From an uncultured bacterium (lineage in GTDB: Bacteria; Zhuqueibacterota; QNDG01; DSAB01): a stretch of DNA of 49,117 nt. The notes below the pieces were generated by a model. That model was not told where the DNA came from. It did no database searches and saw only the letters and a list, made by a program, of their open reading frames with translations. Position 1 is the stretch's first letter; each line of letters starts with the position of its first letter. The stretch spans positions 1 to 49,117 of the forward strand of contig CAZTKR010000002.1 in NCBI GenBank assembly GCA_964614115.1. Reading direction: 5' to 3'. Positions 1-49,117 of the stretch are shown in pieces. The position numbers and the translations under genes were made by a program.

Positions 1-1
1 G

Positions 2-112
2 CTGTGCGACATGCTGAACTTCGACGGGTCCAGGAGGGAATCCAGGAATCCCGAGGGCCTGCTCACGAGACTCGAGGGCTTAAATACTTGGCTCTTGGGC
101 GTCTGGGATTGA
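2..112 (+). CDS. 3' end of an unidentified CDS entering from the left window edge (36 codons + TGA)
   Basis: Frame 2 is open from the edge to TGA 110-112, with G/C-biased third positions (ctg tgc gac atg ctg aac ttc gac ggg tcc ...). The sequence turns AT-rich right after. No family recognisable. It competes with track ORF 4-222 (frame 1), which runs on through the AT-rich spacer and looks non-coding. Confidence 0.3.
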   Translation: MCDMLNFDGSRRESRNPEGLLTRLEGLNTWLLGVWD

Positions 113-355
113 GCCGATGCAAGCCCGATGAGGATTATCGACAAGAAAATCACACAAACAATTATTTTCTTTTCCATTTATCCCACCTCATTTCGACGGA
201 GAGCGATCACTATAAATTATAAAAATAAAACGATAAAAGTCAACCCTTTTTTAGAAGTTCTTCCGGTGAGAACGCATAAAAAATAAAAGATTGACTTGTT
301 TGCTATGATGCATTATAATATGCAAAGGAATCACATGACAAAGGGAGCAGATACC

Positions 356-1267
356 ATGAAGATGCCAGAGCAAGGAATCCGTAACATTCCTCTCATTTTT
401 GTCGTCTATTTCGTGTGTATGGCAACGAATCATCCTCTGTATTCTCAGCAAGTGATCGGGGTGTCGCTGGGGTACGAGTGTTTCCCGCATGTCGGCCTGA
501 CGGAGCCTGTGCCGGGTGCCAAGGGAGTCGAGGTACAGGCAAGGGCCTGGCGCGCGGGAGCCGCTTTTCCCCTGATACTCGCCGGCGGCAAGATCATCGT
601 CCTGAATCAGATAAATTACAAACGCGTCGGCTTTGACTACAAGAACTACCCTGAGGAAGAAGATCGAATCGATCAGCTTCAGTCCGTGGATTACACCTTT
701 TTTCTCATCGACTCCCTTTCCACAAAATGGAAAATGGCGGCCCTGTTGATCCCGGGACTGGCTTCGGATTTTGAGGGTAAACTATCGGGTGATGATTTCA
801 TGTTTCAGGCGGCCTTCGGTTTCATCAGGCAAATGAAAAAAGATTTTCAACTGGGATTCGGAGTAGCTTATTTCCGAGAATTTGGTCCTCCCCTCATCAT
901 GCCGTTCCTGTATTTCGATTGGAAAATCAATCCTCGCTGGTCCGTATATGGGCTGATGCCCCAGAGTCTCGACATAACCTGTCGCATCAATCCCATGCTC
1001 GATTTGGGCTGCTCCCTGAAGATCGACGGGAACCGCTACCATGGAAATCCTAACAAATACCCGGAAGCCAATCCCCAGATCGATTACTCCGAGGGCACGA
1101 TAAGCCCGAATGTACACATCCATCTCTCGAAATGGGTGCACCTTTATGTAGAAGGCGGGTATGCATTCTACCGGAACTTTCGGTTTTTGGATGGGAGCGA
1201 GGAAATCTTGTCCCTGGATTTGAAACAGAATGTATACTTGAGAACGGGCCTTATCCTGGGTCTGTGA
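356..1267 (+). CDS. secreted / outer-membrane beta-barrel-like hypothetical protein
   Basis: Track ORF 296-1267 starts at TTG. The internal ATG 356 (MKMPEQGIRNIPLIFVVYFVCMATNHPLYSQQ) gives a signal-like hydrophobic N-terminus. The rest is rich in alternating aromatic/Gly strand-like segments (GFGVAYF, YVEGGYAFYRNFRF). Family not recognised with certainty. Confidence 0.6.
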   Translation: MKMPEQGIRNIPLIFVVYFVCMATNHPLYSQQVIGVSLGYECFPHVGLTEPVPGAKGVEVQARAWRAGAAFPLILAGGKIIVLNQINYKRVGFDYKNYPEEEDRIDQLQSVDYTFFLIDSLSTKWKMAALLIPGLASDFEGKLSGDDFMFQAAFGFIRQMKKDFQLGFGVAYFREFGPPLIMPFLYFDWKINPRWSVYGLMPQSLDITCRINPMLDLGCSLKIDGNRYHGNPNKYPEANPQIDYSEGTISPNVHIHLSKWVHLYVEGGYAFYRNFRFLDGSEEILSLDLKQNVYLRTGLILGL

Positions 1268-1318
1268 CAGGCATCGAAGCATCTCAGGATATTTTAAATA
1301 GAACCGACGTTATTTTTC

Positions 1319-1347
1319 TTGATAATATGCATCCGATGTATTAAATT
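1319..1347 (+). promoter_or_regulatory. sigma70-like promoter candidate for the Rrf2 gene
   Basis: TTGATA (1319-1324), 17-nt spacer, TAAATT (1342-1347), about 40 nt upstream of ATG 1387. Confidence 0.4.
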
Positions 1348-1377
1348 ATTACTATTCTGGTGATAATAGTAACAATT
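1344..1377 (+). promoter_or_regulatory. inverted repeat, candidate Rrf2 auto-operator (or leader hairpin)
   Basis: AATTATTACTATT-N8-AATAGTAACAATT. The inner 8-bp arms (1349-1356 / 1365-1372) are perfectly complementary and the 13-bp arms have one mismatch. It overlaps the -10 candidate and ends at the GAGG SD of the Rrf2 gene. Confidence 0.5.
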
Positions 1378-1386
1378 GAGGTGACT

Positions 1387-1839
1387 ATGCAGCTTTCGAC
1401 ACGAGGACGGTATGCGGCCAGGGCCATGTTCGAGCTGGCGCTTCATCACGGCCAAGAGCCTCTTCGTTTGCATCAGATTGCCCGGAGCCAGGGGATACCC
1501 GGAAGATACCTGGAGCAGATGATGGTCATGCTGGTCTCCTGCGGTCTGGTTCGGAGCACGCGTGGTCGGCGTGGTGGATTCAGCCTGGCGAAACCGCCGG
1601 ATGCCATCGTACTGAGTGATGTCGTCCAGGCCGTAGAAGGCTCGTTGGCACTCGTAGACTGCGTCGATGATGGCAAGCTCTGCGAGCGGACGAATCTCTG
1701 TATTACCCACGATATCTGGAAGAAGGTGAAAGAGGCCATGTTCCAAGTCCTCGACTCGATTACGTTGGCGGATATGGTTGAAATGCATCGTACAAAACGG
1801 ACAGAGATGGGAGAACGGGATGGCTCTTCAAATCCATAG
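1387..1839 (+). CDS. Rrf2 family transcriptional regulator (IscR/NsrR-like)
   Basis: MQLSTRGRYAARAMFELALHHGQEPLRLHQIARSQGIPGRYLEQMMVMLVSCGLVRSTRGRRGGFSLA is the typical Rrf2 winged-helix N-terminus. Downstream Cys residues (VDCVDDGKLCERTNLC) could ligate an Fe-S cluster. ATG 1387 is preceded by GAGG. Sits directly upstream of nifS. Confidence 0.88.
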   Translation: MQLSTRGRYAARAMFELALHHGQEPLRLHQIARSQGIPGRYLEQMMVMLVSCGLVRSTRGRRGGFSLAKPPDAIVLSDVVQAVEGSLALVDCVDDGKLCERTNLCITHDIWKKVKEAMFQVLDSITLADMVEMHRTKRTEMGERDGSSNP

Positions 1840-1980
1840 GCTGCCTGGGAGAATGTGCCTGAATCCTCGTAATCAGCAGGTTGATAGTCCCGAGGACGTA
1901 GTGTACCGATGGATACGTTGCTCTTTGGATGGATCGGCCCCATGAAAATGCATCCTGAGCAGGGAGATGCCATCAAATCC

Positions 1981-2009
1981 TTGACTTCGGATAGCGGATT
2001 AAGTATATT
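1981..2009 (+). promoter_or_regulatory. sigma70-like promoter candidate for the nifS-nadA-mnmA operon
   Basis: TTGACT (1981-1986), exactly 17 nt, TATATT (2004-2009), 70 nt upstream of ATG 2079. Followed by a GATGTCC-N12-GGACATC hairpin (2032-2057) in the leader. Confidence 0.5.
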
Positions 2010-2078
2010 AAGGATCAAGAATTTGCATGTGGATGTCCAGTGGACGAGTCGGACATCGCATGAGGACTGGGGAAACAG

Positions 2079-3230
2079 ATGAAACGCATTTATTTGGATT
2101 ATTCCGCGACCACGCCCACGGACCAAAGGGTCCTGAAGGCGATGGAACCGTACTGGAACGAAAAATTCGGAAATCCCTCCTCCATCCACAGTTACGGCCA
2201 GGAAACAAAAGAAGCCGTCGAGACTGCAAGAGCCCGTGTCGCTTCTCTGATAGGCGCAGCCCCCTCGGAAATTGTATTCACCAGTGGAGGAACCGAGGCC
2301 GATAATACGGCTATTAAATCCATCGGTTTTTCCCTCAGGGAGAAGGGAAATCATATCATCACCACAGCCATCGAGCACCACGCCGTGCTGCACGCCTGTC
2401 AGTTTATGGAGTCGCAAGGCTTTGAAGTGACCTTCTTGCCCGTGGATACGTCGGGACTCGTCAACATCTCCGATGTTCAAAAAGTCATAAAAGAAGGGAC
2501 GATTCTTATCTCCATCATGCATGCCAACAACGAGATTGGCACGATTCAACCCATCGCCGAAATCGGGGCACTGGCCAAGGAAAGAGCCATCCTCTTCCAC
2601 ACGGATGCCGTGCAAACATGCGGACACATGAAAATCGATGTGAATCAGGCGAATATCGACCTTTTGTCTCTCTCCGCCCATAAATTCTACGGGCCCAAGG
2701 GCGTGGGGGCCCTGTACATACGGGAGGGAACCCCCTTCATCCCTTTCATGGACGGTGGTGCCCAGGAACTGGGCCGGCGAAGCTCCACGCACAATGTTCC
2801 TGGGATCGTCGGGCTGGGGAAGGCCGCCGAAATCGCCATGGAAGAGATGGTTCCCGAGCACCAGCGGATTCGATCTCTTCGTGACAGGTTGTGGGAGGGC
2901 ATTCAACGCAACATCGACAAGGTTCATCTGAACGGGCATGCGGACAAGCGTCTCGACAACAATGTTCATCTCTCCATAGAAAACGTGGAAGGCGAAGCCC
3001 TCCTGATAAACCTTGATATGGAAGGCATTGCCGGTTCCAGCGGTTCGGCGTGCAGCTCCGGGTCGACGGAACCCTCTCATGTTTTGATTGCTTTGGGCAT
3101 ATCCCCCGAGCTTGCCAGGGGCAGTTTGCGATTGACGTTGGGGCGGTTCACCACGGAAGACGAGGTCGATGGTACCGTGGATGCATTAACCCGTGTTGTT
3201 CAGCACCTGCGTTCATTATCACCCTTTTAA
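2079..3230 (+). CDS. nifS: cysteine desulfurase, NifS/IscS type (class V aminotransferase)
   Basis: MKRIYLDYSATTP, FTSGGTEADN, PLP-lysine context SLSAHKFYGPKGVGALY, and catalytic-Cys loop SSGSACSSGS. 383 aa. GGGGA SD 5 nt before the ATG. Confidence 0.93.
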   Translation: MKRIYLDYSATTPTDQRVLKAMEPYWNEKFGNPSSIHSYGQETKEAVETARARVASLIGAAPSEIVFTSGGTEADNTAIKSIGFSLREKGNHIITTAIEHHAVLHACQFMESQGFEVTFLPVDTSGLVNISDVQKVIKEGTILISIMHANNEIGTIQPIAEIGALAKERAILFHTDAVQTCGHMKIDVNQANIDLLSLSAHKFYGPKGVGALYIREGTPFIPFMDGGAQELGRRSSTHNVPGIVGLGKAAEIAMEEMVPEHQRIRSLRDRLWEGIQRNIDKVHLNGHADKRLDNNVHLSIENVEGEALLINLDMEGIAGSSGSACSSGSTEPSHVLIALGISPELARGSLRLTLGRFTTEDEVDGTVDALTRVVQHLRSLSPF

Positions 3231-3240
3231 GGTAAAGCCG

Positions 3241-4149
3241 ATGCACAATCATCACTTGGTGGAAGATATCCTCCGCCTGAAAGAAGAAAAAAAAGCCGTT
3301 CTTCTGGTTCACAACTATCAAAGAGGGGAGATTCAGGACCTGGCCGATCATCTGGGCGACTCCCTGGGGCTCTCCCGCAAGGCCGCCGAGACGGAACATC
3401 CGATGATCGTGTTCTGCGGCGTGGTGTTCATGGCAGAGACGGCCAAGATCCTATCTCCCGGTAAAACCGTTTTGATCCCCCGGCAGGATGCCGGATGCCC
3501 GATGGCCCATATGGTGAACGTCCCCGAGCTAAAAGCACTGAAGGCCCAACACCCGAATGCCCTCGTCGTAACATACGTGAATTCCACGGCGGAGGTTAAA
3601 GCCGAATCCGATGTGTGCTGTACATCGGCGAACGCCGTTCAGGTGGTGCAGAACATCGAAGCCGATGAGATCATCTTCACACCGGATAGGAACCTGGCTG
3701 CCTATGTACAACGATTCACGAACAAGAAGATCATCCCCTGGGAAGGGTACTGTTATGTTCACGAGCGATTCACGAAAGAAGAAGTCCTCAAGGCGAAAGA
3801 GGCCCATCCCGACGCTGTCCTGATGGTACATCCCGAATGCCGGCCGGATGTCATCGACGAGGCCGATGAGGTGCTCTCCACCAGTGGGATGGTGCGTTTT
3901 GCCAGGGAGTCTTCTGCCCGCACGATCCTGGTGGGCACGGAGGAGGGCATGCTCTACCGTTTGAGGAAGGAGAATCCCGACAAAACGTTCTATTCTGCGG
4001 GTACTGCCAAGATGTGCCAGGGAATGAAGTGCACGCGCCTTGAAGATCTCCACAAAGCCTTTGTCAAGGGACAGTATGTTGTCGAGATTCCCCAAGACAT
4101 CATGAATCGTGCTCGAACATCCCTGGAGAGAATGCTTCAGTATGTGTAG
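3241..4149 (+). CDS. nadA: quinolinate synthase NadA
   Basis: LLVHNYQRGEIQDLADHLGDSLGLS, FCGVVFMAETAKIL, DAGCPMA, YVNSTAEVKAESDVCCTSANA and MVHPECRP are hallmark NadA segments. ATG 3241 lies 10 nt after the nifS stop. Confidence 0.92.
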   Translation: MHNHHLVEDILRLKEEKKAVLLVHNYQRGEIQDLADHLGDSLGLSRKAAETEHPMIVFCGVVFMAETAKILSPGKTVLIPRQDAGCPMAHMVNVPELKALKAQHPNALVVTYVNSTAEVKAESDVCCTSANAVQVVQNIEADEIIFTPDRNLAAYVQRFTNKKIIPWEGYCYVHERFTKEEVLKAKEAHPDAVLMVHPECRPDVIDEADEVLSTSGMVRFARESSARTILVGTEEGMLYRLRKENPDKTFYSAGTAKMCQGMKCTRLEDLHKAFVKGQYVVEIPQDIMNRARTSLERMLQYV

Positions 4150-5209
4150 GGATCGTGTCGTGGTCGCCATGAGCGGCGGTGTGGATTCCTCGGTGGCGGC
4201 TGCTTTCCTCAAGGAAAAAGGGTACGATGTCATCGGTATCACGATGAAGCTGGGGGATAGGAACAACCGATGCTGTTCCGATCAAGACGTCCAGGACGCC
4301 CGCTCGGTGTCTCGACATCTGGGAATTCCCCACCACGTGGTCTCCTTCCGTACGCCCTTTAAGAAACAGGTTGTCGATTATTTTGTATCCGAATACGTGA
4401 GAGGCCGTACACCCAATCCCTGCGCCGTGTGCAATCCCACCATCAAATTCGGCGAACTACTTAAAAAAGCCCTCTCCTTGAATGCCCGGTTGTTGGCCAC
4501 GGGACACTATGCCAGGGTCATCCATGATCGGGAATCGGGGAGGTATGCGCTGTATCGGGGAAAAGAGCGGGGTAAGGATCAATCCTACTTTCTTGCCCGC
4601 CTTTCCCAGGAATCGCTGCGCCACGCCCTGTTTCCCGTGGGCAATTTCCCCAAAGCGAAGATTCGGCAGCTGGCCCAACGTTTTGGCCTTTTGGTTTCCT
4701 CAAAAACGGAAAGCCAGGAAGTGTGTTTCATACCAGACGGTGATGTGGCGGGATTCATCGAGCATCAGCAGGGAGCGTCGTTCCCAGTGGGTTCCATCGT
4801 CGATGGATCGGGCCGTGTGATGGGCAAACACAGAGGCGTTATCGGTTATACCATCGGTCAGCGAAAAGGTCTGGGAATTGCCGCGGGAAAACCCGTCTAC
4901 GTCACCCGTATTGACGCGGGCAGCAACACTGTTGTCGTGGGCGATTGGGAGGATTTGTATCATAAGGAATTTATCGCGCGAGACCCCCATTGGATTTCAA
5001 CATCGGGTCTCACCGAACCACTCCGCGTGAAAACGAAAATACGGTACAAGCATCGGCCGGCCTGGTCAGATCTTACACCGTTGGACAGCGACAGCGTCCG
5101 TGTACGATTCGAGAAGGCTCAGAGGGCCATCACACCCGGACAACTCGCTGTATTTTACGACGGCGATGCCGTCCTGGGATCGGCGTGGATCGATGAAGTG
5201 GTAAACTGA
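4142..5209 (+). CDS. mnmA: tRNA 2-thiouridine(34) synthase MnmA
   Basis: PP-loop VVVAMSGGVDSSVAAAFL, TPNPCAVCNPTIKF, LATGHYAR and KDQSYFL. ATG 4142 overlaps the nadA stop (TAG 4147-4149), implying translational coupling. Confidence 0.92.
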   Translation: MCRDRVVVAMSGGVDSSVAAAFLKEKGYDVIGITMKLGDRNNRCCSDQDVQDARSVSRHLGIPHHVVSFRTPFKKQVVDYFVSEYVRGRTPNPCAVCNPTIKFGELLKKALSLNARLLATGHYARVIHDRESGRYALYRGKERGKDQSYFLARLSQESLRHALFPVGNFPKAKIRQLAQRFGLLVSSKTESQEVCFIPDGDVAGFIEHQQGASFPVGSIVDGSGRVMGKHRGVIGYTIGQRKGLGIAAGKPVYVTRIDAGSNTVVVGDWEDLYHKEFIARDPHWISTSGLTEPLRVKTKIRYKHRPAWSDLTPLDSDSVRVRFEKAQRAITPGQLAVFYDGDAVLGSAWIDEVVN

Positions 5210-5266
5210 TTTTTCGTCCGATTAAAGCACTGGCATCATTCATTTGACACTGAGAGAGGAGATGGC

Positions 5267-5752
5267 ATGCGGATCATAAACGACTCACGATGGACATTCA
5301 CTCTACTGACATTAGGATTGGCGGGCTGCTTGATATGCGGTTTTGGATGTAGCAAGAAGGCATCCGAGGCAAAGGCTGGAAGCGATGCGGATATTCATTG
5401 GTTGACCAGCCTGGATGAGGCCGTGGCCTTGGCCGAAAAACAGAATAAGCCAATAATGATCGATTTCATGGCAGAGTGGTGTCCACCCTGCAAGAAAATG
5501 GAAAAGACGACGTTCAACCAGCCTGACGTGATCGAGAAAGCAAAATCGTTTGTTACCCTGCGCATCGATGTAGACGAGCAGGCTGAGGTTGCCAACAAGT
5601 ATCATTGCAATGCGGAAAAGTACGGCGGCATCGGTATCCCCAACATTCTCTTCATGACCCATAAGGAGAAACGGCTCAAGCACATCATCGGATACCAGGC
5701 CCCCGAATCACTCGTCGCGGTGATGGATTCTGTGCTGACGATGATGGAATGA
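5267..5752 (+). CDS. thioredoxin-fold lipoprotein (thioredoxin_7 / DsbD-C-like)
   Basis: Lipobox-like LTLGLAGCLICGFGC. Redox motif DFMAEWCPPCKKM. SD GAGAGAGGA upstream of ATG 5267. Confidence 0.82.
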   Translation: MRIINDSRWTFTLLTLGLAGCLICGFGCSKKASEAKAGSDADIHWLTSLDEAVALAEKQNKPIMIDFMAEWCPPCKKMEKTTFNQPDVIEKAKSFVTLRIDVDEQAEVANKYHCNAEKYGGIGIPNILFMTHKEKRLKHIIGYQAPESLVAVMDSVLTMME

Positions 5753-5777
5753 CGGCCGGTTCATTGGTAAGTCTGTG

Positions 5778-5806
5778 AAATCCCTTGGTCTACCAAGGGA
5801 TTTTTT
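5778..5806 (+). terminator. rho-independent terminator
   Basis: AAATCCCTTGG (5778-5788) / loop TCTA / CCAAGGGATTT (5793-5803), running into a T-tract that ends at 5806. Confidence 0.8.
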
Positions 5807-5911
5807 ATTGAAATGGCTTGCTTCTTTGATTCGCAGTTGCTAAATTAATATATCATTCACAATGCCCTTCTCGGGTTTTGCACAAATTTTATCATTTTCA
5901 AGAGTAGGACT

Positions 5912-6718
5912 ATGGATCCTCAAACGAAAATCACGGTCCCCCTTCTCAGAGACATGAAGAAACGGGGAGAAAAAATCACCTGTTTGACGGCTTACGACTG
6001 GATCACGGCCTCGTTACTGGACAGCGCCGGGATCGATTTGATCCTGGTGGGCGACTCGGGAGCCATGGTCTTTGCAGGGCACGAGAACACACTGCCCATC
6101 ACCGTGGATCAAATGATCTACCACACGCAGGCCGTCTCCCGGGGGGTGAAGCGGGCACTTCTGATCGCAGACATGCCCTTCCTGTCGTTCCAGGTCTGCA
6201 CCGATGAAGCCGTACGTAATGCCGGACGGTTCTTAAAAGAGGCCGGAGCCGATGGTGTGAAGGTAGAAGGGGGGGCGCCCATGGCAGAGACCATCCGGAA
6301 GATGACATCCATCGGCATACCCGTGATGGGTCATCTGGGTTTGACTCCACAATCGATTCACAGCTTTGGGGATTATGGTATCCGTGGAAAGGAAGTCGCC
6401 GAGGCTGAACAGTTGAAAAGAGACGCTAAAATACTGGAAGAAGCGGGTACGTTTGCCATCGTTCTGGAGAAGATTCCCGCTTCGCTGGCCGGGGAGATCA
6501 CAAAGTCGGTATCGATTCCCACCATTGGTATCGGAGCCGGTCCTGAATGCGACGGACAGATCCTGGTCACCCACGATATGCTGGGTCTTTTCGAGGCATT
6601 CAAGCCTAAATTTGTGAAGCGGTATGCGGAACTCGCCCAAACGATTCGGGATGCTGTGAAGCACTATGCCAGGGAGGTGAAAGAGGGTCAATACCCATCG
6701 TCCAAGGAGAGTTATTGA
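5912..6718 (+). CDS. panB: 3-methyl-2-oxobutanoate hydroxymethyltransferase PanB
   Basis: KITCLTAYDWITASLLDSAGIDLILVGDSGAMVFAGHENTLPITVDQMIYH, DMPF and GADGVKVEGG match PanB. Confidence 0.92.
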   Translation: MDPQTKITVPLLRDMKKRGEKITCLTAYDWITASLLDSAGIDLILVGDSGAMVFAGHENTLPITVDQMIYHTQAVSRGVKRALLIADMPFLSFQVCTDEAVRNAGRFLKEAGADGVKVEGGAPMAETIRKMTSIGIPVMGHLGLTPQSIHSFGDYGIRGKEVAEAEQLKRDAKILEEAGTFAIVLEKIPASLAGEITKSVSIPTIGIGAGPECDGQILVTHDMLGLFEAFKPKFVKRYAELAQTIRDAVKHYAREVKEGQYPSSKESY

Positions 6719-7203
6719 TGGAATCGTCTCTCTTGTTTTTTCTTCTGGGCCTGTCGGTATTTGGCGTTACGTTTATGATAAAAGATAGGCCCGAGTGGAT
6801 TCGTATCGTGGCTTTCATCGTCACGGGCGCCCTGTCGGGTGTAATCGTCGGATTCATCGGAGGTGAAAGGCTGCTGGTGATGCTGCAGCTCCCACGACCT
6901 TTGCCGGCCGGAATAGGTGCTGTGGCGGGTATTGTTCTCTACAGTGCGGATAAGGTCGGTCTGATTCACAAACCCGGAATCCAGTACATTGTGACGATTC
7001 TGCTGGGATCGATCCTGGCGGTTATTTCGTACGTCATGCTGCTCATCTATCAATCGATACTGCCGGCGGAGTATATCGTGTCGCCGCCCACGAGGCTTCT
7101 CGCCCTGAGCTTTTTCCTCATCGGATTTCTTACTGTTTTCGGTTATACGTTCCCTGAGCGCTGGTTCAAGCAGAAGAAAGAAAAACGGGAAAGTGATCGA
7201 TAG
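6718..7203 (+). CDS. hypothetical integral membrane protein (4-5 predicted TM segments)
   Basis: MESSLLFFLLGLSVFGVTF..., several long hydrophobic stretches and a basic C-terminus KQKKEKRESDR. ATG 6718 overlaps the panB TGA (TGATG). The track start 6715 is a TTG one codon upstream. Confidence 0.6.
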   Translation: MESSLLFFLLGLSVFGVTFMIKDRPEWIRIVAFIVTGALSGVIVGFIGGERLLVMLQLPRPLPAGIGAVAGIVLYSADKVGLIHKPGIQYIVTILLGSILAVISYVMLLIYQSILPAEYIVSPPTRLLALSFFLIGFLTVFGYTFPERWFKQKKEKRESDR

Positions 7204-7267
7204 AATTCGCGGATTCCTCTGCCCCATATCAAGAGTATCATCAGCAAGGTTTTATACATAGAAAAAT

Positions 7268-7295
7268 GCCCTCGCAACCGAGAGGGCTTTTTTTA
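7268..7295. terminator. bidirectional rho-independent terminator
   Basis: GCCCTC (7268-7273) / GAGGGC (7282-7287), flanked by an A-run on the left (7262-7266) and a T-run on the right (7288-7294). It reads as hairpin + U-tract on both strands. Confidence 0.7.
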
Positions 7296-7600
7296 TTATG
7301 GATTTCAACGTTTTTTCCTGAAGTTGTGCGTCGTATTCGTGGTTCCTTATCATCCTTCCGGGAATACCATCAGTGGATTCCCCGGTAGTATCTGAAGCTA
7401 TCCACCTATTGCCGACGCGTATGCGCCATCGCCGAAGGTATCACTCAGGAGCATGCACGTCACGGAACAATGCTGGATTTACTCGAAACGAAGTTGTCTG
7501 GTTTTCTGTAGATTGCATACGCGACCTGTCCCGAAGGCCCGATATCGAATACGTCTCTGCCTAAGCTATCTCCCCATTCGTATTCTTTTGAGCATGTCGA

Positions 7601-8395
7601 TTATAAATCCTTGAACTTCTCCGTGATCTGTTGAATCTGCTGGAACTTGGACTGTACACGGGCTAGGTCCTCGCCCATGCGGTAGGTGTCTTTGTCCAGC
7701 CTGCCCTTGGGATCCAGTTCACTCAGGACATTGGGCCCTGTCAAATTTGGATTCTCCTTGGCGTAGGGCCAGAGCCGGAATGAACCGCCGGTGATTTCAT
7801 CGATGACAGTGGCTTTGCCGTCGATGAGTCCGTATTCCAGCTTGAAGTCGACGAGCTGGATGCCAAAATGGGCGAAAGCCGTCTCCAGATGCTCAAAGAC
7901 CTCGACATTGATGGAGCGCATATCGGCATAAACCTCACCGCCCCCCTTGGCACGGATGATGTATTCCACGTAGGTGTCGTCCAGCATGGGGTCGTGCAGG
8001 GGATCGTCCTTGTAGTGAAACTGGGTGATGAGGGGATCGTACCATGTGCCTTCTTCGACGTTGCCCCATTTCAAGATAGAACCCGCTGCCACGCGTCTCG
8101 TCACGACTTCCAGATTGATTTTAAAATCCAATTTTTTAACCAGGCTCACCTTTTCCTGGGGACTTTCCATGTAATGGGTTCTCACGCCTTTTCGGTTGAG
8201 GTATTCAAAAATATTCCGGTTTGTGCTCCAGTCCACCAGGGCCTTACCTTCGATGACATCGTGCTTTGCTCCGTCCCCGGCCGTGATGTCGTCCTTGAAG
8301 ACCATGAATACGGTCTTGGCATCATCGGGATTTCCGAAAATGATCTTTGTTTTACCTTCGTTGATCATGGCGAGGGAACTTAAATCAATGGCCAT
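7601..8395 (-). CDS. purC: phosphoribosylaminoimidazole-succinocarboxamide (SAICAR) synthase PurC
   Basis: NEGKTKIIF, DDITAGDGAKHD, LEVVTRRVAAGS and LVDFKLEYG match the long-form PurC. GGAAGGAG SD upstream of ATG 8395. Confidence 0.9.
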   Translation of the reverse strand: MAIDLSSLAMINEGKTKIIFGNPDDAKTVFMVFKDDITAGDGAKHDVIEGKALVDWSTNRNIFEYLNRKGVRTHYMESPQEKVSLVKKLDFKINLEVVTRRVAAGSILKWGNVEEGTWYDPLITQFHYKDDPLHDPMLDDTYVEYIIRAKGGGEVYADMRSINVEVFEHLETAFAHFGIQLVDFKLEYGLIDGKATVIDEITGGSFRLWPYAKENPNLTGPNVLSELDPKGRLDKDTYRMGEDLARVQSKFQQIQQITEKFKDL

Positions 8396-8424
8396 TCATC
8401 TGCTCCTTCCTGTGTTCGTGATTC

Positions 8425-9573
8425 CTATTTCAACTTCATCATTTTTCGCACACGGACGTCCTGATCCGTCTTGAGACGATAATAATAGATTCCAGAGCTC
8501 AACTCATGTCCGGAATCGTCTCCTCCGTTCCAGGGCACCGCGTGGTATCCGGGTGGTTTGGTCTCAGCCACCAGTAATCGCACGTTCTCTCCCAGGAGGT
8601 TAAAAATCGTTAATTCGACCCGGGATTCTATCGGAATTTGAAAACCGATGTTTGTGGTCGGGTTAAAGGGATTCGGGTGGTTTTGAAACAGTTCGAACTG
8701 GACGGGCATGAAGGCATCGTCACCCTCCGGCACTGCGGTCGGTCCGTCCCATCCGCCCAGGCGTGCCAGCATCCACCAGACGGCCCTGCCTTTTTGATCA
8801 CAGCTTGAGAATGTGGTATGCCCCGCTTCATCGCCGTGAAATTGGCCATGCTCGACGGGTACGGTGGCACCGTCGTACATGAACGTGGCCTGTTCCCAGC
8901 TTCCGGACCCAGAGTTAAACCACCAGCTATCCAGGTCGGCAAAGTCGAACAGGACTTTGTTGTTGTTTGTACAGTACTGGCGTATCTGGTTGTTGTTCTG
9001 GTACCGATTATAACCGTCCCATCCGGTTCCTTGGGCGTTTCCCGTCATATAAATGAAAGTGACCATGGGGAATTCGGCCTCCAACTGGGTCATGGCATCC
9101 AGGTATTCCTGCACTTCTCCCTGGCCGTAGTAATCCATTTGGGTGCACCAGGACCACATCGAATAATTGATGGTCGGGTTGTGGTTGAGCACATCACGGG
9201 TTCTGTTCAGGCCATCCTCCCCCTGCCAGTAGAGATCGGGTGTGATGTAATCGTCGTATTCCTGGCCGTCGAAGATACAGAGAGCTCCCGGTACGTTGGG
9301 CAGGGAATACAGTTCACGAGCCACATCGTACATGGCGTTTTCATTCTCAAGGCGTTCAAGACCGGTCGTTAATTGCTCTCCGTGGGACGTGTGGGCATAA
9401 TGCAATTTGATTGCACTCTTGACAAAGTTGATCCAGAGAAACGGTATTCGATTGAGATCTGTGTAGTTGTGGTCGATGAACAGGCCTTGGGAGAATGAAG
9501 GTATGGCTGTGCATGCCCACACCAATCCTATGAGGATACCCATGAAAGTGACAGTGTGTTTTGTTCTATTCAT
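8425..9573 (-). CDS. secreted protein with a T9SS-type (FlgD-Ig-like) C-terminal sorting domain; N-terminal domain unknown
   Basis: Signal peptide MNRTKHTVTFMGILIGLVWACTAIPSFSQG. The C-terminal ~85 aa (NHPNPFNPTTNIGFQIP..VELTIFNLLGENVRLL..GYHAVPWNGGDDSGHELSSGIYYYRLKTD...RKMMKLK) is the classic por-secretion CTD pattern. GGAGGG SD. Confidence 0.8.
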   Translation of the reverse strand: MNRTKHTVTFMGILIGLVWACTAIPSFSQGLFIDHNYTDLNRIPFLWINFVKSAIKLHYAHTSHGEQLTTGLERLENENAMYDVARELYSLPNVPGALCIFDGQEYDDYITPDLYWQGEDGLNRTRDVLNHNPTINYSMWSWCTQMDYYGQGEVQEYLDAMTQLEAEFPMVTFIYMTGNAQGTGWDGYNRYQNNNQIRQYCTNNNKVLFDFADLDSWWFNSGSGSWEQATFMYDGATVPVEHGQFHGDEAGHTTFSSCDQKGRAVWWMLARLGGWDGPTAVPEGDDAFMPVQFELFQNHPNPFNPTTNIGFQIPIESRVELTIFNLLGENVRLLVAETKPPGYHAVPWNGGDDSGHELSSGIYYYRLKTDQDVRVRKMMKLK

Positions 9574-9665
9574 GGATTAGCCCTCCGCCTTTTGTGAAAC
9601 GTATCCTTCGTTTTATGACCATGTAAAAAGATCAAAATTAAAATGCTCATCGATGAAACCCACAC

Positions 9666-11360
9666 TCATGCATTGCGCAGGACGATACCCGGAAGTTCAC
9701 CGGTGTGTGTCCCTTTCTCGATGACGACGCGGCCGTTGACGATGACAAACTCGATCCCCAGGGGGTACTGATGGGGATGGGTGAACGTGGCCTTGTCGAT
9801 GACCGTCTCTGGATCGAACAGGACGATATCGGCAAATTTCCCCTGGGCGAGTACACCTCGATCCACGAGCCTGAATTTTTCAGCAGGCAACGAGGTGATT
9901 CTCCGAATGGCTTCGTGCAGGGGAAGGATTTTTTGTTTACGTACATAATGACCCAAATAGCGTGGGAACGTTCCGTAATACCTGGGATGGGGATTTCCTT
10001 TGCCCAGAATGCCGTATGGCGCTGCTGCCACGCCGTCGGAGCCGACCATGGTCAAGGGGAACCCCAGGACCTTCTCCGTGTTTTCCTCACTCATACCGAA
10101 TCCACAGATGCCCACATCCCCTTGCTCTTCGACCAGGAGTGTGCGCACAAAGGCGTAGGGATCTCGTCTGACTTCCAGTGCCAACTGCTGTACGTTTTTC
10201 CCCAGCAGGTCGTTCTTGTCCTCGGATTTCAGTCGAGTGATCAACACCCGATCCCAGGCTCCCAGTGCATCGACCCTGTCGACGACAAACGGTTTCATTC
10301 TTTCCCACTGGGTGTTGTCTTTCAGCCGGGCCACAAAGTCCTCGTTGGTTCCTTGCCGGGCCCACATGGGAAACATGATCCTCATGGACGTGGCCCACGC
10401 CGCATAGGTATATCGATCGGCATGAACCCGCACTCCCTCACGGCTGGCCTGCTGGATACGTTGGAGAACGCGCGGCAACTTATGCCAGTTCCTTTTCTGG
10501 CTGGCCTTGAGGTGGGAAATCTGAAGGTCGACATCCGCTTCTCTGGCGATGCGGAGGGCTTCCGCCAGGGCTTCCTCCAAACGGATATCCTCGCTTCGCA
10601 TATGGGTGGCATACACGCCCCCAAACTCTGCTACGACTTTGCAGAGTTGAATGATTTCCTCTGTCTTGGCAAAGCTGCCCGGCGTGTATTCCAGTCCGGT
10701 AGACAGGCCGAAAACGCCCTGCTCCATGGCCTGGTGCAGGGCCCGCTTCATGGCGTCCATATCGTCGGTCGTGGGTTGCCTGTCCTCAAGGCCCATGACC
10801 ACGCCCCGGAGCGTGCCATGACCCAAGAAAGGGACAAAGTTGACGGCCGTGCCATTTTTTTCCAGGCGGCGGAGGAACCCGTCGGCATCGGTCCAGTCGA
10901 CGGTGATGCCGTACTCTTCCTGCATGTCCTTCTTGGCTTTTTCCCAGGCGGGACCGCCCACGGGGAATGGCGAGTCCCCGCATTGGCCAGTAACTTCGGT
11001 CGTCACTCCCTGACGAATCTTGCTTTCGGCATTGGGATTGACCAGCAGGAGGTGATCGGTGTGACTGTGGGCATCGATAAAGCCGGGTGACACGGCCAGA
11101 CCGGCGGCGTCGATGATGCGGTGTGACGTTCTGCCGGCCAGGTCGCCCACGGCCGTGATCCGGTTGCCCCGAAGGCCCACATCGGCAGCAAAGGGATCGC
11201 CCCCCAGACCATCGTATACCGTGCCTCCCCGGATGATGATGTCGAATTCCCTGCGGGTACAGCCGACGAAGAGGCGGGACCCGGCCGGCATCAAACCGAT
11301 GACGAGACCGGTACGGGCTGCCTGCTTCAGAAAATCGCGCCTGGACGTATTTTTTAACAT
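9666..11360 (-). CDS. N-acyl-D-amino-acid deacylase (D-aminoacylase), amidohydrolase superfamily, Tat-exported
   Basis: Twin-arginine signal SRRDFLKQAA. IIRGGTVYDGLGGDPFAADVGLRGNRITAVGDL and PGFIDAHSHTD metal-binding motif. 564 aa, typical of D-aminoacylases. Confidence 0.85.
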   Translation of the reverse strand: MLKNTSRRDFLKQAARTGLVIGLMPAGSRLFVGCTRREFDIIIRGGTVYDGLGGDPFAADVGLRGNRITAVGDLAGRTSHRIIDAAGLAVSPGFIDAHSHTDHLLLVNPNAESKIRQGVTTEVTGQCGDSPFPVGGPAWEKAKKDMQEEYGITVDWTDADGFLRRLEKNGTAVNFVPFLGHGTLRGVVMGLEDRQPTTDDMDAMKRALHQAMEQGVFGLSTGLEYTPGSFAKTEEIIQLCKVVAEFGGVYATHMRSEDIRLEEALAEALRIAREADVDLQISHLKASQKRNWHKLPRVLQRIQQASREGVRVHADRYTYAAWATSMRIMFPMWARQGTNEDFVARLKDNTQWERMKPFVVDRVDALGAWDRVLITRLKSEDKNDLLGKNVQQLALEVRRDPYAFVRTLLVEEQGDVGICGFGMSEENTEKVLGFPLTMVGSDGVAAAPYGILGKGNPHPRYYGTFPRYLGHYVRKQKILPLHEAIRRITSLPAEKFRLVDRGVLAQGKFADIVLFDPETVIDKATFTHPHQYPLGIEFVIVNGRVVIEKGTHTGELPGIVLRNA

Positions 11361-11499
11361 CGGTTCATTCTCCTTCCTATATGATTATTTTGATTAATAA
11401 TCCGTCAACATCGTAACAGTGTATAGATAAATTCCAGATTAAAACGTCCGTAAATGATGAGTGTCAATGAATTCACATATCGATCTTCCGTCGTCGGTA

Positions 11500-12057
11500 T
11501 TAGGGTGTCAAGACGACATGTTCGAGGACGATCTTCACACCGATACCGATGAGCACGAGGCCGCCCACGATCTCGATCTTATTTTCGAAGAAATGGCCGA
11601 GGCGGTCTCCCATGTACACACCGATAAACGAGAATAAAAATGTGATGATACCGATGACGAGGACCGGCAAGAGTATGGAGACGTGCAGGAAAGCGAACGT
11701 AATGCCGACGGCCAGGGCGTCGATACTGGTAGCCACAGAAAGCAAAAGCAGGACAGACATTTGAAGCGGGTCCTTCTTATCTTCCATGGGTTTCATCCGG
11801 CGTCCCTCATAGATCATCTTGCCTCCGATGAAACACAGAAGACCGAAGGCGATCCAATGGTCCACCTCGGCGATGAATGCACGAACACTGAGTCCTGCCA
11901 ACCACCCGACCAGGGGCATGACGGCCTGGAACACGCCAAAAAAAAGCGCGATACGGAGGGCATGCCTGATTTGCAGGCTTTTGATCGTCAGCCCGCTGGT
12001 GATGGAGACGGCAAAGGCATCCATGGCCAGTCCCACGGCAATAAACACGGTATCCAT
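11500..12057 (-). CDS. mntP: manganese efflux pump MntP
   Basis: Two DUF204 repeats (GLAMDAFAVSITSG and TSIDALAVGITFA) and six hydrophobic segments. ATG 12057; the track start 12060 is a TTG one codon upstream. Confidence 0.88.
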   Translation of the reverse strand: MDTVFIAVGLAMDAFAVSITSGLTIKSLQIRHALRIALFFGVFQAVMPLVGWLAGLSVRAFIAEVDHWIAFGLLCFIGGKMIYEGRRMKPMEDKKDPLQMSVLLLLSVATSIDALAVGITFAFLHVSILLPVLVIGIITFLFSFIGVYMGDRLGHFFENKIEIVGGLVLIGIGVKIVLEHVVLTP

Positions 12058-12117
12058 CAAAAATCGCTACAAAAAATAGAGTTGTTATATGCTTGACTTT
12101 GCTGTCGAGCCAGTCCC

Positions 12118-14535
12118 TCAGCCGGTGCTTCTACTGGCCCACACAAATGCCAGAAAGGCCAGACCGTAACATCCCAGGCCCGACCAGAAGGATACGGATA
12201 TGCTGGAGCTCAGGGCGATGGCCACGGCAAAAACAGAGGCACAGACCGACGTGGCACCGTTGATTCCCCAGAGCCAGGGGGTCAGGGATGTGGATTTGGT
12301 CGATGCGATTTTCATGCCCAGCGGAAACGCCATTCCCATAAAAAAGCCCAGGGGCAGGAGGATGCCCGTTGCCACGAGGATACGCAGCGGTGTTGTGCTC
12401 CCCCGGAAGGCGACTGTGGCATGGGGCGTCAGGATGCCGAAGATGATCAGCACACCCAGGAGCAAGAGGAGCCTTATGACAGGAACAGTTCGGGTCTGGA
12501 TGTTTATCCTCTGCGTCGAGAAACTGCCGAGACCGCTAGAGAGCAGCATGGCGAAGAGGACGACCGACAGACCATACGTCGGATGGCCCAGGAAGACGAT
12601 GAGTCTCTGCATTTGAGAGATTTCCACGAGCATGAAACCCAAACCGATCCCTGCAAAGAACAGGAACAGGGACGTGGAGCCCTTCAGGTCTACTTTTTTC
12701 GTCGTCAGGATGAGCGGGACGATGATGCACAGAAAAGTCAGGCCTATGACGATGACGAGCAGTACGCCCAGTATATAGACGGCTTTCATGTTGAAGTCCA
12801 GGTTCTCTGGCGACCACTGTCCTTTTTTAAACAGATCCCAGAGACGGATCATGTTGAAGAAGAACGGACTGTCGTCGGTGGGGGGAGCAATGTTGACAGG
12901 ATAACTGGCCAGGAAGGCGTCGATGTTTTTGCCAGAAGCGATGGTGGCAAATGTCGAATCGATGGAATGTTCCGGCGTGAGAACCACGTCAAACCGGAGA
13001 CGTCGACAGACCGCTTCGACGGTGTCGATGGCTGCATCGGAGAACGGCTGATTGCTGACCATCATCGTACCCACACCTTCGGGTGCGTCGATGTACGATT
13101 CATGCATGCGTTTCACGATGATGATATGATTCCGCGGATTCTCGATACCCATGTGCTTAAGGGCCGTTACTGCCAGGGTCGTGAGTCTGTACATTTCCCT
13201 CGGCCGGTCGGAAAAGTACCATCGGGAAAAAGAGAGAACACCGTCGGGTTGAAGGCGCTGGAGGAAGATTTTCCATGCCTCGGTCGTGTAGAGCGAATTT
13301 TCGGTGAGTACGAAGGCACCGGCCGCCGTGGCAGCCCAGGTATCGATGAGGGAGACCTGGAGGATGTCGAACTTCTTATCCAGGCGGGTGATATAACTTC
13401 GCGCTTCGTCTTCCACGAATGTGACTTTTGGATGTTGATCCAGATGGCCCGTGAAATCGCCGAAGCAGTTGTTGACCGCATCGATGATGTCTCCGTTGAT
13501 TTCCACGCCCACGACGGATTTCTGGTCGAACGCCAGGGCCGAGAGAATATCCCTGCCGCCGCCCGAACCGACCACCAGCATGTCGGCATCGGATTTGATA
13601 TAATGAACGATATTGGTCACATCGTACTTAAGATGTTCGAGGTCGCTCATGTGCCCGTCAAAATACGTCAGGATCGTGCCAGCGGCCGCGTCGATGTTGA
13701 GCCCCAACTGTCTCACCAGTCGGTTGGTGGGGTATTCGGAGCTCAGTCCCCAGCCGAAGGGACGTTCGGGCCGGTCCGGATCGCCCCAGACTTTAATGCG
13801 GGAGAAGGAATTCCATTTCTCGTACACAGGACGGGGCTCGATTTCACCCTTTACCCAGACCAGCCGGAGAAGGGGAAACTGCTTCCACACGAACACAGTG
13901 TGCACGGCTGTGAAGGCCAGAAGGAGAATGCAGGTTATGACAGCGGCACGCTTGAGTTTGGGGTGATGTACACCGGAAAGGAAGAACAGAGCTCCCAGGC
14001 TGGCCAGCATGGCGACGGCAAATACGGCTGTGGGACCGTCGGTGATGCGCAGTACATAGACCAGGAGGATACAGCCCAGGGCGGCCCCTGCCAAGTCGGC
14101 CGCATAAAGCTGGCTCACGCGGCGAGGAAATTTGGTCAGAGCCAGACAGACGCATACGCCGCTCAGGACGAACGGTGCAGCGATGACCACGTACGTCAGT
14201 GTCAGGGAGTACAAACCGACAATGGATTTATGCGTGATGAAGGGAATGCACAGATGCGTGAGAAAGCTGACGACGATGGAGATAGCAAATCCCAGGGCAC
14301 TCAGGGCCAGGTGGTATCGTGCGCGTTCTTGGGTGAAATACCGGGGAAACAGGTATACCAGTATGGCACCCACGGTCATGCCAAACAAGGCCACAGAGAT
14401 GGCCAGGAAGGCGAAGTGGTACCACATGGTGACGCTGAAGATGCGTGTGAGGAGGATTTCGTACATCAGAGTCGATAGCGTGATCATGAAGAGTCCTGCG
14501 TAGGTCTGTTTCTTCACCGTTGGCTCTGAGTTCAT
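12118..14535 (-). CDS. fused MFS-like membrane domain / spermidine-synthase-like protein, paralog A
   Basis: N-terminal multi-TM region (YAGLFMITLSTLMYEILLTRIFSVTMWYHFAFLAISVALFGMT). Central aminopropyl/methyltransferase-fold core (MLVVGSGGGRDILSAL...VGVEINGDIID...VSLIDTWAATAAGAFVLTEN). C-terminal multi-TM region. ATG 14535 preceded by GGAG with 8-nt spacing. The track start 14580 is a TTG inside the upstream gene. Confidence 0.85.
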   Translation of the reverse strand: MNSEPTVKKQTYAGLFMITLSTLMYEILLTRIFSVTMWYHFAFLAISVALFGMTVGAILVYLFPRYFTQERARYHLALSALGFAISIVVSFLTHLCIPFITHKSIVGLYSLTLTYVVIAAPFVLSGVCVCLALTKFPRRVSQLYAADLAGAALGCILLVYVLRITDGPTAVFAVAMLASLGALFFLSGVHHPKLKRAAVITCILLLAFTAVHTVFVWKQFPLLRLVWVKGEIEPRPVYEKWNSFSRIKVWGDPDRPERPFGWGLSSEYPTNRLVRQLGLNIDAAAGTILTYFDGHMSDLEHLKYDVTNIVHYIKSDADMLVVGSGGGRDILSALAFDQKSVVGVEINGDIIDAVNNCFGDFTGHLDQHPKVTFVEDEARSYITRLDKKFDILQVSLIDTWAATAAGAFVLTENSLYTTEAWKIFLQRLQPDGVLSFSRWYFSDRPREMYRLTTLAVTALKHMGIENPRNHIIIVKRMHESYIDAPEGVGTMMVSNQPFSDAAIDTVEAVCRRLRFDVVLTPEHSIDSTFATIASGKNIDAFLASYPVNIAPPTDDSPFFFNMIRLWDLFKKGQWSPENLDFNMKAVYILGVLLVIVIGLTFLCIIVPLILTTKKVDLKGSTSLFLFFAGIGLGFMLVEISQMQRLIVFLGHPTYGLSVVLFAMLLSSGLGSFSTQRINIQTRTVPVIRLLLLLGVLIIFGILTPHATVAFRGSTTPLRILVATGILLPLGFFMGMAFPLGMKIASTKSTSLTPWLWGINGATSVCASVFAVAIALSSSISVSFWSGLGCYGLAFLAFVWASRSTG

Positions 14536-14540
14536 TCGGT

Positions 14541-15233
14541 TCACTCCTTGTCGAGGTCTGAGTAATATTTTTTGATGCAATCGGGACAGATACCATGGCT
14601 GAATTGTACATCGGAATGTTCGCTGACATAGACTTCCACCTGCCGCCAGTACCCCTCATCGTCCCGAACTTTCTTGCAATGGGCACATATGGGCAGGAGC
14701 CCTCTCAGCGTTTTAATCTTGTCCATGGCGGCCTGAAGGTCAAGGATCAACTGTTCACGTTCTCTCTCGGCCTTGACCCGCTCTGACGCATCCCGCAATG
14801 TGACTAAAATGGCGCTATCGTCATACCAGGGTATCATCGTTGCCGTCAAATCCACGATGCAGCCAGAACCGTCGCGGCGGCGCAATTCCTCCACGAACGC
14901 CGTTCCGTAGACTTTGATGTTCTCCAATGCGGCTGTTTTCGATTCCTCGGCATCCGCCGGAAAGAGCACGGAGAAATGTTCGTTGATGAGCTCACCATGG
15001 TCATAGCCGAGAATAGAGCGTGTCGTCCTGTTGGTTTCCAGGATCTCACCCGTATTTCCGTCGACGATCAGGAGGGCATCCAGGGAACCGTGGAAGATGG
15101 CATGAAAGAGCGTCTTATACGGATCGGTCGAATTCCCGAGGGTTTTGTCTTTCGGGATATCGCTCCTGGTATCCGATGGACGATGAACAGGCCGTTTTTT
15201 ATCCTTCTGCGAGGTTGTCTTTCTACGTGCCAT
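14541..15233 (-). CDS. PAS-domain protein with a C-terminal 4-Cys (CxxC...CxxC) module
   Basis: PAS-like core (LDALLIVDGNTGEILETNRTTRSILGYDHGELINEHFSVLF...GCIVDLTATMIPWYD), then a coiled segment, then LPICAHCKKVRDDEGYWRQVEVYVSEHSDVQFSHGICPDCIKKYY. The start is uncertain. ATG 15233 overlaps the stop of paralog B (ATGGCACGTAG). Alternatives are ATG 15269 and GTG 15311. Confidence 0.75.
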   Translation of the reverse strand: MARRKTTSQKDKKRPVHRPSDTRSDIPKDKTLGNSTDPYKTLFHAIFHGSLDALLIVDGNTGEILETNRTTRSILGYDHGELINEHFSVLFPADAEESKTAALENIKVYGTAFVEELRRRDGSGCIVDLTATMIPWYDDSAILVTLRDASERVKAEREREQLILDLQAAMDKIKTLRGLLPICAHCKKVRDDEGYWRQVEVYVSEHSDVQFSHGICPDCIKKYYSDLDKE

Positions 15234-17640
15234 GACGAGTCCACATAAACGCAAGAACAGCGATTCCATAACAGCCGAAACCTGTCCAGAATGACGTCGA
15301 GATACCGGCACTCAGGGCGATGGCCACGGCAAATACAGAGGCACACACCGACGTGGCCCCGTTGATTCCCCAGAGCCAGGGTGTAACGTATTCCGATCGG
15401 GAAGAGGCGATCTTCATGCCCAGGGGGAAGGCCATGCCCATGAAGAGCCCCAGGGGGAAGAGGATGATGACGGCGATGAGAATGCGCAAGGGGGTGACCG
15501 ATCCCTGAAACGTCCGGATCATCTGGGGTGTGAGCAGACCGAATAAAACCAGAATGCCCAGGAGAAGCGATAGACGGATGAGCGGAGACGCCGTTTCCGT
15601 GGGGCCGATTTTCTGCGTCGAGTAGCTGCCCAGACCACTGGACAGGAGCATGGCGAAGAGGACGACCGACAATCCATACGTGGGATGGCCCAGGAAGACG
15701 ATGAGCCTTTGCATCTGAGAGACCTCCACCAGCATGAATCCCAGTCCGATGGAAGCAAAGAAAAGAAACAGGGGCAGAGAGCCTTTCAGGTCTTTTTGTT
15801 TCGTCTTCAGCGCCAGGGGGATGATGATGCAGAGCAGGGTCAGGCCGATGACGACAAAAAGCAGTATCCCCAGGATGTAAACGGCCTTCATGTTGATGCT
15901 CATCGTGCCCTGTTCCAGGAGCTCCCGGTTGAAAATGTCCTTCAGGCGGAGCATGTGAAAGAAGAACGGGTTGTCGTCGGTGGGGGCTGCGATGTTGATG
16001 GGGAAGGCCTTTACGAATGCGTCGAGGTTCTCGCCCGAGGCGATGGCCGCGAACTCATCGTCCAGTGCAAAACGGGGGCTGAGGACCATGTCGAATTTCA
16101 TACGCTGAGCCACATCATCGATGATCGTCACATCCTCATGGGTGAACGGGCTCTTACTCACCAGAACGGTGGCCACACCCACGGGCGCCTCCACGCCGTC
16201 GGATGTGATCATGCATTTCACCAGGATGATATGCTTGCGGGATTGGGTGATACCCAGAGATTTCAGGGAGGACACCGCCAGGGAGATCAGCCGGTATGCC
16301 TCGCCGGGACGGTCCCGGAAATACCACCGTGAAAAAGTCAACACACCCTGGGGCGTGATGTGCTCCAGGAATATTTTCCATGCTTCCCGGGTATACAGAG
16401 CATTCTCGGTGAACACGAAAGCGCCCGACGCCGTGGCGGCCCAGGTATCGATGAGAGAGACCTGGATAACATCATACTGCCTCTCCTGCCTGGCGATGTA
16501 GCTGCGGGCTTCGTCGTTCACAAAACGCACGTTGGGAATACGGTCGAGATGACCGGTAAAATCACCGAAACGGCGATTGACTGCGTCGATGATGTCTTCG
16601 TTGATTTCCACGCCAGTTGCCGACTTCTGGTCGAACACCAGGGCCGAGAGAACATCCCTGCCGCCGCCTGCTCCGATGGCCAGGATGTCGGACTGGGGCC
16701 GGATGTAGTGAACCAGGTTCGTGACATCGTACTTAAGATACTCCAGATCGTTGAGATCCCCGTCGAAGGCCGTGAGGGGTGTATAGGCGATGGCATCGAT
16801 GTTCAGACCCAGTTGCCGGACCTGCTTATCGGCTGGATACGTCGGACTGATGCCCCAGCCAAAGGGCGGTTCGGGCCGGTTGGGATCCCCCCAAACGCCG
16901 ATACGCGAGAAGGAATTCCATTTTTCATAGATCGGACGCGTTTCCATCTGGCCTTTCACCCAGATCAGTCGTAGCAGGGATTTTTGATGAGCCACGAAGA
17001 CCGTATGCACCGCAGAAAATACGAACAGGGAGACACTGACCAGGATGGCCCACCGTTTTAGTTTTGGGGCGTGTCCGCCCGTGGAGAAAAAGAGAGCTCC
17101 TGCACCGGCCATAGCGGCCACGATGACAACGGCCGTGGGACCGTCGGTGATTCTCAGCACATAAATGAAAAGGATGCATCCCAGGGCGGCGCCCGCCAAA
17201 TCTGCCGCATAAAGCCGGCTGACCTGTCCGGGGAATCGGGTAAGTGCCAGACACACGCATATGCCGCTGAACACGAATGGTAGTGCGATGACCACATAAT
17301 TCAAAGCGATGGAATACACGCCGACGACTGATTTATGCGTGATAAAGGGGATCGATAGATGGGTGAGGAAGCTGATGACGATGGAGACGGCGAATCCCAG
17401 AGCGCTCAGGCCGAGTTGGTAACGGGTACGCTGGGGAGAGAACACGCCGGGCAAGAGGTAGACGATGATCGCTCCCGCCGTCATCCCGAACATGGCCACG
17501 GATATGGCAAGGAACGCGAAGTGGTACCACATGGTGACGCTGAAGATACGGGTAAGGAGTATCTCATACATCAGTGTCGCCAGCGTAATAAAAAAGAGGC
17601 CCGCGTAGGTTGCCCGTGTCGCCTTGAGTTCCGTGCGCAT
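15223..17640 (-). CDS. fused MFS-like membrane domain / spermidine-synthase-like protein, paralog B
   Basis: Collinear with paralog A over the whole length (YAGLFFITLATLMYEILLTRIFSVTMWYHFAFLAISVAMFGMT; ILAIGAGGGRDVLSAL; VSLIDTWAATASGAFVFTEN; identical stretch MQRLIVFLGHPTYGLSVVLFAMLLSSGLGS). ATG 17640 preceded by GGGAG with 8-nt spacing. The track start 17649 is a GTG. Confidence 0.85.
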   Translation of the reverse strand: MRTELKATRATYAGLFFITLATLMYEILLTRIFSVTMWYHFAFLAISVAMFGMTAGAIIVYLLPGVFSPQRTRYQLGLSALGFAVSIVISFLTHLSIPFITHKSVVGVYSIALNYVVIALPFVFSGICVCLALTRFPGQVSRLYAADLAGAALGCILFIYVLRITDGPTAVVIVAAMAGAGALFFSTGGHAPKLKRWAILVSVSLFVFSAVHTVFVAHQKSLLRLIWVKGQMETRPIYEKWNSFSRIGVWGDPNRPEPPFGWGISPTYPADKQVRQLGLNIDAIAYTPLTAFDGDLNDLEYLKYDVTNLVHYIRPQSDILAIGAGGGRDVLSALVFDQKSATGVEINEDIIDAVNRRFGDFTGHLDRIPNVRFVNDEARSYIARQERQYDVIQVSLIDTWAATASGAFVFTENALYTREAWKIFLEHITPQGVLTFSRWYFRDRPGEAYRLISLAVSSLKSLGITQSRKHIILVKCMITSDGVEAPVGVATVLVSKSPFTHEDVTIIDDVAQRMKFDMVLSPRFALDDEFAAIASGENLDAFVKAFPINIAAPTDDNPFFFHMLRLKDIFNRELLEQGTMSINMKAVYILGILLFVVIGLTLLCIIIPLALKTKQKDLKGSLPLFLFFASIGLGFMLVEVSQMQRLIVFLGHPTYGLSVVLFAMLLSSGLGSYSTQKIGPTETASPLIRLSLLLGILVLFGLLTPQMIRTFQGSVTPLRILIAVIILFPLGLFMGMAFPLGMKIASSRSEYVTPWLWGINGATSVCASVFAVAIALSAGISTSFWTGFGCYGIAVLAFMWTRHGT

Positions 17641-17847
17641 ACGTCTCACTCCCTGTCCTTATCCCCGTGGCTGTATTCGATTACTGCGACCATTTGGATA
17701 GAGAAATGTACGATTTTTTGCCATATGGATCAAGATTTATTTGGCCGTCCTGTGATTTAAAGGATCCATTTCAGGTTAAAAATCGTTATATTTAGATATT
17801 GTAGTAAAGAGGGTCATCGGAAAGAGTACGGAAGGAAGGTGCTTTCC

Positions 17848-18273
17848 ATGAGAGAGTTGGGCGTAATCGTTCGTATCGAAGAAGGCAAGGGCGTTATTCA
17901 TCTGGATTCCCGGGGCGGATGCAAGTCGTGCGCCATGAATAGGCACTGCCATGCCACGGGTACGGGCAAACGGGAACTCCAGCTGGGGCTGGGCGGACGG
18001 GATTATGCTGCCGGTGATGTCGTCGAAATCGAAACACCGGCCAGGAGCGTGTTGACGGCGGCGTTTCTCGTATTCATCCTCCCTCTCGTTCTTTCCGGAG
18101 CCACCTATTTCCTGGTCTATTCCATGACCGCCAGCACGGGCCAGGGCTTGCTGGGTTTTTTCGGATGTTTCGTCCTGTCGGAAGTTCTCGTAGCCTGGAT
18201 CGATAAGGTGTTTGGACGAAGGCAGTTCTTCGAACCCCGTATCGTTCGCCGTATCGAACAGAGATTGGAATGA
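17848..18273 (+). CDS. RseC/MucC family (SoxR-reducing-system-like) membrane protein
   Basis: GVIVRIEEGKGVIHLDSRGGCKSCAMNRHCHA, then two TM helices (LTAAFLVFILPLVLSGATYFLVY; LLGFFGCFVLSEVLVAWI), the typical RseC architecture. ATG 17848 lies 8 nt after GGAAGG. The track start 17839 is a GTG inside the SD. Confidence 0.75.
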   Translation: MRELGVIVRIEEGKGVIHLDSRGGCKSCAMNRHCHATGTGKRELQLGLGGRDYAAGDVVEIETPARSVLTAAFLVFILPLVLSGATYFLVYSMTASTGQGLLGFFGCFVLSEVLVAWIDKVFGRRQFFEPRIVRRIEQRLE

Positions 18274-18393
18274 ATCGCCTTTGGGCTCAATCCCATGTCG
18301 AGGATCAGTTTTTCTCCTTGACTTTTTGTGATGAAATCCCCTAATTATGGGGTCGATACTTTGGGAGTGGTCTCAACAGAGGAGAACGAAAGC

Positions 18394-18927
18394 ATGAAAA
18401 AGACAATCATTCTTTTGGGCGGCATCGTTTTACTGATGGTCATGGGCTGTGCGTCGGTCAGCGTTACGGTCAATTACGACGAGGCAGCCGTTTTCAGCAA
18501 CTATCAGACTTTTTCCTTCGTCAGGCCGAAGGCGCAGCAGCAAGGCAGGGCGATGGTGCGGAATCCTTTGTTCACCAAGGATGTGATGAATGAGATCCGA
18601 CCCCTCATGGAGGCCAAGGGATTTAGCGAAGCAAAGTCGAGAGAGGCTGCGGATATGCTGGTGGTTTTTTACGCAGCCGTCCATAATCGCAGGGATTTTG
18701 TGCCGCCGACGTACCGTGTTGGCCGCTGGGGACGGGGCTGGAGGACGAGCCCGGGACATGTGGTTCGTTATAAAGAGGGTACGCTGATCATCGATATCGT
18801 AGACCAGAAAAAGAAGGAACTGGTGTGGCAGGGTGTCGGTAAGGGTGTACTGGATCGATCGAATCCGGCGAGTAATCTATTGGAAGCCGTACAGAAGATC
18901 CTGGAAAAATTTCCCCCGGAAGAATGA
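18394..18927 (+). CDS. DUF4136 family lipoprotein
   Basis: MKKTIILLGGIVLLMVMGCAS lipobox. GTLIIDIVDQKKKELVWQGVGKGVL is the DUF4136 signature. GGAGA SD before ATG 18394. Confidence 0.78.
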   Translation: MKKTIILLGGIVLLMVMGCASVSVTVNYDEAAVFSNYQTFSFVRPKAQQQGRAMVRNPLFTKDVMNEIRPLMEAKGFSEAKSREAADMLVVFYAAVHNRRDFVPPTYRVGRWGRGWRTSPGHVVRYKEGTLIIDIVDQKKKELVWQGVGKGVLDRSNPASNLLEAVQKILEKFPPEE

Positions 18928-18964
18928 GCAACTCTTGACATCCATCGTTCCATACAACCAAATA

Positions 18965-18992
18965 AAGAGGCGATTTATTGTCGCCTCTTTTT
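18965..18992 (+). terminator. rho-independent terminator
   Basis: AAGAGGCGA (18965-18973) / loop TTTATTG / TCGCCTCTT (18981-18989), followed by T residues. Confidence 0.8.
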
Positions 18993-19058
18993 ATCATTCG
19001 ATTCCTTTCAACGAATCACCGAAGAGGTAGTCGTTACGAGTGCAGAAAGCGATCTGAG

Positions 19059-19841
19059 ATGAAAGTCACCGTGTGTGAGCTCAGTCAGGAGGAAGACGAT
19101 TTCCGGCAGGAATGGAATCGTCTGGTCGAGCATGTAAGATCCGAAGAGAGCGAACTCGTCTTACTTCCCGAGATGATTTTTAACGTCTGGTTCGCCGTCC
19201 AGCGTCCGTTTCAAGAGAAGGTATGGCGGGATGTTATGGCATCCCATGACACGTGGATGGAACGGATCGACGAACTGGCGCCGGCCATCGTTCTGGGTTC
19301 ACGGCCCGTGGAACGCAACGGCAAACGACTGAACGAGGCCTTCGTCTGGAATGCCCAGACGGGGTATCGAGGAGCCCACACAAAATACTATCTGCCCGAC
19401 GAGGCGGGCTTCTGGGAAGCGTCCTGGTACGATCGGGGTTCCGGTGATTTCACTCCCTTCGATGCGGGTGGTGTGAAAATTGGCTTGATGATCTGTACCG
19501 ATATCTGGTTTTTTCAGCATGCCAGGGCTTACGGTCAATCGGGCGTTCATCTGATCGCCCATCCCCGGGCAACGCAGCGGGTCAACCTGGATAAATGGCT
19601 CGTGGCCGGTCGGGCAGCTTCCGTGGTATCGGGCGCTTTTTGTATCTCTTCCAACCATGTCAGCCCTCGGGGGACGCACCCGGAATTGGGAGGCATGGGC
19701 TGGATTATCGCACCCGACGGGGATGTACTGGGCTTGACCTCCCGGCAGGAACCGTTTATTACGAGGGATATCGATTTGGGGCTAGCGGATCGTGCTAAGA
19801 AGACGTATCCTCGTTATATTGTTGATGATACGGATGGATGA
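19059..19841 (+). CDS. carbon-nitrogen hydrolase (nitrilase superfamily) protein
   Basis: Glu-Lys-Cys triad context: LVLLPEM, AHTKYYLP, KIGLMICTDIWF. The start MKVTVCEL at 19059 lies downstream of the terminator at 18965-18992, so the longer track ORF (18978) is unlikely. Confidence 0.82.
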   Translation: MKVTVCELSQEEDDFRQEWNRLVEHVRSEESELVLLPEMIFNVWFAVQRPFQEKVWRDVMASHDTWMERIDELAPAIVLGSRPVERNGKRLNEAFVWNAQTGYRGAHTKYYLPDEAGFWEASWYDRGSGDFTPFDAGGVKIGLMICTDIWFFQHARAYGQSGVHLIAHPRATQRVNLDKWLVAGRAASVVSGAFCISSNHVSPRGTHPELGGMGWIIAPDGDVLGLTSRQEPFITRDIDLGLADRAKKTYPRYIVDDTDG

Positions 19842-19997
19842 TGGTCATTATGAGAATCCGTCAGATATAGAAGCTCAGCTTTTTCCGTCTGATGGATGAT
19901 TGTCCTTTTGCTATCGCAGAGAGAGAATGTTCAGATAATCGTCGTCTGATTTTATGATTTACATCCCATGCTCTTCATTCCATCGGAGTCTGCAACG

Positions 19998-21953
19998 ATG
20001 TGGATACATGCAGGACAACCTTCGAGAGCAATTATCAGACTCATCGTAGTTATACTCGTGCTCTCCTTTTTTGGATGTTCCCATATGGGGGAATGGGGCA
20101 AACGCATCGACTGGAAAGAAATCGATTTTAGGCATCTGCCTGGAGAGAAGGAATACCCCGGCGCCGGAGCCATCATACTTCTGGATGATGGGAGCATGGA
20201 GATCTACAATGCCGGCCGGGATGGATTGAGCGTGTTCCAGCGGCACCGTATCGTCAAGATTCTGAATCCCCAGGGCCATCGATACTTGAATGTGGTCATC
20301 CCTTACAGCCCGGCTTCCAGGGTGGATAATATCATGGCACGAACCATATCACCCGACGGCAAGATCACGGTTCTGGATAAAGAGGATATATTCGACATCA
20401 CCTTCTATCCGTTTTACGTATTCTACTCCGACAGGCGTGCCAAACTGTTTACTCTTCCGGCCGTGGAGGATGGGTCTATTATCGAGTACCGCTACCGGGT
20501 AAATGTCCGCACGTACACGTTCTCGCATGGCTGGCAGTTTCAGGACACGGCCCCCACACTTCTCTCCCGTTTTACTCTGGTGGAACCCTCGGAATGGGAT
20601 GTCCATTATCGTGTTTACGGTATGGAACTGGAACCTCAGACAGACATAAATCCTCCATCTTTTAAAAACACCTATATCTGGGAAGTCCGGGATGTACCGC
20701 CACTGAAAACTGAAATTGGCATGCCACCGATACGTAAGACCGCGGCCCATCTTATCATGTCCCCTATCGGGATAGAGACGTGGGATGACGTGGCTGCGTG
20801 GTATTACCGTCTTGCAGAACCTAAAATCGCGGCGGGATCGGGGATTAAAGAACGTGTCTTACAGCTCACAGAGGGCGTCGCGACAGAAAAAGAGAAGCTG
20901 AGGCGTATTTACGAATGGGTGCGGGATCACATCCGGTACATCGCCGTCTCCATCGGTATCGGGGGTTTTCAGCCGCATCCGGCCGAGGAAATCCTGAAGA
21001 ACCGGTACGGGGACTGCAAGGACATGACCACCCTGCTTTGTGCCATGGTCCGGGAAGCGGGCATCGATGCCTACGAGGTGCTCATCAGTACCCGGCAGAA
21101 CGGCGTACCGGATACGACGCTACCCTCCCAGCTCGTTTTTAACCATGCCATTGCCTACTGTCCGACTGTAGGGGATAGCGGCGTATGGATGGATGCCACG
21201 GCGAAGGGTTGTCCCTTCGGACAGCTTCCCTGGTATGATCAGGGGCTTCCTGTCCTGGTCGTTGGTGATGGAGGCAAGGCCAGCCTTCCCACGACGCCAC
21301 GGTTGCCGCCGGACAGCAACCATTCGGCAGTGAACTGGCATGTGGCCTTGGATTCGACGGGGATGGCTCGTATCAACGGTATGTCTATCGTGTCGGGAGC
21401 ACCGGCCGTGGAGATGCGGGAGGAATTCATTGCGTCATCCATGGAAGAGCGTAGAGAATGGCTCGAGAGGTGGCTGGCGCGCAGGTGCCCGGGCGTGACT
21501 CTGGATTCCTTCCGGATAGAAAGTATCGATCCTGTCGAGGATCCATTGCAGGTCATCTACACGTTTCGTGCACAGCAATTCGCGATCAGGCGTCCCGGGG
21601 AGTTGGTGTTTTCTCCGGGTACGATATCGTCCCTCGACCTCTCGGCATATTTTCGTGCCGATGAGCGTGTGCATCCTATCCAGTTCATGTACGGCCATAA
21701 GAACGAGCTTCACCTGACGGTTGATTTGCCCGACAGATGGACAGCAGAGGAACCGGCCTGGTCCGATTCACTCACCTCACCCTTCGGGTCGGCCGCATGG
21801 TCGTGGCAGTCCGACTCCACACGATATCACATACAGTCCGTACTCCGTCTCGAGGGAGAGGATATTCCGCCGGATCGGTATGCGGAATTCCGTGATTTCG
21901 TGGATGAGAAGAACGAGCGGGATTTACGACAAGTCGTCCTGAAGAAGAAATGA
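19998..21953 (+). CDS. DUF3857 / transglutaminase-like / DUF3858-type lipoprotein
   Basis: Lipobox LVLSFFGC. Transglutaminase core Cys-His-Asp context: YGDCKDMTTLLCAMVREAGIDAYEVLIS, FNHAIAY, VWMDAT. Start ATG 19998 or 19968. Confidence 0.8.
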   Translation: MWIHAGQPSRAIIRLIVVILVLSFFGCSHMGEWGKRIDWKEIDFRHLPGEKEYPGAGAIILLDDGSMEIYNAGRDGLSVFQRHRIVKILNPQGHRYLNVVIPYSPASRVDNIMARTISPDGKITVLDKEDIFDITFYPFYVFYSDRRAKLFTLPAVEDGSIIEYRYRVNVRTYTFSHGWQFQDTAPTLLSRFTLVEPSEWDVHYRVYGMELEPQTDINPPSFKNTYIWEVRDVPPLKTEIGMPPIRKTAAHLIMSPIGIETWDDVAAWYYRLAEPKIAAGSGIKERVLQLTEGVATEKEKLRRIYEWVRDHIRYIAVSIGIGGFQPHPAEEILKNRYGDCKDMTTLLCAMVREAGIDAYEVLISTRQNGVPDTTLPSQLVFNHAIAYCPTVGDSGVWMDATAKGCPFGQLPWYDQGLPVLVVGDGGKASLPTTPRLPPDSNHSAVNWHVALDSTGMARINGMSIVSGAPAVEMREEFIASSMEERREWLERWLARRCPGVTLDSFRIESIDPVEDPLQVIYTFRAQQFAIRRPGELVFSPGTISSLDLSAYFRADERVHPIQFMYGHKNELHLTVDLPDRWTAEEPAWSDSLTSPFGSAAWSWQSDSTRYHIQSVLRLEGEDIPPDRYAEFRDFVDEKNERDLRQVVLKKK

Positions 21954-22076
21954 CGGGATCGTGGATTTCTATGTATACGGATCGGATATGTGGACGATAC
22001 ATCGAGAATCCCGTCGACACAAAGACGTCGGATGTAAATAAATTAAAAAGGCGCATCCATAAATAGAAGGAATGGC

Positions 22077-22835
22077 ATGGAATTTTTCCACAAAGGCGTT
22101 CTTGTCACTGGAGCTTCGCGGGGGATAGGCCGGGAGATCGCACACCAGTTTGCCGAAAAAGGAGCGACCGTGGCGATTCACTACAATCAGAATAAGCAGG
22201 CGGCCCAGGAGACGAGGGATTCTCTGGAGGGCAATTCGCACTTCCTCGTCCAGGCAGACATGATGGATTCAGCGTCGGTCAAGGCCATGGTCGACACTGT
22301 CGCCGAAACGATGGGGCGGATCGACGTTCTGGTCAACAATGCCGGCGTTTACGGGTACCATCCCATACCGGATACTGATTACGCGGAATGGCAGGACTGG
22401 TGGAGGCGAACCCTGGGGACGAATCTAATTGGCGCGGCCAATGTGTCGTATCTCATCGCCCGTCACATGATGGAAAAGGGAGGCGGGCGTATCGTCAACG
22501 TGTCATCACGGGGGGCTTTTCGGGGAGAACCCCATGCACCGGCTTACGGGGCCAGCAAGGCCGGGATGAACGCCATGAGCCAGTCGATGGCCAAAGCCCT
22601 GGCGCCGCACAACATATTTGTGTACGCCGTGGCGCCGGGTTTCGTGGAGACCGAGATGGCGGCTCCTTATCTGGAAGGTCCGGAAGGCGATTCGATCCGC
22701 GGCCAGAGCCCCATGGGCCGAGTGGCCAGGCCCGAGGAGGTGGCTCGTACCGTGCTGTTTCTGGCATCGACAGCGCCGGAGTTTATGACGGGCAGTATCG
22801 TGGACATCAACGGGGCGTCGTACTTGCGGACGTGA
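22077..22835 (+). CDS. SDR family oxidoreductase (FabG-like)
   Basis: [15 protein letters not shown] (TGxxxGIG), NNAG, and SS...YGASKAG catalytic Tyr-x3-Lys. 252 aa. Confidence 0.9.
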
Positions 22836-22972
22836 GAACCGCCGAGGTCTGCCGGGCTCAGGCCAGAACAGTATAAATGCAGCCGGATCCATCCCAACTA
22901 TCCGCTTCACGAAAGACGTTCATCGGTCAAAATCAACCCACGAGTGAATACGACACACCCTTCGGAGATGAT

Positions 22973-23004
22973 GTCCGCCTTTTCCGAGTAGGCAGACGTT
23001 TTTT
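22973..23004 (+). terminator. probable rho-independent terminator
   Basis: GTCCGCC (22973-22979) / GGCAGAC (22991-22997), with one mismatch, followed by GTTTTTT. Confidence 0.5.
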
Positions 23005-23119
23005 ATCGGCTTGCATGAATAATATTAAAAATCTTTTTAAATAAGACCCGAGCTCTACAACTTTTTCCTGTCTTTTTCCGTATGTTATGTGTGAGTGAAC
23101 TGCTTACCGGAGGTCGGTC

Positions 23120-25513
23120 ATGATCAAGAATTATTTTTTGGTTGCCTGGAGAAATCTGAAATCCCAGAAGATATTTTCCTTCGTCAATATCCTGGGCATG
23201 GCCCTGGGGATGGCCGGATTTGCCCTTTTTGCCCTGACCGCCGGTGTTAAACTGAATGCCGATCGGTTCCATAAAAACGCCCGCCGGATTTACGGTGTCG
23301 TGCAAGTGGTTCCGGTGGAGAATAAAGACGAGGAGCATACGGCCTTCACACCCGGGCCACTGTTGTCGGCTCTGAGAAGTGAGATACCCGAGATCGAGGA
23401 TGGCGTTCGGGTGTGTCCGTCGGGCCGGATGACGATCAGGCATGGAGATATGAGTTTTTACGAGGATCATGTTCTTTTCATAGACCCGAGTTTCTTTACT
23501 GTGTTTTCGTTTGACCTGGTATCGGGGAATTCTGAAGAATCGCTTTCCAGACCCTACACCATCGTGATGTCCGAGGCAGCTGCGTTCAAGTATTTCGGGG
23601 ATCAAGATCCCATCGGGAAAGTCCTGACGCTGAACAATCGCGTTGACGTGACCGTAACCGGAATCACCAAGGATGTACCCAGGACATCTTCTATCCGGTT
23701 TGAATTCCTGGTCTCGATGGAAACGCTCCGTTTATTGTCCGATGACCTGGAAAGCTGGAACGTCAACAAGCATGCCACGTTCGTCCTTTTATCCGAGGAT
23801 TCTGACGGCGCGGGATTGAATGAGAAGCTCACGACCATACTGAAAAAGTACGTTCCCGATTCACCTCTGTCTCCGAAGAAAATGTACTTGTTTCCATTCC
23901 TGGATTTTCGGTTAAAATCTCAGCACATCACGTCGTTCTTGCCGGCCAGTATACCGGCCAGTGTGATCATCGTTCTTGCCTTTGGAGCGATCCTGCTGCT
24001 GGTGGTTTGCATCAATTTTATCAACCTGTCCACGGCGCGGTACATGCAGCGAACCCGTGAGGTGGGCATGAGGAAGGTGATCGGCGCCCGGCGCTCTCAG
24101 CTTGTGGCCCAGTTCCTGGGAGAATCCGTTCTGATGGCGTTTTTAGCGTTGCCCTTGGCTTTACTCATTTATGAATGTATTCATCCGATTTTAACGGCTT
24201 ATCTCGGAGGATTTGCCAGCCTGACCTTCGTGTCGAAAACATCGAATTCGATTTGGAATTATCCATTTCTCGTCAAATACCTTGCAGTTACGGCTCTGCT
24301 GGTGGGCCTGTTTTCGGGTGGCTATCCTGCACTCTATCTGTCCAAATTCCGACCGATTCAGATGCTTCAGGGCAGCGTACAGACGGGGAGAAAGAAGAGG
24401 CGGGGTAGTAAGGTCATGATCGTGATACAGTTTACGTTTTCCATACTATTCATCGCCTTTGCCGGTGTTACCAAGCAGCAGTTCGATCATCTTATCAAGG
24501 CCGATTTCGGGTATGCCCGGGACAATGTCGCTGTGGTACGGCTTTCCGGTGCTTCGCGGGCATCCCAGGAGTTGATCCGAACAGAATTGACCCGACACCC
24601 GGACGTGGTAGCAGTTTCCGCGTCGGCGGACCTGCCCATCGTATGGGAGTCTCCCCGGCCGGCCCGTTTACTGGGTACAGAGGAAAAAGAGGCGGTGACC
24701 GTTCACGCGTATGGCGTGGACTATGAATTTACGGACGCCCTCGGTATGGATGTACGACGCGGAAGAGATTTTTCCCGGACTCGCGGCGATAAAAACAGCT
24801 TCGTCATCAGCGAGGCCGCTGTTAAGAAGCTTCGTTTGGACGATGCCGTGGGAAAACAGATTACGGTGGGAGAACAAACGGGTACAGTGATCGGTGTTGT
24901 CGAAGATTTTGTGTTCAGCGACGTGGGATTTGAAATGCCTCCGTCGGTCTTGTATCTGGAGCAGGAGAAGCTTAACTTCATGTTGATTGCATTTTCATCC
25001 GCAGATCGTTTTGAGGAAATTCGCGAAATCATAAAAACAAAGTGGCTCGCTGTCGAGCCCGAATTGCCCTTCGACTGCTTTACACTGGACGATGCCTTTT
25101 ACAGAGTGTTCGGTCTCATGAACCGTTTTGCCGGTTTTTTAAACATCGTCGGTTTGACCGCTGTGTTCTTCTCGGGTCTGGGATTGCTGGGTTTGGCCTC
25201 ATACATGGTAGAGCGGCGAACCAAAGAGATCGGAATCCGGAAGGTGCTGGGCGCTTCACTGACACGGGTGATGTGGACTATCATCCGGGAATTTCTGGTG
25301 CTCGTTGTTGTATCGAACGTCATCGGTCTTTCGTTGATCTTTTTTGGATGGCGACGGATTCTGCAGACGGGTTTACTCTTCATGACGGATATCCGTATGA
25401 GTACGTACGCGTTTGTCGTATTCATCTCGATGTTTACGGCAGCGCTGGCTGTGATGTCGCAGACATGGAAAACGGTACGGGCAAATCCTGTAGATTCCTT
25501 GAGATACGAATAA
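23120..25513 (+). CDS. ABC transporter permease, MacB/FtsX family with duplicated FtsX domains
   Basis: MIKNYFLVAWRNLKSQKIFSFVNILGMALGMA is the canonical N-terminus. Two FtsX-type 4-TM modules (REVGMRKVIGARRSQL and KEIGIRKVLGASLTRV). 797 aa. GGAGG SD. Confidence 0.88.
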   Translation: MIKNYFLVAWRNLKSQKIFSFVNILGMALGMAGFALFALTAGVKLNADRFHKNARRIYGVVQVVPVENKDEEHTAFTPGPLLSALRSEIPEIEDGVRVCPSGRMTIRHGDMSFYEDHVLFIDPSFFTVFSFDLVSGNSEESLSRPYTIVMSEAAAFKYFGDQDPIGKVLTLNNRVDVTVTGITKDVPRTSSIRFEFLVSMETLRLLSDDLESWNVNKHATFVLLSEDSDGAGLNEKLTTILKKYVPDSPLSPKKMYLFPFLDFRLKSQHITSFLPASIPASVIIVLAFGAILLLVVCINFINLSTARYMQRTREVGMRKVIGARRSQLVAQFLGESVLMAFLALPLALLIYECIHPILTAYLGGFASLTFVSKTSNSIWNYPFLVKYLAVTALLVGLFSGGYPALYLSKFRPIQMLQGSVQTGRKKRRGSKVMIVIQFTFSILFIAFAGVTKQQFDHLIKADFGYARDNVAVVRLSGASRASQELIRTELTRHPDVVAVSASADLPIVWESPRPARLLGTEEKEAVTVHAYGVDYEFTDALGMDVRRGRDFSRTRGDKNSFVISEAAVKKLRLDDAVGKQITVGEQTGTVIGVVEDFVFSDVGFEMPPSVLYLEQEKLNFMLIAFSSADRFEEIREIIKTKWLAVEPELPFDCFTLDDAFYRVFGLMNRFAGFLNIVGLTAVFFSGLGLLGLASYMVERRTKEIGIRKVLGASLTRVMWTIIREFLVLVVVSNVIGLSLIFFGWRRILQTGLLFMTDIRMSTYAFVVFISMFTAALAVMSQTWKTVRANPVDSLRYE

Positions 25514-25844
25514 GCCCCTTTTAAATGTCGTGATGAAATCGGTTTTAACGTACGCATCAAGAATAGCATCAACAATCGGTTTATTTTATCGTTTTTAGGA
25601 ATCCTCGCCAGCCCCGGGGGTGGGAATGATTCATGCCTCGTCTCAATCAGCCTGACGAGAGGAGGAGAGACTTACCGGCTGTTGATAAATGGGGAGTCCT
25701 CATCGAAGGGAAGATATAAGATGCTTCTATGCAGTAGAATCTCAATGCGTATCCGTGGATGTCAACACATGCAGGTTTTGTGAATCCCTTCGTCTGTAAA
25801 ATGTCCCATTCCATACCACGCATGTAAACATAAGGTAACTTCCT

Positions 25845-26753
25845 GTGGTGAAAAACACGTTTAAAAACAAGAACAAAGCCATTGTCTTATCAGCAGCTGG
25901 GATGATCGTCCTGATTTTGATCATCGTCAGCGCATGCGCAGATCGTCCGGGACGGGCCATACGTGTGATGAGCTACAACATCCGATACGATAATCCCGAT
26001 GACGGCGAGAATGCCTGGATTCATCGAAGGGACGCTGTGGCCAGCATGATCCGGTTTCATAAGGCTGATGTGGTGGGTGTGCAGGAGGCCCTGGCGCATC
26101 AAATCGACGACTTGGCAACAAGACTGCCCGGGTTCGATTGGTTCGGGATCGGGCGCGATGACGGGAAGGCGGAAGGGGAGTTCACGGCCGTGTTCTACAG
26201 GCTTCATCGCTTGAGGAGTGAAGACCGTTCGACGTTCTGGTTGTCCGAAACGCCCGACCGGCCCGGTCTTGGGTGGGATGCGGCCTGTAACCGGACAGTG
26301 ACCTGGAGCCGGTTCGTCGATGTATCCACCCGAAAGTCATTCTTCTTTTTCAATACCCACTTCGATCATCGAGGACAGAGGGCCCGCGTAGAGAGCGCCC
26401 ATTTGCTCCTGAGCAAGATAGATGCACTGGCTCCAGAAGATACGCCAGTGGTGATTACCGGAGATTTCAACTGCACAACCGATTCCGAGCCCTATGAAAT
26501 CCTAACGCGAGGTGAGTCTGAAGAAGAGACTAGAACGTACTATGACGCGCGCCGGATATCTGGTATAGGCCATCATGGGCCGACGGGAACGTTTACCGGG
26601 TTTGATATTCAGGCTGTTACCGGCCAGCCCATCGATTACATTTTCGTCAGCCGGGAGTGGCAGGTTAGGTTCCACGGCACCTTGTCCGACATATTCGACG
26701 GGCGGTTTCCTTCCGACCACATGCCTGTTCTGGCAGAAATTTTTCTCAAATAA
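25845..26753 (+). CDS. endonuclease/exonuclease/phosphatase (EEP) family lipoprotein
   Basis: IRVMSYNIRYDNP, VVGVQEA, TGDFN and SDHMPV motifs. Lipobox IIVSACA. GTG start at 25845. Confidence 0.85.
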   Translation: MVKNTFKNKNKAIVLSAAGMIVLILIIVSACADRPGRAIRVMSYNIRYDNPDDGENAWIHRRDAVASMIRFHKADVVGVQEALAHQIDDLATRLPGFDWFGIGRDDGKAEGEFTAVFYRLHRLRSEDRSTFWLSETPDRPGLGWDAACNRTVTWSRFVDVSTRKSFFFFNTHFDHRGQRARVESAHLLLSKIDALAPEDTPVVITGDFNCTTDSEPYEILTRGESEEETRTYYDARRISGIGHHGPTGTFTGFDIQAVTGQPIDYIFVSREWQVRFHGTLSDIFDGRFPSDHMPVLAEIFLK

Positions 26754-26768
26754 CCGGCAATAAAATGC

Positions 26769-26797
26769 TTGACAAATGGGATTCCTTTTTGTATCTT
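26769..26797 (+). promoter_or_regulatory. sigma70-like promoter of the Fe-S island
   Basis: Perfect TTGACA (26769-26774), 17-nt spacer, TATCTT (26792-26797), about 30 nt upstream of ATG 26826. Confidence 0.55.
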
Positions 26798-26801
26798 ATT
26801 A

Positions 26802-26815
26802 TGAGCATATGCTCA
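26802..26815 (+). promoter_or_regulatory. perfect 14-bp palindrome, candidate operator at the transcription start
   Basis: TGAGCATATGCTCA (7+7, perfect), beginning 5 nt after the -10 candidate. Confidence 0.5.
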
Positions 26816-26825
26816 AAACATAGGT

Positions 26826-27725
26826 ATGAGAATGGATGAGAATAGAAATCAACGTATGATAATCGCCATGGCCAGCGGAAAGGGCGGGACCGGGAAAACA
26901 ACCCTGGCCACGAACCTGGCCCGGGTACTGGAAGATCGAGGCGTGATCTTCATCGACTGCGATGTGGAGGAGCCCAACGGACACCTTTTCCTAAAACCGG
27001 CAATGGATAAAGAAAGACCGTATCATACATTCATCCCGGTGGTCGATCCTGTAAAATGCACGGCATGCGGCAAGTGCTCGGAACTCTGCCAGTTTAACGC
27101 CATCGCCACCATCAAAGACAAGGTGCTGGTCTTCCCCGAGCTATGCCACGCCTGCGAGGGCTGTAAACTCATTTGTCCCGAGGATGCGATTTCCGACGGC
27201 CAGAAAGAAGTGGGTGTCATCGCCGAAGGATCGGCTGGGAAAATCCGGTTTGCCCACGGGCGGCTTCGTATCGGGGAGGTCATGTCCCCGCCGCTGATAC
27301 GCGAGGTGAAGCGCGTGGGTCTTTCCGCCAACGATTCCCGTATCGTCCTTATCGACGCGCCGCCTGGTACGTCCTGTCCCGTTATCTCTGCCGTGGAAGG
27401 ATGCGATTTTGTGGTTCTGGTCACAGAGCCGACGCCGTTTGGACTCCACGATCTGAAACTGGCCGTAGAGATGGTCCGTGTACTCGGGATTCCTTTTGGC
27501 GTGGTGATTAATCGGTCGACAGTGGGCGACCGGAACGTGTGGCAATACTGCGATGATGAGGGTATCCCCATTCTCATGGAGATACCCGACGATCGGGACA
27601 TTGCCGTGGCTTATTCTCAGGGGACATTGCTCGTCGACGCACTGCCAGAGTACCGAACGCATTTTGAAGGTCTCTACCAGCGTATTCTATCGCATATCCC
27701 CATGGAAGAGAAGGTGGCACGATGA
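26826..27725 (+). CDS. MinD/ParA-type P-loop ATPase with inserted 2x[4Fe-4S] ferredoxin domain (COG1149-like), copy 1
   Basis: Deviant Walker A MASGKGGTGKTTLATNLA. CTACGKCSELC and CHACEGCKLIC (CxxCxxCxxxC x2). IDAPPGTSCPV. The start may instead be ATG 26856 (MIIAMASGKGG). Confidence 0.88.
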   Translation: MRMDENRNQRMIIAMASGKGGTGKTTLATNLARVLEDRGVIFIDCDVEEPNGHLFLKPAMDKERPYHTFIPVVDPVKCTACGKCSELCQFNAIATIKDKVLVFPELCHACEGCKLICPEDAISDGQKEVGVIAEGSAGKIRFAHGRLRIGEVMSPPLIREVKRVGLSANDSRIVLIDAPPGTSCPVISAVEGCDFVVLVTEPTPFGLHDLKLAVEMVRVLGIPFGVVINRSTVGDRNVWQYCDDEGIPILMEIPDDRDIAVAYSQGTLLVDALPEYRTHFEGLYQRILSHIPMEEKVAR

Positions 27726-28585
27726 AGGAAGTGGTCGTCATCAGCGGAAAAGGGGGGACGGGAAAGACGACGATAACGGCGTCCCTGGCGGCTCTGTGGA
27801 AAGACAAGGTGATTGCCGACTGCGACGTGGATGCAGCGGATATGCATCTGCTTCTCGACCCGACAATCCAGCAGAAATCCGATTTTTACAGCGGTGTGGA
27901 GGCTGTTATTGACGGCGATCGATGCACCCAGTGCGGCAAGTGCCTGGATGTGTGCCGATTTCATGCTATCACACCTGACTTTGTGGTCGATTCACTGGCC
28001 TGTGAGGGGTGCGGTGTGTGTCCTTATTTCTGTCCGATGGATGCCATATCCCTGGTGGAACGGCATTCGGGCGAGTGGTACGTTTCGGAAACCCGATTCG
28101 GCCCGATGGTCCACGCCCGGCTGGGCATCGCAGAGGAGAACTCGGGAAAACTGGTGAGCCTGATACGGAAAAAAGCCAAAGAGCTGGCCGAACAGCGAGG
28201 GCTGGATTTGATACTCGCCGATGGCTCGCCGGGTATCGGATGTCCCGTCATCAGCTCCATCACGGGTGCGTCGCTTGTCGTCATCGTGACCGAACCGACC
28301 GTCTCCGGCGTGCACGACATGGATCGGGTGTTGGGTTTGGCCAAACACTTCCAGATCCCGGCCGTGATGGTTATCAATAAATACGACCTGAACGAAGAAA
28401 TGACGCAAATCACGGAGGCTCGCGCTAAGGAATACGTTGCTCCGGTTTTAGGACGGATTCCTTACGATCCCGTGGTTACCCGGGCCATGGTGCAGGGCAA
28501 GACGGTGGTGGAATTCCAGGATGGGGCGGTTGCACAGGCTATCGAAGAGATCGGTCAAAAACTTTGGCAAAAAGTGAAAGCGTAG
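27722..28585 (+). CDS. MinD/ParA-type P-loop ATPase with inserted 2x[4Fe-4S] ferredoxin domain (COG1149-like), copy 2
   Basis: VISGKGGTGKTTITASLA. CTQCGKCLDVC and CEGCGVCPYFC. ADGSPGIGCPV. ATGA overlap with copy 1. Confidence 0.88.
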   Translation: MKEVVVISGKGGTGKTTITASLAALWKDKVIADCDVDAADMHLLLDPTIQQKSDFYSGVEAVIDGDRCTQCGKCLDVCRFHAITPDFVVDSLACEGCGVCPYFCPMDAISLVERHSGEWYVSETRFGPMVHARLGIAEENSGKLVSLIRKKAKELAEQRGLDLILADGSPGIGCPVISSITGASLVVIVTEPTVSGVHDMDRVLGLAKHFQIPAVMVINKYDLNEEMTQITEARAKEYVAPVLGRIPYDPVVTRAMVQGKTVVEFQDGAVAQAIEEIGQKLWQKVKA

Positions 28586-28594
28586 AGGGTCTAT

Positions 28595-28951
28595 ATGCCA
28601 CGTCCTAAAAAAAGCCGGTGGATCAGTTGTCATCCCGGTGTATCTTTCTTTAAACCCCAGGGCATCCCTCTGAGGATGCTGAATCAGGTGTATCTGGAGG
28701 TGGACGAGTTGGAGGCCATGCGTCTGGCCGACCTGGAGTCTCTCAGTCATGAAGACGCTGCTCAGAGGATGAATGTGTCCAGGGCCACCTTCGGAAGGAT
28801 CGTGGCTCTGGGACGGAAAAAGGTGGCCGATGCACTGGTTAACGGTAAAGCGATCCGGATCGAAGGAGGCGAGGTGGAGCTGCGGCCTCCTCTACCGCCC
28901 TTCGGCGGGCCCCACGGTCCGCGCGGTCGCAGGAGAGGGGGGTGGCAATAG
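28595..28951 (+). CDS. DUF134 (UPF0251) predicted DNA-binding protein
   Basis: MPRPKKSRWISCHPGVSFFKPQGIP...LEVDELEAMRLADLESLSHEDAAQRMNVSRATFGRIVALGRKKVADALVNGKAIRIEGG is the canonical DUF134 pattern with a sigma-70 region-4-like HTH. Gly/Pro/Arg-rich tail. Confidence 0.85.
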   Translation: MPRPKKSRWISCHPGVSFFKPQGIPLRMLNQVYLEVDELEAMRLADLESLSHEDAAQRMNVSRATFGRIVALGRKKVADALVNGKAIRIEGGEVELRPPLPPFGGPHGPRGRRRGGWQ

Positions 28952-29048
28952 GTCCATACACGATCTGCGACTGTATTAATCAGATAGGAACCCTGTCGGA
29001 GATGGAATGACCCAAACAACGATTTTACTGCAAAGGAATCAACAGTAG

Positions 29049-29537
29049 ATGCCGGACAATTTTGAGAAAGTATTCGAGAATATTCAGAAATATATCGTTG
29101 GGGATGCTTCTGAGCCCTATTCAGATAAAGTGTTGACTCTGGCCTACGAACCAGTGAATGTGGGCGAAATCGAGAATCCCGACGGTATTGCCAGAGTGAT
29201 GGGGGAATGCGGGGATTGGATGCAAATTTATTTAAAGATAACGAGTGATACGATATCGGAAGCGCGATTTTTAACCGACGGATGTGGAGCTACCATGGCC
29301 TGTGGCAGTGCTGTAACCGAATTGGTCAGGGGAAGGTCGCAGTGGGAAGCGATAAAGATCTATCCGCAGACGGTCATCCGATACCTGGATGGACTTCCCG
29401 CATCGCATATGCATTGTGCTGTTTTGGCCGTACAGGCGCTGAAGGAGGCATTAAAGTCGTTGAAGTCGTCGCCTGAGAAAGAGGGAACGCAACCGCATCT
29501 AAGGAATACCGAAAACGATCGACGGGATTCTGAGTAA
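29049..29537 (+). CDS. IscU/NifU N-terminal-domain-like Fe-S scaffold protein
   Basis: The three conserved scaffold Cys contexts are present: MGECGDWMQIYL, TDGCGATMACGSA and SHMHCAVLAVQALKEA. Confidence 0.82.
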   Translation: MPDNFEKVFENIQKYIVGDASEPYSDKVLTLAYEPVNVGEIENPDGIARVMGECGDWMQIYLKITSDTISEARFLTDGCGATMACGSAVTELVRGRSQWEAIKIYPQTVIRYLDGLPASHMHCAVLAVQALKEALKSLKSSPEKEGTQPHLRNTENDRRDSE

Positions 29538-29610
29538 GGGAATCGTTGAATACGGAATTTGAAATAAAATAAAGAGTGATCCATTTAACCAAATAAAGGA
29601 GGATCCTATC

Positions 29611-29973
29611 ATGCCAAGAGGAGACAGAACGGGGCCCATGGGTATGGGTCCTATGACAGGACGCGCAGCCGGTTATTGTGCCGGCTATGCCACGCCGGGA
29701 TATATGAGTCCCTACGGCGGCCGGTTTGGCCGAGGCATGGGCTGGGGACGCGGTGGTCGGTGGGGACGATGGGGTGGCTACGCCATGGGCTACCCCATGG
29801 GTTATCCTAACGTCATGCCGGCTTACGGTGCTGTTCCGTATGGAACGGCCTACGCACCGGAAAATGAGTTGGAGTTCCTTCAGAATCAGGCCAAGGTCTT
29901 GGGCGATCAACTGACCGATGTTCAGAAACGTATCGCAGACCTGGAGAAAGAGGTTAAGAAGGAACGCAAGTAG
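29611..29973 (+). CDS. DUF5320 family protein (Gly/Met/Tyr/Arg-rich N-half, coiled-coil C-half)
   Basis: MPRGDRTGPMGMGPMTGRAAGYCAGY is the N-terminal signature. Low-complexity GRFGRGMGWGRGGRWGRWGGYAMGYPMGYP. C-terminal ELEFLQNQAKVLGDQLTDVQKRIADLEKEVKKERK. Strong AAGGAGG SD. Confidence 0.8.
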   Translation: MPRGDRTGPMGMGPMTGRAAGYCAGYATPGYMSPYGGRFGRGMGWGRGGRWGRWGGYAMGYPMGYPNVMPAYGAVPYGTAYAPENELEFLQNQAKVLGDQLTDVQKRIADLEKEVKKERK

Positions 29974-30168
29974 ACTGAACCCAGGAGGCTGTTAAAAAAA
30001 CCGATGTGAATGCCTTGCGGGATAAAGAATCACCGATGGCAGGACTCATCAAAAATTCCAGATCAAGTCCTGCATATAATGCAAGACGTTCAGGGCTTCT
30101 TTGACAGCCTTCTGGAAGTAATCAGGATTCAGAGAACAGCGTGCATCAATCAATTAAGGAAAATACAG

Positions 30169-30423
30169 ATGCCAACGTACGAGTATGAATGCACCGATTG
30201 CGGCCATCGCTTTACGAAGTTCCAGAACATCACGGAATCGCCGGTTCAAGTATGTCCCGAATGTTCGGGATCGGTTCGACGCCTGATCTCAGGCGGCGCC
30301 GGTGTGGTGTTCAAGGGATCGGGATTTCATGCTACGGATTATCGTCGCGGTTCGGGAGATTCGGGGCCCTGCTGTGGGGAATCCGGTGGTTGTGACAATC
30401 CGAAGCGATGTTGCGGTCAGTGA
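30169..30423 (+). CDS. FmdB family zinc-ribbon protein with a Cys-rich tail
   Basis: MPTYEYECTDCGHRF...VCPECSG (CxxC...CxxC). Tail GPCCGESGGCDNPKRCCGQ. AAGGA SD 8 nt upstream of ATG 30169. The N-terminal extension in the track ORF (30010) is not typical for this family. Confidence 0.8.
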   Translation: MPTYEYECTDCGHRFTKFQNITESPVQVCPECSGSVRRLISGGAGVVFKGSGFHATDYRRGSGDSGPCCGESGGCDNPKRCCGQ

Positions 30424-30492
30424 ACATCGTTTTAAACTATCGGGATGAACCATCTTTGAATCGGTGTGTTCTGTCAAGAAGGAGGTTTTATC

Positions 30493-30678
30493 ATGCAACG
30501 AGGAATGGGTGGAGGACAAGGAAAGGGAAGGGGCCGTGGAGGGGGTAACCGTCCCGATTCCGGCCCCGGAGGCGAATGCCTCTGTCCCCAGTGTGGGAAA
30601 ACGGTACCGCATCAGGCGGGTAAGCCGTGCTATGAAACGATCTGTCCGCAATGCGGATCGCAAATGATGAGGAAATAA
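30493..30678 (+). CDS. small (61 aa) Gly/Arg-rich double CPxCG zinc-ribbon protein
   Basis: MQRGMGGGQGKGRGRGGGNRPDSGPGGECLCPQCGKTVPHQAGKPCYETICPQCGSQMMRK. AAGGAGG SD 8 nt upstream of ATG 30493. Confidence 0.65.
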   Translation: MQRGMGGGQGKGRGRGGGNRPDSGPGGECLCPQCGKTVPHQAGKPCYETICPQCGSQMMRK

Positions 30679-30693
30679 CAGAGGAGTGGGTGT

Positions 30694-31455
30694 ATGAAAA
30701 TTGCCATCACATCACAAGGGAAGGATCTGAATGCGAATCTCGATCCCCGTTTCGGTCGCTGCCAGTATTTCCTGATATACGATACCGAGTCCGAAGAACT
30801 GGAAGTCCTGGAGAATCCCAACATCAGTGCGGGGGGCGGAGCCGGCATTCAGGCTGCTCAAACCGTGGCGGAGAAAGGAGTGGAGGCCGTCCTGACGGGG
30901 AATGTCGGCCCCAATGCTTTTCGGACCCTTTCTGCCGCAGGGATCACCGTGTATGCGGGCGTACCGGGTCGCGTGCTGGACGCCATCGATGGATTGAAGC
31001 AAGGTGTGTTGAAGCCTTACAACGCGCCGTCCGTAGAATCCCATCATGGTATTCAGACGGTTTCGGACACATCCGCAGGGTCATCCGGTAAAAAACGTAT
31101 CGCCGTGGCTTCCGAGGGTGACCAAGGTCTGGATTCCAACGTCAGTGCTCATTTCGGGAGATGTCCGTATTACACCATCGTCGACGTGGAAGGGGACAAG
31201 ATCAGCTTGAGTTTTAAGGTTGAGAATCCCTTTTACGGTGCGCACGGTCATCCGGGACAGGTTCCGGGATTTATCCGGGATCAAGGCGCTCGTGTGATTA
31301 TTGCCGGTGGCATGGGACCTCGAGCCGTGGGATTTTTCAACGAGTTCGGAATCGAAGTCGTCACGGCCCCTATCGGAAAAGTGAAGGACTGCGTGGAGGG
31401 ATATCTCCAGGGTACCATTAAAGGATCGGAACCCTGCAAGCATGAGTCGTGTTAA
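30694..31455 (+). CDS. tandem NifX/NifB-C-terminal (Nitro_FeMo-Co, COG1433-like) domain protein
   Basis: Domain 1: MKIAITSQGKDLNANLDPRFGRCQYFLIYD...AEKGVEAVLTGNVGPNAF. Domain 2: KRIAVASEGDQGLDSNVSAHFGRCPYYTIVD...DQGARVIIAGGMGPRAV. Cys-containing tail GSEPCKHESC. Confidence 0.85.
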   Translation: MKIAITSQGKDLNANLDPRFGRCQYFLIYDTESEELEVLENPNISAGGGAGIQAAQTVAEKGVEAVLTGNVGPNAFRTLSAAGITVYAGVPGRVLDAIDGLKQGVLKPYNAPSVESHHGIQTVSDTSAGSSGKKRIAVASEGDQGLDSNVSAHFGRCPYYTIVDVEGDKISLSFKVENPFYGAHGHPGQVPGFIRDQGARVIIAGGMGPRAVGFFNEFGIEVVTAPIGKVKDCVEGYLQGTIKGSEPCKHESC

Positions 31456-31490
31456 TAACGTTTCCGTGGTATTGTGGAAAGGATCGCTGT

Positions 31491-32315
31491 ATGAATCAAC
31501 CTAAAGATAGAACGCAGCAGATGGAGGAACAGAACAGGCGCATTCAGCAGACTCTCGATCGCATCAAGAACCGCATCGTCGTGTTCAGTGGTAAAGGCGG
31601 CGTTGGGAAAACCACCGTGGCCGTCAACCTTGCTTACGCCCTCGTTGCAAGAGAAAAGAAGGTCGGTCTTCTTGATGCGGACATCACGGGGCCTAACGTT
31701 CCCAAGATGATCGGCCTGGAAGGCTCTCCGGGCGTGGATGGTGACAGTCGTGCCATAGCACCTCAGGTGAAGCATGGACTCAACGTCATCTCGATTGCGC
31801 CCCTGATTCCGGCCGATGCGCCGGTTATCTGGCGAGGGCCTCTACGGTCCGGTGCCATCACGCAATTTCTCTCCGATGTGATCTGGGGAGACCTGGATTT
31901 TCTCCTGGCCGACCTGCCACCGGGCACCGGAGACGAGGTGCTGACCACGGCTCAGAGAATGCTACCCCAGATGGCCATCGTGGTGACGACACCGCAAGAA
32001 ATTTCACTGACCGACTGCCGGAGGGCGGTGAACATGGCAAAGAAGCTGAACATTGCGAAGGTCGGTGTAGTCGAAAACATGTCTGGACTTGTTTGTCCCC
32101 ATTGCGGTCGTGAAATCGAAATTTTTGGAACCGGGGGCGGCGAGAAAATGGCCGATGAAATGAGTGCGATTTTCTTGGGGCGGATCCCCATGGAAATGGA
32201 GACCCGAGAGGGAGGGGATACCGGATCGCCCATCGTGCTGGTCAATGAGGAGAGCAAAACGGCTCAGGCATTTACCACGATTGCAGAGAATGTCATCACG
32301 CTTCTGTCGTCTTGA
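31491..32315 (+). CDS. Mrp/NBP35 (ApbC) family Fe-S cluster carrier ATPase
   Basis: VFSGKGGVGKTTVAVNLAYAL, DADITGPN, DLPPGTGDE and ENMSGLVCPHCGREIEIFG (CxxC). ATG 31491 after GGAAAGGA. Confidence 0.9.
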   Translation: MNQPKDRTQQMEEQNRRIQQTLDRIKNRIVVFSGKGGVGKTTVAVNLAYALVAREKKVGLLDADITGPNVPKMIGLEGSPGVDGDSRAIAPQVKHGLNVISIAPLIPADAPVIWRGPLRSGAITQFLSDVIWGDLDFLLADLPPGTGDEVLTTAQRMLPQMAIVVTTPQEISLTDCRRAVNMAKKLNIAKVGVVENMSGLVCPHCGREIEIFGTGGGEKMADEMSAIFLGRIPMEMETREGGDTGSPIVLVNEESKTAQAFTTIAENVITLLSS

Positions 32316-32333
32316 TTATCGGGAGATTACGGA

Positions 32334-32951
32334 ATGAGCGATCATTGGATTCAACCGAAAAAGAAGAAAGCGCTGGTCTGTGATTCATGTAAAAGCAAGA
32401 AATGTCGGAAGGAACATGACTGTTTCGGCATCGCCGATCAGATACTATCCGAATATACCGGTGAAGCCCTGACACTCGCCCAGGCGGCGAGTCGCATTGA
32501 GGGGAAGTACTACATGCAGAAGACACGTCTGGAGGAAGTCATGCTTTTTGCCCACGAGATGGGATATAAGAAGCTGGGCGTGGCGTTCTGTATTGGTCTT
32601 GCCCAGGAGGCACAGATTCTCTGCCGGTTTCTACGGAAGGAATTCGATGTGGTATCGGTGTGCTGTAAAGTGTGCGGAATCGAAAAGGATGTTCTCGATC
32701 TGGAGAAGATTGTTCCCAAAAAGACGGAAACGATGTGCAATCCCATCGGACAGGCAGCGCTTTTAAACCACGCGAAGACGGACTTGAATTTAATCTGCGG
32801 GCTGTGCATCGGTCATGACATTCAGTTCACACAGAATTCCAAGGCACCGGTGACGACGTTTATCGTGAAGGACCGCGTTCTGGGACACAACCCGGCCGCG
32901 TCTCTTTATTGCCGGTACCTTCGGAAGCGTATCGATAAAGACGAGGCGTGA
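32334..32951 (+). CDS. DUF1847 family Cys-rich (metal-binding) protein
   Basis: CDSCKSKKCRKEHDC, VVSVCCKVCG, MCNP and LICGLCIGHD match my recollection of DUF1847. Confidence 0.72.
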   Translation: MSDHWIQPKKKKALVCDSCKSKKCRKEHDCFGIADQILSEYTGEALTLAQAASRIEGKYYMQKTRLEEVMLFAHEMGYKKLGVAFCIGLAQEAQILCRFLRKEFDVVSVCCKVCGIEKDVLDLEKIVPKKTETMCNPIGQAALLNHAKTDLNLICGLCIGHDIQFTQNSKAPVTTFIVKDRVLGHNPAASLYCRYLRKRIDKDEA

Positions 32952-32994
32952 GCCTGTTAACGGCACCCTTCGTCCTTGTGAGAGGAGATGGCTT

Positions 32995-33942
32995 TTGAAG
33001 AAAACATTTGGCCCTGTGCCGTCACGGCGGTTGGGTAGGAGCCTGGGAATCAACACGATCCCTCCCAAGGTGTGCAGTTATTCCTGCGTGTACTGCCAGG
33101 TAGGCCGTACGAAGCGGCTGCGCATGGAGCGAGGGCCGTTCTACTCCCCGGCAGCCCTGTTCAGGGATGTCCAGCGTCGAGTGGAGGAGGCACGGACGGC
33201 AGGGGAATCCATCGATTACCTGACCATCGTTCCCGATGGCGAGCCGACTCTGGACAGCGCCCTGGGCCGCGAACTCGACTATTTTCGGCGGTTGGATATC
33301 AAGATAGCGGTGATTACCAACGGATCGTTAATCTGGCAGGACGAGGTTAGGCGGCAACTGGCAAAGGCCGACTGGGTTTCCCTGAAAGTAGATGCCGTGG
33401 AAACGGCCATCTGGAAGAAGATTAATCGGCCTCATGGTGTACTTCGTCTGGAAGAAATCAAAAAAGGGATGCACCAATTTGCCGAGACATTTTCCGGCGA
33501 ACTGGTGACAGAGACGATGCTCGTGGCCGGCGTGAACGACGACGAGACCCATCTTTCGAAACTGGCTGAATTTTTGGGTCGGTTGTGTCCCTCGAAAGCG
33601 TATCTGTCCGTTCCCACACGGCCGCCGGCCGAGACGTGGGTCCATCCCCCAGACGAAGATACCATCACACGTGCGTATCAGATCGTGAGCGAGCATGTGG
33701 AATGTGTTGAATACCTCATCGGGTACGAGGGCAATGCCTTTGCCTCCACGGGGGATGTGGAAGACGATTTGTTGAGTATCACGGCCGTACACCCGATGCG
33801 GGAAGAGGCTGTGAACGATTTGTTGGGACGTACCCAGACCGATTGGTCAACCGTTGAAAGACTGGTCGCAGAGAAAAAACTCGTTTCCACACAGTACAGG
33901 GGACGAACATTTTATACGAGAAAGATCGGAGCAAAAACATGA
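32995..33942 (+). CDS. radical SAM protein (COG0731-like)
   Basis: N-terminal FGPVPSRRLGRSLGIN followed by CSYSCVYCQ (CxxxCxxC). TTG start at 32995, 7 nt after GAGGAG. Confidence 0.82.
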   Translation: MKKTFGPVPSRRLGRSLGINTIPPKVCSYSCVYCQVGRTKRLRMERGPFYSPAALFRDVQRRVEEARTAGESIDYLTIVPDGEPTLDSALGRELDYFRRLDIKIAVITNGSLIWQDEVRRQLAKADWVSLKVDAVETAIWKKINRPHGVLRLEEIKKGMHQFAETFSGELVTETMLVAGVNDDETHLSKLAEFLGRLCPSKAYLSVPTRPPAETWVHPPDEDTITRAYQIVSEHVECVEYLIGYEGNAFASTGDVEDDLLSITAVHPMREEAVNDLLGRTQTDWSTVERLVAEKKLVSTQYRGRTFYTRKIGAKT

Positions 33943-34652
33943 AGATCAAACCCAAATTGAATCTGATCATCGATGTATTCATGTTCCTGCTGATGATGGC
34001 TATCGGTGGCATCGGATTCCTGATTAAGTTTATCCTTATTCCCGGGAGTGCGCGTTGGATACGTTACGGGGAGAACGTGGAGCTTTACTTTTGGGGAATG
34101 GACAGGCACTAATGGGGAGCGGTTCATTTGGTACTGGGACTGGTTTTATTGGGCCTGTTGCTCTTACATATTGTTTTGCATTGGAAACTTATCAAAATAT
34201 ATTTCGGTCTGCTCTTTACGGGTAAAAAGACGAGAGTCGGTCTATTCATCTTGTTTGCGTTGGCGAGCCTGGTGCTGCTGTTCTTTGCCTTTTTTGTACC
34301 TTACGATGTGGTTCCCCAAGGCCAGGGAGAGGGGCATCACCGGATGGAAAGGGCAGCTACCGAACCTTCGGTAGAATCGACGGAGACACCGAAGCCCGTC
34401 TCCCAACCGGTCCAGCGGGAAGAAGAAGCGCATAACCATCACCACACAGACGACATCGACATAAACGGGCGCATGACACTGTATCAGGTTGCAAGGACGT
34501 ATCACGTGCCGGTGGACTCTCTGAAAGCGGCTCTGGGCATTCCTTTGGCCGTGTCCGGCCAGGAAAAACTAGGGCAGCTTCGCCGGCGCATGCATTTTCA
34601 TATGAGCGATATCGAATTGTACATTACCAAGTATCATCAACGACGAGATTAA
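33939..34652 (+). pseudogene. DUF4405-like membrane protein with a C-terminal soluble domain, interrupted by an in-frame TAA (34110-34112)
   Basis: The frame starting at ATG 33939 (ATGA overlap with the radical SAM stop) reads MKIKPKLNLIIDVFMFLLMMAIGGIGFLIKFILIPGSARWIRYGENVELYFWGMDRH-TAA-WGAVHLVLGLVLLGLLLLHIVLHWKLIKIYF.... The two halves together form the two-helix DUF4405 pattern. The track only reports the downstream part, from TTG 34128. Confidence 0.55.
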
Positions 34653-34667
34653 TAACAGGAGGTAAAA

Positions 34668-34967
34668 ATGGCGCACGAGGGCTATCATGAATCCGACGCT
34701 CATTTAAGCGAAGAAACCAAGGATTATCATAGAGCGCTTGTTTCTCTCAACGAAGAGTTGGAAGCCGTGGATTGGTATCAACAACGAATCGACGTCACCA
34801 AGGACGAATCACTTAAAAAGATATTGGAGCACAACCGGGATGAAGAGAAAGAACATGCCGCCATGCTCATCGAATACCTCCGGCGCAGGGACCCTGCTTT
34901 TGCCAAAGAGTTGAAGGACTACCTTTTTTCTGATCCCGACGTGGAGATTGTGGATCTGGAAGACTGA
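34668..34967 (+). CDS. encapsulated-ferritin (EncFtn) family ferritin-like protein, no recognisable targeting peptide
   Basis: HRALVSLNEELEAVDWYQQRID and LEHNRDEEKEHAAMLIEYLRRRDP match the EncFtn ferroxidase-site helices. 99 aa. Ends in the acidic SDPDVEIVDLED. AGGAGG SD. Confidence 0.82.
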   Translation: MAHEGYHESDAHLSEETKDYHRALVSLNEELEAVDWYQQRIDVTKDESLKKILEHNRDEEKEHAAMLIEYLRRRDPAFAKELKDYLFSDPDVEIVDLED

Positions 34968-34979
34968 AAGGAGAACATC

Positions 34980-35423
34980 ATGAAGAAGATCGGTATTATC
35001 ATATGCGGACGATACAAGGACTGCGGCGGGGGGAAATGCCTACGATCCATGCGGGAGCACGTGGGAGGGTTCGCCGTTTATCCCAAAGACGAGGAACTGC
35101 AGCTGGTGGGGTATTCGTACTGCGGGGACTGTCCCGGTGGGAACGTGGAATACGTGCCCGAGGAGATGATTAAAAACGGAGCCGAAGTGATCCATCTGGC
35201 CACGGGTCTTGTGGTGGGATACCCGCCCTGCCCGCGAATTCGGCATTTCAAGGAATTCATCGAAAAATGCTACAACATCCCGGTCGTCATCGGAACGCAT
35301 CCCATACCGCTGAAATATCTCGATAATCATAAAAAGTTATCATTCTGGAAGAATATGAGGATGGATGAATTGGCCGGTGATTTGATGAAGGAAGATCAAA
35401 AGATCATGGAGGCGTACAATTGA
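34980..35423 (+). CDS. CGGC domain protein
   Basis: MKKIGIIICGRYKDCGGGKC, SYCGDCPGG and GYPPCP. AAAGGAG SD. Confidence 0.8.
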   Translation: MKKIGIIICGRYKDCGGGKCLRSMREHVGGFAVYPKDEELQLVGYSYCGDCPGGNVEYVPEEMIKNGAEVIHLATGLVVGYPPCPRIRHFKEFIEKCYNIPVVIGTHPIPLKYLDNHKKLSFWKNMRMDELAGDLMKEDQKIMEAYN

Positions 35424-36592
35424 AGGATGCCGATTGGAGAGTATCCGGCCGAGTAGGGCGGTTGAAGAAGTCAGCTATCCATGAGATGACGCGTCTTTCG
35501 AAACAGATCGAGGACGTGGCCTTTCTGTCCTGGGCAAAACCCACATCCGGCACACCGGAGCATATCAAGGAAGCGGCCGTAAAAGCGATTCGGGACGGGT
35601 TGGTCGGCGGGTATTCCGAGACGTCGGGTCTCCCGGCCCTCAGGGAAGCCATCGCCAAGAAACTGATTCGCGATAATCGTATTCAGGCCAGCGCCTCGGA
35701 GATTCTGGTTACCGTCGGAGCCATCGAAGGGCTTTCGGCTGCCATCATGGCGGTTATCGATCCCGGTGATGAAGTCATACTCCCTACGCCCACGTACTCG
35801 ACGCATATCAGGCAGGTCGTCATGGCCTCGGGTCGTCCGATCCTTATCCCCACGGTCGAGGACGACGGCTTCACCTGGGATCTGGATGCCGTCAAGAAGG
35901 CCATTACATCCAGGACACGGGCGATCCTGTACTGTTCGCCCAGCAATCCCACGGGCACGGTCTTTTCCGAACCCCACCTCAAAGCGCTTGCCGAGATCGC
36001 CCTGGAGCATAACCTGGTCATCATCACCGACGAAGCCTACGAATACTTCGTGTTCGACGGTCATCGGCATTTTAGCATCGGGTCTATCCCGGACGTGAGG
36101 ACACAGGTCATCAGCTGCTTCACGTTTACCAAGACGTATGCCATGACGGGCTGGCGCATCGGTTATATACACGCCGATGAGACGATGATTCCGCAGATCG
36201 CCAAGGCGCACATTCCGTTTGCCATCTGTGCGCCCGTGGTCTCGCAGTACGCTGCCCTGGCCGCTCTGGAGGGTTCTCAGGATTGCGTGGATGAATTCCA
36301 TGCGCACTACTTGAAAACCCGCAACCTGATGTGCCAACGCCTCGATGCGCTGTCCTCGGTATTCGATTATCACAAGCCCGAAGGATCGTACCTGATGTTC
36401 CCGAGGATCAAGCTTAAGGAAGGTCAAGATTCCGTGTCCTTCTGCAAAAAGCTGCTCCAGGAGGCCAAGGTTTCCACGACACCGGGTTCGGCTTTCGGGC
36501 CCACGGGAGAGAGCCACCTGCGCCTCTCTTTTTGCGTTCCAGAGGCGATGATCGATAAGGCTTTCGACCGGATGGAAGCATACTTTTCATAG
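35420..36592 (+). CDS. class I/II pyridoxal-phosphate-dependent aminotransferase (aspartate aminotransferase-like)
   Basis: GYSETSGLPALREAIA, NPTGTVF, ITDEAYEYF and PLP-lysine context FTFTKTYAMTGWRIGY. TTG start at 35420 overlaps the CGGC gene stop. Confidence 0.88.
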   Translation: MKDADWRVSGRVGRLKKSAIHEMTRLSKQIEDVAFLSWAKPTSGTPEHIKEAAVKAIRDGLVGGYSETSGLPALREAIAKKLIRDNRIQASASEILVTVGAIEGLSAAIMAVIDPGDEVILPTPTYSTHIRQVVMASGRPILIPTVEDDGFTWDLDAVKKAITSRTRAILYCSPSNPTGTVFSEPHLKALAEIALEHNLVIITDEAYEYFVFDGHRHFSIGSIPDVRTQVISCFTFTKTYAMTGWRIGYIHADETMIPQIAKAHIPFAICAPVVSQYAALAALEGSQDCVDEFHAHYLKTRNLMCQRLDALSSVFDYHKPEGSYLMFPRIKLKEGQDSVSFCKKLLQEAKVSTTPGSAFGPTGESHLRLSFCVPEAMIDKAFDRMEAYFS

Positions 36593-36649
36593 TCGCCTAT
36601 TGATTTGGCCAGAAAATACTCAGGATCACGAATGTATCTCAATTCAAGG

Positions 36650-36688
36650 GCCTGAACCATGGGATGTGCGGATGGTTCAGGCTTTTTT
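36650..36688 (+). terminator. strong rho-independent terminator closing the island
   Basis: GCCTGAACCAT (36650-36660) / 11-nt loop / ATGGTTCAGGC (36672-36682) + TTTTTT (36683-36688). Confidence 0.85.
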
Positions 36689-37003
36689 GTAGCTATACGG
36701 TCTCATAGAAGGCCATCGATACGAATACATTGTGAATGATGGGTTGTCCTAATAAGCAATGAGGTTCGATGCTCCTGTGTAGAATTTTACATCACTTTTT
36801 TTTATATTCCGTGGGACGATTTGTGTGTCGCTTCTTCAAGAGGTTGGATCGTGAAGACAGGAAATCTCCTCCTGAAATCCATCCTCATGCACACTGACTT
36901 TCTCGTAGAAGGTGTATTTTGTGATAGATCGTCGGGCTTGAGACAGAGGCTCATGGACAACATCCAACGACAGTCCGGCGAATTGAAATGAATCCACTCG
37001 ACA

Positions 37004-37651
37004 ATGAAACCATGTGACGCCATTCTTTTGATCGGCCCCACGGGCAGTGGCAAGACACCGCTGGGAGCGTGTCTGGAAAGCCGGGGGCTCTGGGGGAAAC
37101 GGTGCGTTCATTTCGATTTCGGAGCCCAGTTGCGCCGGATTGGTCGTGAGTCGGATGCATTCCCCGGTATCACAACGAGCGAGATCGATGTCATCCGACA
37201 CTCCCTGAAAACCGGCGCACTGCTGGAAGACGAACACTTTCCCATCGCAGCCAAGATTCTCCGGCGATTCATCGAAACGGAATCCCTTCGGACCGGTGAT
37301 TTCGTGATTCTCAACGGCCTGCCCAGGCATACCGGCCAGGCCAGAGACATGGGCCGCATCGTCCGGATTAAGATGGTGATTTATCTGGACTGTGCACCCA
37401 CTGTCGTGATGGAGCGCATCGGGAGGAACACGGGAGGCGACCGATCGGGACGGAAGGACGACTCTCTCCCGGCCATCGAGAATAAACTGCGCATCTTCCA
37501 TCAGCGGATTCTGCCGCTTTTAGATTATTATCGGTCACAAAATGTCCGTATCGAAAGGATCGATATGGGTGTCGAAACAACGCCTCAGGATGTATTACAG
37601 CAGTTAGAGCACACAGGTCTATCGTACGCCTCAACAGGGGAGGGGCAATGA
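37004..37651 (+). CDS. adenylate kinase family-like P-loop nucleotide kinase
   Basis: P-loop LLIGPTGSGKTP. LNGLPRHTGQA resembles the Adk GFPRT..QA motif. RKDDSLPAIENKLRIFHQRILPLLDYY resembles the Adk C-terminal segment. Confidence 0.7.
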   Translation: MKPCDAILLIGPTGSGKTPLGACLESRGLWGKRCVHFDFGAQLRRIGRESDAFPGITTSEIDVIRHSLKTGALLEDEHFPIAAKILRRFIETESLRTGDFVILNGLPRHTGQARDMGRIVRIKMVIYLDCAPTVVMERIGRNTGGDRSGRKDDSLPAIENKLRIFHQRILPLLDYYRSQNVRIERIDMGVETTPQDVLQQLEHTGLSYASTGEGQ

Positions 37652-38547
37652 TGTCCCGAAGCGTTTTATACCCGTTGGCCACCGGTCTGCTCTTTAGCGG
37701 AAGTTACATTGCAGCCCAATACACCACCAGCGACCTAGGGCCCCTGACGACATCCCTGCTCAGGTATCTGACCGCCCTGATTTTTTTAACGTTTTTCCTC
37801 ATCTGGCAGAAGACCGGCTCGTTACGCGTTGCCAGGAGCGATCTTTTTCGACTCGCACTCCTGGGCCTGTCGGGCATCGTGGGCTATCATTATTTCTTTC
37901 TTCTGGCCTTGCGGTATACGGCCGTTGCCAACACGGCCATCATCAATGCCACGAGTCCCATCCTGACGGGTATTCTGGCGGCTGCGTTCGTCCACGAGCG
38001 GTTACGAGTCAGGCATTATACGGGTGTGGGAATCGCGTTCCTGGGTGTGATCGTCTTACTGGCGCAGGGAAATGTTCAGAATATCCTGGGGATGAACATC
38101 AACGCCGGCGACGCCATCATGCTTCTGGCTACGCTGAGCTGGGTGGTGTACGCCTTGATCGTCAAGACGTTGATTCCACGGTATTCGGGCTTCACCATCA
38201 CGTTTTATGCGTCACTCTTCGGAGTCCTGTTCCTCTTTGTCCTGGCACTCAGCGAAGACATCCTCGGTCAACTCCGAGCCGTATCCATGTCGTCCATGGT
38301 CGCCGTGCTCTACATGGGTGTTTTCGCTTCCGGCCTGGGGTATCTTTTCTACAATCTCAGCATTCGGGAAATCGGCCCGACGCGCACTTCCAGCTTTGTT
38401 TACAGTGTGGTTCCCATCCTGGTTGCCGTACAGGCGTTCCTTTTTTTCCGGCAGCCGATTACGCCTGTGATGATAGGCAGCATGGTTCTCATCGTTTTTG
38501 GGTTGAATTTCATGCTGAGGGGAGATCGGGGAGGACGCACGAACTAA
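37648..38547 (+). CDS. DMT superfamily (EamA-like) transporter
   Basis: Ten hydrophobic segments in two EamA-like repeats (ALRYTAVANTAIINATSPILTGILAA; NLSIREIGPTRTSSFVYSVVPILVAV). ATGA overlap with the upstream gene. Confidence 0.85.
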   Translation: MMSRSVLYPLATGLLFSGSYIAAQYTTSDLGPLTTSLLRYLTALIFLTFFLIWQKTGSLRVARSDLFRLALLGLSGIVGYHYFFLLALRYTAVANTAIINATSPILTGILAAAFVHERLRVRHYTGVGIAFLGVIVLLAQGNVQNILGMNINAGDAIMLLATLSWVVYALIVKTLIPRYSGFTITFYASLFGVLFLFVLALSEDILGQLRAVSMSSMVAVLYMGVFASGLGYLFYNLSIREIGPTRTSSFVYSVVPILVAVQAFLFFRQPITPVMIGSMVLIVFGLNFMLRGDRGGRTN

Positions 38548-38982
38548 TACATCACACCAGCCGTCCTACTTTAAGGCTGATGTAACCTTATCCATCCATC
38601 AGATGCGGAGAATCGGATACACGTCCACAGCTTCGACTTCGATAGTATCGATATATTAGCTCCGAACAAGATCAAAGAATTCCATTAGTGTGTGCATGCT
38701 TTCAGAGTGGGGGGCGTTCTTGTGTATCCATGGTATCACGGCCGTCTCTTCAAGTAGAAGGGCCGCGTAATGACGGTTGCAGGTTATCCTGTCCTGTTTT
38801 TCGGACAGGTATGGTAAACGGTCAAAGACCCCATTCTGCTCATGAAAATCCCTCCACATGCCGTGTTTGGGTAAAAAATTTCTCGCCTTTCGACGGAGAT
38901 TTTGTTATATTCTTTGTGATTACATGGTATTTGTGCGGTTTTCAAGACGATCGTCGTCACCTTAAGGCGTTGGAGGTGTCTC

Positions 38983-41148
38983 ATGCAAAATAGAACGGCA
39001 GTCTGGATTGTTATGATGCTTTGCTTCCCCTGCGTCCTGTGCTTCGGACAAAAAAAGCTCACCGTGGAGGAGATTTATGGAACATCCACGTTCTCTTCAA
39101 GAACCCTCGACCAAGTCCGGTGGACGCCCGACGGGAAGGCATTCACGTACTACGAGACGGAGGACGAGACGGGCCGACGCATCATCAAACGGCACGACCT
39201 GAAATCCGGTCGGGTGGAGATTCTCATCGATTCGGAGAGCGCGGACGTACTGGAAGACCCGGGCAGGGAGAAACGGTTTACCATACCCAACTACCACTGG
39301 TCGCCCACGGGGGAAAACATACTCCTGCCCTCCGGGGATGATCTTTTTCTTTTTGATGTGAAAACCGAGTCTGTGAGACGGTTGACCGAGGACGATGCCG
39401 AAGAGCGGGACCCGACGTTTTCGCCCGACGGTCAGAAGATTGCCTACCTGAAGTACTATAATCTATTCGTCCTGGACGTCGATACGGGTGAGGAAATACA
39501 GCTCACGGAACAAGGCTGGAAGGACCTGCTCATCGGCCGGTTTGACTGGGTGTACGAAGAAGAGTTCGGCATTCGCACCGGTTTTTTCTGGTCGCCGGAT
39601 TCCAAGTATCTGGCCTATTTTGTGTTAGATCAATCCGCTGAAAACGAGTTCCCCATCGTGGATTTTATCCCCATCCATAATACCTGTGACTGGATGCGTT
39701 ATCCCAAGGCCGGCGATGCCAATGCCGTCGTACAGATCGGCATCGTTCCTGCAAGCGGGGGTGAAACCGTCTGGATGGATATCGGTGAGGAAGACGACAT
39801 CTATATCCCGAGAATCCAATGGCTCCCGGATAGCCGGCGGTTGGCCATGCAGCGGCTCAACCGGGACCAGAACCGGCTGGAGCTCCTGATTGCCGATGCA
39901 GCCACCGGGGCTTCTCACGTGGTTCTCACAGAGGAAGATCCCGACGGCTGGGTCGATCACAACGACGACCTCCTGTTTCTGCAGGATGGAAAACGCTTCC
40001 TCTGGATGTCGGAGCGATCCAATTGGGTGCATCTCTACCTCTACGACGTGGACGGGAAACTCGTCCAACAACTTACTCAGGGACCCTGGGATGTGACGGA
40101 AATCGTGGACATCGACGAGAGTAAAAAGACCGTCTATTTTATGAGTACGGAGAAGAGCGCCATCGAGAGGCATTTTTACAAAGTGGGACTGAACGGAAAA
40201 GGATTTCGCAGGCTGACAAAGGAGGATGGGACGCATTCCGTGCAAATGTCGCCTAGGGGCAACTATTATCTGGACGTATTTTCCAGCGTCACCACGCCTC
40301 CCAAGACGACGCTGTACAACAACAAGGGAAAGGAAATCCGGGTGATGGAATCGGGGGAGATCGAGGCGTTAAAAGATATCCGAATGGCCGTACCGGAGTT
40401 CTTCACGCTGACCACCGATGACGGTTTCGAACTCAACGCCTCTATCATGAAGCCATCGGACTTCGATGCATCGAAAACATATCCCGTGTTGATCTACACG
40501 TACGGTGGGCCCAGCTCTCAGATCGTGCGGAACGGTTGGGGAGGAAGCCGTGGGCTCTGGCATCAAATGATGGTGGACAAGGGGTACCTGGTCTTCAGCG
40601 TGGATAACCGGGGCACGGGATACAAGGGAAATGACTTTATGAACATCGTGTATCGAAACATGGGTCTGGGTGTCCTCGATCAGATCAACGGGGCCAAGTA
40701 TCTGAGGAGCCTGCCCTACGTGGACGGCGACCGGATCGGTATCTGGGGATGGAGCGGCGGTGGGTGGATGACCAGCATGGCCATGACCAAGGGGGCCGAT
40801 TACTTTCGTGCAGGCGTGTCTGTGGCACCGGTCACCGACTTTCGGAATTACGATACCATCTGGACAGAGCGCTACATGGATCAGCCCCAGGATAATCCCG
40901 ACGGCTACGACGCCAGCAATCCCATGAGTTATATCGACAACTACAAAGGCGGGCTCTTTCTGATTCACGGCGACGCCGACGATAACGTGCACCTGTCCAA
41001 CACCATACAGATGGCCTATGCCCTCCAGAACGCCCGGAAGCCCTTCGATATAATGGTGTATCCCAGAAAGCTCCACGGAATCCGGGGAGAGGATACGCAG
41101 GTGCATCTGTTCAACAAGATCACGGCATTCTTTTTAGAGAACCTGTGA
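38983..41148 (+). CDS. S9B family dipeptidyl-peptidase IV (DPP-IV)
   Basis: N-terminal DPP-IV beta-propeller region (WSPDSKYLAY, FDWVYEEEF). Catalytic serine IGIWGWSGGGWMT, plus HGDADDNVH. Signal peptide. GGAGG SD. Confidence 0.9.
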   Translation: MQNRTAVWIVMMLCFPCVLCFGQKKLTVEEIYGTSTFSSRTLDQVRWTPDGKAFTYYETEDETGRRIIKRHDLKSGRVEILIDSESADVLEDPGREKRFTIPNYHWSPTGENILLPSGDDLFLFDVKTESVRRLTEDDAEERDPTFSPDGQKIAYLKYYNLFVLDVDTGEEIQLTEQGWKDLLIGRFDWVYEEEFGIRTGFFWSPDSKYLAYFVLDQSAENEFPIVDFIPIHNTCDWMRYPKAGDANAVVQIGIVPASGGETVWMDIGEEDDIYIPRIQWLPDSRRLAMQRLNRDQNRLELLIADAATGASHVVLTEEDPDGWVDHNDDLLFLQDGKRFLWMSERSNWVHLYLYDVDGKLVQQLTQGPWDVTEIVDIDESKKTVYFMSTEKSAIERHFYKVGLNGKGFRRLTKEDGTHSVQMSPRGNYYLDVFSSVTTPPKTTLYNNKGKEIRVMESGEIEALKDIRMAVPEFFTLTTDDGFELNASIMKPSDFDASKTYPVLIYTYGGPSSQIVRNGWGGSRGLWHQMMVDKGYLVFSVDNRGTGYKGNDFMNIVYRNMGLGVLDQINGAKYLRSLPYVDGDRIGIWGWSGGGWMTSMAMTKGADYFRAGVSVAPVTDFRNYDTIWTERYMDQPQDNPDGYDASNPMSYIDNYKGGLFLIHGDADDNVHLSNTIQMAYALQNARKPFDIMVYPRKLHGIRGEDTQVHLFNKITAFFLENL

Positions 41149-41245
41149 CCGGGAGCGCGTGGTTGTCCCACTCGTTATCGGGACAGGTTGTTACGCTGTT
41201 TTGTCGTGTCCTATGAAGTATGAATGATAAAACGTGGGGGTTGCC

Positions 41246-42937
41246 ATGAAACGGCTGATCACCATCTTTTCGTTACTCTGCATCGTGGTTTCATCACGGG
41301 GAGAGAATTATCTGATCAACGGCGGGCAGGATTCCCGAATTCTCTACGCCCTTACCCAGCGGATCGAGCCTGCGGGCAAGACCAAGTACCTCAGACTGAG
41401 TTTTGTCGTGCCCGTGTCTTTCCAGTCACCGACGTATAACCAGCGGATCGAGGAGTTCGACCTCACGTTCTCCATCCCGCCCTCAGAACGGAAGGACGAA
41501 CAGGACAAGCGGGGAAATCAGATCATCCGTGTTTCCTGGAACGATCCTACCCGCAATGTGGATGTGGCGATGCGGTTCACGGCCATCAACCGGACTGTTC
41601 TGAAGACCATTGAATCGCAGGCTGCCTTCCCGTTATCCGACCTTCCCAAAAGCATGAAGGATTACCTAAAAGCCACGGATCAAGTTCAATCCGACGATGC
41701 GCGTATTCAGAGCAAAGCGAAAGAACTGGTGAGCGGTGTGAAGACGGAATTCGACGCGGTTCAGCGGATTTTAACCTGGGTGGTCGACCACATGCGGTAC
41801 GTCACACCGCCCCAACAGTTTGACGCCCTGTATTCGTTCAACAACGGCAAGGGGAACTGTCAGAATTACTCCCACCTGACGGCGGCGTTGATGCGAGCCG
41901 TGGGTATCCCGGTACGCATCGTCAACGGCGTGACGCTGAAGCAGCCCTACACCGTGAAAACACCCGACGGCGATTTTACGTTCAAGATGGGCCAGGGTCG
42001 CCATTCCTGGATCGAGGTTTATTATCCCGACCTTGATTGGGTGCCTTTTGATCCCCAGCAGAGCGAACTATTCGTGTCCAACAGATTCGTCCGTATCGAA
42101 GTGGGCACGGACAATGAAGAGACGATTAACGACGGCATGGTCCGGTGGCGACAGGCCAAGGGAGTGAAGGGTCGGCCGAAGTTCCGGGAAGTCATCGAGG
42201 CCGAGTTCGCATCGGATCAAGTCCAGCTGGCCATCGAGAAACAGAATTACGGGCCAAAAAACATGCTCCTCTGCCCTGACGTGCGGGCATCTTTCCAGCC
42301 AGTGGTCGTCCCACCGCCGCCTCCTCCTGTGGAGGTTCCTGAAGATGAGCTGAAACAGATGAGGTACGACAAGCGGTTTCTGTTCGGCAACCTCGATTTT
42401 CCCCGGAACGTGGATTTCATATTCACCCGGGGACCGGCTCAGGAGGGTGCTGAAGATGAGTACGAGATGAGGAAGAATTTTCTCGTGGAAACCGCCGAGT
42501 ACGTGACCACCAAATTGACTCAGTACGCCCAGATCATTGTTTTGGAAAAACCCGTTAAATTGAACACCGTGAGTCTTGCCCTCCATAAGTTTGGTGGGAG
42601 CGGTCAACTTTGGATAGACCTGATGGAGGATTCCGGTGGCCGGCCGGGTCGTGTGTTGGCAACCAGCGATTTCATTCCCCTGTCTCAACTCCCGACAAAG
42701 CCGGGCTATGACTGGGTGGATTTTGATTTTTCCAGGGAGCAGCCCGTTCTCTCGCCGGGAAAATACTGGGTCGGCTTGGGATTCACCGGAAGCCCCATCG
42801 TCAACTGGTTCTACACCTACGGAAAGCCTGTGGGGCCCGTGGATGGCACGCGATACAAGGGCGTGTACGATGAGCAATGGAGCGGCGCCCTGGCGTATGA
42901 GTTCAATTTTCGTGTGGAAGGATGGACGTCAAGATAG
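41246..42937 (+). CDS. secreted transglutaminase-like cysteine protease-fold protein with an unknown C-terminal domain
   Basis: Signal MKRLITIFSLLCIVVSS. Cys-His-Asp core GKGNCQNYSHLTAALMRAVGIPVRIVNG, GRHSWIEVYY and WVPFDPQ. Confidence 0.82.
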   Translation: MKRLITIFSLLCIVVSSRGENYLINGGQDSRILYALTQRIEPAGKTKYLRLSFVVPVSFQSPTYNQRIEEFDLTFSIPPSERKDEQDKRGNQIIRVSWNDPTRNVDVAMRFTAINRTVLKTIESQAAFPLSDLPKSMKDYLKATDQVQSDDARIQSKAKELVSGVKTEFDAVQRILTWVVDHMRYVTPPQQFDALYSFNNGKGNCQNYSHLTAALMRAVGIPVRIVNGVTLKQPYTVKTPDGDFTFKMGQGRHSWIEVYYPDLDWVPFDPQQSELFVSNRFVRIEVGTDNEETINDGMVRWRQAKGVKGRPKFREVIEAEFASDQVQLAIEKQNYGPKNMLLCPDVRASFQPVVVPPPPPPVEVPEDELKQMRYDKRFLFGNLDFPRNVDFIFTRGPAQEGAEDEYEMRKNFLVETAEYVTTKLTQYAQIIVLEKPVKLNTVSLALHKFGGSGQLWIDLMEDSGGRPGRVLATSDFIPLSQLPTKPGYDWVDFDFSREQPVLSPGKYWVGLGFTGSPIVNWFYTYGKPVGPVDGTRYKGVYDEQWSGALAYEFNFRVEGWTSR

Positions 42938-42995
42938 ATCGGTCGTTCATGAATCGAAAAAACAGTCGAGTTCACATACAGAAGCAGGCCACCCG

Positions 42996-43721
42996 ATGGT
43001 GATAAGAGTCGTTGGGAGGTTAAAAATTCATATCCCGCTGAGGCGCGTTTGGATAACATGTGGATGGGTGCCATTCCTGTTCACACCCATTCATGCCCAG
43101 CAGATCGAGTATCTGACCTCCAGGTTGATCGACCTGGGTCGCGTGCAGGAGCCCCAGGTCATCGAAGAAACGATACGTTTCGTGAATGTGGGAAATAAGC
43201 CCATTACGATCGATCAGGTGCGGACAACATGTGCATGCACGGCGGTTCAAATCGTCGAGAAGGTAGTCTCGTCCGGCGATACGGCCTTTATCGGCTTCAC
43301 GTTCAATCCCAGGGGCTATCACGGCGTGGTACGTAAGGTGATCACGGTAATGTATGAAGACAGGGATATTCCCGAGGGTAAGTTTGTCGTTCAGGCCGAT
43401 GTGTTCAGCGACCTGGATGTCGAACCGCGATTCATCAATTTTGGAGCCGTAAAAAAGAACGCCGATAGTGTCCTATCAGAATATATTACTCTGGAGAACA
43501 ATTCCAAGGAGCCCATCCATTGCCACAAGGTCTACACGAGTGATGAACGGCTTCACGTCTCCGCCGCATCGATGGTCATCCAGCCCAGCAAGAAATACGT
43601 GATGAACATCACGCTCAAGCCGGAAGACCCTGGTCGTCATACGTTCTATGTACATATCCAGACGAACAATAAAATGAAACCCCGAATCAATGTCCCCATT
43701 TTTGTTGCTGTTCAAGAATAG
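42996..43721 (+). CDS. DUF1573 domain (tandem Ig-like) secreted protein
   Basis: IDLGRVQEPQVIEETIRFVNVGNKPITIDQVRTTCACT is the DUF1573 signature. A second repeat follows (INFGAVKKNADSVLSEYITLENNSKEPIHCHKV). Start ATG 42996; the longer track ORF overlaps the upstream gene. Confidence 0.75.
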   Translation: MVIRVVGRLKIHIPLRRVWITCGWVPFLFTPIHAQQIEYLTSRLIDLGRVQEPQVIEETIRFVNVGNKPITIDQVRTTCACTAVQIVEKVVSSGDTAFIGFTFNPRGYHGVVRKVITVMYEDRDIPEGKFVVQADVFSDLDVEPRFINFGAVKKNADSVLSEYITLENNSKEPIHCHKVYTSDERLHVSAASMVIQPSKKYVMNITLKPEDPGRHTFYVHIQTNNKMKPRINVPIFVAVQE

Positions 43722-44196
43722 GGCAAGGCGGACGCTTCTTCGAATCATCGCCATTGCCCTGGGTGCTCTGATCGTCGGAATCCTGGTCAATCAGTTTCAC
43801 AACCAGGGGATCCGGTGGAACATCCTTCTCCTCTCTCTGCCGGAGTTCTCCGGTACGTCGGAATGGACGGCCGTATCGACGGATTCCGCGTTCTTTCTTT
43901 TTCTCCAGCAGGAGGCGTGTTTTATCGATATTCGCCGACAGGACGAGTTTGAGATCGACCGTATTCCGGGCTCGATATCGCTCCCGTTTTTTGACTACTT
44001 TGAGAACACAGACCTGATGAACGGGCGAGATAGAGAATCTGCTTATATCTTGTATGATTTCAAAAGGCACTCGAAATCGGTTCGTCTGGTGGCCAAACGG
44101 CTGGTCAAGGAGGGATTCCGACACATCTACGTCATGCAAGGCGGTTATATCGAATGGCTGGACAGGAAGTATCCGGTGGAGGGGGGAGACACATGA
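43690..44196 (+). CDS. membrane-anchored rhodanese-like domain protein lacking the catalytic Cys
   Basis: N-terminal TM LLRIIAIALGALIVGILV. Rhodanese fold CFIDIRRQDEFEIDRIPGSISLP...YILYDFKRHSKSVRLVAKRL...GGYIEWL. The active-site loop position reads DFKRHS, with no Cys. Confidence 0.75.
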   Translation: MSPFLLLFKNRARRTLLRIIAIALGALIVGILVNQFHNQGIRWNILLLSLPEFSGTSEWTAVSTDSAFFLFLQQEACFIDIRRQDEFEIDRIPGSISLPFFDYFENTDLMNGRDRESAYILYDFKRHSKSVRLVAKRLVKEGFRHIYVMQGGYIEWLDRKYPVEGGDT

Positions 44197-44630
44197 CATC
44201 CGGATGGCAGAAATGGCTGATCATGATGCTCCGCCTGGGCTTTGGGCTTTTATTCGTCGTCGCTTCCATCGATAAAATTCGCCATCCGTATCCTTTTGCC
44301 GATGTCGTGGAGAATTATCGCGTACTGGGCGAAGGACTCTCCAGATGGGTGGCCGTGTGGGTGCCGTACCTTGAGGCCATCGTTGGCGCACTCCTGATTC
44401 TGGGGATTTGGCTGGATGAGGCGGTTCTGATGAACTTTTTTCTGATGGGTGTTTTTTTCAGTATGGTCACCCAGGCCTATCTGCGGGGACTGGACATCCG
44501 ATGCGGCTGTTTTTTCGTGGAGGGTGATTCGACGATTGGCCTGATGAAAATAGGTGAGAATACCCTTTTTGTCTGTTTCAGCGCCTTGCTCCTGGTATTG
44601 GTTCGAAAGAGAAAGTCAGCCTTGGTATAG
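44193..44630 (+). CDS. MauE/DoxX family membrane protein
   Basis: LRLGFGLLFVVASIDKIRHPYPFADVVENYRVL and RCGCF motif; 4 TM segments. ATGA overlap with the rhodanese-like gene. Confidence 0.75.
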   Translation: MTSGWQKWLIMMLRLGFGLLFVVASIDKIRHPYPFADVVENYRVLGEGLSRWVAVWVPYLEAIVGALLILGIWLDEAVLMNFFLMGVFFSMVTQAYLRGLDIRCGCFFVEGDSTIGLMKIGENTLFVCFSALLLVLVRKRKSALV

Positions 44631-45017
44631 ATCGACGATCCAACAGGCTTTCGTCAATGAATATCCACTTTAGTATCTGAGCTTTAGCGCCGCACAGGAC
44701 GTGATTGCAGCAGGGATTTCCATCATCATCCATCAGCTTCGTTGTCAGAGGGCGACTCAGGAAATCATTATCCATCCATGTGGGATGAAACATGTCCTAT
44801 GCAGAGTGTATATTCGGATTTGAACCCTGTACGGTCGGGGATATATCGTACGACTGAACATACGTCACGCCAGGTTTTATCCAGCAGATGTGTAGATGAG
44901 GCTGGTACGAGGGAACCGTTCTTTTAACGTACAAGACGTAAACACAGTGTTATCCCTGTTTCATCCGAGTACGGGGCATTGATACAAAAACCGTCGTTTA
45001 AACGAGGGGAATTGAAT

Positions 45018-46199
45018 ATGAACGGAATAGTCCATGCAAAAAGCGGGGGCCTTTGGCTGGTGGCTTGGATTCTGGCTGTTGCGCTTCAGACGAGCGTGGC
45101 TCAGGATAAGCCCAGGGCTCGAGACCTGGGTATTCCTCTTGACGGCACACAGGGACCGCTGAATGCCATCACCGACGTGGAAGGCGTCGAAGTCGGACAC
45201 ACCACGCTCATCTCCGGCAAGGGTGCGTTGAACGTCGGCACCGGTCCGGTACGCACGGGTGTGACGGCGATCCTGCCGCGGGGCAAGGCGTCCGATGATC
45301 TCGTGTTTGCAGGATGGTTTTCCCTGAACGGAAACGGCGAGATGACGGGCACAACCTGGGTGGAAGAGTCGGGTTTTCTGGAAGGGCCCATCCTCATCAC
45401 GAATACACACAGCGTGGGTATCGTACGGGATGCTGTTGTGGCATGGCGCGTTCAAAGGGGTGCGTCGGGGTGGTCGCTGCCCGTTGTAGCGGAGACTTGG
45501 GACGGATACCTGAACGATATCAACGGATTCCACGTCAAAGAAGAGCATGTGTTCCAGGCCCTGGAGAACGCGAAAGCGGGTTCTGTGGAGGAAGGGAACG
45601 TGGGCGGAGGAACGGGCATGGTCTGTTATGAATTCAAGGGGGGCATCGGTACGTCATCCCGGAAGCTGCCCGATAAATGGGGAGGCTACACTGTGGGTGT
45701 GCTCGTCCAGGCCAATTTCGGACTGCGGCATCAGTTGATGGTAGCCGGCGTTCCCGTGGGCAAAGAGCTGCCCGATAACGCGCCTTACAGTCGGGGCAGA
45801 GATATGTATAACGAAACAGGCTCCATCATCGTCGTCGTGGCCACGGATGCACCCTTGCTTCCCCATCAATTGAAACGGCTGATCCGTCGGGTACCACTGG
45901 GTCTGGCCAGGACGGGGAGCACATCGGGCAACGGTTCCGGGGACATTTTTATCGCCTTCTCTACGGCCAACCCGGGAGCCGCCATTCCCGAAGGCGGTCT
46001 TGCCGAATTGCAAATGCTTCCCAACCAGCGAATGAGCCCTTTGTTCAACGCCACGGTGCTGGCCACAGAAGAAGCCATTCTCAACGCCCTGGTGGCAGCC
46101 GAGACGATGGAGGGAGCGGACGGGCATACGGTATACGCCCTTTCCCACCAGGCTTTGAAGGCCGTCCTGAAGAAATACAACCGGCTGATGGGCGAGTGA
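45018..46199 (+). CDS. P1/S58 family peptidase (DmpA-like L-aminopeptidase/D-esterase)
   Basis: NAITDVEGVEVGHTT, GVTAILP, GGGTGMVCYEFKGGIGTSS (self-cleavage/nucleophile region) and IIVVVATDAPL. Signal-like N-terminus. GAGGGGA SD before ATG 45018. Confidence 0.85.
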   Translation: MNGIVHAKSGGLWLVAWILAVALQTSVAQDKPRARDLGIPLDGTQGPLNAITDVEGVEVGHTTLISGKGALNVGTGPVRTGVTAILPRGKASDDLVFAGWFSLNGNGEMTGTTWVEESGFLEGPILITNTHSVGIVRDAVVAWRVQRGASGWSLPVVAETWDGYLNDINGFHVKEEHVFQALENAKAGSVEEGNVGGGTGMVCYEFKGGIGTSSRKLPDKWGGYTVGVLVQANFGLRHQLMVAGVPVGKELPDNAPYSRGRDMYNETGSIIVVVATDAPLLPHQLKRLIRRVPLGLARTGSTSGNGSGDIFIAFSTANPGAAIPEGGLAELQMLPNQRMSPLFNATVLATEEAILNALVAAETMEGADGHTVYALSHQALKAVLKKYNRLMGE

Positions 46200-46294
46200 A
46201 TCCTTCGGGTGTTCAGAGTCCCCGATGTCGCATGCTTACTAATCGAGATGTTCACTGTATTACGTTATAACTCCAAAGTCGCACAGGCGATGAT

Positions 46295-47770
46295 ATGAAA
46301 GATACCCAAAAGGTACTGGAACATACGATTCAACGATGCCGTGAGCGGAACATCATCATTCCGACGTACGAAGAGATGGCTTCTCCAGAAAAAATCCCCC
46401 AGGGCATCAAGGATGAATTGCGGGATATCGGCCTCTGGGACCTCCACCCGAGAAATTTGTACCGCATCTCCTGGAAGAACGAACCCGTCGACTCAGGCGG
46501 CGGTTTTGGTGACGTGAATGTGATGGAGATTCCTTGTGAATTATCGGGCGTTCGGGCCCGCATCCTGGTGCTCATCGGCAAGTACTTTCCCACGGGCTCC
46601 CACAAGGTGGGCGCTACATTCGGCCCTCTGGTGGAAAAGTTGGTCAGGGGCGAGTTTGATCCCACTTCGCAGAAGGCGCTCTGGCCGTCGACGGGCAACT
46701 ACTGCCGGGGCGGAGCCTTTAATTCTCACCTTCTGGCCTGCCCTTGCATTGCCGTGCTTCCCGAGGGCATGTCCAGGGAACGGTTCCAATGGCTGGAGAA
46801 GGTCGGAGCGGAGATTCATGCCACGCCCGGCACCGAGAGCAACGTGAAAGAGGTTTACGACAAGACCCACGCGCTCAAGGCGGAACGTCCCGATGAGATC
46901 GTTGTCCTGAACCAGTTCGACGAAATCGGGAATGCCGTATGGCACTATGCCTGCACGGGCCCGGCCATGGAGGACGTGTTCCTCCACGTCAAGACCGGAC
47001 GGCAACGATTGACGGCCCTCTGTTTGACTCAGGGTTCGGCCGGTACGCTGGGATGTGGCGAGTATCTGAGGGAAAAATTTCCCACCATCCGAATTGGAGC
47101 AGCGGAGGCCAGGCAGTGTCCCACGCTCCTGTACAACGGGTACGGGGAGCACCGCATCGAGGGAATCGGCGACAAGCACGTGCCCTGGATTCACAACCTG
47201 AAAAACATGGACATGGTGATCGATGTGGACGACGAAGACTGCATGCGTCTGCTTCGCCTGTTCAACGAACCCAAGGGCTGTGGTTATCTGAAAAAACAAG
47301 GTGTTGACTCCGAATGTGTCGGCCGACTGGACCTTCTGGGGATATCGGGAATCGCCAATCTTTTGGGCTGCATCAAGATGGCCAAGTACTATGAAATGGA
47401 CGAAAACGACGTCATCATGACCGTGGCCACGGATTCCATGGAACTGTACGGGTCCCGTCTCCAGGAGGCTCGAGACCGAGACGGTGATTACACGGACATG
47501 CAGGCCGGGATGACGTTTGAGAGATGCCTGATGGCACAGTCCGTGGATTGGATGCAGGAGCTTACCTACTGGGATAAGAAACGAATGCACAACCTGAAGT
47601 ATTTTACATGGATCGAGCAGCAGGGGAAGCGCGTGGAGGAGTTGAACGCTCAGTGGTACGACGCGGATTACTGGTCGAGTCGTCTGAAGGCGTATCATGA
47701 ATGGGATGAAAGCATACGGGAGTTCAACGAGAGGACGGGGCTGCGGAAGGCGTATGCATCGGACACCTGA
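46295..47770 (+). CDS. fold-type II (Trp-synthase-beta/cysteine-synthase-like) PLP-dependent enzyme, long ~490-aa form
   Basis: GKYFPTGSHKVGATFGPL (PLP-lysine context), WPSTGNYCRGGAFNS and GSAGTLG. Specific function not assignable from sequence alone. Confidence 0.75.
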   Translation: MKDTQKVLEHTIQRCRERNIIIPTYEEMASPEKIPQGIKDELRDIGLWDLHPRNLYRISWKNEPVDSGGGFGDVNVMEIPCELSGVRARILVLIGKYFPTGSHKVGATFGPLVEKLVRGEFDPTSQKALWPSTGNYCRGGAFNSHLLACPCIAVLPEGMSRERFQWLEKVGAEIHATPGTESNVKEVYDKTHALKAERPDEIVVLNQFDEIGNAVWHYACTGPAMEDVFLHVKTGRQRLTALCLTQGSAGTLGCGEYLREKFPTIRIGAAEARQCPTLLYNGYGEHRIEGIGDKHVPWIHNLKNMDMVIDVDDEDCMRLLRLFNEPKGCGYLKKQGVDSECVGRLDLLGISGIANLLGCIKMAKYYEMDENDVIMTVATDSMELYGSRLQEARDRDGDYTDMQAGMTFERCLMAQSVDWMQELTYWDKKRMHNLKYFTWIEQQGKRVEELNAQWYDADYWSSRLKAYHEWDESIREFNERTGLRKAYASDT

Positions 47771-47842
47771 TAATCGAATGCGGAAAGAGTCCGACTCTTG
47801 AGGAGACGGCCTCAATCATCGAAAAAGAAAAAGGGACAGACC

Positions 47843-48562
47843 ATGAGACGACGTGACCTGTACGCAGCATTCCTGATTGTCTTGATGATGGTGGTGTGCA
47901 AGAAAGACAATGGGACGTCTCCCACTCAACCGGCCGAGTATACTTTTACGTTCGATTTCAGCCAGGGCGAGGAGGGATGGACGGCCGGGTTTGCCGATTA
48001 TCCAGTGGGCGAAGAGGCGTTTCATGAGCTGTCGTCGGAGCGATCCAACCTCCCCGAGCCCCTGGATCAGAACATACACGCCATGATGATATCGGGCAAC
48101 AACCACAGCGACGACCTGTTCATGTTTCTGAAGAAGCACATCACGGGCGTCGAGCCCAGCACGATGTATCGCGTGGTCATCCGAGTGGAGGTGGCATCCC
48201 AGTATCCCGAGAGTGCCATGGGTGTTGGTGGCGGGCCGGGGTGTTCGGTATGGGTCAAAGTCGGCGGGGACCAGACGGAACCCCTGCCTGTTGTTCAGGG
48301 CGGTTTTTACCGGATGAATATCGACAAGGGCAATCAGGCGGGCGGAGGGGAGGACATGGCCATGGTCGGTTCCATCGGTATCGCGGGCGATGACTTTGTG
48401 TATACGTTGATTCAACGAGACAATGAAGACCAGCCGATTCAGGTTCAGAGTAACGGGAACGGAGAGCTCTGGTTGATCGTCGGAACGGATTCGGGGTTTG
48501 AAGCCACGACCACGATTTATTACAACACCATCGACGTACAAATCTACGAGGCGGATGCGTGA
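47843..48562 (+). CDS. hypothetical lipoprotein
   Basis: MRRRDLYAAFLIVLMMVVCKKDNG lipobox-like signal. No recognisable family. ATG 47843 is preferred over track start 47798. Confidence 0.6.
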   Translation: MRRRDLYAAFLIVLMMVVCKKDNGTSPTQPAEYTFTFDFSQGEEGWTAGFADYPVGEEAFHELSSERSNLPEPLDQNIHAMMISGNNHSDDLFMFLKKHITGVEPSTMYRVVIRVEVASQYPESAMGVGGGPGCSVWVKVGGDQTEPLPVVQGGFYRMNIDKGNQAGGGEDMAMVGSIGIAGDDFVYTLIQRDNEDQPIQVQSNGNGELWLIVGTDSGFEATTTIYYNTIDVQIYEADA

Positions 48563-48672
48563 ATCGCCCAACTCATCCATCTTCGCCGAACAAGAACCTT
48601 TATCGAGGAGCAATCATATCACCTCTCAAGGATCGGGTTAAACGAGAAGATACATTCTCAAAGGAGTTGTCC

Positions 48673-49116
48673 ATGAGAGCACGCAGGATACTCGTTTTTC
48701 ACCTCCTAATCATCCCTGTTTTTTGTCTGGAATGCGGGCGGGGGGAATCGGATTTTGATGTCAAGGCATACCTGGATCGCTGGGTGGCGATGTGGAATGC
48801 ATACGACCTTTCCCGTGTCGATGAGCTCTTTCTCACCGATGCGCGGCTGACGTATATCTCATCGGAAAAAACAGGAATCATCACAGGCATCGATGCGGTT
48901 CGCAAACATCACGAAGCGTTCGGTTTTGTGGCCGGAGGAAAAGAGCAGCCCAACCGGCTCTGGGTCGACGATATCCATGCAGAACCATTCGGTGGGGCGG
49001 CCGTGGTTGCGGGCGTCTGGTACTTTCAAAGGGGAGGCGACACCGAAGGCAAGGTGCAGCAGGGCCCGTTTACGTTCGTTTACGTCAAACAGGACGGTAC
49101 GTATCGCATCGCACAC
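48673..49116 (+). CDS. NTF2-like (SnoaL/DUF4440-type) protein, 3'-truncated by the window edge
   Basis: Not in the ORF track because it runs off the window. AAGGAG SD 6 nt before ATG 48673. Translation: MRARRILVFHLLIIPVFCLECGRGESDFDVKAYLDRWVAMWNAYDLSRVDELFLTDARLTYISSEK...VVAGVWYFQRGGD...FTFVYVKQDGTYRIAH, a typical NTF2-fold pattern. The antisense track ORF 48859-49116 is its shadow. Confidence 0.7.
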   Translation, partial: MRARRILVFHLLIIPVFCLECGRGESDFDVKAYLDRWVAMWNAYDLSRVDELFLTDARLTYISSEKTGIITGIDAVRKHHEAFGFVAGGKEQPNRLWVDDIHAEPFGGAAVVAGVWYFQRGGDTEGKVQQGPFTFVYVKQDGTYRIAH

Positions 49117-49117
49117 G

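Follow-up and report, generated by a model that had tools for sequence, protein, structure and literature searches.

Which system do fifteen co-directional genes for Fe-S and metallocofactor proteins encode, and which client enzyme does it serve? The question is raised by a locus within a 49,117-nucleotide stretch of DNA from an uncultured bacterium (the window). A preliminary description had read it as an experimentally uncharacterised, self-contained pathway for building clusters, and was right in seeing a gene cluster for metal-sulfur or Fe-S handling. With a probability of about 0.6, we consider this island to be an extended form, gathered into a single operon, of the ORP (orange protein) system specific to anaerobes, ATP-driven and dedicated to the handling of Fe-S or metal-sulfur clusters. 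The features of the locus are listed in Table 1.

Table 1. Genes and regulatory elements of the operon, with the cysteine desulfurase encoded elsewhere in the window.
Feature	Coordinates	Strand	Evidence
NifS-type cysteine desulfurase	2079..3230	+	TIGR03402 NifS equivalog, 564 bits vs cutoff 531
Sigma-70-type promoter, TTGACA-17 nt-TATCTT	26769..26797	+	10/12 consensus match
Operator-like palindrome, predicted DUF134 site	26799..26818	.	core TGAGCATATGCTCA at 26802-26815
g1, Orp3-like MinD/ParA-type ATPase, 2x[4Fe-4S] ferredoxin insert	26826..27725	+	CbiA/ParA + two Fer4 motifs
g2, Orp4-like ATPase, paralogous to g1	27722..28585	+	CbiA/ParA + two Fer4 motifs
g3, DUF134 helix-turn-helix protein, Gly/Arg/Pro C-terminal tail	28595..28951	+	DUF134 92 bits
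g4, NifU_N/IscU-type scaffold, three Cys ligands	29049..29537	+	NifU_N 98 bits
g5, DUF5320 protein	29611..29973	+	DUF5320 98 bits
g6, FmdB-type zinc ribbon, Cys-rich tail CC..C..CC	30169..30423	+	FmdB/Zn_ribbon_8; TIGR02605 70 bits
g7, 61 aa, Gly/Arg-rich N-terminus and double CPxCG zinc ribbon	30493..30678	+	
g8, tandem NifX-like carrier (Nitro_FeMo-Co, "Di-Nase")	30694..31455	+	two Nitro_FeMo-Co domains, 164 bits
g9, Mrp/NBP35 Fe-S carrier ATPase, CPHC motif	31491..32315	+	Mrp/NBP35 312 bits
g10, DUF1847, Cys/His-rich alpha/beta protein	32334..32951	+	DUF1847 184 bits
g11, radical SAM enzyme, COG0731-like family, single CxxxCxxC cluster	32995..33942	+	Radical_SAM
g12, DUF4405-like membrane protein gene, interrupted	33939..34652	+	in-frame TAA at 34110-34112
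g13, EncFtn-like ferritin	34668..34967	+	EncFtn-like 135 bits
g14, CGGC-domain Cys-rich protein	34980..35423	+	CGGC 89 bits
g15, class I/II aminotransferase	35420..36592	+	Aminotran_1_2 231 bits
Intrinsic terminator, 15-bp stem + U6	36646..36688	+	-22 kcal/mol, z = -3.5

The 15 open reading frames span 26826-36592 at, or very close to, the coordinates given earlier, and are flanked as described by a sigma-70-like promoter on one side and a strong terminator on the other. Searches against Pfam, and additionally NCBIfam, reproduced every domain call. Promoter-consensus scans are generally no better than chance, and the promoter assigned here is backed by its conservation in relatives: an identical copy is present in L006, and L089, L008 and L043 share the same architecture. 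No sigma-54 promoter was found at the operon. Gene junctions range, again as described, from 4-nt overlaps (g1/g2, g11/g12 and g14/g15) to a 195-nt gap on the 5' side of g6, and internal promoters could be present, for example within this gap. The true start of g6 is 30169, the start of g7 was taken from an open reading frame at 30466-30678, and that of g9 is probably 31491, with 31449 as a possible alternative.

Linkage of these genes was surveyed in 80 species-representative genomes using loci anchored on the Orp3-like ATPase (g1). The genomes belong to the Desulfobacterota, Planctomycetota, Chloroflexota, Ignavibacteria, Bacillota, Omnitrophota, Acidobacteriota and three archaeal groups. 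Family matches lie on the same strand as the anchor in 410 of 422 cases, most of them within 3 kb, a pattern that provides an internal control against chance. Most of the genes are linked beyond the source genome. Genes 1-9 form a widely conserved set; those for the radical SAM enzyme, DUF1847 and CGGC join it as accessories in some loci.

The core of the operon has partly studied homologues in Desulfovibrio vulgaris: published work there purified the ORP complex, characterised the Fe-S clusters, demonstrated cluster transfer in vitro and dissected the regulation (PMC6345978, PMC8359166, PMC3897727). The trio of ATPase, DUF134 and NifX-like genes can thus no longer be called experimentally uncharacterised, since the homologous complex has been partly studied. 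The g1 and g2 products are homologues of Orp3 and Orp4, g8 of Orp8 (orange protein) and g9 of MrpORP. The two ATPases are 33% identical to one another, and each contains two four-cysteine ferredoxin motifs, as Orp3 and Orp4 are described (PMC6345978). The deviant Walker A motif SGKGGTGKT and the eight ferredoxin cysteines are invariant in an alignment. An Orp4-like partner accompanies the anchor in 75 of the 80 loci, separated from it by a median of 0 nt, and g2 is probably the heterodimer partner of g1. Among the 80 loci that g1 retrieved, 18 contain OrpR-like PAS/sigma-54 activators, a connection between these loci and the Desulfovibrio orp clusters. Orp3, Orp4 and Orp8 co-purify, and in vitro they receive the cluster of MrpORP. 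For the Desulfovibrio homologues alone, published work establishes that the complex forms, that Orp3 and Orp4 carry Fe-S clusters and that MrpORP transfers its cluster; the proteins of this operon may share these properties.

Each half of g8 matches the C-terminal Di-Nase domain of MrpORP, and the orange protein of D. gigas (PDB 2WFB) is a further match to g8 (E = 4.8e-16). The cluster carried by orange protein as isolated was of the Mo-Cu sulfide type rather than Fe-S. The g9 product aligns with positions 1-250 of the MrpORP equivalog model NF041136, equivalent to the entire P-loop domain, with a score of 316 bits against a curated cutoff of 450. It misses the cutoff because the Di-Nase domain sits on a separate polypeptide: MrpORP combines P-loop and Di-Nase domains in one protein, whereas g9 corresponds to the P-loop half. 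NifX-like genes are found in 74 of the 80 loci and Mrp genes in 45.

The remaining conserved proteins comprise a scaffold and a set of small Gly/Arg-rich or Cys-rich proteins. The scaffold, g4, scores 115 bits against NCBIfam NifU_clost, which is under the cutoff, and NifU_N genes occur in 26 of the 80 loci, on the anchor's strand every time. DUF5320 is present in 47 loci and FmdB in 26, with a second Zn_ribbon_8 group in 13. The g5 protein combines an N-terminal MPRGD(R/G)TGP sequence, a GYCAGY motif, a low-complexity region rich in Gly, Arg, Trp and Tyr, and a C-terminal coiled coil. No Pfam family matched g7; 35 loci contain homologues of it, and their median distance to the anchor is 451 nt. 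The g7 gene is overlooked by gene callers, or called in another frame. The Gly/Arg-rich regions of these proteins could bind nucleic acids or could be merely disordered; within an ORP-type system, g5, g6 and g7 would serve as cofactor-binding or docking partners.

The genes downstream of g9 bear on whether all fifteen form one system. Residues C16, C19, C24, C30, C86, C110, C111, C135, C158, H161 and H185 of g10 are invariant, and its predicted structure (pLDDT 88) has no match in the PDB. The reverse test took 47 metagenome loci of at least 5 kb anchored on DUF1847, and 24 of them contain an Orp3-like gene. Of the 80 ORP loci, 20 have relatives of g11 (E values 1e-31 to 1e-102), always on the same strand. 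Three of the 80 have a strong CGGC homologue, as does L092 alone among the 47 anchored on DUF1847, and three more loci have weak ones. The DUF4405-like domain call for g12 holds, but the gene is not intact. The in-frame TAA that splits it recurs in two further assemblies from this organism. In a relative with 92% identity the codon is CAA (Gln) and the gene, of 237 aa, is intact, whereas g12 is a pseudogene here. Neither DUF4405 nor EncFtn genes were found in the 80 loci. DUF4405 shows no linkage beyond close relatives, and EncFtn linkage is confined to the lineage of this bacterium, with a different position, upstream of the promoter, in L089. No encapsulin is encoded near g13 or elsewhere in the window. 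The aminotransferase has one strong match among the 80 loci, on the strand opposite to the anchor; g15 is part of the same transcription unit by position, and conserved linkage is absent. In favour of the ORP reading, the gene order is kept in the 66%-identical relative L089 and the 92%-identical relatives L006 and L007. Support is nevertheless uneven across the fifteen genes, with a pseudogene at g12 and no linkage of g12, g13 and g15 in other phyla.

Regulation sets the operon apart from its Desulfovibrio counterparts. The palindrome is placed between the -10 box and the g1 start codon and overlaps the promoter. Its pattern, TTATGAGCATATGCTCA(T/A)AA, is conserved across phyla, and copies with at most two mismatches are present in 15 of 23 loci holding DUF134 versus 7 of 137 loci without it (Fisher p = 1.3e-10), nearly always at cluster heads and overlapping promoters. 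DUF134 itself is found in 20 of the 80 Orp3-like-anchored loci. This association between DUF134 and a promoter-overlapping palindrome is new in this analysis. Because the palindrome tracks with DUF134 across phyla, the sequences suggest that DUF134 is an autoregulating repressor of the operon. Transcription would start from the sigma-70-type promoter, and DUF134, a product of the same operon, would repress it by binding the palindrome. Desulfovibrio orp genes are instead under sigma-54/OrpR control, which is absent here.

We infer a pathway in which sulfur would be supplied in trans by the NifS-type desulfurase, an enzyme named in the preliminary description and scoring above the equivalog cutoff. 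Its gene adjoins an Rrf2/IscR-like regulator (1360-1839), NadA and MnmA, with no NifU next to it. Clusters would be assembled on g4 and handed to g9, which would load [4Fe-4S] clusters onto the g1/g2 heterodimer. Acting like other dimeric MinD/NifH-class switches, g1/g2 may spend ATP and electrons from the ferredoxin inserts to process or pass on anionic metal-sulfur species carried non-covalently by g8. The products of g10, g11 and g14 would be lineage-variable accessories. The self-contained pathway proposed earlier is conjectural, as is the order of steps given here. A NifB-like step is not supported because g11 conserves only its three SAM-cluster cysteines and has no auxiliary cluster ligands. 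A client enzyme is likewise presumed; as described, the window encodes no nitrogenase, hydrogenase or CODH.

The Desulfovibrio ORP complex has been tentatively linked to cell division in the literature. This link counts against the proposed reading, as do the Mo-Cu cluster of isolated orange protein, the g9 score below the MrpORP cutoff, the absence of sigma-54/OrpR control and the lack of a visible client enzyme. Compared with that complex, the present operon adds conserved small proteins and a different predicted regulator with its own DNA site. Together with a core that matches ORP, these additions therefore make it a richer variant of the ORP system.

Pfam and NCBIfam searches reproduced every domain assignment of the preliminary description, and the island comprises 15 co-directional open reading frames as had been proposed. 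Coordinates of all features are collected in the table, together with the occurrence of each family in the comparison loci. Gene junctions include three 4-nt overlaps and one 195-nt gap, within the range described earlier. The island boundaries also hold: the promoter agrees with the sigma-70 consensus at 10 of 12 positions, and the terminator (-22 kcal/mol) ends in a U6 tail. The cysteine desulfurase suggested to act in trans is of the NifS type and scores above the NCBIfam equivalog cutoff, and no nitrogenase, hydrogenase or CODH was found among the ORFs scanned; the window shows no obvious client. An Rfam scan of the entire window returned no RNA family, and no direct repeats were found within the island. 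Apart from the operator-like palindrome described below, the only palindrome in the island is weak (78%) and lies inside the tandem NifX-like gene. The NifS gene is clustered with genes for an Rrf2 (IscR-like) regulator, NadA and MnmA, with no NifU gene adjoining; the sole NifU-type scaffold found in the window is that of the island, 26 kb away. Two adjacent large ORFs elsewhere in the window (820 and 808 aa) have no Pfam match at E <= 1e-5.

Features of the window and of the comparison loci (L-numbers). Family counts refer to 80 loci and are lower bounds.
Feature	Positions	Remarks	Loci
g1, Orp3-like ATPase	26826-27725	CbiA/ParA ATPase, two ferredoxin motifs; paralogue of g2	
g2, Orp4-like ATPase	27722-28585	CbiA/ParA ATPase, two ferredoxin motifs	75/80
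g3, DUF134	28595-28951		20/80
g4, NifU_N	29049-29537		26/80
g5, DUF5320	29611-29973	MPRGDGTGP at 29611-29640	47/80
g6, FmdB zinc ribbon	30169-30423	true start 30169	26/80
g7, zinc ribbon	30493-30678	61 aa, Gly/Arg-rich, double CPxCG ribbon, no named family; start 30493	35/80
g8, NifX-like	30694-31455	tandem Nitro_FeMo-Co protein	74/80
g9, Mrp/NBP35	31491-32315	probable start 31491	45/80
g10, DUF1847	32334-32951		5/80
g11, radical SAM enzyme	32995-33942	related matches E 1e-31 to 1e-102	20/80
g12, DUF4405-like membrane protein	33939-34652	in-frame TAA at 34110-34112	0/80
g13, EncFtn-like ferritin	34668-34967		0/80
g14, CGGC protein	34980-35423	strong matches	3/80
g15, class I/II aminotransferase	35420-36592	strong match, opposite strand	1/80
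Whole island, g1 to g15	26826-36592		
Promoter	26769-26797		
Palindrome	26802-26815	extended form 26799-26818	
Terminator	36646-36688		
Alternative-frame ORF at g7	30464-30667		
NifS cysteine desulfurase	2079-3230		
Rrf2, NifS, NadA, MnmA cluster	1360-5209		
Large ORFs	12118-14580 (-), 15223-17649 (-)		
Palindrome copies	L089 4582, L008 124, L016 1860, L041 5183, L054 5318, L083 4311	and others	
DUF134 with zinc ribbon and tail	L016 1863-2360, L041 5200-5673, L054 5335-5841, L035 7706-8197	and others	
g7 family with MPRGDGTGP	L041 8371-8640, L035 9757-10014	examples	
PadR-family regulator region	L003 15309-16421, L169 9059-10097, L170 641-2181		
Second radical SAM gene region	L005 10001-16352, L168 3147-9981, L170 8001-15224		
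Block between the ATPase genes	L099 11662-16380		
Intact DUF4405 gene	L006 10325-11038		
Gene calls that miss FmdB and miss or misplace g7	L006 6853-7056, L001 1675-2396		
Second Di-Nase group		absent from window	26/80
ARMT1-like (DUF89) phosphatase		absent from window	20/80
OrpR-like EBP		absent from window	18/80
Metallo-beta-lactamase		absent from window	18/80
SAM methyltransferase		absent from window	14/80
Further Zn_ribbon_8 group		absent from window	13/80
TrmO_N		absent from window	9/80
4HBT thioesterase		absent from window	8/80
Examples of these absent families	L058 7226-8167, L047 9807-10649, L037 3326-4111, L063 8880-9488		

The orange protein (ORP) complex of Desulfovibrio has been known since 2011 as a set of anaerobe-specific metalloproteins required for normal growth; we know of no established role for it. 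In D. vulgaris, the paralogues Orp3 and Orp4 each contain two [4Fe-4S] ferredoxin motifs, Orp8 is the orange protein, which holds a Mo-Cu sulfide cluster non-covalently in a Di-Nase fold, and Orp9 is MrpORP (PMC6345978). Orp3, Orp4 and Orp8 co-purify, and MrpORP transfers [4Fe-4S] clusters to them in vitro (PMC6345978). The paralogous ATPases encoded by the first two island genes are 33% identical and have in common an invariant Walker A motif and two CxxCxxCxxxC motifs. Likened to the published description (PMC6345978) rather than to the DVU2103 and DVU2104 sequences, they are probable Orp3- and Orp4-type proteins. The tandem NifX-like protein matches the orange protein of D. gigas (PDB 2WFB) with E = 4.8e-16 and Pfam PF02579 twice, as a tandem fusion, and is an orange-protein homologue built on the single Nitro_FeMo-Co/Di-Nase fold.

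The Mrp/NBP35 protein of the island has the deviant Walker A motif GKGGVGKT and a CPHC motif, and scores 312 bits against Pfam PF10609 (NUBPL/ParA). This combination of GKGGhGK[ST] and CxxC marks it as a putative carrier of the Mrp/NBP35/ApbC type, with 263 bits against the ApbC model (equivalog cutoff 348). It resembles bacterial ApbC and the eukaryotic Nbp35-Cfd1 of the CIA system in both motifs, but it is encoded within a dedicated operon alongside its likely targets. Against the MrpORP model NF041136 it reaches 316 bits (cutoff 450) and covers only the P-loop part, model positions 1-250; the C-terminal Di-Nase domain of MrpORP is matched by both halves of the separate tandem protein. The island carrier is not itself a MrpORP, in which the Mrp/NBP35 P-loop is fused to a Di-Nase domain, a fusion that has been gained and lost many times (PMC6345978). 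The scaffold protein matches NifU_N above the Pfam cutoff (98 bits) and retains three cysteines in CGD, GCG and HC contexts. It probably belongs to a divergent NifU/IscU subfamily, since it falls under the NCBIfam equivalog cutoffs for NifU_clost (115 vs 188) and IscU (72 vs 192).

Because the core matches the published ORP complex, the earlier label "experimentally uncharacterised" was wrong: the core is a homologue of the studied D. vulgaris complex. On these homologies, the island appears to be a variant of the ORP system, set apart by the way it is regulated, by domains that are split and duplicated, and by further conserved components. Common to the two are paired MinD-type ATPases with two [4Fe-4S] ferredoxin motifs each, single-fold NifX-like (Di-Nase) proteins homologous to orange protein, a Mrp/NBP35 carrier with CxxC, the clustering of the genes, and their restriction to anaerobes. 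The D. vulgaris orp genes form two divergent sigma-54 operons activated by IHF and by OrpR, an Fe-S enhancer-binding protein (EBP) that senses redox (PMC8359166, PMC3897727), whereas the island is one co-directional operon with a sigma-70-like promoter, a DUF134 gene and a predicted palindromic operator. The island encodes Mrp and Di-Nase as separate polypeptides, the latter with two tandem copies of its domain. The island adds a NifU-type scaffold, DUF5320, two zinc-ribbon proteins, DUF1847, a radical SAM enzyme and a CGGC protein, and no equivalent of the [2Fe-2S] protein Orp5 was identified in it.

We assessed linkage beyond this genome with an Orp3-like anchor scan of one genome per GTDB species, in which at least 538 of at least 600 pattern matches encode relatives. 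The best 80 of these at least 538 loci (anchor identity 48-62%) come from Desulfobacterota, Planctomycetota, Chloroflexota, Ignavibacteria, Bacillota, Omnitrophota, Zixibacteria, Acidobacteriota and three archaeal groups, and all of their six-frame ORFs were searched with the proteins of the window. Since many of the contigs are incomplete, each family may be commoner than its count shows. In the nine families from Orp4-like through radical SAM, 410 of 422 matches lie on the anchor strand, mostly less than 3 kb away, and such same-strand clustering across a 20-kb span would not be expected by chance. With DUF1847 as the reverse anchor in a metagenome scan, an Orp3-like gene was present in 24 of the 47 loci of at least 5 kb, usually together with NifX-like, DUF5320 and g7-family genes. 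The order of the first 11 genes is kept in L089, a relative whose DUF1847 protein is 66% identical, and relatives with a 92%-identical radical SAM protein have all 15 genes. The proposed 15-gene unit therefore survives this co-occurrence analysis in part. Genes 1 to 9 are a conserved system, genes 10, 11 and 14 are optional but recurrent accessories, and genes 12, 13 and 15 are neighbours particular to the lineage; about two thirds of the 15 genes demonstrably belong to the ORP-type system.

Unbiased clustering of the remaining ORFs in the 80 loci revealed further recurrent families that are absent from the window (table), and no candidate client enzyme recurs in these neighbourhoods. One metagenome contig anchored on DUF1847 (L099) has a block between its Orp3-like and Orp4-like genes that encodes a DnaJ-domain protein, DsrE, a CoA-disulfide/persulfide-reductase-like flavoprotein, methyltransferases, OsmC and a ferredoxin-Di-Nase fusion. 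This content suggests chemistry of sulfur or persulfides. Next after the inserted block comes a true MrpORP fusion of 418 aa, and in several further loci the two ATPase genes are separated by comparable gaps of 4-5 kb.

The same neighbourhoods bear on a role in cell division, the function tentatively annotated for ORP. Here the MinD/ParA-like ATPases would position a cellular structure, and their Fe-S clusters would serve as redox sensors only. The DVU2103-2109 regulon is annotated "cell division" in the literature, where MrpORP is also reported to be polar; the best NCBIfam matches of both island ATPases are to archaeal MinD, but at 64-73 bits these are far under the cutoff of 202. No MinC, MinE, FtsZ or ParB-like gene recurs in the 80 neighbourhoods, the recurrent partners are all metal, sulfur or cluster proteins, and scaffold and carrier proteins are hard to fit into a positioning role. 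We regard a positioning function as very improbable.

Desulfovibrio-style sigma-54 control of the island was rejected. There is no convincing sigma-54 promoter (TGGCAC-N5-TTGC, up to 2 mismatches) upstream of the first gene at 26.5-26.8 kb and no EBP gene in the island, which has neither the sigma-54/OrpR control nor the divergent operons of the D. vulgaris system. Over the whole window, the sigma-54 pattern has 33 matches against 41 expected. A perfect palindrome, TGAGCATATGCTCA, lies between the -10 box and the start codon and is identical in four comparison loci (L006, L089, L008 and L016). Of the 23 loci with a DUF134 gene, 15 have a copy with up to two mismatches, as do 7 of the 137 without one (Fisher p = 1.3e-10). 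These copies stand at the heads of clusters, immediately upstream of the DUF134 or the Orp3-like gene, and either come just past the -10 box or fall in the spacer that separates it from the -35 box. Their consensus in extended form reads TTATGAGCATATGCTCATAA, and the form TTATGAGCATATGCTCA(T/A)AA is found overlapping ORP-like cluster promoters across many phyla. The window holds no second copy with up to three mismatches. Given its strong association with DUF134, the palindrome is the predicted DUF134 operator. This association and the lack of a sigma-54 promoter lead us to predict that DUF134 is an autoregulating repressor of such ORP clusters, an alternative to OrpR.

We also considered whether DUF134 and OrpR-like EBPs are mutually exclusive. 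Of the 80 loci, 18 have an OrpR-like PAS/sigma-54 activator and 20 have DUF134; 2 have both, and 16 and 18, respectively, have one alone, which is a trend only (p = 0.10). A PadR-family regulator lies beside DUF5320 or Mrp genes in three loci where no DUF134 or OrpR was called (table), and PadR may be a third regulatory solution in some lineages. DUF134 homologues in ORP loci frequently end in a CxxC...CPxC zinc ribbon and, after it, a Gly/Arg tail; the DUF134 protein of the window has the tail only (residues 97-118). The ribbon and tail are the same modules as those of the stand-alone g7 protein. In the literature searched, no paper gives DUF134 (UPF0251, COG1342) a function or an operator, and nothing bears on the functions of DUF1847, DUF5320 or the CGGC domain; a search with the palindrome sequence returned primers only.

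At the downstream end of the island, the domain assigned to the DUF4405 gene is confirmed, but the gene is not intact. An in-frame TAA splits it into ORFs of 57 and 174 aa, whereas a 92%-identical relative (L006) has CAA at this position and encodes an intact 237-aa protein. Two further independent assemblies of the same organism (L001 and L002) share the stop, which is therefore a real nonsense mutation; the gene is a pseudogene here. The 99-aa ferritin scores 135 bits for the EncFtn family and 124.5 bits against TIGR04535 (cutoff 125), and its best PDB matches are NE0167 (3K6C, a decamer) and the EncFtn of Rhodospirillum rubrum. It has the EncFtn fold of encapsulated ferritins, but it lacks a C-terminal localisation extension as long as that of the matched proteins, and no encapsulin gene was found among the Pfam-scanned ORFs of the 49-kb window. 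Among these ORFs it has no partner for an encapsulin-EncFtn pair, which has an adjoining shell gene and a C-terminal targeting peptide.

We give even odds to the possibility that genes 12 to 15 (DUF4405, EncFtn, CGGC and aminotransferase) are unrelated neighbours read through from the ORP operon. DUF4405 and EncFtn are absent from all 80 loci, the aminotransferase has one strong match there, on the opposite strand, and DUF4405 carries the nonsense codon. The EncFtn gene of L089 lies upstream of the promoter in a separate unit, although it still sits beside the cluster in this 66%-identical relative despite the rearrangement. Against read-through of unrelated genes are the tight junctions, with gaps of 12-16 nt and 4-nt overlaps, the lack of a terminator before 36646, and the strong recurrence of CGGC in a few distant ORP loci. 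This possibility is limited to genes 12 to 15 and is compatible with our preferred reading of the island as an extended ORP variant.

Among the accessory proteins, the radical SAM enzyme has only three invariant cysteines (C27, C31 and C34, as CxxxCxxC) among 38 homologues and has no Nitro_FeMo-Co domain. Its AlphaFold (AF2) model (pLDDT 72) matches NifB, PFL activase, viperin and TYW1 about equally in Foldseek, with TM scores of about 0.5 (NifB 0.51), and a PDB sequence search with it returned nothing. NifB combines a radical SAM core with conserved ligands of auxiliary K-clusters and usually a fused NifX-like domain. We ruled out an identity with NifB: the protein has the SAM-cluster cysteines only and its structural match is that of a generic radical SAM fold. 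The single CxxxCxxC motif and the even fold matches identify it as a single-cluster radical SAM enzyme, and generic matches of this kind permit no functional assignment. Its orthologues, about 63% identical, belong to a very large family. In six orthologue neighbourhoods sampled, two are in ORP clusters (L003 and L169), three are beside Feo iron transport genes (L005, from an Anaerolineales genome, L168 and L170) and one is elsewhere (L171). In the three Feo loci a second radical SAM gene follows the close orthologue, with a ParA/Mrp gene also present, which in L005 and L170 comes next as a ParA/CbiA ATPase gene; an iron-dependent repressor/FeoA and FeoB are near in all three. These loci show an iron link that is independent of the ORP genes.

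The DUF1847 protein, whose closest named relative is from candidate division KSB1 (69% identity), has a CxxCxxxxCxxxxxC motif, five further invariant cysteines and two invariant histidines. Its alpha/beta model is confident (pLDDT 88) and has no significant PDB neighbour (best E = 0.01, TM 0.35). A distant homology between DUF1847 and CGGC was rejected (hhalign probability 0.4%). PDB sequence searches with DUF134, DUF5320 and CGGC gave no matches.

The preliminary reading was essentially a Nif-like synthesis of a new complex metallocofactor for a client encoded elsewhere. The parts list parallels NifU, NifB, NifX and NifH. Like nitrogenase cofactor maturation (NifU/NifS, NifB, NifX/NafY, NifH and NifEN), the island has a scaffold, a radical SAM enzyme, NifX-fold carriers of non-covalent anionic clusters, and dimeric P-loop ATPases that carry Fe-S clusters. 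Unlike it, the island has no NifEN, NifDK or NifH proper, its radical SAM enzyme lacks auxiliary cluster ligands and a fused NifX domain, and its ATPases have ferredoxin inserts where NifH has a bridging cluster. A related radical SAM gene on the same strand recurs in 20 of the 80 ORP loci, DUF1847 with its 9 invariant cysteines and 2 histidines is ORP-linked in about half of its own loci, and genes for small-molecule enzymes recur (ARMT1-like in 20 loci, metallo-beta-lactamase in 18, SAM methyltransferase in 14 and TrmO_N in 9). The radical SAM and DUF1847 genes are nevertheless missing from most ORP loci (DUF1847 is present in 5 of 80) and so are not core. NifB is nominally the top structural match of the radical SAM enzyme, but its TM score is not better than those of PFL activase, viperin and TYW1, and the enzyme has the three SAM-cluster cysteines without the auxiliary ligands or NifX domain of NifB. 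Neither a NifEN-like scaffold nor a candidate client is a recurrent neighbour. We consider the synthesis of a new cofactor unlikely.

In cross-phylum alignments of the small proteins, the DUF5320 N-terminus is strongly conserved (MPRGDGTGPxGMGPMTGRAAGYCAGY) and is followed by a Gly/Arg/Trp/Tyr/Pro-rich region and a coiled coil. Members of the g7 family usually start with MPRGDGTGP, followed by GRG repeats and a CxCPxCG...CPxCG ribbon; the protein of the window lacks the MPRGDGTGP motif. With this motif in both families, they may share a docking partner. In relatives, automatic annotation missed the FmdB gene, and it missed g7 or replaced it with a 67-aa ORF that appears to correspond to the alternative-frame ORF of the window. 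Homologues in 35 of the 80 loci support the conserved zinc-ribbon frame as the probable one.

A precedent for such composition is IssA of Pyrococcus furiosus, in which a NifX-family domain carries a cationic Gly/Arg/Trp-rich tail; IssA binds thioferrate and can rebuild [4Fe-4S] ferredoxin (PMC5524996). Of the 70 residues of the tail, 15 are Gly, 14 aromatic, 11 Pro and 7 cationic (PMC5524996). Residues 1-85 of the island's DUF5320 protein (pI 9.8, 27% Gly, 14 aromatic, 10 Pro and 8 Arg/Lys) closely resemble the tail as described there in composition, a likeness that does not imply homology. The tandem NifX-like protein ends 10 residues past its second domain and has no tail, so it is not an IssA, which has the NifX-family domain and the C-terminal cationic Gly-rich tail on the same chain. 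The tail-like composition is found on DUF5320, g7 and DUF134 rather than on the NifX-like protein. The island and IssA thus both have a NifX-family domain and cationic Gly/Arg/aromatic/Pro-rich segments, the proposed wrappers of anionic iron-sulfide. The segments of the island are on the separate DUF5320 and g7 proteins and the DUF134 tail, whereas that of IssA is fused to its NifX domain; thioferrate is known for IssA.

It is possible, though we think it improbable, that the island serves IssA-type iron-sulfur storage, in which the NifX-like and cationic DUF5320 and g7 proteins would nucleate and wrap an anionic, thioferrate-like iron-sulfide polymer. The ATPases and Mrp would then draw on this store to form clusters, with EncFtn as an iron buffer. 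IssA sets the precedent of a NifX domain with a cationic thioferrate-binding tail (PMC5524996), the composition of DUF5320 residues 1-85 is very like that tail, and the g7 N-terminus and the DUF134 C-terminal tail are also Gly/Arg-rich. Linkage to NifX-like genes is tight for both the DUF5320 family (47 of the 80 loci) and the g7 family (35), and iron themes recur, with FeoAB beside the radical SAM orthologues, a CDF-NifX fusion, and DsrE with a CoA-disulfide-reductase-like gene in an ORP cluster. Against this, the likeness is one of composition only, and the NifX-like protein ends without a tail. The one organism in which thioferrate has been demonstrated is a hyperthermophilic archaeon cultured on sulfur, and Gly/Arg tails are common in nucleic-acid-binding and disordered proteins. 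Both this storage role and the synthesis of a new cofactor overlap the preferred reading in mechanism.

That preferred reading, an extended single-operon ORP variant regulated by its own DUF134 (probability about 0.6), builds on the homology, linkage and operator association observed here; the rest of the mechanism we infer. NifS acting in trans and the NifU-type scaffold would make clusters, and Mrp would carry them. The Orp3/Orp4-like heterodimer would receive [4Fe-4S] clusters and may act as an ATP- and electron-driven switch on an anionic metal-sulfur species bound to the NifX-like carrier protein. Complex formation and cluster transfer would follow the Desulfovibrio homologues, the only ones for which they have been shown. 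The small Gly/Arg- and Cys-rich proteins are candidate binding or docking partners, and DUF134 is predicted to repress the operon at the palindrome. More speculatively, and in our view improbably, ORP-type clusters in general could be a widespread anaerobe system that stores or chaperones anionic iron-sulfide, as a thioferrate-like species or a large cluster. NifX-like domains and cationic DUF5320 and Gly/Arg ribbon proteins with the MPRGDGTGP docking motif would hold it, the ATPase pair would mobilise it, and DUF134 would sense the load through its Gly/Arg tail, joined in many relatives by a zinc ribbon. If this storage reading is true, anaerobes would have a fourth, hitherto unrecognised arm of Fe-S supply beside ISC, SUF and NIF.

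These results are of value for an enlarged parts list and for a regulator-operator pair that can be tested. The larger conserved list extends the ATPase pair and NifX-like carriers with DUF5320, the Gly/Arg zinc ribbon and FmdB in at least 8 bacterial phyla and three archaeal groups. Other recurrent members are a dedicated NifU-type scaffold and, less often, the radical SAM family and DUF1847. The regulatory pair is the DUF134 protein and its 20-bp palindrome, and the accompanying biochemical hypothesis is an IssA-like handling of an anionic metal-sulfur species by the system. If they are borne out, these predictions would provide a first function for DUF134, link DUF5320, DUF1847 and CGGC to the system, and clarify Fe-S supply and storage in strict anaerobes.
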